Shown piece after piece: positions 1 through 37,168 of a stretch of 37,168 nt of DNA. The position numbers and the translations under genes are program-made. This DNA is from a bacterium (GTDB lineage Bacteria > Zhuqueibacterota > Zhuqueibacteria > Oceanimicrobiales > Oceanimicrobiaceae), in the NCBI GenBank assembly GCA_046757165.1, contig JBHHXT010000029.1:1-37168 (forward strand), in the 5' to 3' direction. Below the pieces are notes generated by a model. The model had not been told where the DNA came from and did not search any database. It saw only the letters and a list, made by a program, of their open reading frames with translations. Numbering within the stretch: position 1 is the stretch's first letter; each line of letters opens with the position of its first letter.

Positions 1-18
1 TGTGACCGTGTTTTGACT

Positions 19-396
19 ATGACCTCAACCAAATCACAAAATCACAAAATCGATGAATTCTTTCCGGAAGAATATATCAAGCGGGCGGTCAAAGTCCTCA
101 AGCTTGTCAGCGAAGAGAGCAAACTACGCATCATGCTGTTGCTCGCCAAAGAAGGCCCTTGCCGAGTAACAGAGATCTGCACCATCCTCTCGATGAATCA
201 AACCACGATCAGCCATCACCTCTCTCTTCTACGCAACGCGGACCTGGTCACCACCACACGTGAAGGCACAAATATCTTTTATGATATCAATGACAGCCTC
301 TGGCGGGAAATGGGCTGGCAGTTCTTCGACTATTTGCAAAAGGGGGACAATATCCACTTCCTGGGAAAATTTATCTTGCAGCGGTTGGGCAAGTGA
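19..396 (+). CDS. ArsR/SmtB-family winged-HTH transcriptional regulator
   Basis: LKLVSEESKLRIMLLL...CRVTEICTILSMNQTTISHHLSLLRNADLVTTTREGTNIFYDI matches the ArsR pattern (SHHL..L...LV...R.G...Y). ATG at 19 preferred over TTG at 13. Confidence 0.9.
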   Translation: MTSTKSQNHKIDEFFPEEYIKRAVKVLKLVSEESKLRIMLLLAKEGPCRVTEICTILSMNQTTISHHLSLLRNADLVTTTREGTNIFYDINDSLWREMGWQFFDYLQKGDNIHFLGKFILQRLGK

Positions 397-459
397 AAGG
401 TTCCAGGCGCGGTTGTTTTTTCGCAAACATGACGGTCTTCCAGGTTATTCTGATGGTGA

Positions 460-3354
460 ATGATGCTTAGAGCGCGCCGATTCATCGGAGCTGCTTTTCT
501 CTTTCTCCTGAGTTTATCTGTCACGGCGGCAACACCGCAGCCCGGTCAGAAAAAGAAGGTATCGTATTCGTCCAGGAAAACTTCGAGCTCGAACATCCTT
601 CTGAAGGAAGGGACCGTGCTTGCGAGTAAGATTGTTTTCAAGATCGCGGGGCTGGCTGGTTTGGGGTTTCAAGCAGAGGCTGGTTCGAGTCTGTTGAGCG
701 ACATGATGGCACACTATCCCATCCTTGGCCTCGAACCTTTGATTGGCCAGGCGCTCTCGAGACAGCAGCGGCGGGCGAATGGCAGGCATCCCCTGGAGCG
801 CATTTACACGGCCACCCTGGCAGAGGGCGCCTCTGCCCTTGCTGTGGTTAGGAGAGTGAATCAACATCCGGGCATCGAATATGCCGAACCCCTGTACCGC
901 CACCGGTTGTTCGCAGAACCCAATGATCCGTTTTTCGGACAGCAAGAGTATTTTTCAGCCATCAAAATGGCCGCGGCCTGGGAGGTGGTCAAAGGGAGCG
1001 CGGGGGAGGTTGTCATCGCGGTCGTGGACGGCGGAACCGATATCGACCACCCCGACCTGAACGCTAACCTGTGGGTCAACACAGCCGAAATCCCCAACAA
1101 CAACGTGGATGACGACGGCAACGGGTTTGTCGACGATATCCACGGCTGGAACTTCCCACTGCAGTCCGGCGATCCTTCCGGCCTGGATATGACGCCCATA
1201 AGCGCGGACCACGGCAGCAACACGGCCGGCATCGCGTGTGCCGTCACCGATAACGGCGCAGGGGTCGCAGGCACGAGCTGGAATGCCAGACTCATGGCCA
1301 TCAACGCCGCGGACGCCACCGAAGATCGGGCGGTGGACTATGGCTACGAAGGGGTCCTCTACGCAGTCGAAAACGGCGCGAATGTCATCAATCTGAGCTG
1401 GGGCAGAGAGGGGGCGCCGTCCATTTTCGAGCAGGAGATCATTGCATTTGCACACGCTCGGGGATGCGCGATCATTGCCGCCGCCGGCAACGACAACAAC
1501 GACGTCCCGAATTACCCGGCCGCCTACCCGTACGTGCTCTCCGTTGCCGCCACAGACTTAGCCGATGTCAAAGCAAGTTTGTCAAACTACGGCACCACGG
1601 TCGACCTCGCAGCGCCCGGCGTCAGCATCCTGAGCACGCTCAACAATGGTGAATTCGGCAGCTTCCCGCAGGGCACTTCCTTCTCCAGTCCAATGGTCGC
1701 AGGCGTGGTGGCACTGGTCAAAACGCTGCACCCGAATTGGCTTGGCATCCAGGCCAGTGAGCAGGTGCGAGTCACCGCCGACAATATCGACGAGGTCAAT
1801 AGTCTGGCGCTCGCCGGTAAGCTCGGCAAAGGGAGAGTCAACGCCGAACGTGCGCTTACCGATTTCACCTCGCCTGCCATTCGCATCAGCGACCTGAGCT
1901 TCAGCGATTCCGGGCAGGATGGCACGATCCACGCCGGCGACTCGGTCGAGGTGGCGGTCAATTTCATCAACTATCTCGCCCCGGTGCCAGCGGTCGAGGT
2001 CTCGCTGCGAAGCCGTGACCTCTTTGTAGAACTACACAATGCTTCCGGCCAAATCTTGAATTTGGGAACCCTGCAACAAACCCGGCATCCGCTCACCTTC
2101 ACCTTCAAGGTCAGAAAGCAGGCGCCTGAGGGCAGGCGACTCGACTTCTTCCTGGAGATGACCGGCAACCACTACGAGGACCGGGAATATTTTCATCTCT
2201 TCGTTGAACCGACTTTCCTCAACCTGACCGTCAACAATATCCAGACAACGTTAACGAATGTGGGCAGAATTGGCTTTGCCAACACAGCAACTCAGGAGGG
2301 CGGAGTTGGTTTTGTGTTCAAGAAGAGCGAGAATCTTCTTTTCGAAGGTGCCATCATCGCTGGCACCGGCCCAAACCAGATTTCCAATTCCGCCCGGGTG
2401 GTTTTGCCGGCGCCGTTCGATGAGGATTTTTCAGGCGTGGAGGGGGAGAATCTACGAATCGTGGCCCCCACGACCGTGGCTGACCAGGAAAGCTTTGCCG
2501 TCTTTGAAGACGACATGGCCGACTTTCCGCTCGGCCTTCGCATCACGCAAAAGAGCTTTGCTGAAGCTGAGGCGCCAAACGATGATTTTGTCATCCTGCT
2601 CTACCAGATCGAAAACACAAGCGACACGACTCTGGCCGATTTTCATTTCGGCATCTTTTTTGACTGGGACATTGGTGAACCGCTGCGCAATTCTGCACAA
2701 TATGTTCCCTCCCACCGCCTGGGGTATGTCCACGACACCGCCACGTACGTCGGCAGCTCTCTTTTGAGCGATGACGACATCTCGTTCAGCATTCTCGACA
2801 ACAGCGGCATCCTCAATGATCGCTTCTCCGATGAAGAGAAGTGGCAAGCGATCAGCGGCGGGGTGCCGACGACTGAGCTCAGGGAGCGGGATGTGGCGTA
2901 CGTGATGGCCGCGGGTCCCTTTTCGATTCCACCTCAGGAGTTCGTTGAGATCGGCTTTGCATTATTGGCCGGCGAGAGCGCCGACGACATCCAAAAGAAC
3001 GCCGAGGCGGCCCGGCAGCTCTGGCAGGCCGTGTTGGTCACCGCTGTCGAGCCCACCGGCACGGGGCAGCGTCCGGTCGCATTTGCACTGCACCAGAACT
3101 TTCCAAACCCCTTCAATCCAACCACCGAAATCCGCTACACCCTCGAGCATAACGGTGAGGTCGAGCTCACCCTTTACAATCTCAGGGGCCAAAAGATTCG
3201 AACGCTGGTCCATGAAACCCAACGTGCTGGTTTTCACTCGATAGCGTGGGATGGCAGAGATGCGTCGGGCACGAGCGTTGCCAGCGGTGTCTATGTGTAC
3301 AGGCTGCGCTCCGCCGGGTCAGTCCAGTCCCGAAAACTGGTCCTCGTCAGATAG
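460..3354 (+). CDS. Secreted S8 (subtilisin-family) serine peptidase with C-terminal FlgD-Ig/T9SS-sorting-like domain
   Basis: Signal peptide; catalytic Asp (IAVVDGG), His (HGSNTAG), oxyanion Asn (AAAGND) and Ser (GTSFSSP); DDDGNGFVDD loop; C-terminus VTAVE...FALHQNFPNPFNPTTEIRY...WDGRD...ASGVYVYRL...RKLVLVR. Confidence 0.92.
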   Translation: MMLRARRFIGAAFLFLLSLSVTAATPQPGQKKKVSYSSRKTSSSNILLKEGTVLASKIVFKIAGLAGLGFQAEAGSSLLSDMMAHYPILGLEPLIGQALSRQQRRANGRHPLERIYTATLAEGASALAVVRRVNQHPGIEYAEPLYRHRLFAEPNDPFFGQQEYFSAIKMAAAWEVVKGSAGEVVIAVVDGGTDIDHPDLNANLWVNTAEIPNNNVDDDGNGFVDDIHGWNFPLQSGDPSGLDMTPISADHGSNTAGIACAVTDNGAGVAGTSWNARLMAINAADATEDRAVDYGYEGVLYAVENGANVINLSWGREGAPSIFEQEIIAFAHARGCAIIAAAGNDNNDVPNYPAAYPYVLSVAATDLADVKASLSNYGTTVDLAAPGVSILSTLNNGEFGSFPQGTSFSSPMVAGVVALVKTLHPNWLGIQASEQVRVTADNIDEVNSLALAGKLGKGRVNAERALTDFTSPAIRISDLSFSDSGQDGTIHAGDSVEVAVNFINYLAPVPAVEVSLRSRDLFVELHNASGQILNLGTLQQTRHPLTFTFKVRKQAPEGRRLDFFLEMTGNHYEDREYFHLFVEPTFLNLTVNNIQTTLTNVGRIGFANTATQEGGVGFVFKKSENLLFEGAIIAGTGPNQISNSARVVLPAPFDEDFSGVEGENLRIVAPTTVADQESFAVFEDDMADFPLGLRITQKSFAEAEAPNDDFVILLYQIENTSDTTLADFHFGIFFDWDIGEPLRNSAQYVPSHRLGYVHDTATYVGSSLLSDDDISFSILDNSGILNDRFSDEEKWQAISGGVPTTELRERDVAYVMAAGPFSIPPQEFVEIGFALLAGESADDIQKNAEAARQLWQAVLVTAVEPTGTGQRPVAFALHQNFPNPFNPTTEIRYTLEHNGEVELTLYNLRGQKIRTLVHETQRAGFHSIAWDGRDASGTSVASGVYVYRLRSAGSVQSRKLVLVR

Positions 3355-3423
3355 CGCCATCATCGCGGGGTTTTCTGTGCACCGACATCTCACATACCGA
3401 GCACGTCAAAAACAGGAGAGAGG

Positions 3424-4716
3424 ATGACACCTTCGCAGCCCTACAATGCACGCACCGTCTTTGCCTGGGCGATGTTTGACTTTGGTAATTCTGCCTTTTC
3501 CGCTCTGGTCTTGACCTTTATTTTTTCCACCTATTTTACGGAAGCCATTGCGCCGAACAAGATTATCGGCACGGCCATGTGGTCGCGCGGGCTGACGGTT
3601 TCCGGGCTGACGGTCGCCCTGTTGTCCCCATTTATGGGAGCTCTGGCCGACCGTGGGGGACTCCGAAAACGGTTTCTTTTTGTTTTGACGGTTGTTGCGG
3701 TGCTGGGCACGGCCTCCCTGTACACCACAGGTCCGGGCCAGGTGGCCCAGGCCCTTGTCTTGTTTGTCATCGCCAACATCGGCATGGAAATGGGCATGGT
3801 GTTTTACAACTCCTTCTTGCCCGAAATCGCACCGCCGGACAAAATCGGTCGCATTTCGGGGTACGGTTGGTCGTGTGGCTACGTTGGGGGATTGCTTGCC
3901 ATGACCCTGGCGATGGTAGGATTCGTGCAGACGGACGTGCCATGGTTCGGCTTTGTTAAAGAGAACGGCGAGCATATCCGCGCCACAAATCTACTGGTCG
4001 CCGGCTGGTTTGCCCTCTTCAGCCTACCCCTGTTTCTGTGGGTCAAGGAAAAAAGACAGCCGAACGCCGGGCAACATCCGGGCCGTTTGTTTGTGTCCAC
4101 AATCAGCCAGTTGCAAACGACTTTTCATGAAATCAGGCGCTACGGTCAGATTGTGCGGTTGCTGCTGGCGCGCGTATTCTATAACGATGCCATCTTGACG
4201 ATCTTTTCCTTCGGTGGCATTTACGCGGCCGGAACCTTCGGTTTCTCGTTTTCCGAGATCTTGCTTTTCGGAATTGTGCTCAACATTACGGCAGGAGTCG
4301 GCGCGTTCGCCCTGGGTTTCCTCGATGATCGAATCGGCGGCAAACGCACCATACAAATCACCAACATCGCCTTTATTTTCGCCACCCTTCTGTCCATCTT
4401 CGCGCCGGACAAATTCTATTTCTGGATCGCCGGCATCGTCGTCGGGTTGTTTTCCGGACCGAACCAGGCGGCCAGCCGGTCCCTCATGGGACGCTTTGTC
4501 CCTCCGGACAAAGAGTCCGAATTCTATGGCTTTTACGCTCTTTCAGGCAAAGCCACGGCTTTTGTTGGGCCGCTCTTCCTGGGCCTCCTGACCCAAGCAT
4601 TTGACTCTCAGCGCGTTGGCATTAGCATCGTGCTGGTGCTGTTCGTGATCGGAAGCTTGATTCTCACCTCCGTCGATGAGGAGGAGGGGAAAAGGCTCTC
4701 GGGCCGGGGCGGATAA
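3424..4716 (+). CDS. MFS transporter, UMF1/Atg22-like family
   Basis: About 12 hydrophobic segments; AWAMFDFGNSAF, GALADRGG.RKR, FYNSFLP, GRISGYGW, QAASRSLM, EFYGFY; SD GGAGAGAGG upstream. Confidence 0.88.
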   Translation: MTPSQPYNARTVFAWAMFDFGNSAFSALVLTFIFSTYFTEAIAPNKIIGTAMWSRGLTVSGLTVALLSPFMGALADRGGLRKRFLFVLTVVAVLGTASLYTTGPGQVAQALVLFVIANIGMEMGMVFYNSFLPEIAPPDKIGRISGYGWSCGYVGGLLAMTLAMVGFVQTDVPWFGFVKENGEHIRATNLLVAGWFALFSLPLFLWVKEKRQPNAGQHPGRLFVSTISQLQTTFHEIRRYGQIVRLLLARVFYNDAILTIFSFGGIYAAGTFGFSFSEILLFGIVLNITAGVGAFALGFLDDRIGGKRTIQITNIAFIFATLLSIFAPDKFYFWIAGIVVGLFSGPNQAASRSLMGRFVPPDKESEFYGFYALSGKATAFVGPLFLGLLTQAFDSQRVGISIVLVLFVIGSLILTSVDEEEGKRLSGRGG

Positions 4717-4795
4717 GTGAATGCTGTTGGCCTCGGGTTGGGAATGTACCATGTTTGCTTTGAGCGCCCCTGTTCTTGGTCAACAGACAATTTCC

Positions 4796-4816
4796 AACAC
4801 GGTTTGCAACCGTGTT
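4796..4816. terminator. Hairpin between convergent genes, possible bidirectional terminator
   Basis: AACACGGTT-TGC-AACCGTGTT, a perfect 9-bp stem abutting the hybrid kinase stop codon; U-tracts are weak. Confidence 0.45.
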
Positions 4817-7800
4817 TCAAGACTCGACCTCGATGACGTGATTCGCCTCATCAGCACTGGTGTGCTCGGCCAGGTAATGCTCAATGGTCTCCAGCAGCGT
4901 CTTTTTTCTAACGGGCTTGGTCAGAAACCCGGAGCATCCGGCTTGTAAACATTTATCTTGCGCTTTTTTCCCGCGATGAGCGGTCAGCGCGATAATGGGG
5001 ACCTGTGCGCCGTGCTCCAGATTTCGAATCTCGCTCACCGCCGTATAGCCGTCCATGACAGGCATTTCCATATCCATCAAAATGATGGATATGGATCTGT
5101 GGTTGAATTCGCTAACCGCCTCCTGTCCGTGCTGAGCGGTCACGACCTTGACATCCCCTCGTTTGCGCAGATGCTGGGTGAGCAGGTGGCGATTATCCTC
5201 TGAATCGTCCACCACCAGAATGGTCGGTCGTGGGTCCAACCACTTTTCGACCATATTCAGCAAGGTTTTCTTCTTGACGGGTTTCGTAATAAAGTCATCC
5301 ATATCATTGCGCAAGCATTTTTCTCGATACCCCTGAACAGCATGGGCAGTCAGGGCGATGATGGGCATACGGTCATATTTGTTCGACCGCTCCCACGCTC
5401 GTATCTTTTGTGTTGCTTCAAAACCGTCCATCACGGGCATGTAGATGTCCATCAAAACCAGGTCATATCTGAACTTCCTGGCAGCCTGGACCGCTACTTT
5501 GCCATTCTCAGCGACATCAACGGTAAAACCTGATTTTCTCAAGATTTTGCAAACCAGTTTTTGGTTGTCCAGGTTGTCTTCAACTAACAAAATTCGCTGA
5601 TAGAATTTCTTCTCGGCCGGCTTGCCAGGGCTGACCCGTTCGTCACGGACAGAGTCGCCACGGTCTTCGCGCAGCGTGCGAATCAGGATTGCAGGCAACT
5701 GCGATTGTTTGACCGGCTTGATGATCGACTGCGAGATATCCAGCTCCCTTTTTAGATTCGCATTGAGTTGCTGGAGCGAGGAAAGCATGATCATCTTGAT
5801 GTCTTTGAATTTGTCGCATCTGCGGATCTGGCGTGCCAGTTGAATGCCATCCATTTGCGGCATTTGCTTGTCGAGAATCATCAGGTCGATGTTATCGGCG
5901 TGATCTTCCAAAATCGCCAACGCCTGCTGACCGCGCGCAGCCTCCAGTACATCTATGCCCTGTGTCTGAAGCGTTTTTTTCAGAATGAATCGGTTGACCT
6001 CGTTGTCATCGACAATCATGATGGTGACATCGTGCAGCTCCGCCGCTGCCTGGTCTTCTTGCTGCTGCTCACATTCAAAGACCGGCAAGGATAGTTTGAA
6101 CTGAAATGTGCTGCCCTTGTCAACTTCGCTTTCCACCCATAGTTTGCCACCCATCATCTCGACCAAAGATCTCGAGATGTTCAGACCGAGACCGGTGCCG
6201 CCAAATTTGCGCGTTGTCGAGGTGTCTTCCTGAGAAAACTTCTCAAAGATCTTCATGACATTCTCAGGCGAAATTCCGGCACCCGTGTCGCACACTTTGA
6301 AGTGTAGTCTTGCCAGCGCCTCATCTTGCTCCGGCGGCTGGCTCATGCCTTCAAATTCAAGCTTGATGGCCACGTATCCACTTTCGGTAAACTTGATGGC
6401 GTTCCCGACCAGATTGACAAGTATCTGGCGCAGTCGTGTCGGGTCTCCGACCACATGTTTGGGGACTTCCGGGGCAACATAACACAGTAGTTCGAGCTCT
6501 TTTTTGTCTGCTCTCGAACTGAAGATCTCCGCCACACCTTCGACAACTTCGGCCAGCTTGAATCCGATCCGCTCGATTTCCATCTGGCCCGCTTCTATCT
6601 TGGAGAAATCGAGGATATCGTCGATCAGGCCCAGAAGCCCTTCGGAAGCTGACTGGACAACATTGACGTAGCCTGTTTGTTCCGGTGTCAACCTGGTTTC
6701 GAGCACCAACTCGGTCATGCCAATAATCGCATTCAGCGGTGTCCGAATTTCATGGCTCATATTTGCCAGGAAATCGCTCTTTGCGACGTTGGCCATTTCC
6801 GCCCGTGCAGCCATCTCCTTGGCCAGCGAAATCGCCTCTTCCAGCTCGGCATTGGTTTTCATCAGCTTGCGGTTGGCAGATTCCGCCGCCTCCTTGGCTG
6901 CCTTCAACTCCTCTTCCGCTTGCTTGCTTTGGGTGACATCACGAACGATTGTAATCCAGGCATCGTGTCCCTGATATTCAATCTCGTCGGTAAGCGTCTC
7001 GACTCGAATGCAGCAGCCGTCTTTTGTCAGATGGGTGTAGGCGTTTGAGGCGTTGACATTCTTGTGATCGATGTTACTCTTGACACTTTGCAGATCCTCC
7101 GGCGGGTGCAAGTCAAAGGGAGTCAGGGTCCTGAACTCATCGCGCGTGTAACCATAAATCCTGACCACGGCATCGTTGCAATCAAGAAACAGTTTTGACT
7201 TCTTATCGAAGATCATGATGGGGTCGGCGATGTGATTGAACAGCGTACGATATTTGCTTTCACTTTCCCTGAGAAAGGCATCGTTGACCTTGAGCTGCTC
7301 CAGGCTTGTCGTGAGCTGTGCGTTGGCATCGCTGAGCTGTTTTTCGTTTTTCATCAACTGCTGGTTGAGCGCTTTCAGCTCGGCCTCGCTGTCGCGCAGC
7401 GCTTCCTCGGCCTGCTTGCGTTCTGTAATATCACGGTAGATGCCGTAGATCGCGACAAACCAACTCTCGAAGTGCACAGGCGTTGTCAACAATGAGACGT
7501 GCACCAGGCTGCCATCTTTGCGGCGCCGGATGCTCTCCAGGTTCAGGTTTTGATGTGGCTTCAGGTTTTCCACCATCGTCTCGGGTTCATCCAGGTCATC
7601 AGGTCTGATGAGGGCATCGATCGACTTCCCCATCGCCTCCTCAAAGGTATACCCGAACATGCTGGTGAATTCGGAGTTCGCCTGGATGATTCGGCCTTCG
7701 GTATCCAATAACACGATAGCCTCTGGCGCGTTTTCAAAGAGTTGTTCGAAATACACCTTTTGCATCAAAACCTGTCTCTCGACTCGAGTTCGCTCCTGCT

Positions 7801-10800
7801 GCGTGAAGGCGTCGTTAAACAGAATGATGAGATAATCTGCAATCTCTCGCAGAGTCGTCACCTCATGCTCACTCCAGGAATGAGGCGTGGGCGAGTGAAA
7901 GCTCACGCTCCCTATCACCCGATTCTCATGGAGCACCGGAACCTCCAGGAGAGCCCGGATCTTAGCTGAAGTCAAAGTCGTCTGAATCGGGGTCAATCGG
8001 GCGTCTTTCCTGATATCCCGCACACTCATGACGCGATGCGTATGCAAGGCTTTGAGATAATCGGGTGCAGCGCTCAGATCCATCTGCATGCCATCGTTCG
8101 ACTTCATCGACTCTGGCTCGACAACATGCTTGACGGTTATCCCCCCCTCGCTATCGATAGCGGAGTAGGCGATACGATAGTCTTTGAAATAAAAGCTGGT
8201 CAGATTGAGAGTTTCTGCAATGATTTCATCAACAGAGGTTCCTGACCGGATGCCCGTCGCAATCGCATTGAGCAGTTTCAGGCGCGTCTGGCTTTCCACC
8301 AAAGCTTGCTCGGTTTTTTTGAGATGCGTAATATCGGTATCAATGACGATCAGGTTCTTCAGGCTGCTGTCCTCATCAAAGATAGGGGTGAGCGTTGATG
8401 AGACGCAGTACTCCTCCCCGGTCTTGCTGACGTTGATGGATTCATAAACAATCGATTTGCGTTTTTGGATGCATTGCTCAATGAGCTGTGCAATCCTTGG
8501 ATTTGTGCTGACTTCGAACAGCGTACGTCCTCTGGCGCTCCTGAACTCCTCCAGTGTATATCCACTCAAGCGGGTGAACCCGGCGTTGATCCACTCAATC
8601 TCTCCCTCGGCATTTGCTATCATGACCCCGTTGTCGGGTTCACTGGCGACCAGGGAGAGTTTCTCCAGCTCCAGTGCTGCTTGCTCGACTTTCTTTTTTT
8701 CAGTCTGCAATTCCGCCGTCCGACGTTCGACGATTTCCTCCAGGTGCCATCGTTTCTTTTGCAATTGCCGGGTACGGAAGAGCACCAGCGCATAGACGCC
8801 GCCACACAACGAAAGCAGGCAGATCAGGAAAAACCACCATGTTCTCCAATATGGCGGCGCGATTCGAAACCGAAACGTGGCCGGCTTTGCATTCCAGAGC
8901 TGATCATTGTTGCACGCTTTCACTTTGAACGCATAGTCGCCGGGCGGAAGGTTGGAATAGGTCGCGAATCGGTCAGCGGTCACGGGTGACCAGCTTTTGT
9001 CAAATCCATCCAGTTTGTACAGATATCTGACTTTTTCCGGAATGGCCAGACTAATTCCGACAAAATCAAAGGTGAGATGATTCTGGTTGAATGGCAAGCA
9101 CAAGTCGTACGGCAGCTCCGTGCTTTTGCTAACGCTGTCGCAACGTGCGCGCCAGTCCACCTTCTCGTGAAAGATACGCACGTCGACAATGTGAGTGCGG
9201 GGCTCTTTTGCGTTTTGCCGATCATATTGCGGTGCATATTTGATTGCGCCAGCCAAAGTCCCGAACCACAGATTTCCATCTTTATCTTTGAAGACAGCGT
9301 TGTGATTGCATTCAATGCCGATAAAGCCCTCCTCCTGACCGTAATGTCTGATCTCAACTTCGCCTGTCCGGTTGAGTAACGGCACGTTTAACCGATTCAG
9401 TCCCCGGTTCGTGCCAATCCACAGCTCACCGGAATCATCAAAGATCATGAACAGAGCATCATTATTGCTCAACCCCTCCTGCGTGGTAAACGTTGCAACG
9501 CTTTCTTCCGTTTCCGGCTGGACAGGCTGATATCGGACCACGCCATTTCCTGCCGTGCCAAACCAGATGGCGCCCTGCTGGTCTTGCAGAACATTTGTGA
9601 TAAAGTTGAAAGCGACCCCTTTCTTGCCAGAGATATTCGTGAACGCCTCCCCATCATATTTGCTCAGACCCTGCTCCGTGCCAAACCACAAATTGCCCTC
9701 CCTGTCTTCCATGATGGCATCGACTCTATTCGAACCCAGCCCATGCTCGCTCGAGTAATTGGTGAAAGTCTTGCCGTCGAATTTGTAGACGCCTTCCTCG
9801 AGCGTTCCAATCCAGAGATTGCCTTCCCTGTCCTGCAGCAGGTCGAGTACAACGTTATTTTGTCCCTCGCGCGTGATGAAATTCTCAAAGGAAACGCCGT
9901 CGAACTTGCAGATGCCATTTTCAGTGCCAAACCACAAGTTGCCATCGTGGTCTTCGACCATGGTGTAGACGCCGTTGCGGCTCAACCCATCCTTTTCACC
10001 ATAGTTCCGGACTCTTTCGCCGTCAAAACGGGTGACCCCGCCTTCCATCGTCCCAAACCAGAAATACCCTTTACTGTCTTCAAGAATCGACATGACCGTT
10101 TTGTTGGTCAGGCCCTCCTGGTCGGTAAAGTAAGAAAACGTTCCTCCTCGAAATTTACAGACCCCGCCCGCATCCGTTCCGAACCAGAGATTGCCTTCCC
10201 GATCCTCGAAAATGGACCATATCCTGTTGCTGGCCAGACCATGCCGTGTGGTAAACTGCGTCAAATGCATGCCATCATATTTGCCGACGCCCCCAGCCGT
10301 TGCAAACCAAAGGGTGCCGGCCCGGTCCTGATAAATTTGATGCACACCGCCGTGCGGCAACCCTGTTGCTTCATCTACGATCGTGAAAACGGAGCCATCA
10401 TATCCGATGGCGTTCTTGCCAGTCGCAAACCAGAGCTGGCCACTGCGTTCTGCAAGAATATGAAAGACTCTTGTGTTGCTGAGAAGGGTCTTTTCAGAGA
10501 AGTGTGTAAACGTGCGGCCATCATATTGACTGACACCATTCGCGGTTCCGAACCACAAGGTTCCGCCTTCGTCCTGAGCAACCGACAAAACGTGATTGCT
10601 GATCAAGCCATCCTGCTCGGTGAAGTTTTCAAACCTCTCGCCGTCGTATTTGCTCACGCCGCCGTTTGTGCCAAACCATAGATTGCCGATGCTGTCCTCT
10701 ACCATGGAGGTGACAGAATTGTCGATCAGCCCGACGGTTTCGTCAAAGTGGTCGAAGGAGCTGCCATTGAATCTGAACACGCCATGGCCAGCCGTGCCGA

Positions 10801-11098
10801 TCCAGATGTGGTTGTTGCGGTCCTCAAGAACGGCAGGCACGACCCCGACACTGACATGGCCTATCTCAACATAGTTGGTGAATTCGTGGCCATCAAACCT
10901 GCTGACGCCACCATTGGTGCCAAACCACATATAGCCCTTGCGGTCCTGAGTGATGGTCAGGACCTGTGATTGCACCAGACCGTGCTCGACCGAGTAGGTC
11001 GTGAAGTCGAGGTGCTGTGCATACGCCGGGCGGAGACAAAGCAGACCTCCTAAGGCCGTGACCATTATCAAAACAAGAGTGTCTACCTGTCTGCTCAT
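4817..11098 (-). CDS. Hybrid sensor histidine kinase: periplasmic two-component beta-propeller repeats + Y_Y_Y, TM, PAS-GAF-PAS-PAS, HisKA, HATPase, three REC domains
   Basis: Repeated EDREGNLWFGT..GV..YDG units; YSNLPPGDYAFKV (Y_Y_Y); PPYWRTWWF followed by TM; H-box FLANMSHEIRTPLN; N-box NLVGNAIKF; DTGAG; FGGTGLGL; receivers ILDKQMP, LMDIYMP, LMDMEMP, each with a KP motif. Confidence 0.95.
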   Translation of the reverse strand: MSRQVDTLVLIMVTALGGLLCLRPAYAQHLDFTTYSVEHGLVQSQVLTITQDRKGYMWFGTNGGVSRFDGHEFTNYVEIGHVSVGVVPAVLEDRNNHIWIGTAGHGVFRFNGSSFDHFDETVGLIDNSVTSMVEDSIGNLWFGTNGGVSKYDGERFENFTEQDGLISNHVLSVAQDEGGTLWFGTANGVSQYDGRTFTHFSEKTLLSNTRVFHILAERSGQLWFATGKNAIGYDGSVFTIVDEATGLPHGGVHQIYQDRAGTLWFATAGGVGKYDGMHLTQFTTRHGLASNRIWSIFEDREGNLWFGTDAGGVCKFRGGTFSYFTDQEGLTNKTVMSILEDSKGYFWFGTMEGGVTRFDGERVRNYGEKDGLSRNGVYTMVEDHDGNLWFGTENGICKFDGVSFENFITREGQNNVVLDLLQDREGNLWIGTLEEGVYKFDGKTFTNYSSEHGLGSNRVDAIMEDREGNLWFGTEQGLSKYDGEAFTNISGKKGVAFNFITNVLQDQQGAIWFGTAGNGVVRYQPVQPETEESVATFTTQEGLSNNDALFMIFDDSGELWIGTNRGLNRLNVPLLNRTGEVEIRHYGQEEGFIGIECNHNAVFKDKDGNLWFGTLAGAIKYAPQYDRQNAKEPRTHIVDVRIFHEKVDWRARCDSVSKSTELPYDLCLPFNQNHLTFDFVGISLAIPEKVRYLYKLDGFDKSWSPVTADRFATYSNLPPGDYAFKVKACNNDQLWNAKPATFRFRIAPPYWRTWWFFLICLLSLCGGVYALVLFRTRQLQKKRWHLEEIVERRTAELQTEKKKVEQAALELEKLSLVASEPDNGVMIANAEGEIEWINAGFTRLSGYTLEEFRSARGRTLFEVSTNPRIAQLIEQCIQKRKSIVYESINVSKTGEEYCVSSTLTPIFDEDSSLKNLIVIDTDITHLKKTEQALVESQTRLKLLNAIATGIRSGTSVDEIIAETLNLTSFYFKDYRIAYSAIDSEGGITVKHVVEPESMKSNDGMQMDLSAAPDYLKALHTHRVMSVRDIRKDARLTPIQTTLTSAKIRALLEVPVLHENRVIGSVSFHSPTPHSWSEHEVTTLREIADYLIILFNDAFTQQERTRVERQVLMQKVYFEQLFENAPEAIVLLDTEGRIIQANSEFTSMFGYTFEEAMGKSIDALIRPDDLDEPETMVENLKPHQNLNLESIRRRKDGSLVHVSLLTTPVHFESWFVAIYGIYRDITERKQAEEALRDSEAELKALNQQLMKNEKQLSDANAQLTTSLEQLKVNDAFLRESESKYRTLFNHIADPIMIFDKKSKLFLDCNDAVVRIYGYTRDEFRTLTPFDLHPPEDLQSVKSNIDHKNVNASNAYTHLTKDGCCIRVETLTDEIEYQGHDAWITIVRDVTQSKQAEEELKAAKEAAESANRKLMKTNAELEEAISLAKEMAARAEMANVAKSDFLANMSHEIRTPLNAIIGMTELVLETRLTPEQTGYVNVVQSASEGLLGLIDDILDFSKIEAGQMEIERIGFKLAEVVEGVAEIFSSRADKKELELLCYVAPEVPKHVVGDPTRLRQILVNLVGNAIKFTESGYVAIKLEFEGMSQPPEQDEALARLHFKVCDTGAGISPENVMKIFEKFSQEDTSTTRKFGGTGLGLNISRSLVEMMGGKLWVESEVDKGSTFQFKLSLPVFECEQQQEDQAAAELHDVTIMIVDDNEVNRFILKKTLQTQGIDVLEAARGQQALAILEDHADNIDLMILDKQMPQMDGIQLARQIRRCDKFKDIKMIMLSSLQQLNANLKRELDISQSIIKPVKQSQLPAILIRTLREDRGDSVRDERVSPGKPAEKKFYQRILLVEDNLDNQKLVCKILRKSGFTVDVAENGKVAVQAARKFRYDLVLMDIYMPVMDGFEATQKIRAWERSNKYDRMPIIALTAHAVQGYREKCLRNDMDDFITKPVKKKTLLNMVEKWLDPRPTILVVDDSEDNRHLLTQHLRKRGDVKVVTAQHGQEAVSEFNHRSISIILMDMEMPVMDGYTAVSEIRNLEHGAQVPIIALTAHRGKKAQDKCLQAGCSGFLTKPVRKKTLLETIEHYLAEHTSADEANHVIEVES

Positions 11099-11165
11099 GA
11101 CCCCAATGCTAATTCAGTTTGTTCGGCATCCCATCCGAGAATTGACCTCGACAGAACCATGCTGT

Positions 11166-12713
11166 TCAGCTCGCACAACGCACCAATCTGGTCGTGTCCG
11201 GTCCGTCATCCGTAACCAGAATCGGCCGGGAGCCAATCCATTTCGCAACCATATCCAGCAAGGCTTGCTTGCGAACAGGCTTCGTGATATAATCATCCAT
11301 GCCCTGGCCGAGGCATTTTTGACGATACCCCTGGATGGCATGCGCGGTAAATGCGATGATGGGAACGCGCGCGCGCGCGGTTTGTTCTTCCCACATCCTG
11401 ATTTTCTGCGTCGCCGTGAAACCATCCATTTCAGGCATCTGGATGTCCATGATGATCAAATCATAGACATTCTCTTTCACCGCAGCCACGGCTGCCATGC
11501 CATTCTCTGCCGTGTCGACCACATATCCGGCCTTCTGCAGAATCCTGGCCGCCAATATCTGATTCGCCCGGGTATCCTCCACCAGCAGTATTTTATTGGG
11601 GTGGGGGGATTCTTCTTCCTCCTCTTCGACCAGGACGACTGAAGGCGGTTCACTGGCTTCGGGCGCAGGGGCTGCCAACTCTGCCACCGTCCTGAACAGC
11701 GCTGATTGCATCACGGGCTTCGGAAGGATGGCCGCAACGCCAGGCGCACTCCTGAGCGCATCAGGATCGCCGGTGCACGTTGTGAGCAGAATCATCCGGA
11801 TGCCATGAAGCTCAGGGTTTGCTTCGAACTCAGCCAGCAAATCGATAGACTCTGTTCGACTGAGCTGCTCTTCAGCAATGAGCAGGTCAAAGGCGGCTGG
11901 TGTGCTTTTCAGAGTCCTCAAAACTTCGGCAGCATCGCGCGCCCCGACGACCTCAAAGCCGTAGACTGCCAGTGTTTTGCACACCATAGAACGAAAGGGA
12001 GATTTTGCAGCCAGAACCAGGATCTTGCTTGACCCGCCGGCGGTGATACGGCGTCTCCGAGGTTGGGAGATGGCCCTGCCCAGCCTGAGCTTGAAATGAA
12101 ACACACTCCCCTTGCCGACTTTACTTTCGACCCAGAACTCTCCCTCCAACTGCTCGACGGCAGAACTGGAGAGATTCAGCCCTCGTCCAGGTGCGCTGGA
12201 CTCGCGGCTCGTTGACGAGTCCGCCTGTGGAAAATCGTTACAGATCTCATGCAACCTTTGCAGCGAAATTCCAACGCTGGTGTCCGACACCTTAAGATGA
12301 AGGCCGACGTGGTCCTCCATCTCACGCCTCTCTCCCGGCTTGCTTGCGATGACTTCAAGCGCGACGTGTCCTTGCTCAGTGAACTTGATGGCATTCCGAA
12401 GCAACTTGATCAGGACCCGCCTCAATCTGGTCGGGTCGCCATTCACCTCAGTCGGGAGACTTGGATCAACAAAACACAGCAATTCCAGCCCTTTCGACCT
12501 GGCTTCGACGGCACACATCCCGACCGCCGACTCCGCTATCTCGACAAGGTCGAAGTCCGTGCTCTGATGAGGGGGTGACTTGGCAGTCACTGCCTGGTTG
12601 GCTGCCTCTGCGGTCGCTCCGGCCTTATCGAGCTCGGTTCGCAACTGGCCCCGCTGTCTGTGGCGGCAGAACAAAACAAATAGAGATAGGGCAAGTACAA
12701 GGAAAGCAAACAT
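11166..12713 (-). CDS. Membrane-anchored degenerate hybrid kinase (no HisKA; altered HATPase; pseudo-REC plus intact REC)
   Basis: N-terminal TM; GDPTRLRRVLIKLLRNAIKF, DTSVGIS, GRGLNLS; no H-box; first REC lacks Asp motifs; second REC is intact (LVED...MDIQMP...TAHA...KP). Confidence 0.8.
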   Translation of the reverse strand: MFAFLVLALSLFVLFCRHRQRGQLRTELDKAGATAEAANQAVTAKSPPHQSTDFDLVEIAESAVGMCAVEARSKGLELLCFVDPSLPTEVNGDPTRLRRVLIKLLRNAIKFTEQGHVALEVIASKPGERREMEDHVGLHLKVSDTSVGISLQRLHEICNDFPQADSSTSRESSAPGRGLNLSSSAVEQLEGEFWVESKVGKGSVFHFKLRLGRAISQPRRRRITAGGSSKILVLAAKSPFRSMVCKTLAVYGFEVVGARDAAEVLRTLKSTPAAFDLLIAEEQLSRTESIDLLAEFEANPELHGIRMILLTTCTGDPDALRSAPGVAAILPKPVMQSALFRTVAELAAPAPEASEPPSVVLVEEEEEESPHPNKILLVEDTRANQILAARILQKAGYVVDTAENGMAAVAAVKENVYDLIIMDIQMPEMDGFTATQKIRMWEEQTARARVPIIAFTAHAIQGYRQKCLGQGMDDYITKPVRKQALLDMVAKWIGSRPILVTDDGPDTTRLVRCAS

Positions 12714-12726
12714 GCCTGTTGCCTCG

Positions 12727-13917
12727 TCAGTCCACTCTCTCTATGGCGAGAATCGAAAGATCATCGTCAAAGCTCGGCTTTCCCCTCCAGGCTTGCAGCT
12801 CTTTGTGAATCGTGGTCAACGTTTCGCGCGTGGTCAACTGGCGACTCTTCTCCAGGAGTTGCAGTAATCGTCGCTCGGCAAAAGGCACGTTTGAAGGGTT
12901 GCAACATTCAGTGATGCCATCGGAATAAATGAACAGGCGGTCCCCGGCCACAAAGTTGAGTTCGGTTTCTTCATATTCGACCTCGGGGAACAAGCCGACC
13001 GGGAATCCGCTTCCCTCAACCGGCCTGACCATTTCGCCCGCTCGAACAAGAATCGGCTGAGGATGGGCTGCCTGGCACATCCGAATCCTGCTGCGGCGAA
13101 GATCGATAATGCCGTAGACCATGGTGAAATACTGAAATGCGTCAATATCGGATTGGAAACTGTCATTCAGAAATTTGACGATTCGTGCGGGCTCAGCAAG
13201 ATCATAAACCTGCGCTTCGGACTCAGGCTGTCGATGGGGATTCTTCTGCAATGTACCCGGTGAGATGAGCTTGCTCAGGGCGACCGAGAGCAGGGCAGAG
13301 GCCACGCCATGACCCGAGACATCCAGCAGATAAAATCCGATTTGCTCGTCGTCCAATTCAAAATAATTGTAAACGTCTCCGGCGACAAAAGTACAGGGCT
13401 GGAAGAAGGTTTCGAAACAGACGCCGGAGAGAAGATGGGAGGGTCTTGGCAGGAGACTCTTTTGCACCTTTGAGGCGACCTTTAGATCCTTTTCAATGCT
13501 CTTGTAGGCCCGGCTCAACTGATCATTCTTCTCCTCGAGCTCCGACTGCAGCTCGAGGATACGGTGCCCGGCTCGGACGCGCTGCTTCAACTCTTGTTTG
13601 TTGAAAGGCTTCCGGACATAGTCGTCTGCACCCGCCGTCATGCCTTCTATGACATCAGTTTTGGTCTCCTTCGACGTCAGAATGATAACGTAAACATATC
13701 CTAAGCAGCATTCGTCTCGGATCTTCTTACACAGCGTCACCCCATCCATTTGTGGCATCAGCCAGTCGGTGATAACAAAGGTGATCTCGCCTTGTTGCAG
13801 AATCGACCACGCTTCCTGCCCATCTCGCGCCTGCACGGTTTCATGACCCCAGGAATGGAGGAATTTCGACAAAAGCTGTAGCATGTCCGGATCATCATCT
13901 ACAATCAAAATGCGCAT
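12727..13917 (-). CDS. REC-PP2C (SpoIIE/RsbU-family) serine phosphatase response regulator
   Basis: REC ILIVDDD...TDWLMP...KPF; coiled coil; PP2C motifs VAGDVY, LLDVSGHG, YSDGITE, DDLSIL. Confidence 0.93.
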   Translation of the reverse strand: MRILIVDDDPDMLQLLSKFLHSWGHETVQARDGQEAWSILQQGEITFVITDWLMPQMDGVTLCKKIRDECCLGYVYVIILTSKETKTDVIEGMTAGADDYVRKPFNKQELKQRVRAGHRILELQSELEEKNDQLSRAYKSIEKDLKVASKVQKSLLPRPSHLLSGVCFETFFQPCTFVAGDVYNYFELDDEQIGFYLLDVSGHGVASALLSVALSKLISPGTLQKNPHRQPESEAQVYDLAEPARIVKFLNDSFQSDIDAFQYFTMVYGIIDLRRSRIRMCQAAHPQPILVRAGEMVRPVEGSGFPVGLFPEVEYEETELNFVAGDRLFIYSDGITECCNPSNVPFAERRLLQLLEKSRQLTTRETLTTIHKELQAWRGKPSFDDDLSILAIERVD

Positions 13918-14039
13918 TCGGGAGCTCCTTACCAGTTCACATGATCCTCTCCTGCAGCATGGCTTTTATCTTAGTCGCGTTGAACTGAAACAAGCCCAAA
14001 GAAGGCATATCCTGGATTTGCGTAAGGCATGACAGGTCA

Positions 14040-14393
14040 TCAAGACCCGGTTCCTTGCTTTGACAGCACTCTGACGGCCTCAGCATCCGAATCGAACATC
14101 TGAAACACTCGGTCCATGCGCGTCAGTTTGAACATGGTCATGACGGCTCGCTGCGTACCGGTGATCGCCATGTGGCCATCCGCTCCCATGGCCTTCTTAC
14201 TGGCAACGATGGCTCCCAGCCCGCTGCTGTCAATAAAATCTACTGAGGAAATGTTCAATACGATGTTGTGTTCTCCCTTCCGAATATGCTCCAGCATACA
14301 GTCGCGAAAATCAGCGGCAACTTCTGAATCCAGGCGATTGTCAAGAAATCTGGCAATTAGTATCTCACCTTGTTTCACAAGCTCAGTCTTCAT
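14040..14393 (-). CDS. STAS-domain anti-sigma-factor antagonist (RsbV/SpoIIAA-like)
   Basis: 117 aa; RLD...F, VLNISSVDFIDSSGLGAIV with the phospho-acceptor Ser, FKLTRMDRVF. Confidence 0.93.
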   Translation of the reverse strand: MKTELVKQGEILIARFLDNRLDSEVAADFRDCMLEHIRKGEHNIVLNISSVDFIDSSGLGAIVASKKAMGADGHMAITGTQRAVMTMFKLTRMDRVFQMFDSDAEAVRVLSKQGTGS

Positions 14394-14435
14394 TGCACTG
14401 ATACAGTCCCTTTGTTCAAGAGGTCTTCTTAATTC

Positions 14436-14747
14436 CTACTCATCATCCTGCCAAACGATCTTGACCGTAGAGAGATAACCAGACAAATACTCGATCATCT
14501 CCGCAATGCGAGAGACGTTGCCGGCAACAGCGGCTTCTTCAATATTCTTGCCGATCTCAGTTATCTCATGAAAGCCATAGCCGCCACCGGACCCCTTCAT
14601 GCTGTGACCGAGGCGCTGTATCTCATCCAGGTCGCCTTGTTGCAACAAGTCCCGTATTTGAATCACATCGCTGCGGCGATTATCCAGGTAATCAGGAATG
14701 AGCTCCTCGAGATCAGTGTCGACATAAGCCACGGTTTCTTGTGACAT
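14436..14747 (-). CDS. Stand-alone Hpt (histidine phosphotransfer) protein
   Basis: 103 aa, acidic and helical; RLGHSMKGSGGGYG Hpt signature; SD AGGAG. Confidence 0.9.
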   Translation of the reverse strand: MSQETVAYVDTDLEELIPDYLDNRRSDVIQIRDLLQQGDLDEIQRLGHSMKGSGGGYGFHEITEIGKNIEEAAVAGNVSRIAEMIEYLSGYLSTVKIVWQDDE

Positions 14748-14806
14748 CTGTTTCTCCTGTGTAAAGCCAATGACGATTCAGCAACATATGGTGTGCTGCA
14801 TTATAT

Positions 14807-14833
14807 TCATCGACGAGCACAATGAAACATTTA
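14807..14833 (-). promoter_or_regulatory. Putative sigma28 (FliA/SigD-type) promoter of the hpt operon
   Basis: Minus strand reads TAAA-tgtttcattgtgctc(15 nt)-GTCGATGA; consensus is TAAA-N15-GCCGATAA. Lies 60 nt upstream of the hpt ATG. Confidence 0.55.
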
Positions 14834-15053
14834 GTAATATTTCCGGAGGGAGCTAAACCGGCCTTCGGCACTCTTTGGAAAGGATCTTTGGCGGTGAGTG
14901 AACGGTTTTCAGGGTGTGGAAGATATTTTCACTTTGCATAAAGAATAACTCATTGCGCGGCAAAACGCGGGCAGTGGTCGGGGGCTGTCCAAAAAGCCCG
15001 GGCAGAGTCCGTCATGCGACATTTATGTCGCCGAGTTCAAGTTCTGGACTTTG

Positions 15054-15875
15054 TTATTCTCGCATAGCCCGTTCGAATCGAACGTCCTGGAAGGCTCGAG
15101 TCACATGGCTGGCAATCTGCTCATGGATCTTACCGTTGCTGGCGATGATGTTGCCGGTTTCGAGATGGTCGTTTGCCGAGAGAAAGCCGGACACCGTGCC
15201 GCCCGCCTCCTCGATGAGCAACACGCCAGCCGCGATATCCCACAGATTCAGCCCAACTTCCCAGAAGCCATCGATCCGGCCACACGCCAGATAAGCCAAG
15301 TCCAGGGCGGCCGCACCGGCACGGCGCAGATCGCTCACCTCTTGAAACATAGAAGTGAACGCCTTGAAGTAGGGCATGGTCAGATGTTTGGCGCGAAAGG
15401 GAAAGCCGGTTCCAAGTAAGCATTGAGAGATGTCTGTGGTCTGGCTGACCTGAATCAGCTCATCATTCAGGGAAGCGCCGTGGCCTTTTTCAGCAGCGAA
15501 CAACTCGCCGCGCAGCGGGTCCAGAATCACCCCCACCTGCACCTGGCCCTGGTGCAACAGGGCGACTGACACAGCAAACGCCGGGAAGCCATGAATGTAG
15601 TTCGTGGTGCCATCCAAAGGGTCGACCACCCAGAGAAAGCCGTTCGTTTTCTGGCCCCCGGATTCTTCCGCCAGAATATTGTGCTCCGGATGCTGCTCGA
15701 GAATGAACGCCATGATCGCTTTTTCCGCCAGCACGTCTACCTGAGTCACAAAATCAAACTTTTGTTTTTCGCTGATCTCCCTGCTCTTTTGACCCGAGAG
15801 ATTTTCCTTCAGAATCTTACCGCCAATGCGTGCGGCTTCGAGTGCGGTCTGTAAGAACATCTTTCTGAGATCCAA
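15054..15875 (-). CDS. suhB: Inositol monophosphatase family protein
   Basis: DFVTQVD, ILAEES, WVVDPLDGTTNY, RRAGAAALDL, WDIAAG. TTG start 2 nt after the mutS2 stop; alternative ATG at 15860. Confidence 0.9.
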   Translation of the reverse strand: MDLRKMFLQTALEAARIGGKILKENLSGQKSREISEKQKFDFVTQVDVLAEKAIMAFILEQHPEHNILAEESGGQKTNGFLWVVDPLDGTTNYIHGFPAFAVSVALLHQGQVQVGVILDPLRGELFAAEKGHGASLNDELIQVSQTTDISQCLLGTGFPFRAKHLTMPYFKAFTSMFQEVSDLRRAGAAALDLAYLACGRIDGFWEVGLNLWDIAAGVLLIEEAGGTVSGFLSANDHLETGNIIASNGKIHEQIASHVTRAFQDVRFERAMRE

Positions 15876-15877
15876 TG

Positions 15878-18259
15878 TTAATCAAGTTCGGCAATAGTGA
15901 CGCCCAGGTCCCCCTCGTTCCAGGCTCCCATCTTGTGACTTTTGACTCGTGCATGGTCATCCAGGAAACTTGCCAGTCCCTTGCGCAAAACCCCGGTGCC
16001 TTTGCCATGAATGATACGGACCTGGCTCCAGCCTGCCAGCAACGCATCGTCCAGGAATTTGTCGACGATGCCAGTCGCATCGTCAAGGGTTTGCCCCCGA
16101 ACATCAATTTCTGGCAAGACCGTATCCTTGGCCTCGGTTTGGATGCTGACGGTGCTGCGCCTGGCCTCTCTTGCTTGCCGTTCGGGTGGCGCGGCCAGTT
16201 CCTTGACCCCGACCCATATTTTAATGTTTCCCAATTCCAGCAAGGCTTTGGCGCCATCGTCCTGCAGCGCGATGACTTTGCCGGTTCGATTTTGCTTGCG
16301 CCATAACACCTCGCGGCCAATGGCAAGGTCGGGCTCCGCGTGGCGCTCGACCACAGGCGCCTCGGTCACCAGCTTCTTTAGCCCCTGTTCAATTGTGTCC
16401 TTCTGGCTTTTCAGGCGCTCTTTAACGCTGGTTATGGCCAAACGGTCTGCCTCTTTTTCTTTGATCTCTTTGACAACTTGTTCCACAATCGCATTCGACC
16501 GGTCCAGGATGTGCCGGGCATCTTCAAGTGCTTTCCGCTTGAGTGCTCTTGCCTCTTCTTTGAAAGAATCGACCTTCTCCTGATATAGATTCGTCAAGCC
16601 TTGCAGCCGAGTCTTTTCGATCTCGAGAGACCGGGCGAGTCTTTCTGATGCCTGCGTTTTCCGGTCCAGATCCAGAATGAGCCGCTCCAGTTTGTGCTTC
16701 TCGCTTCCGAGCAACGCCCTCGAGCGAGAAAGGATGGCCTCAGGCAAACCGAGCCGTCTGGAGATCTCGAGCGCATAACTGGAGCCAGGGATGCCGGCTT
16801 TGAAGCGAAACGTCGGCAGCAATGTGGCGACGTCGAATTCCATTGAACCGTTTTCTACGCCTGGTGTGTTGTAAGCAAACGCTTTGAGATTGCCGTGGTG
16901 GGTCGTCACAATGGTCAAGCTGCCGCGTGCGGTCAACGCCTCTAAGACGGCGATGGAAAGCGCCGCGCCTTCGTCCGGGTCCGTCCCGACACCGATCTCG
17001 TCCAGCAGCACCAGTGAATGCTCATCGGCATCGGTCACGATGGTCTGAATGTTCTTGATATGAGAGGTAAAGGTGGAAAGGTCTTGCTCGATGGATTGAT
17101 AATCACCGATATCCGCAAAAATTTTTTTGAAAACCGGCAAGGTGGAATCCGGGTGCGCAGGAATCGGGATGCCACATTGCACCATCAAAGCAAGCAGCCC
17201 CACCGTCTTGAGAGCCACCGATTTGCCACCGGCATTGGGACCGGTGATGACCAGCGTATTGGCCCCCTCGCCGATCTCGAGGTTCAGAGGAACCACCTCC
17301 TGCCCCTCTTTCCTGTGCACGAGCAGCAAAGGATGCTTGCCGGCGATGATGTCGATCACGCTGCCTGTGTTAAAGGAAGGCTGCACACAGTCGAACGTAC
17401 GCGCGAACCTCGCTTTGGCATGAATGAAATCAAATTCGGCCAAAATGCTCAGGTTGTCACGGATAGCCTGCAGCTCAGGATAGATCAGCGCCGTCAGCGC
17501 TCTCAGAATGCGCTCGACTTCACGCTGCTCCTCGCGCCTGAGGCTCTGGATTTCGTTGTTGAACTCAATAGACTCCAGCGGCTCGACAAACACCGTTGCT
17601 CCGCTGGCCGACTGGTCATGGACAAGTCCCCGCACCTTGCCTTTGTTTGCAATCTTGACCGGGAAAACGAGGCGGCCATCTTTCAGCGTCATCACCGGCT
17701 CTTGTAGATAGCCCTTTTCTGAGACCTGCTTGAACAAATGTTCCAGCGCCTTGCGCGCCTTTTGCTCCAAACGCTGAATTTCCTTACGCAGACGGCTGAG
17801 CTTTGGGCTGGCCGAGCTCTTCACCTCCGAGGCCTGGAAATCGATTTGGTCTGCAACCGCAGTTTCGATTTCTTGCAGGAGAGTGATGTCCTGTGCGACC
17901 TGCCTCAGATGCGGATAAGTTTCCTTCCGGCGCTCGAAATAGACCCGAACCTTTCTGCTCGCGGACAGCGTGTTCGCGATTCGGATCAGCCCATCACACG
18001 GCAGCAGACCGCCAGGAACGGCCGCCACCTCCAGGTCGGCTCCGATGTCCCAGAGCTGCAAGGGAAACGGGGCGTCCTGTTCAAGCAGATGCACGAGCTC
18101 GCTGACCCGGCTAAGATGAGTTTCGATTTCTCCTTGTCCGGTCATGAATGCCAGCCGTTCAAATTTGTCGGCAGCCAGTGCGGAGAGCGTTTCCTGCTTT
18201 AGCAGAGTGATAATCTTATCGAATTCCAGCCGTTTGTGCAGATCGTCGCTGAGCATCAT
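15878..18259 (-). CDS. mutS2: MutS2 with C-terminal Smr domain
   Basis: LEFDKI start; HDQSASGATVFVEP; Walker A TGPNAGGKS; LSTFTSH; LLDEIGVGTDP; coiled coil; Smr IDVRG...IIHGKGTG. Confidence 0.95.
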   Translation of the reverse strand: MMLSDDLHKRLEFDKIITLLKQETLSALAADKFERLAFMTGQGEIETHLSRVSELVHLLEQDAPFPLQLWDIGADLEVAAVPGGLLPCDGLIRIANTLSASRKVRVYFERRKETYPHLRQVAQDITLLQEIETAVADQIDFQASEVKSSASPKLSRLRKEIQRLEQKARKALEHLFKQVSEKGYLQEPVMTLKDGRLVFPVKIANKGKVRGLVHDQSASGATVFVEPLESIEFNNEIQSLRREEQREVERILRALTALIYPELQAIRDNLSILAEFDFIHAKARFARTFDCVQPSFNTGSVIDIIAGKHPLLLVHRKEGQEVVPLNLEIGEGANTLVITGPNAGGKSVALKTVGLLALMVQCGIPIPAHPDSTLPVFKKIFADIGDYQSIEQDLSTFTSHIKNIQTIVTDADEHSLVLLDEIGVGTDPDEGAALSIAVLEALTARGSLTIVTTHHGNLKAFAYNTPGVENGSMEFDVATLLPTFRFKAGIPGSSYALEISRRLGLPEAILSRSRALLGSEKHKLERLILDLDRKTQASERLARSLEIEKTRLQGLTNLYQEKVDSFKEEARALKRKALEDARHILDRSNAIVEQVVKEIKEKEADRLAITSVKERLKSQKDTIEQGLKKLVTEAPVVERHAEPDLAIGREVLWRKQNRTGKVIALQDDGAKALLELGNIKIWVGVKELAAPPERQAREARRSTVSIQTEAKDTVLPEIDVRGQTLDDATGIVDKFLDDALLAGWSQVRIIHGKGTGVLRKGLASFLDDHARVKSHKMGAWNEGDLGVTIAELD

Positions 18260-18873
18260 TCTTGGGAGCGGTCCTTGGGCGGGTCCTCGTCATCCTGCAA
18301 CGAACGTAGGAGGCCGTTACTCTGATTGCCGCGTTTTTTCCCCGAGAGATTCTCCAAACTTTCTTTCAATTCCGAAGAGAAAGACTTGGAGTGAGGCATG
18401 ACAACCATCAGCAGGTTGAACATTTTCGGAGCAAGGTCTTTAACGGGGTTGAAAAGCAAACTGTCTTTCTTTTGCGGCATCATTTGGTCACTGAACGGAA
18501 CAATAGAGAGCAGAAGCGCTACCAGGCTGGCAACGACCAGCCCTTTTAGCAAGCCGACCCCACCGCCGGCAAGCCGCTCGAGCCAGCCAGCAAACGTGTA
18601 TTTGACAATCTGATGCAGGAGGTAACTCACCAACTGGAAGCATAGCTGGGAGCTGATAAAGATCACCAGGAACGCGAGCACGGTGATCATGGCAGGCGGG
18701 ATGCTCAAAACGTTGTCGATGGCATCCGCCACATTGCTCATGTATTTTGTCGCCACCACCAGCGAAACAACCAGGGCAATCAGTCCGATCGTTTCGTTGA
18801 TGATGCCCCGGAACAACCCTTTCAGCGTAAAGGCAGCGATGACAGCCAGGATAATATAGTCTATGGAAGTCAT
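18256..18873 (-). CDS. cvpA: CvpA family membrane protein
   Basis: IDYIIL...KGLFRGII.E and ERLAGGGVGLLKG motifs; four TM segments; overlaps the mutS2 start by 4 nt (ATGA). Confidence 0.85.
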   Translation of the reverse strand: MTSIDYIILAVIAAFTLKGLFRGIINETIGLIALVVSLVVATKYMSNVADAIDNVLSIPPAMITVLAFLVIFISSQLCFQLVSYLLHQIVKYTFAGWLERLAGGGVGLLKGLVVASLVALLLSIVPFSDQMMPQKKDSLLFNPVKDLAPKMFNLLMVVMPHSKSFSSELKESLENLSGKKRGNQSNGLLRSLQDDEDPPKDRSQE

Positions 18874-18937
18874 AAAACAAAAAAGTGAACAGAAATGGCC
18901 TGCTCACCTGGCATCTTAGAGATGACTCTTGCAACGG

Positions 18938-19381
18938 CTACGCCAGTTTTTGGCGCACCATTTCCTGGACCACCTTGCCATCGGCTTTACCTTTTAGCTG
19001 TTGCATCGCGCTACTCATGACTTTTCCCAGATCCTTTTGCGTGGTTGCGCCGGTGTCGGCAATGATTTCCGAGACGACCCTTTCAATTTCTTCTTTCGAA
19101 AGCTGCTCGGGCAGGTAAGCCGTAATGATCTCGAGTTCTTCCTTTTCCTTGGCGAGCAGGTCATCGCGGCTGCTCTTTTCGTACATGGCGATGGCTTCCT
19201 TGCGCTTTTTGGCCGCGTTGTTTAAGACGCCCAGGACTTCATCTTCGTTGAGAGCATCCCCTCTGGCGATTTCTGCATCTATTAGCTGTGCGCGCACCAT
19301 ACGCAACGTGCCAACCTTGAGGGCATCTCTGGCCTTCATGGCCAATTTCAGGTCATCCGAGAGTCTATCTTGTAAACTCAT
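18938..19381 (-). CDS. yqeY: GatB/YqeY domain protein
   Basis: SLQDRLSDDLKLAMKARD, KKRKEAI..Y....R.DL..KE, YLPEQLS, DLGKVM, GKADGK; follows rpsU as usual. Confidence 0.93.
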   Translation of the reverse strand: MSLQDRLSDDLKLAMKARDALKVGTLRMVRAQLIDAEIARGDALNEDEVLGVLNNAAKKRKEAIAMYEKSSRDDLLAKEKEELEIITAYLPEQLSKEEIERVVSEIIADTGATTQKDLGKVMSSAMQQLKGKADGKVVQEMVRQKLA

Positions 19382-19429
19382 TTTACAAAAGACAGAATCG
19401 TTTGGTTGTGAATTGCAACGACTAGGAAA

Positions 19430-19627
19430 TCAGGAGTTTTCCAGCATCATCATTCGGCGATGTTTTCTCCGGGCTGCCGACAATTTTCTCTTTTTCTTTT
19501 CGCTCGGCTTTTCGAAGTGCTGATGTTTCCGGTACTCAGAGAAGATACCGGCTTTTTGGCAGGCCTTGGTGAACCGTTTGAGTGCTCTCTCGAAATTCTC
19601 GCCCTCTCTTATCTTGACACTCGGCAT
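19430..19627 (-). CDS. rpsU: 30S ribosomal protein S21
   Basis: [16 protein letters not shown]...[19 protein letters not shown]. Confidence 0.96.
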
Positions 19628-19710
19628 AAAACTTGAAACCTCCTATGTCGTTACACTTTGCAACTTGAAGAAAATAGCAAGGATGAAAGAATTGAAGTCG
19701 ACAAATGTTA

Positions 19711-19739
19711 ATCATATCGCTTTTTCTACTCAAAAGCAA
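19711..19739 (-). promoter_or_regulatory. Putative sigma70 promoter for the rpsU operon
   Basis: TTGCTT-N17-TATGAT on the minus strand in the AT-rich gap upstream of rpsU. Confidence 0.6.
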
Positions 19740-19794
19740 GTTCTTTTTTAGGAATCGACACATTTTCCTGAAGGTTGCGGCCGGCGCCATCACC

Positions 19795-20535
19795 CTACCC
19801 CAACTCGCCCATCAACTCCAGAATCAAGCCGGCGCCGATTATGGCCGCGGTTTCCGTTCTCAGTCGCCTGGGGCCAAGCCCTATTGGGATAAAGCCGCAA
19901 GCTCGTGCCAGCGCTATTTCTTCCCCGGTGAACCCACCCTCTGGCCCCACACACAGAACGCCGGTCTTCGCCGGCGTTTGCGAGCGCGCTGGTTTGAGCA
20001 CACGCCTCACAGTTGCACCGGTCACTTCCTCGTGCGCTATCAACCGAATCTCCTCGCTCACACAACTCAGGAAGGCTGGAAAGGGTTGCGGCTTTCTGAC
20101 TGGCGGCAGAATCGAACGGCGACTTTGTTTCATCGCTGCAAGCGCGATCTTTTGGCACCGCGCTTCTTTGACCGATTTTGCCACCGCCACCGTTCGTTCC
20201 GTTGTTAAAGGAACGAAACATGAGACACCCACTTCCGTCCCCTTTTCGACCACCCATTCCAGTTTTTCCCTCCTCGGGATGGCAACCGCCAGCGTTAACA
20301 GAAATTCAGGCTCACCCAATCTTGCAATTGTGCCACAGATTGACGCGACCACCGTGCCCTTGTCGATGGTCACAACTTCGCATTCGTACACAGCCCCCTG
20401 GCCATCGGCGGCGGCAAATCGATCTCCCGGCCCGCGCCGGAGAACATGGCTCAAATGATGTGACTCGGCTCTGTTTAGATGGAGCCGGCCCCGGGCGATA
20501 CGCTCAGGCTCAACATAAAAGAGTTCTTTGGGCAT
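19795..20535 (-). CDS. rsmE: 16S rRNA m3U1498 methyltransferase
   Basis: HHLSHVLRR, EKGTEVGV, AAMKQSRR, VGPEGGF, LGPRRLRTETAA. ATG at 20535 has SD AGGAG; the ORF-track extension to 20637 overlaps the upstream gene. Confidence 0.93.
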   Translation of the reverse strand: MPKELFYVEPERIARGRLHLNRAESHHLSHVLRRGPGDRFAAADGQGAVYECEVVTIDKGTVVASICGTIARLGEPEFLLTLAVAIPRREKLEWVVEKGTEVGVSCFVPLTTERTVAVAKSVKEARCQKIALAAMKQSRRSILPPVRKPQPFPAFLSCVSEEIRLIAHEEVTGATVRRVLKPARSQTPAKTGVLCVGPEGGFTGEEIALARACGFIPIGLGPRRLRTETAAIIGAGLILELMGELG

Positions 20536-20572
20536 GGCCTCTCCTGTAAAAGATACAGGCCCCGGCTGTCTA

Positions 20573-21511
20573 TCACTGTGATTTCTTTTCGAAAACGAGT
20601 CTGAACTTTCTTGGCTGGACGTCACGGTAGCTGACACCCGGGGGCGGGATAATTCGGGCGGGATGTTCCTGGCCGAGCGACTTTCTCACTCGCCGGTAGT
20701 CGATGTACGCAATAATATCATCGCGGTCGATCTGAGTCAGCAAATCCCCTCCGCCTTCCAGAACAAGACTCAACGTGGTCGGGCGGGCGTAGACCGTGAC
20801 ATGCTCCGGAACATGGCGAACCTGCACAGGCACGCCGGTGACCTTTATCTCCACCAGTTCTTGAATGTTCAAATAAATGTCTGTCTGGCTGACGGAAAAC
20901 TCAGTCTTATCGGAGGGCGGGGAGGCCAGGGGCACCTTCTGCTGCAAATCAAATCGCAGGTCAGAGAACTCCTCTTCTGAGGTCGGGATTCTGTCTATCT
21001 GGGACACGATACTTTTCGGCCCGGACACAACGACCGAGTCCGGCGTCAACTGAATCTCGCCCACCGGCGTAAAGCCGGGAGCGACCTCGATTCTAACCTT
21101 TGGCACAATGGCGACGGTTTTCACATGAAAATCGTCGACGACGACGTGAATAGAGTCGGGCAGGATGATCTCTTCGAAAGAGATTGCGCCTGCAGATCTG
21201 GAAAGAAAGATATGCCTCGGCTCGATGAAAAAAGTCTTGTTCTGCTCGACGTCAGACAAATCCAGGTCAACCCGGGCACCGCCACTGAGGCCCAGGGCGA
21301 TCAAATCCTTACCCGATCCCTTCACCTTGACCTTGACACCCTCCAGGATGTCGTCCAGAATAACCTTGCCCTCGGGCAAGTTTACCGTTTCCACCGGAAT
21401 CTCGATAACGTTCTCATACTCGTTTTCGGTGATCACAAAAAACCAGATAAAAATCGCCACAATAAACACGATTAGTTTTATCTTGTAGTTGTGAAAAAAC
21501 GGCAAACTCAT
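20573..21511 (-). CDS. YbbR/CdaR-like protein (N-terminal TM plus YbbR beta repeats)
   Basis: NYKIKLIVFIVAIFIWFFV membrane anchor; repeated V.V.G, P..V.VSGP.S and AYID motifs typical of YbbR domains. Confidence 0.8.
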   Translation of the reverse strand: MSLPFFHNYKIKLIVFIVAIFIWFFVITENEYENVIEIPVETVNLPEGKVILDDILEGVKVKVKGSGKDLIALGLSGGARVDLDLSDVEQNKTFFIEPRHIFLSRSAGAISFEEIILPDSIHVVVDDFHVKTVAIVPKVRIEVAPGFTPVGEIQLTPDSVVVSGPKSIVSQIDRIPTSEEEFSDLRFDLQQKVPLASPPSDKTEFSVSQTDIYLNIQELVEIKVTGVPVQVRHVPEHVTVYARPTTLSLVLEGGGDLLTQIDRDDIIAYIDYRRVRKSLGQEHPARIIPPPGVSYRDVQPRKFRLVFEKKSQ

Positions 21512-21572
21512 TCTCGCATTAGGAACAAGGCATCAAGCAACGACCCGATACCCTGCTCAGATAATCCTTCAT

Positions 21573-21764
21573 CTATTTCAAAGACTGCTGAATCTCCCGT
21601 CCGATACTGACCTCTCCGTTGTCAATGCGAATGTTAAAGCCGCACTTGGGATTGCTGCAGACCCAGGCCTTGTACATTATCGATGAGCCCTCCCTGCCGT
21701 AGTCGGACAGCGGGACGAGTACGCCTGTGTTGCATTTCTGACAGTCAGGAAAAACTTTTTCCAT
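21573..21764 (-). CDS. Small conserved-looking zinc-ribbon protein (63 aa)
   Basis: MEKVFPDCQKCNTGVLVPLSDYG...YKAWVCSNPKCGF has CxxC...CxxxxC; SD GGTGAGG before ATG 21764. Confidence 0.75.
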   Translation of the reverse strand: MEKVFPDCQKCNTGVLVPLSDYGREGSSIMYKAWVCSNPKCGFNIRIDNGEVSIGREIQQSLK

Positions 21765-21849
21765 AGGGTCCTCACCATAAAGGATAAAAAAGGGAGTCAT
21801 AAAACCGAATACATAGATGATTGTTTCTTCACCGCTTAAATGTAAAACT

Positions 21850-21878
21850 ATATTAAAGAATAAATTGAAAAGAAGCAA
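21850..21878 (-). promoter_or_regulatory. Putative sigma70 promoter for the Zn-ribbon/ybbR/rsmE unit
   Basis: TTGCTT-N17-TAATAT just downstream of the rplI terminator; same -35 hexamer as the rpsU promoter candidate. Confidence 0.45.
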
Positions 21879-21900
21879 CCATTTTAATCACACCCAGGAC

Positions 21901-21931
21901 AAAAAAGAAAAAGTGGACCGTAATCCACTTT
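21901..21931 (-). terminator. Rho-independent terminator after rplI
   Basis: Minus strand AAAGTGGA-TTACGG-TCCACTTT followed by TTCTTTTTT. Confidence 0.7.
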
Positions 21932-21964
21932 CTGTCCAACTGAGGCCGCGTTGTCCTGCGCGGG

Positions 21965-22408
21965 TTATTCTTTCACAACCCAGACCTTAATCACGGCCTC
22001 AACTTCACTGTGTAGTTTGATCGGAATCTCGTAGACACCAAGAGCCTTCAGGGGTTCCTCCAGCAAGATTTTGCGACGGTCGATTTCAAACCCTTTGCTG
22101 CTCAGCAATTCCGCGATATTCTGGGACGTCACCGAGCCAAAAATCTTGTCCTCCTCACCGACAGCAACGGGGGCCGTAAGAGAAACACTCTTGAGCTGCT
22201 CCGCCAGAGCCACGGCAGCACGTTTGTCCTTTGACTGCCTGACCTCGATTCGCTTTTTTTCCAGCTCAAAGACTTTTAGGTTCTGAGGTGTCGCCTGGAG
22301 TGCGACCCGACGGGGGATGAGGTAGTTTCTGGCGTAGCCAGCCTTGACTTCAACGATGTCTCCCGGCAGGCCGAGATTCTCGACACCTTCTTTCAAGATC
22401 ACTTTCAT
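21965..22408 (-). CDS. rplI: 50S ribosomal protein L9
   Basis: MKVILKEGVENLG..GDIVEVKAGYARNYLIP, IFGSVT, LKALG; SD GAGGT. Confidence 0.97.
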   Translation of the reverse strand: MKVILKEGVENLGLPGDIVEVKAGYARNYLIPRRVALQATPQNLKVFELEKKRIEVRQSKDKRAAVALAEQLKSVSLTAPVAVGEEDKIFGSVTSQNIAELLSSKGFEIDRRKILLEEPLKALGVYEIPIKLHSEVEAVIKVWVVKE

Positions 22409-22445
22409 GGCACCTCTATTCTGACGATTGAGTTCGCTGTCAACA

Positions 22446-22676
22446 CTATCTAGGATTCTCCATAACATACGGCATCAACGCAAGGTGTCTCGCCCGCTTT
22501 ATGGCACGTTTTACCAATCTCTGGCATCTTGCATCGTTGCCCGAGGTTCGTCTCGGAATAATCTTCCCTTGTTCCGTGACGAATCTCATCAGCAGATCAA
22601 CGTTTTTGTAGTGGATATCTGAGATGGACGGGCCATCCTTCTCATAGAAACGGTTTACTTTTTTCTTCTTTAACAT
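22446..22676 (-). CDS. rpsR: 30S ribosomal protein S18 (lacks the CxxC zinc motif)
   Basis: [26 protein letters not shown]...QR...[13 protein letters not shown]. Confidence 0.95.
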
Positions 22677-22679
22677 GGG

Positions 22680-23186
22680 TTACTCCTTTATTTCAAGCGT
22701 AATATCTTCCAGATCGAAACCGTAGTTTGTTGACTCGAGCTCATCCGTGTCTGTCGAGTCATTCAAAACCTCGACCGAATCAAAAGCCAAGTCATTAGTG
22801 CTTGTTTGATCAACCTGGCTGATTTCCGTATCGCTTCTGGTCTGCCGATTCAAGAATTGAATTCGCCGCGCCTTGATCTCGACAACGTTGTTATGGTTGC
22901 CTTCGCTGGTGGTCCAGCTTCTACTTTGCAGCTCCCCTTCCACAAGCACGGCCGAGCCCTTTCTGAGATGTTCATAACAACTATCGGCAAGCTTATACCA
23001 TGCCACAACGCCTACAAAACAGACATTCTCGCGCCATTGCCCGGTATTGTCTCTAAACTTGCGATTCGACGCGATGTAGAAGTTTGCAACGGGCGTCCCG
23101 TTTGTCGTTCTTCGCAAAGTTGGGTCATTGGTCAAATTTCCTGCAATCAAGACATTGTTGATATCCGGCATTTTTAGACTTGACAT
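22680..23186 (-). CDS. ssb: Single-stranded DNA-binding protein
   Basis: NNVLIAGNLTNDP.LR.T..G.PV..F, VVAW, KGSAVLVEGELQSRSW, IQFL; lies between rpsF and rpsR; SD GGAGGG before ATG 23186. Confidence 0.92.
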   Translation of the reverse strand: MSSLKMPDINNVLIAGNLTNDPTLRRTTNGTPVANFYIASNRKFRDNTGQWRENVCFVGVVAWYKLADSCYEHLRKGSAVLVEGELQSRSWTTSEGNHNNVVEIKARRIQFLNRQTRSDTEISQVDQTSTNDLAFDSVEVLNDSTDTDELESTNYGFDLEDITLEIKE

Positions 23187-23257
23187 AGCCACTCCCTCCA
23201 ATCGACATTAGACGTTCTACGTCCGGAAATTCCTAATCACAGCACTCCATTGCCTGG

Positions 23258-23731
23258 CTAATCTTCCGGTGTTGCGGCTCCCTCGTCACTGATAGCAACC
23301 GGTTCTGATTTTTGCTCTTGCTCCTCGGAAGCACTGTCGGCGGGTTCGCTCTCCGAGTCTGGTGCCGTGCTTTGAGCAGCCGGGGCCTCCGCCGTCGTCT
23401 CCGCCGGAGCCTCCGTTTTCGTCTCTTTCTCTTGCGGATAATTCCTCTTGTCCGCCTTGACGGTCAGGTATCGCAAGACGGACTCTTCCAGGCGGTATTC
23501 CCGCTCCAACAAGCGGGGGAGCGTAGCGGAGCCTTCGAAAAGAAGATGAAAATAGTAGCCATATTGCTTGCGATTGATTTCATAGGCAAGTCGCTTCTTG
23601 CCCCACTCTTCTTTTTTCAGGATGTTGCCGCCGTGGTTCTTGATGAAGCTCTCCACCTTTGTGATAATGGCCTGCACGTCATCAGACTTTTGCTGGGACT
23701 CGATTATGAAGGTTGTTTCATATTTCTGCAA
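23258..23731 (-). CDS. rpsF: 30S ribosomal protein S6 with long acidic C-terminal tail
   Basis: YETTFII, EEWGKKRLAYEI, GYY, VLRYL; TTG start with SD GGAGGTG. Confidence 0.96.
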   Translation of the reverse strand: MQKYETTFIIESQQKSDDVQAIITKVESFIKNHGGNILKKEEWGKKRLAYEINRKQYGYYFHLLFEGSATLPRLLEREYRLEESVLRYLTVKADKRNYPQEKETKTEAPAETTAEAPAAQSTAPDSESEPADSASEEQEQKSEPVAISDEGAATPED

Positions 23732-23814
23732 GTTGCGTTACACCTCCTGTTTAGGGTTTTAGAGTTAATAGTGTGAATGGGTTAAGGTTCATGGGTTGCT
23801 TTTGATCTCTATTC

Positions 23815-25827
23815 CTATACTCTAAATAAGGGCGCCAGGACCAGGGAAATGACGGCCATGAGCTTGATCAGAATATTGATCGAGGGTCCGACCGTGTCCT
23901 TTAGGGGATCCCCGACGGTGTCACCGATGACGGTGGCTTTATGGGTACTCGACCCCTTGCCGCCATAATTTCCTTCTTCAACGAATTTCTTTGCATTGTC
24001 CATTGCACCGCCCGAGTTAGCCATTTGGATGCCAAGCATGACGCCGGTGATGAGCGCGCCAACGAGAAGTCCGGCGAGCGCGGCCGGGCCCAGCCACAGG
24101 CCAACCACGACTGGTGCGATGATCGCCATAGAACCAGGGACAAGCATCCCCTGAATTGCGCCTGTTGTGCTAATATCGACGCACCGGGCTGAATCGGGCA
24201 TGACCTTACCTTCCATAAGGCCGGGGATCTCGCGGAACTGACGGCGAACTTCCTCGATCATCTTAAAAGCAGCCTTGCTGACGGCTTTGAATAACATGGA
24301 GGAAATCAGAAACGGGAGCATGCCGCCGATAAGAAGACCCGCCAACACCGTCGGACTCTTGATGTCAGCCACCTCCACCTGGGCTGATTTCATGTAAGCC
24401 ACCAGCAGCCCGAGTGCAGCAAATGCCGCCGAGCCAATAGCAAACCCCTTGCCCATGGCCGCTGTTGTATTGCCGACGGAATCCAGGTTATCAGTAATCT
24501 TGCGCACCTTCGGGTCGAGTTCTGCCATCTCCGCAATGCCACCCGCGTTGTCTGCAATCGGGCCGTAGGAGTCGACCGCGACCACCATGCCTGTGGTGGC
24601 AAGCATGCCCAGGGCGGCCATGGCAACCCCGTAGATGCCAGCAAACTTAAACGACAGCAACACCGCGATGGCGAGCGCAATGACCGGACCCGCGGTCGAA
24701 GCCATGCCAATAGAAATGCCACCCGTCACGGTCAAAGCCGGGCCACTTTGCGATTCATCAGCAAGCTTCTTGACCGGACCGTACTTGTTCGACGTATAGT
24801 ACTCGCTGAACAAGCCAACAATAACCCCCGAAATGACCCCAGCGATGGTGGCATAAAACGGGCCCATCTTCGCGTAATTATTGCCATCTTCAACAAAATC
24901 AGTGCCGAATTCCCTCACAATGAAGTACGTGGCCAGGGCTGTCAGACCCGCACTGACATAGGTTCCGGCCATCAAAGCGCGCTGTGGGTTCGAGCGGCCG
25001 GTCAGCCGCACATATAGGACCCCGATGATCGACGCCACGATACCGACGCTCGCGATATAAAACGGGAGCATCTGCAAGCTGTCCGTCGTCAGACCGATAA
25101 GCGCGGCAATCGCAAGCGCAGCGATGATCGATTCCACATAGGATTCCAGCAAATCCGCACCGAGGCCGGCGACATCACCGACGTTATCGCCAACATTGTC
25201 GGCAATCACGGCCGGATTGCGCGGGTCATCTTCGGGGATATTCGCCTCCACCTTGCCAACCAGGTCGGCGGCCATGTCTGCACCCTTGGTGAAAATCCCG
25301 CCGCCGCTGCGTGCAAACAGCGCCACCAGGCTGGCGCCCATGGCGTAGCCATTGATGATCGTGGGGTTACCCTCGAAGATGTGGAACATCAGACAGAGGC
25401 CAAACAAGGAGAGTCCGACCACGCTCATGCCCATGACCGCTCCACCGGCAACTGCGATGCTGAGCGCGCCCTGGAGGCCACCCGTGAGGGCGCCCTGTGT
25501 CGTGCGGCTGTTGGCACGCGTAGCGATGCTCATGCCGATGTAGCCGGCCAGTGCTGACGCAATCGCGCCGCAGATGAAGGCGACCGACGTCCTCCAACCC
25601 AGGTCGACCTGGGCGAACTTCGGGGCCAGGGCAATGAGTGCAGAGATGATGAGAACAAAAACACCAATATAGAAATACTCACGCTTCAAGAAAGCCTTTG
25701 CACCGTCCTGTACCGCTTTGGAAATCTCTGCCATGCGTGGACTACCCGGGTCTTTCTTAATAACATCCATGCTTAGATACGCGACAAAACCAAGTGCGAC
25801 CAAACTGGCAATAATTGGAATAATCAA
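23815..25827 (-). CDS. hppA: Membrane-integral pyrophosphatase, K+-dependent, probably Na+-translocating
   Basis: [44 protein letters not shown] (Ala at the K+-dependence position), [12 protein letters not shown] start with SD GGAGG. Confidence 0.95.
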
Positions 25828-25852
25828 GGCGAAATCCTCCTGAAATCTGATC

Positions 25853-26425
25853 CTAATTATATTTGTTCATTGTTTTGGTGATGCCGTGATGGGCAAAAAA
25901 CCGACACGCTTCTGCCGCAGTCCTTATGACGTCTACAAGCGAGTTCCTCTCTTCCAGACAAAACCGCCCGAGCACGAAGCGCACCGGATCGTCGACCTCT
26001 TCCTGCCCGATGCCAATGCGCAATCGCGGGAAAGAATGGTCTTGCAGATGCGCGATGATGGATTTGAGGCCATTGTGGCCACCAGCGCTCCCTTTGCGCT
26101 TGAACCGAAGTCTGCCAAAAGGAAGATTGAAATCGTCCAAGATAACGAGAAGATTGCTCAGAGGAATATTGGAGTTATCAACAACTTCAGATACAGCAAC
26201 TCCGCTTCTATTCATGTAAGTCAGGGGCTTTAGCAAAATAACACGATGTTCGTCACTTAGTCTGATCTCAAACCGAGAGAAAATTCTACTCTTTTTTTCA
26301 GATACCTTGTCATGATCATGCGTCCGGAGGAGTTCATCAATCACCATGAAGCCAACGTTGTGTCGCGTGTGCTTGTACTTTGCTCCGGGATTCCCCAGTC
26401 CGACGAACAGATGTCTGGCGTGCAT
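25853..26425 (-). CDS. pth: Peptidyl-tRNA hydrolase
   Basis: VGLGNPG..Y..TRHNVGF, KPLTYMNRSG, GGHNGLKSI, RLRIGIG. Confidence 0.97.
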   Translation of the reverse strand: MHARHLFVGLGNPGAKYKHTRHNVGFMVIDELLRTHDHDKVSEKKSRIFSRFEIRLSDEHRVILLKPLTYMNRSGVAVSEVVDNSNIPLSNLLVILDDFNLPFGRLRFKRKGSAGGHNGLKSIIAHLQDHSFPRLRIGIGQEEVDDPVRFVLGRFCLEERNSLVDVIRTAAEACRFFAHHGITKTMNKYN

Positions 26426-26458
26426 AAGGTATGACTGAACTCAAAGCGCAGCCAGCAC

Positions 26459-27106
26459 TTACTCCTGTGCGCCCGCAGTTTCGTCTGCTTCTTCCTTTTT
26501 CTCGCCAACGACTTCGGGCTCGGCGACCTCTTCTTCGACCGCTTCGGGCTCTTTCGCAACCGTTGGTGGCCGCACGATGGCGATCGATTGATCGGCGTCG
26601 TTCAGGATTTTGACCCCTTCGATGGAGATGTCCCCAACATGGATAGCGTCCCCCACGTCAAGGTCTGAGATATCGACCTCCAGATGTTCCGGGATATCCA
26701 GCGGCAAGCACTCAATGGCAAGCTCGCGCAGCACCTGTTGCATCACACCGCCGGCGTTTTTCACGCCTGTCGATGTGCCAACAACGTGCACAGGAATGGT
26801 AACGTTCACCTTTTCTGTCAGTTTGATGCCCATGAAATCGACGTGCAAAGGATGGCCGGCGACCGGATGCCACTGGACATCTCGAACCACGCACTTCATC
26901 TTTTTTTTGCCATCCAGTGCCAGATCGATGACGCTGGATTCGGAATAGATCACGCTCTTAAACTCTTTCGCATCAATGGAAAGCGGAATAGGAGCCTCGC
27001 CGTGTATGTAGTAAACAGCCGGCACGCGCCCAGAGCGTCTCAGCCTCTTGTTTTCTTTCTTGTCGATTGTCATTCTTGCTTCAACATTCAACACGACTTC
27101 TGACAT
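26459..27106 (-). CDS. rplY: 50S ribosomal protein L25 / Ctc (long form)
   Basis: RLRRSGRVPAVYY, QWHPV...LHVDF, GVKNAGG, LPLDIPEHLEVDISDL. Confidence 0.96.
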   Translation of the reverse strand: MSEVVLNVEARMTIDKKENKRLRRSGRVPAVYYIHGEAPIPLSIDAKEFKSVIYSESSVIDLALDGKKKMKCVVRDVQWHPVAGHPLHVDFMGIKLTEKVNVTIPVHVVGTSTGVKNAGGVMQQVLRELAIECLPLDIPEHLEVDISDLDVGDAIHVGDISIEGVKILNDADQSIAIVRPPTVAKEPEAVEEEVAEPEVVGEKKEEADETAGAQE

Positions 27107-27120
27107 ATTGCTCTCCAGAT

Positions 27121-28056
27121 TTAGTCAAATAAAGAACTGATAGACTCTTCCCCATGTATTCGCTTAATCGCTTCACCAAACAAATGAGAAGCGGTCAGGA
27201 TATCTATTTTGTCAATACGCTTTTCCGCTGGCAAGCACACGGTATCAGTGATTTTCATTTTTGTAATCGGCGCCTCGTCAAGCCTTTCGAGGGCCGGGCC
27301 GGATAAGACCGGATGCGTACAAGCCACATAAATTTCCTGGGCGCCGTTTTTCTTCAACGCGACTGCCGCGTTGCAAAGGGTGCCGGCCGTGTCAACAAGG
27401 TCGTCGATGATTAGAATGTTTCGCCCCGACACATCTCCAATGATGTTGACGATCTCGGTTTCATTATGCTTGGGCCGACGTTTGTCAATGATAGCGAGCG
27501 GGGCATTTAGTCGTTTTGCATACGCTCGTGCCATGGTGATCCCGCCGACATCTGGAGACAGAACGGTGAGGTTGGGCACATTCATCTCCCGGAAATGGTC
27601 GCAGAAGATGGTTGAGGAGTACAGGTGGTCTAGCGGGATATCGAAGAAGCCCTGAATTTGCGGCGCATGCAGGTCCATGGCCAGGATGCGATCTGCGCCG
27701 GCGGTGGTCAACAGGTTCGCGACTAATTTCGCGGTGATCGAAACCCGGGGCTGGTCTTTGCGGTCCTGCCGGGCGTAGCCAAAATAAGGGATCACCGCGG
27801 TAATGCGCTCCGCCGATGCCCGTCTGGCAGCATCGAGCATGATGAGCAACTCCATGAGATTGTCCGAGGGCGAGTGGGTCGACTGCACAATAAAGACATC
27901 GGCGCCACGCACGTTCTGGTTGTACTTCACCCAGATTTCGCCGTCGCTAAAATAGCTGATGACGGCATCGCCCAACTGCACCTGCAGATAGTCCGCGATT
28001 TTTTCCGCCAGGGGGCGGTTTGAGTTGCCGGAAAAGAGGACTGGATTCGGTAACAT
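27121..28056 (-). CDS. prs: Ribose-phosphate pyrophosphokinase
   Basis: FSDGE, PYFGYARQDRK, DLHAPQIQGFF, SPDVGG, IDDLVDTAGT. Confidence 0.97.
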   Translation of the reverse strand: MLPNPVLFSGNSNRPLAEKIADYLQVQLGDAVISYFSDGEIWVKYNQNVRGADVFIVQSTHSPSDNLMELLIMLDAARRASAERITAVIPYFGYARQDRKDQPRVSITAKLVANLLTTAGADRILAMDLHAPQIQGFFDIPLDHLYSSTIFCDHFREMNVPNLTVLSPDVGGITMARAYAKRLNAPLAIIDKRRPKHNETEIVNIIGDVSGRNILIIDDLVDTAGTLCNAAVALKKNGAQEIYVACTHPVLSGPALERLDEAPITKMKITDTVCLPAEKRIDKIDILTASHLFGEAIKRIHGEESISSLFD

Positions 28057-28135
28057 GGTTTATATTCTTTAAACATAGAAAATGACGGTAACCCATCGCG
28101 GATTCCGCCATTTCGATCGTTCTTCGAGACTTTTG

Positions 28136-28207
28136 CTGAGGCGGGAGGATTCGAACCTCCGAATGCTGGGACCAAAACCCAGTGCCTTGCCACTTGGCGA
28201 CGCCCCA
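28136..28207 (-). tRNA. tRNA-Gln(TTG)
   Basis: Cloverleaf TGGGGCG TC GCCAAGTGGCAAGGC A CTGGG TT TTG GT CCCAG CATTC GGAGG TTCGAAT CCTCC CGCCTCA G; U1-A72 pair. Followed by CAA, so CCA is not encoded. Confidence 0.96.
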
Positions 28208-28224
28208 GACTCTCGATTTATGGT

Positions 28225-28530
28225 TTAGCGCTCCTCCACCGGTGAGCTAACATTTTGCGAGAGTTCCCCACCTTCCTGCTTCAACGAGTTCTGGTACTTG
28301 TCCAGAATCTGCTTTTCAAGATAGTCGCGAAATGAGTTGCGAATGGGATGCGCGATATCCCGATAGGATCCATCCGGCATTCTTCGGCTTGGCATGCTGA
28401 TAAAATAGCCGTTCGAGCCCTTAATAATCTTCATCCCGCGGACAACGAATTGATCATCGAAGGTGACATTAACGAAGGCCTTAAGTTTGTCTTCGTTCCG
28501 TAAACTGATGTTGATTTCTGTTATCTCCAT
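28225..28530 (-). CDS. spoVG: SpoVG family nucleic-acid-binding regulator
   Basis: MEITEINI...KLKAFVNVTFDDQFVVRGMKII.G..G.FISMPSRR..DG.YRDIAHPI; SD GGAGGGAGGT. Confidence 0.95.
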   Translation of the reverse strand: MEITEINISLRNEDKLKAFVNVTFDDQFVVRGMKIIKGSNGYFISMPSRRMPDGSYRDIAHPIRNSFRDYLEKQILDKYQNSLKQEGGELSQNVSSPVEER

Positions 28531-28715
28531 ACCTCCCTCCATAGAAATGACTATTCTATGCGAGTACTCTTCATTTCTTGCAGAAAATCGCAAAAGACGA
28601 GGAGCCTTATGACCAGCAGCGACGCATCCCGACTTCCCTCCGCAATATAAAAATAGGTGTCGCGCCGTGCCGCGACAGGAATAACTCCACACCCACTTCT
28701 ATGTGAAGCAATGAG

Positions 28716-29603
28716 TTAGTTGATCTCATCGTATCCCCAGGCGATGAAACGGCTCACAAATGTGCGATAATCGGGAAATAACCGTTGAGCGTTTTCCGCC
28801 CTACTCTTTCTCTCGAACAGGCCAAAAATTGTGGACCCGGAGCCCGACAAACTCACAAATTGCGCTCCGTTTTCTAACATCCCTCTCTTCACCGCTGCGA
28901 GTTCTGGATATTTCGCAAAAACAGTTGCTTCAAAATCGTTGCTCAGGAGGCCAAAGAAATCTACATCCTTGATAATTTTGTCCTTAAAACTCAAGAAATT
29001 ACGATTTTTTTTGCTCATTGTCAAGTCTAAATTCAAATTCTCGTACGCCCATCTGGTTGAAACATAAATTTCGGGAAAAACCACTAAAATCGTCTTTTGA
29101 GCCACAGGCCGTTCGAGTGGCTCCAGACGGTCTCCCCTGCCCGTGGCGAACGCAGTACCGCCCCGGATGAAAAACGGAACATCCGAGCCTAGCTGCGCTG
29201 CCAGACAGGTGAGCATGTCCACGCTCAAATCAAGATTCCACAACCTGTTGAGACCCAGCAAGGTCACCGCGCCGTTGCTGCTCCCGCCGCCAAGGCCAGC
29301 TCCGACCGGGATCACTTTCGCCAACCGGATCTCAGCGCCTGAGGTGACGTGCGCGTGTTCCTGTAGAAGCTTTGCAGCGCGAAAACACAAATTCGTATGG
29401 TCATTCGGCAAAGATGGGGCGTTGCTATGGAAAACTATTTGTCGGTCCTTACGCACCGTGAGCTGGATGTCGTCCTGCAGATCGATCTGCTGTAAGATGG
29501 TCTCAATGTCATGAAATCCATCCTTACGCTTGCCCTTAACATACAACCCCAGGTTGATTTTCGCATAGGAGGGCAGGCGAATCGACTGGCTGGAGACAGG
29601 CAC
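28716..29603 (-). CDS. ispE: 4-diphosphocytidyl-2-C-methyl-D-erythritol kinase
   Basis: AKINLGL, IPVGAGLGGGSSN, LGSDVPFF, NDFE, LSGSGST; GTG start 3 nt after the BMC gene stop. Confidence 0.95.
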   Translation of the reverse strand: MPVSSQSIRLPSYAKINLGLYVKGKRKDGFHDIETILQQIDLQDDIQLTVRKDRQIVFHSNAPSLPNDHTNLCFRAAKLLQEHAHVTSGAEIRLAKVIPVGAGLGGGSSNGAVTLLGLNRLWNLDLSVDMLTCLAAQLGSDVPFFIRGGTAFATGRGDRLEPLERPVAQKTILVVFPEIYVSTRWAYENLNLDLTMSKKNRNFLSFKDKIIKDVDFFGLLSNDFEATVFAKYPELAAVKRGMLENGAQFVSLSGSGSTIFGLFERKSRAENAQRLFPDYRTFVSRFIAWGYDEIN

Positions 29604-29606
29604 GGC

Positions 29607-30062
29607 TCACGACTCGTAGTATTCACGAAACTTTTCCAGCAATATCTGTTTGTTCGCTTTCGAGATGTCCCTTCCGTGAATCGGGAACCCGGACAACTCT
29701 CTGGCCAGTCTTCGGAGCTGCCGGACGGGAAGCTGTGCGATGTGCTCGAAACTTTTTGGGGACCCCGGGGGATGAGCGGAAAGAGTGACTTCCTCATAGA
29801 CCATTGCTTCGATGCTTTCATGGGGTCTGGGGATGACATGGCAGGAGACGAGTTCGCCGATTTTCTCAGCAGCCGCTGCGCCGGCATCAACGGCCGACCT
29901 GACCGCGGCCACCTCACCCTGGACCTTCACGGTGATGAGGGCAGCGATGGTTGTTTCCGCTCCCACAAGCTTCACATTTGCCGCTTTCACCATCGCATCG
30001 GCGGCTTCGATAGCGCCGACCAGGCCTTTGGTTTCAATCAGACCCAGAGCCTTGTCATCCAT
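29607..30062 (-). CDS. BMC-H microcompartment shell protein with ~60-aa C-terminal extension
   Basis: [26 protein letters not shown]...GEVAAVRSAVDAG...HVIPRPH, then a Pro-rich linker and a basic helical domain. Confidence 0.93.
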   Translation of the reverse strand: MDDKALGLIETKGLVGAIEAADAMVKAANVKLVGAETTIAALITVKVQGEVAAVRSAVDAGAAAAEKIGELVSCHVIPRPHESIEAMVYEEVTLSAHPPGSPKSFEHIAQLPVRQLRRLARELSGFPIHGRDISKANKQILLEKFREYYES

Positions 30063-30132
30063 ATTGTTCTGTTGTCACACAATCCATACCATTTGAGGCC
30101 TTGTGCCTCGGCTTGTCATCGTCTTTATGGAT

Positions 30133-30417
30133 TTACGAGTCGGCTCGCTCAGGTAGCATCATTTCGACATCTGCGTGCGGCCTCGGGATGACGTGCACTG
30201 AAACCAATTCGCCTACTTTTTCTGCGGCAGATGCGCCGGCATCGGTCGCCGCCTTAACGGCGCCAACATCGCCCCTGACCATCACGGTCACATATCCACC
30301 ACCGATTTTTTCTTTCCCGATCAACGCCACTTTGGCTGCTTTAACCATGGCATCGGCAGCCTCGATTGCTCCCACCAGCCCTCGGGTTTCGATCATTCCT
30401 AAAGCGTCTAAGCTCAT
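30133..30417 (-). CDS. BMC-H microcompartment shell protein (EutM/PduA-like)
   Basis: [24 protein letters not shown]...[25 protein letters not shown]...HVIPRPH; SD AAGGAG. Confidence 0.97.
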
Positions 30418-30484
30418 GCAGTGGAACTCCTTCCTTTAGTTAAGTTCCAAGAGAGATTCTCCAAAGTATTGCCATGAAGTGTAA

Positions 30485-30513
30485 AGTATAACGATTCTAT
30501 GAAACATTGTCAA
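30485..30513 (-). promoter_or_regulatory. Near-consensus sigma70 promoter for the BMC-H/ispE operon
   Basis: TTGACA-atgtttcatagaatcgt(17)-TATACT on the minus strand, about 68 nt upstream of the first BMC ATG. Confidence 0.8.
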
Positions 30514-30559
30514 CCATTTTTTCCGCTTGCAGCTTACCACACTTTTCGCGTCAAATGGG

Positions 30560-30588
30560 TTGCATTTTAGCTCCTGAACCTCTACTTT
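30560..30588 (+). promoter_or_regulatory. Putative sigma70 promoter for lpxH
   Basis: TTGCAT-N17-TACTTT ending 9 nt before the ATG. Confidence 0.45.
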
Positions 30589-30597
30589 CAGCCAAAA

Positions 30598-31335
30598 ATG
30601 GAGACGCTTTATTTCATTTCCGATGTCCACCTCGGCGCTCATTCCGAAGATATCGAAAAGCTCAAGATTTCCCGACTTCTGTCATTTCTGAAGTCTGTGC
30701 GGCATCAAGCCGACTATCTTTATATCGTTGGCGATTTGTACGACTTCTGGTTCGAGTACTACAAGGCGATTCCGAAAGTCAACTTGAAAGTCCTGGCAGC
30801 GCTCAGCGATCTGGTCGAATCTGGCACCGTGGTGCGATATTTTATTGGCAACCATGATCTGTGGCACGAATCCTATCTCGAAAGCGAGATTGGCGTCCAC
30901 ATTTTTCATGAACCGTTGGAAACACGCCATAACACCCTGAAGCTTTTCGTTGCGCACGGCGACGGTCTGGCCGACGGAGAGTGGAAGGTCAGACTCATCA
31001 AACGGATTTTGAAGAATCGCGCCAATATTTTCCTCTATCGACTGCTGCACCCTGACCTGGGCATCCCGCTGGCCAGGCTTTTTTCAAATCGCAGCAAAAA
31101 GAAAGGGGCAAATCGGTTCATCGATGAATATCGAAAATTCGCCCACGCCAAATTGCAGGACGGATTTGATGCGGTCATCCTGGGGCATACGCACCAGCCG
31201 GTTTTTGAACAAACCGACTCCAAGTACTATATCAACCTCGGAGATTGGGTGAAGAATTTCACTTATGTGAAAATGACAGGGACAAGCTTGGAGCTCAAGA
31301 CGTGGCACGAAACACAAATCCCAAATTTCAAATAA
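30598..31335 (+). CDS. lpxH: UDP-2,3-diacylglucosamine diphosphatase (LpxH-like metallophosphoesterase)
   Basis: FISDVHLG, VGDLYDFWFEY, GNHD, AHGDG, GHTH, YINLGDW. Has GNHD rather than the proteobacterial GNRD. Confidence 0.85.
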   Translation: METLYFISDVHLGAHSEDIEKLKISRLLSFLKSVRHQADYLYIVGDLYDFWFEYYKAIPKVNLKVLAALSDLVESGTVVRYFIGNHDLWHESYLESEIGVHIFHEPLETRHNTLKLFVAHGDGLADGEWKVRLIKRILKNRANIFLYRLLHPDLGIPLARLFSNRSKKKGANRFIDEYRKFAHAKLQDGFDAVILGHTHQPVFEQTDSKYYINLGDWVKNFTYVKMTGTSLELKTWHETQIPNFK

Positions 31336-31470
31336 TTTTCAAGCACCAAATTTGAAAGTCCAAACTCGGTGTAGGACGACCCGAAAAATGATGAACGTTC
31401 ACTCAATTGACCGAAGAAGTTTGGAGCTTGAGATTTAGAATTTATTTGGGATTTGGCCATTTGGGATTTG
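31315..31470. repeat. Inverted-repeat element built from degenerate CAAATCC heptamers (MITE/REP-like)
   Basis: Perfect 12-bp terminal IR CAAATCCCAAAT (31315-31326) / ATTTGGGATTTG (31459-31470, second copy 31444-31455); inner IR TCCAAACT (31359-31366) / AGTTTGGA (31418-31425). Confidence 0.8.
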
Positions 31471-31560
31471 CGACTTTGTCGCGCTAGGATTTTGTCGAAA
31501 CTTCAACCTTGTTAGATGGTATAAGACTCAGTCAACCCGTAATCAAATTCAGGATTGATC

Positions 31561-33771
31561 ATGAGAAGGAAATCAAGAGATTCGTCAGACGATTCGGACG
31601 CAGGCTCAATTTCAGTTTTTTTGCGGCAAAAGAGGGCAAATCTTCTGCTGGTCGGCAGCGCCCTTGCTGTCCTGACTGGCGTGGTTTATCTCTACGTCAT
31701 CACTCGTGAGTTGCCCTCCTTGAAACAATTGGAGGCATACAGACCAAAACTGGCCTCGAAAGTCTACTCGGTGGACATGAAGCTGATCCACGAGTACTAC
31801 ATTGAAAAACGAAGCTTCGTGCCTCTGGAGGAAATGCCTGAAGCCCTGGTTCAAGCCGTCATCGCCACAGAAGACCGCAAGTTTTATGGCCACTGGGGGA
31901 TGGATGTTCGCCGGCTCATTGCGGCGGTTTTTAAGAATATCCTGGCTGCGAGCTTTAAAGAAGGCGCCAGTACGCTCACGCAACAGCTCGCCCGACAGCT
32001 TTACCTGAGCAGCGAGAAGACCATCACCCGCAAGATGAAAGAGCTGATTACCGCGATTCAAATCGAGCGCACCTACACCAAGCCTGAAATTCTCGAGATG
32101 TACTTGAACCACATGTATTTCGGCCACAGTGCCTACGGTGCGCAGTCTGCGGCTCTGACCTACTTCCGCAAGAATGTGGATGAGCTGACGACCGATGAAT
32201 GCGCGATTCTCGTCGGATTGCTGAAGGCGCCTAACAATTATACGCCGATCCGCCATCCCAACCGCAGCCTGACGCGGAGAAATATCGTGCTCAATGCCAT
32301 GCGGGAGATGGAGTACATCGATGACGAGCAATATGCTGAATGGGTCAAGAAACCCATCGAAGTGGCCAAGCGAGGCAAGGAGGCTTATGGCCTGGCACCG
32401 TACTTCACCGAGTACATTCGCCAGATCATGCAGGAAAAATATGGCTACGATCTCTACACGGATGGACTGTCCATCTATACGACGCTTGATAGCCGGGCGC
32501 AATATGTGGCGGAAAGAGCGGTCGAGGCGCACATGCCAACACTTCAGAAGGCCGTTCTGGAATACTATAGAAAGAAAAACCTGACCGCTCACTTTCTGAG
32601 CGAAGAATTCATGCGCAGCCATGACATGGAGGCCCTCCTGCAGGACTCCACGTTCGTCGATTCCGTGGTGTACTCGAAAGTCAAGGCAGAGGTGGCGCTG
32701 GTCTCCATCGATCCCCGCAATGGCCACATTCTGGCGTTCATCGGCGGGCGTGATTTTTCGCAATCAAAGTTCATCCGGGCCGTGCAGGCGCGCAGACAAC
32801 CGGGGTCGGCGTTCAAGCCTTTTATCTACACTGTTGCCATCGACAACGGCTATCCGCCGACTCATGAAGTGCTCAACCAGCCGGTGGTCAATTTCATGGC
32901 AAACGACGAGCGATGGAAACCGAAGAATTTCGACGGCAAGTTCGGCGGACCAACGACCTTCAGAGAAGGGCTGCGGCGCTCGTTGAACCTGGTCACCGTG
33001 CGGGTGCTGCAAGGCGTGATCAAAAACCCACAGACCATCGTCAATTACGCCCACAAAATGGGCATCAAATCTCCGTTACAGGCCGTCGATGCCATCGCGC
33101 TTGGGGCATCCGACGTCACCCCTCTCGAAATCACCTCCGCCTACGGCACCTTTGCCAACGGCGGCATCCTGGTCGACCCGATTCCTATTTTACGCATTGA
33201 AGACAAAAACGGTAACGTGCTCGAACAGTTCTATCCGAATAGCCAGGAAGTGTTGCGCAGAGAAACAGCCTTCATCATGACGGATATGCTCAGAACCGTG
33301 ATCGACCGCGGCACAGGAGGGCGGGCGAGATGGCGTTACAAATTCATGCGGCCCGCGGGAGGCAAAACCGGCACCACAAATGACAGTAGCGACGCCTGGT
33401 TTCTGGGCTTCACGCCACAAATCGTCACGGGCGTCTGGGTCGGCATCGATGATTACAGCGTGGGCAATTTCAAGCTGACACTCGGACCGAAGCAGACGGG
33501 ATCGAGTGCCGCCCTGCCAATCTGGGCCCCCTACATGAAGGCGGTTCATGACACGCTCGCCTTGCCGGTGCTCAACTTCGAGATGCCGGAAGGCGTTGTG
33601 CGCGTCGAGATTTGCGCAGACTCCAAATTGTTGGCCCGGGATAACTGCCCGTGCAAAGTCGTCGAGGAAGTATTCTTCAAAGACCAGGCGCCTACCGAGA
33701 CGTGTGACAAACATGTGAAGCTGAGCAGGCGTAAGGGAAAGCGCAAGGAGAAGGGAAGGAAGCGGTTTTAG
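31561..33771 (+). CDS. Class A penicillin-binding protein (PBP1A family)
   Basis: N-terminal TM; transglycosylase EDRKFYGH.G, GASTLTQQLAR, RKMKE; transpeptidase SAFK, SLN, KTGT. Confidence 0.95.
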   Translation: MRRKSRDSSDDSDAGSISVFLRQKRANLLLVGSALAVLTGVVYLYVITRELPSLKQLEAYRPKLASKVYSVDMKLIHEYYIEKRSFVPLEEMPEALVQAVIATEDRKFYGHWGMDVRRLIAAVFKNILAASFKEGASTLTQQLARQLYLSSEKTITRKMKELITAIQIERTYTKPEILEMYLNHMYFGHSAYGAQSAALTYFRKNVDELTTDECAILVGLLKAPNNYTPIRHPNRSLTRRNIVLNAMREMEYIDDEQYAEWVKKPIEVAKRGKEAYGLAPYFTEYIRQIMQEKYGYDLYTDGLSIYTTLDSRAQYVAERAVEAHMPTLQKAVLEYYRKKNLTAHFLSEEFMRSHDMEALLQDSTFVDSVVYSKVKAEVALVSIDPRNGHILAFIGGRDFSQSKFIRAVQARRQPGSAFKPFIYTVAIDNGYPPTHEVLNQPVVNFMANDERWKPKNFDGKFGGPTTFREGLRRSLNLVTVRVLQGVIKNPQTIVNYAHKMGIKSPLQAVDAIALGASDVTPLEITSAYGTFANGGILVDPIPILRIEDKNGNVLEQFYPNSQEVLRRETAFIMTDMLRTVIDRGTGGRARWRYKFMRPAGGKTGTTNDSSDAWFLGFTPQIVTGVWVGIDDYSVGNFKLTLGPKQTGSSAALPIWAPYMKAVHDTLALPVLNFEMPEGVVRVEICADSKLLARDNCPCKVVEEVFFKDQAPTETCDKHVKLSRRKGKRKEKGRKRF

Positions 33772-33915
33772 GCGCTGACAGGGGAAACTCAGCGTGCGCC
33801 TGGCGAAACGTTCACTGGCACGGCGTGGTGCAGCTCTCTGACTTGCATTTCCCGAACACTCAACGCCCACAGTATCTCGTTGTCTCGATTCCTGCAGCAA
33901 GCTGAAAGAGTTTTT

Positions 33916-36021
33916 ATGAAGAACTCCTGCTCACTGCTCCACTTTCTTATGCTCACCCTGGTCTTTGGCTGCGCCAGTATGGACCTCGAGCTCAACAACT
34001 GGCAAAAGCTTCCAAAGGAGCATTACACCATTCCACCTTACGCCCGCTATCTCAAAGAGTACAAGATTGCTATCGATCCTGGCCACGGCGGCAATGCACA
34101 CCTGCCGGGCTATAAACGTGGCCCCACAGGAAGACGTGAGGCCGTGATGAATCTCAATGTTGCTCGTTTCCTGAAAGAGTTTTTGGAGAAAGCCGGTGCC
34201 GAGGTTTTTCTGACACGCGAGGACGACCGCTTCGTCGCGCTGCAAGAGCGGGTGGAGCTGGCTGAGGAGGCCGGCTGTGACCTTATGCTCTCCCTGCACC
34301 ACAACGCGAGCAACAATCCGCAAACGAACTACGCCGCGGTCTTCTATCATCTCACTCCGGACACCTCCCCCATCAGCATGGACCTGGCGCGCAACATCTA
34401 CTTTGGGCTGGTCGATGCCCTGCACCTGCCGCAGGTCGTGGACGATGGGCTTCTGACAGACAAGATCATCTATCCGGCGGGATTCGGCTTGCTGCGCCGT
34501 TCCAGGATACCGGCTATTCTGCTGGAATCCTCCTTTTATTCACACGCCCAGGAGGAGAAGCGGCTCAGCAATTTGCGCTACAATCGCAGGGAAGCTTACG
34601 GCATTTTTCTCGGCCTGGCACGCTGGGTCGCCGGCGGCGTCCCCAGTGCGCGCAAGCTCTCACCAGCGACAATTTCGGATAATAAACGGCCAACCATCGA
34701 GTATCAACTCCGGGATGGGATCAGCGAGCGTGGCGGTCGCAATCTCGACCGACTGCTCATTTTCTCCCAATCGGTTGCGGCGCGCATCGACGGCCAGCAC
34801 GTGCCGGTCGAACTCTCTGAGGACAGAAGCAAGGTCGCGTTCCAGCCCGACACGCTCCTGACCAATGGCATCCACACCCTGCAGGTCGATCTTCAAAACC
34901 TGTACAAAAATCACAATTTTCCACGCCTTGACACTCTGATTATCTCCGCGCCCACGGATTCGATCGACTTCCAGGTCGCGACTCCGTACGTTCCCGCAGA
35001 CACGCTGGCACAAATTCCCATCCGGCTGGCGCTCTTCGACAAAGATGGTGAGCTGGTTTGGGACAGCACCCGGGTTGAGCTGCGGGCAACGAGAGGCCGG
35101 GTGGAACCCGCCCGACCACGGCTGCACGCGGGCAGGACAACTGTTTACTACAGAAGCGGGGCTGAAATCGGACTCGCCTATGTGACAGCGGCCTCCGGCG
35201 CCACTGAAGACACGCTCCTTCTCTCTCTCACCCCGACGGGGCAGTCATGGATTGTCAGCGGCACAGTCATCGATGACTCCACACTCGCCCCTATCGCCGG
35301 CGCGACCGTCACCTTGAACGAGTCCATTTCGGCGCTCACCGATGAAAACGGCACCTACTTTTTTGCCAACCCAACCGTTGGCGGGCAGCGTCTTATCGTC
35401 AGCAAGGACGGATACGAGGCAGCGGCGCAGGGCGTTCACATTGACTCCAGCCGCAGCCAGTTGCTCAACTTCCGACTCAAAGCTCACTTAGGAGGCCTGT
35501 TGCACAATGAGGTGATCATTCTGGATGCCGCTCTGGGAGATACGGCAACCGGGGCCATTTTCAGCGACAGCCTGAACGCAGCGCAGGCCAACCTTCAATT
35601 AGTGCAGCAGCTCGCTGCTACTCTGCGCCGGGCCGGCTCACACCCGGTTTTGGTGCGAGACAAGGATCGATGGCTGTCGTCGCGGGAGCGCATCAAACAG
35701 GTCAACGAACTGCCAGAAGGGTGGTACCTCAAATTCGGCTACGAAAAGTGGGATTCCGATTCGCTCTTCGTCCAAACGACCATTTACCCGGCAAATAAGA
35801 CCGGGGAAAAGATCGCGACTCATGTTTTGCAGGCCTTCTCAACCCGTGTGGGCGCAACAGGTGAATTGCGGCAAAACACCGAGGTCCCGGAAGTGACCTA
35901 CACCAACAAAACGGCCGTTGAGGTGATCGTCAAATGCCGTCAACCGTTGATTCGCGAGCGCGATCTGAAGGCCATTTTTGCCGCGATTGTTGATTTTAGA
36001 CGTGAAGAGTTCGACAATTGA
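33916..36021 (+). CDS. Lipoprotein N-acetylmuramoyl-L-alanine amidase (Amidase_3 + Ig-like + carboxypeptidase-regulatory-like + degenerate second amidase domain)
   Basis: Lipobox-like LVFGC; IDPGHGG, REAVMNL, LSLHHNA, ILLESSF; VSGTVIDD...PIAGATV...TDENGTY; ATG 33916. Confidence 0.88.
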   Translation: MKNSCSLLHFLMLTLVFGCASMDLELNNWQKLPKEHYTIPPYARYLKEYKIAIDPGHGGNAHLPGYKRGPTGRREAVMNLNVARFLKEFLEKAGAEVFLTREDDRFVALQERVELAEEAGCDLMLSLHHNASNNPQTNYAAVFYHLTPDTSPISMDLARNIYFGLVDALHLPQVVDDGLLTDKIIYPAGFGLLRRSRIPAILLESSFYSHAQEEKRLSNLRYNRREAYGIFLGLARWVAGGVPSARKLSPATISDNKRPTIEYQLRDGISERGGRNLDRLLIFSQSVAARIDGQHVPVELSEDRSKVAFQPDTLLTNGIHTLQVDLQNLYKNHNFPRLDTLIISAPTDSIDFQVATPYVPADTLAQIPIRLALFDKDGELVWDSTRVELRATRGRVEPARPRLHAGRTTVYYRSGAEIGLAYVTAASGATEDTLLLSLTPTGQSWIVSGTVIDDSTLAPIAGATVTLNESISALTDENGTYFFANPTVGGQRLIVSKDGYEAAAQGVHIDSSRSQLLNFRLKAHLGGLLHNEVIILDAALGDTATGAIFSDSLNAAQANLQLVQQLAATLRRAGSHPVLVRDKDRWLSSRERIKQVNELPEGWYLKFGYEKWDSDSLFVQTTIYPANKTGEKIATHVLQAFSTRVGATGELRQNTEVPEVTYTNKTAVEVIVKCRQPLIRERDLKAIFAAIVDFRREEFDN

Positions 36022-36023
36022 GA

Positions 36024-36689
36024 TCAAAATCTGCGCGCGGCGCGGTATTGAATCCTGAACTTAAAGGGCACCGCAATCCAGACCTTCACCGCCCTGTCAC
36101 GCTGTCGGGCCGGATGCCATTTTGAGGCCCTGAGCCCCGCGACCGCTGCTTCTTCAAACCCCACATGGAGCCCAGATTCCTTGAGAACCATAACTTTGCT
36201 CGGATTGCCATCCTGGTCGACCAGAACGCCAACAACGACCATTCCCTCGATCCGATTTTCCAGGGCGTGCTGCGGATACTCAACTTTGCGATGGATTGCC
36301 TTCAGACCGCCCTTGAGCCTGGGAGGGACTTCATGGGGTACAAAGGTGAATTCCTCGTACGGGTCGGGCATCTCAGGAGGCGGGGGCAGGGAGACGAACT
36401 CCAGCTCCACGGGCATGATGGTGGCATTCACGGGCATTGCCTCGTTTTCAATCGGAACCGGAACCCGCGGAAGTCGCGGCGGTGGCGGCTTGCGGTACTG
36501 ATACGTACGAGCAATATCTTCGATCTCGATTTTCACTTTGTGCAATTTACCAGACATCCTTGCAGGCCTAAGACCGGGCAACGCATGCAGCAAACCAATG
36601 ACCGAAAGAAGGGAGACGATCAAAGAAAGTTCGATCGCTTTGCGGTAGTTCCGTTTCAGCTCGTCCTTGCGAAGGGTTGACTTCTCCAT
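36024..36689 (-). CDS. TonB family energy transducer
   Basis: N-terminal TM with His; Pro-rich linker; C-domain YPQHA...IEGMVVVGVLVD..G...FEEAA...WHPARQ...V.F. Confidence 0.88.
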   Translation of the reverse strand: MEKSTLRKDELKRNYRKAIELSLIVSLLSVIGLLHALPGLRPARMSGKLHKVKIEIEDIARTYQYRKPPPPRLPRVPVPIENEAMPVNATIMPVELEFVSLPPPPEMPDPYEEFTFVPHEVPPRLKGGLKAIHRKVEYPQHALENRIEGMVVVGVLVDQDGNPSKVMVLKESGLHVGFEEAAVAGLRASKWHPARQRDRAVKVWIAVPFKFRIQYRAARRF

Positions 36690-36886
36690 ATTCCTTGAGA
36701 AATTAATTAGAATTGAACTTTGTTTATGAGTGTTACATCGAATCGTAAGAGGGAAAGCTTAAACTAGCTAAGAGAATAATACGCAGGCGCTATTTCTTCA
36801 TGACTCGAATAGTCACGGCCGGCTGCCGCATCTTATGAGGTCTGGCCAAGATACACACTCTCTGACTGTGTTTTGAGAGGCACCGG

Positions 36887-37129
36887 ATGAACAAAGCGAC
36901 CCAAAAACTTCTCGTCCGCGAAGCGGCCATTCTGCTCCTCATTCTCCTGATCGGATACGTCTTCTACGCCGATGGCTCCAAGAGCTTTCGTTATCCGCTC
37001 AGTGCCCGTCCTGAAATCAAGCTGCATTTCCTGCAGCTTGGCAAAGCGATTATGATATTTGGCTATCCAACGCTTTTGCTGCTCAGGTTCGGATTGAAAA
37101 AGTTGCGGGAGGTCAGAAAAAAGGAATAG
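36887..37129 (+). CDS. Small hypothetical membrane protein (2 TM)
   Basis: 80-aa ORF with SD GAGAGG, two hydrophobic segments and a basic C-tail; no family recognised. Confidence 0.6.
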   Translation: MNKATQKLLVREAAILLLILLIGYVFYADGSKSFRYPLSARPEIKLHFLQLGKAIMIFGYPTLLLLRFGLKKLREVRKKE

Positions 37130-37168
37130 CGAAGGAGTTCACTCATCTTGCTGTGCAACGTGAAACGG

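Follow-up and report, generated by a model that had tools for sequence, protein, structure and literature searches.

The two microcompartment (BMC) hexamer genes in the window, by which we mean the whole 37,168-nucleotide stretch of DNA analyzed here, are a real, conserved locus of the already cataloged FRAG3 kind. They belong to a FRAG3-type BMC whose genes are distributed over six contigs of the genome and which probably works as an SPU-like sugar-phosphate metabolosome for deoxyribose-5-phosphate. This reading is carried by gene content and order, by the terminal extensions of five enzymes, and by the joint presence and loss of these parts among relatives; from it we infer the expression, encapsulation, and substrate of this BMC. 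The evidence does not bear out the headline of the original prediction, that the shell is enzyme-less and coupled to ispE. The locus itself and its link to ispE are ordinary. What is new is a testable cargo list for FRAG3, as part of a parts list of five shell proteins plus five enzymes with extensions that are gained and lost together, and these findings suggest that FRAG3 is a scattered SPU-like organelle.

Hexamer genes and their neighborhood

The genome carrying the window (G000) is a 531-contig draft assembly of 6.09 Mb that is 99.98% complete. The window lies on its contig C29, and the other contigs mentioned below are C6, C9, C31, C39, C53, and C197. BMC-H1 (30133 to 30417, minus strand) encodes a 94-aa protein that matches PF00936 and is a standard (EutM/PduA/HO-like) shell hexamer with the pore loop KIGGGY. 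It scored 133.5 bits against the EutM profile NF012018 (cut-off, 133) and lies near PDB entry 4axj and the HO (Haliangium) BMC-H 5djb. BMC-H2 (29607 to 30062, minus strand) encodes 151 aa, matches PF00936 at residues 5 to 80, and has an unusual pore loop, TTIAAL, compared with that of BMC-H1. DAMVKAA and PRPH were seen in both hexamers, as predicted, and PRPH is kept in all 27 BMC-H1 sequences examined.

The pair sits behind the promoter-like site TTGACA-N17-TATACT, and BMC-H2 ends 3 nt before the GTG start of ispE (28716 to 29603, minus strand), a CDP-ME kinase gene that matches TIGR00154 with 266 bits (cut-off, 138.7); the sequence confirmed both of these elements of the original prediction. 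Its order for the adjoining housekeeping run (21965 to 28530, minus strand), namely, spoVG (ATG at 28530), tRNA-Gln, prs, rplY, pth, hppA, rpsF, ssb, rpsR, and rplI, is correct, and this run is outside the microcompartment. A divergent metallophosphoesterase gene (30598 to 31335, plus strand; PF00149/PF12850), which we take to be LpxH-like, forms the conserved left border of the locus; this border is unchanged whether or not a relative has BMC-H, and it recurs in three Gemmatimonadota loci. The statement that the window holds no pentamer, trimer, aldehyde dehydrogenase (AldDH), or PduL gene also stood, as none was present among the 32 open reading frames (ORFs) scanned.

Remaining shell genes

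A genomically distributed BMC, with its hexamer pair behind a housekeeping-type promoter, had been proposed, and a genome-wide search with PF00936 and PF03319 supports it. PF00936 gave two matches only in G000, both single-domain, which are BMC-H1 and BMC-H2. PF03319 gave three pentamer (BMC-P) genes, two on C31 and one on C39. On C31, the two pentamers follow genes for an ECF sigma factor, a probable anti-sigma factor, and a PDZ protease. The run on C39 consists of a mutase, BMC-P, deoC, and pyrimidine-nucleoside phosphorylase (pdp), with 20 nt between the end of the pentamer gene and deoC. The BMC parts, namely, the hexamers (C29), the pentamers (C31 and C39), and the enzymes (C53, C9, and C197), lie on six contigs of a draft assembly. 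We tried to join C29 to C39 by their ends, and neither end of C29 showed an overlap; the pentamer-deoC pair lies 5 to 8 kb from the hexamers in eight relatives. Some relatives have ORFs that separate the pentamer gene from deoC; these were considered as pathway genes and rejected, as they are unrelated inserts resembling toxin-antitoxin pairs.

No BMC-T was found in the 531-contig draft, and the PduT- and PduS-like proteins of relatives had no match in G000 at an E value of 1e-5. Several near-complete relatives likewise have just two PF00936 matches. We also searched for a canonical eut, pdu, or GRM main locus elsewhere, for which the hexamer pair would be a satellite. None was found: for all three kinds, there is no other BMC-H in G000; for eut, EutB is absent from it (the search control was recovered); and for GRM, its single glycyl-radical enzyme lies away from any shell gene. 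What we describe is a predicted two-hexamer, three-pentamer shell without trimers, and since this set matches a published type, FRAG3, the label "non-canonical" is not supported.

Candidate cargo enzymes and their extensions

Five enzymes carry terminal extensions. Three of these extensions are encapsulation-peptide-like (DeoC, AldDH, and a class II aldolase), and two are an EutQ/PduM-like module (RpiB and PduL). The acetylating AldDH on C53 (TIGR02518, 580 bits against a cut-off of 620; best PDB match, 5j78) is followed by PduL and ends in a C-terminal amphipathic helix, and a terminal helix is present in 17/17 orthologues read. These 17 orthologues form one clade in a tree (98/97), nested roughly by family and order, which fits vertical inheritance. 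DeoC (TIGR00126, 281 bits) has a 60-aa N-terminal extension composed of a helix and the motif CNWCWVCPDC, and its catalytic-motif Asp and two Lys residues align with those of solved DERAs. It is the only DERA-type gene of G000 and also exists in shell-less relatives; the enzyme may be cytosolic too. RpiB is encoded on C9, the class II aldolase on C197, and acetate kinase on C6.

RpiB and PduL carry a common 45-residue module, homologous between the two (hhalign, 99%) and found on just 2 of 46,894 ORFs, those encoding these enzymes. It weakly matches the BMC proteins TIGR02536, EutQ, and PduM (16, 11, and 7 of 17 members, respectively, at E values up to 0.1). This small module may dock cargo. 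For further cargo, we ran a combined tag HMM against the ends of 6,981 long ORFs, and only AldDH, DeoC, and the aldolase were returned at an E value of <0.02 (next, 0.61); this HMM detects only similar tags, and since the tag HMMs were trained on orthologues, their matches to these enzymes do not independently prove targeting. IspE and Prs had no match in the scan, which agrees with the earlier statement that neither bears an encapsulation-peptide-like end. DeoB was not found in G000. The C39 mutase scores as archaeal-type GlmM (TIGR03990), and phosphopentomutase 9ix8 is its fourth PDB match.

Co-occurrence of shell and enzymes

We compared G000 with 60 relatives, 47 with BMC-H and 13 without. 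BMC-P was present in 45/47 shell-bearing and 0/13 shell-less relatives, PduL in 42/47 and 0/13, and the AldDH family in 43/47 and 0/13, counts to be read with the knowledge that these genomes are kin and some are incomplete (the counts are not independent, and significance is overstated), that the shell-less set spans six families with 5 of its 13 members from one, and that many relatives carry extra BMC loci, a possible source of some AldDH and PduL matches. Fe-ADH, included as a control, did not track the shell (36/47 versus 6/13) and was rejected as cargo on these counts.

Genes for DeoC, RpiB, and the aldolase occur in most genomes, and for these enzymes it is the extensions that track the shell. 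Among the best-scoring loci (50 DeoC, 30 RpiB, and 29 aldolase, plus G000's own), the Cys domain of DeoC was found in 27 of 32 genomes with shell genes next to ispE, the other 5 having a short helix, and in none of 11 shell-less genomes. The RpiB module was on 12/15 and 0/8, respectively, and the aldolase tail was present in all 21 ispE-adjacent genomes examined and in 0/6 shell-less ones. For the 10 relatives whose shell genes lie away from ispE, the 8 DeoCs examined comprise 3 RpiB-DeoC fusions, 3 with a short helix, and 2 with no extension, and the module was on 0/8 stand-alone RpiBs. The description "enzyme-less" therefore falls, as the genome encodes three pentamers together with AldDH, PduL, DeoC, RpiB, and a class II aldolase, enzymes whose extensions go along with the shell genes, and "unknown cargo" gives way to a list of five candidates.

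Joint loss was seen in G017, a sister genome of the same family, which has no hexamers, pentamers, AldDH, PduL, or RpiB. It retains the promoter, a hairpin, and ispE, the hairpin being nearly identical to one 3' of BMC-H2 in another relative (G006), and its DeoC is nested among tagged DeoCs, with only the first helix turn of the tag left. This pattern reads as a coordinated loss of the whole system.

Relation to FRAG and SPU systems

FRAG3 is represented by eight loci in Calditrichaeota, KSB1, and LCP-89 in the catalog of Sutter et al. (2021, PMC8217296, supplementary file 4), and in the available portion of its text the type is defined by a pentamer triplet, one standard and one extended BMC-H, and a DeoC beside a pentamer. 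G000 resembles it in having scattered genes with no organized main locus, three BMC-P genes, two BMC-H genes, one standard (94 aa) and one with a C-terminal extension of ~50 residues (151 aa), and a DeoC/LacD aldolase gene adjoining a BMC-P gene (C39). The same portion treats FRAG BMCs as enigmatic, assigns FRAG3 no function, gives no FRAG3 cargo beyond the DeoC hint, and reports that encapsulation-peptide HMM searches of FRAG genomes returned no matches. It does not name AldDH, PduL, RpiB, or the class II aldolase for FRAG3, whereas G000 has five extended enzymes at other loci; it is likewise silent on ispE position, and the catalog's locus diagrams may show ispE or more enzymes. Types that it lists for KSB1, namely, RpiB-DeoC fusions and MIC4-like loci, occur in the relatives as well, and on this basis the host may be KSB1. 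This catalog and its preprint were the only FRAG literature found in a mostly non-subscription corpus, and a search combining FRAG with Calditrichaeota/KSB1 returned nothing on this system by title or abstract start.

For SPU, we used the cargo definition in excerpts of Axen et al. (2014, PMC4207490), Sutter et al. (2021), and Dwyer, Sutter, and Kerfeld (2024, PMC11585597). According to the excerpt of the last, SPU DERAs carry an N-terminal extension that is absent from non-BMC DERAs, and every SPU subtype has BMC-Ts. Shared with SPU are a DERA (PF01791) with an N-terminal extension and intact catalytic residues, an acetylating AldDH whose terminal helix is at the C terminus, as in SPU6, RpiB (as in most subtypes) and PduL (as in SPU1, 4, and 7), both extended, a pentamer triplet, and a class II aldolase bearing a tail at its C terminus. 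Unlike SPU, G000 has the parts on six contigs in place of a single locus and no BMC-Ts, BMC-Tdp, or PduS; its RpiB extension is an EutQ/PduM-like module and not a plain helix, its DeoC bears a CxxCxxC motif, and no dedicated regulator was seen. Because the SPU enzyme features occur with genes on six contigs, we describe the system as probably working like an SPU BMC and do not file it as one.

Tandem standard and extended BMC-H pairs also occur in FRAG1 (Ignavibacteria) and FRAG8 (Gemmatimonadetes), and FRAG8, like G000, includes DeoC and an AldDH that bears a C-terminal peptide. FRAG1 differs from G000 in that the available portion of the catalog describes it as shell-only and its extension as larger; in the loci seen, the FRAG1 pair is not 5' of ispE. 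In three Gemmatimonadota loci, the same hexamer pair likewise borders the divergent gene, but, unlike in G000, AldDH and PduL come directly after the pair; this AldDH is 47% identical over 530 columns (one locus), and the PduL has the same module.

Proposed metabolic route

The route that we propose is modeled on SPU biochemistry as given in the excerpt of PMC11585597. Pyrimidine-nucleoside phosphorylase and the phosphohexomutase-family mutase, encoded beside the pentamer-deoC pair, would likely supply deoxyribose-5-phosphate, which encapsulated DeoC would split into glyceraldehyde-3-phosphate plus acetaldehyde. The tagged acetylating AldDH would then form acetyl-CoA, PduL would convert this to acetyl-phosphate and recycle CoA, and cytosolic acetate kinase would yield ATP. 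RpiB is likely copackaged, as is the class II aldolase. Without an operon, assembly would depend on the peptide tags and the small RpiB/PduL module. Since G000 has no BMC-T or PduS match while all SPU subtypes have BMC-Ts, NAD+ recycling is unexplained by this route; relatives carry a PduT-/PduS-like pair at another locus. Also counting against the route are the lack of DeoB, the GlmM-like score of the mutase, the possible cytosolic role of DeoC, and the tag on a second signature candidate, the class II aldolase.

Because the hexamer pair lies on a housekeeping-type ispE promoter, the shell is likely made constitutively, as suggested earlier for satellite-like loci (Axen et al. 2014, PMC4207490, in the part available). 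The BMC would thus likely be constitutive, vertically inherited, and scattered.

Promoter-like sites and hairpins

The sigma70-type site TTGACA-N17-TATACT (30485 to 30513, minus strand) heads BMC-H1, BMC-H2, and ispE and is the top sigma70-like site of 19000 to 37168, with 11/12 matches. The motif TTGAC[AT]-N17-TAnnnT occurs at most 140 nt from BMC-H1 in 28/28 loci tested, G000 included, against a background of 328 sites on both strands of the 6.09-Mb genome, and at most 300 nt from ispE in 13 of 22 genomes without an adjacent BMC-H. A further promoter-like site, TTGACA-N17-TAATTT (28996 to 29024, minus strand), lies within the ispE coding sequence and is the predicted driver of spoVG, tRNA-Gln, prs, and onward. 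TTGAC[AT]-N17-TAnnnT is found at the same codons in 47 of 49 ispE genes and nowhere in their other 36,705 nt, and TTGACA encodes other Leu-Thr pairs in 3/62 cases. Given this recurrence and the rarity of TTGACA elsewhere, spoVG and the genes that follow it likely have a promoter of their own, and the promoter of the shell pair is likely shared mainly with ispE. In E. coli, a prs promoter lies within ispE (ychB). A search of mostly non-subscription literature found no publication on an internal ispE promoter.

A hairpin with a weak T tail (28658 to 28677, minus strand) lies within the 185-nt ispE-spoVG gap; it is weak evidence alone, as 28 terminator-like sites were found versus 20.5 expected. 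Terminator-like hairpins 5' of ispE occur in 9 of 27 BMC-H-adjacent loci (G000 not among them) and in 7 of 22 others, compared with 62/2,000 random windows.

Alternative explanations

Conservation of BMC-H beside ispE had been put forward as a check, and the order is indeed conserved: BMC-H lies immediately 5' of ispE in 36 of the 47 shell-bearing relatives (elsewhere in 10 and at a contig end in 1), and 18 of the 20 family members show this order. This placement, the promoter motif in all 28 loci, the 3-nt gap in G000, and the basic Rho_N-like tail of BMC-H2 would suit a growth-linked, non-canonical shell that is tied functionally to IspE or the translation genes and has an undefined cargo. 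We consider this extremely improbable. The hexamer pair co-occurs with a pentamer triplet and with a tagged metabolosome core, and loci labeled Ignavibacteria, Rhodothermales, and Gemmatimonadota have the pair without ispE. Moreover, ispE persists in 12/13 shell-less relatives with the ispE-(spoVG)-prs-rplY order unchanged, the distance between BMC-H and ispE ranges between 3 and about 310 nt, a terminator-like hairpin stands before ispE in 9 of 27 loci, and the internal promoter-like site recurs in 47 of 49 ispE genes. Of the proposed coupling to ispE, the position stands but the coupling is weak; functional coupling was rejected, and ispE is likely a conserved neighbor and passenger, not cargo. 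For a microcompartment with ispE or spoVG, a search of mostly non-subscription literature found only a paper on Poribacteria (PMC5087111), the available part of which reports a highly transcribed BMC-H and mentions ispE separately.

Two further readings accept the scattered genes and differ over what they do. Were the system decaying or cargo-free, the shell genes would be relics that had lost PduS and BMC-T, and the tags would merely aggregate enzymes in the cytosol. The lack of any BMC-T or PduS match in G000, when the trimer loci inspected in relatives have a PduT-like gene in 4/4 and a PduS-like gene in 3/4, fits this, as does the loss of the entire system in G017. It nevertheless seems very unlikely, as all shell genes and all five enzymes have open frames, BMC-H1 is 87 to 95% identical across most relatives, and several near-complete relatives also have two PF00936 matches only. 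Less easily set aside, albeit still unlikely, is the same scattered organelle with the class II aldolase as its main signature enzyme, cleaving a deoxy-sugar phosphate (fuculose-, rhamnulose-, or 5-deoxyribulose-1-phosphate) in the manner of PVM-like or MIC4 BMCs, with DeoC secondary or both substrates handled. In the C197 aldolase, the linker is Cys-rich and the terminal helix is the most amphipathic one, its tail is in every one of the ispE-adjacent genomes and in none of the shell-less genomes examined, its nearest solved structures are fuculose-phosphate aldolases, and its gene adjoins pentamers or hexamers in several relatives. Against this, the AldDH falls in the acetaldehyde (EutE/AdhE) branch of the tree, far from the AldDHs of aldolase-type loci in the relatives G010 and G027, a pentamer gene immediately precedes deoC-pdp, and none of the shell loci inspected has a PVM-type lactate/malate dehydrogenase nearby. 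We thus favor the SPU-like metabolosome for deoxyribose-5-phosphate.

The BMC-H2 tail

A broader proposal, which we offer tentatively and think rather doubtful, is that the whole class has a vertically inherited, operon-free, constitutive metabolosome made from genes in housekeeping loci, in which only the tags and the RpiB/PduL module address cargo and the BMC-H2 tail binds nucleic acid. If true, the tail would tether the organelle to the nucleoid or to recycled DNA/RNA, and the organelle would serve housekeeping nucleoside turnover, not an inducible diet. A parallel for the tail is provided by a preprint on Asgard microcompartments (PMC12747264), the available part of which reports that basic tails on an SPU-type shell protein bind DNA. 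No publication on an EutK/Rho-type tail on shell proteins was found in the mostly non-subscription literature searched. In G000, the tail is a basic, helical, Rho_N/HeH-like C-terminal domain of ~55 aa (at about 29610 to 29780), with Atlas BMC+Rho_N proteins and Rho N termini as its nearest folds (TM, 0.7 to 0.9, over a short stretch of predicted models). The C-terminal domain is present in 19 of the 24 second hexamers examined, with a net charge ranging from 0 to +6.

Shared sequence features of the shell-associated enzymes

The enzymes of the scattered shell system carry several extensions. A 45-residue module is common to the N terminus of RpiB (L058:1963-2106, minus strand) and the C terminus of PduL (L053:10798-10947, plus strand); weak matches place it in EutQ, PduM, and TIGR02536 proteins as well, and it is covered by no Pfam family. 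This module is a candidate cargo-docking domain. The DeoC extension (L007:10289-10470, plus strand) bears the motif CNWCWVCPxC, which is almost invariant, with other families carrying the variant CxxCxxC, and the tail of the class II aldolase is likewise rich in Cys. It is possible that these Cys motifs form a metal or Fe-S site. RpiB and DeoC occur as SPU3-type fusion proteins in three genomes of family f6, which belongs to the same class (L152 in G053, L154 in G050, and L164 in G044).

Genomic setting and loss of shell genes, and a promoter-like site in ispE

Two pentamer genes lie downstream of genes for an ECF sigma factor, a likely anti-sigma factor, and a PDZ protease (L006:8785-11984, minus strand), and a TTGACT-type sequence is found upstream of this run. 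These are shell genes set in another housekeeping or stress locus. The gap separating the pentamer gene from deoC is a hot spot for insertions: it is occupied in different relatives (L140, L145, L149, L157, L159, L155, and L163) by different small gene pairs that resemble toxin-antitoxin modules.

Within the ispE coding sequence is a promoter-like site, TTGACA-N17-TAATTT (window 28996-29024, minus strand). Among 49 ispE genes from the class, 47 keep the motif, and its TTG ACA codons are near-fixed; the site likely serves spoVG, tRNA-Gln, and prs as their promoter.

In the same-family relative G017 (L190:2670-3110 and L142), the hexamer pair is cleanly gone, with the flanking promoter and hairpin retained. 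This genome additionally lacks the pentamers, AldDH, PduL, and RpiB, and its DeoC tag is truncated.

Other genes

At L054:3191-6026 (plus strand), an acyl-protein-synthetase-like gene precedes a divergent aldehyde dehydrogenase-like gene; both are labeled by appearance, family matches were only weak, and no shell link was seen for the pair. Two short minus-strand open reading frames in the window have no Pfam matches. One (21573-21878) ends in a 60-residue Cys-containing protein, the start of which is likely the ATG near 21763, and the other (19536-19793) overlaps an apparent ribosomal S21 gene at 19430-19627. The window also holds a signaling cluster (4817-14747, minus strand) comprising a 2,093-aa hybrid sensor kinase, a second kinase-receiver, a SpoIIE-type phosphatase, a STAS protein, and an Hpt protein.
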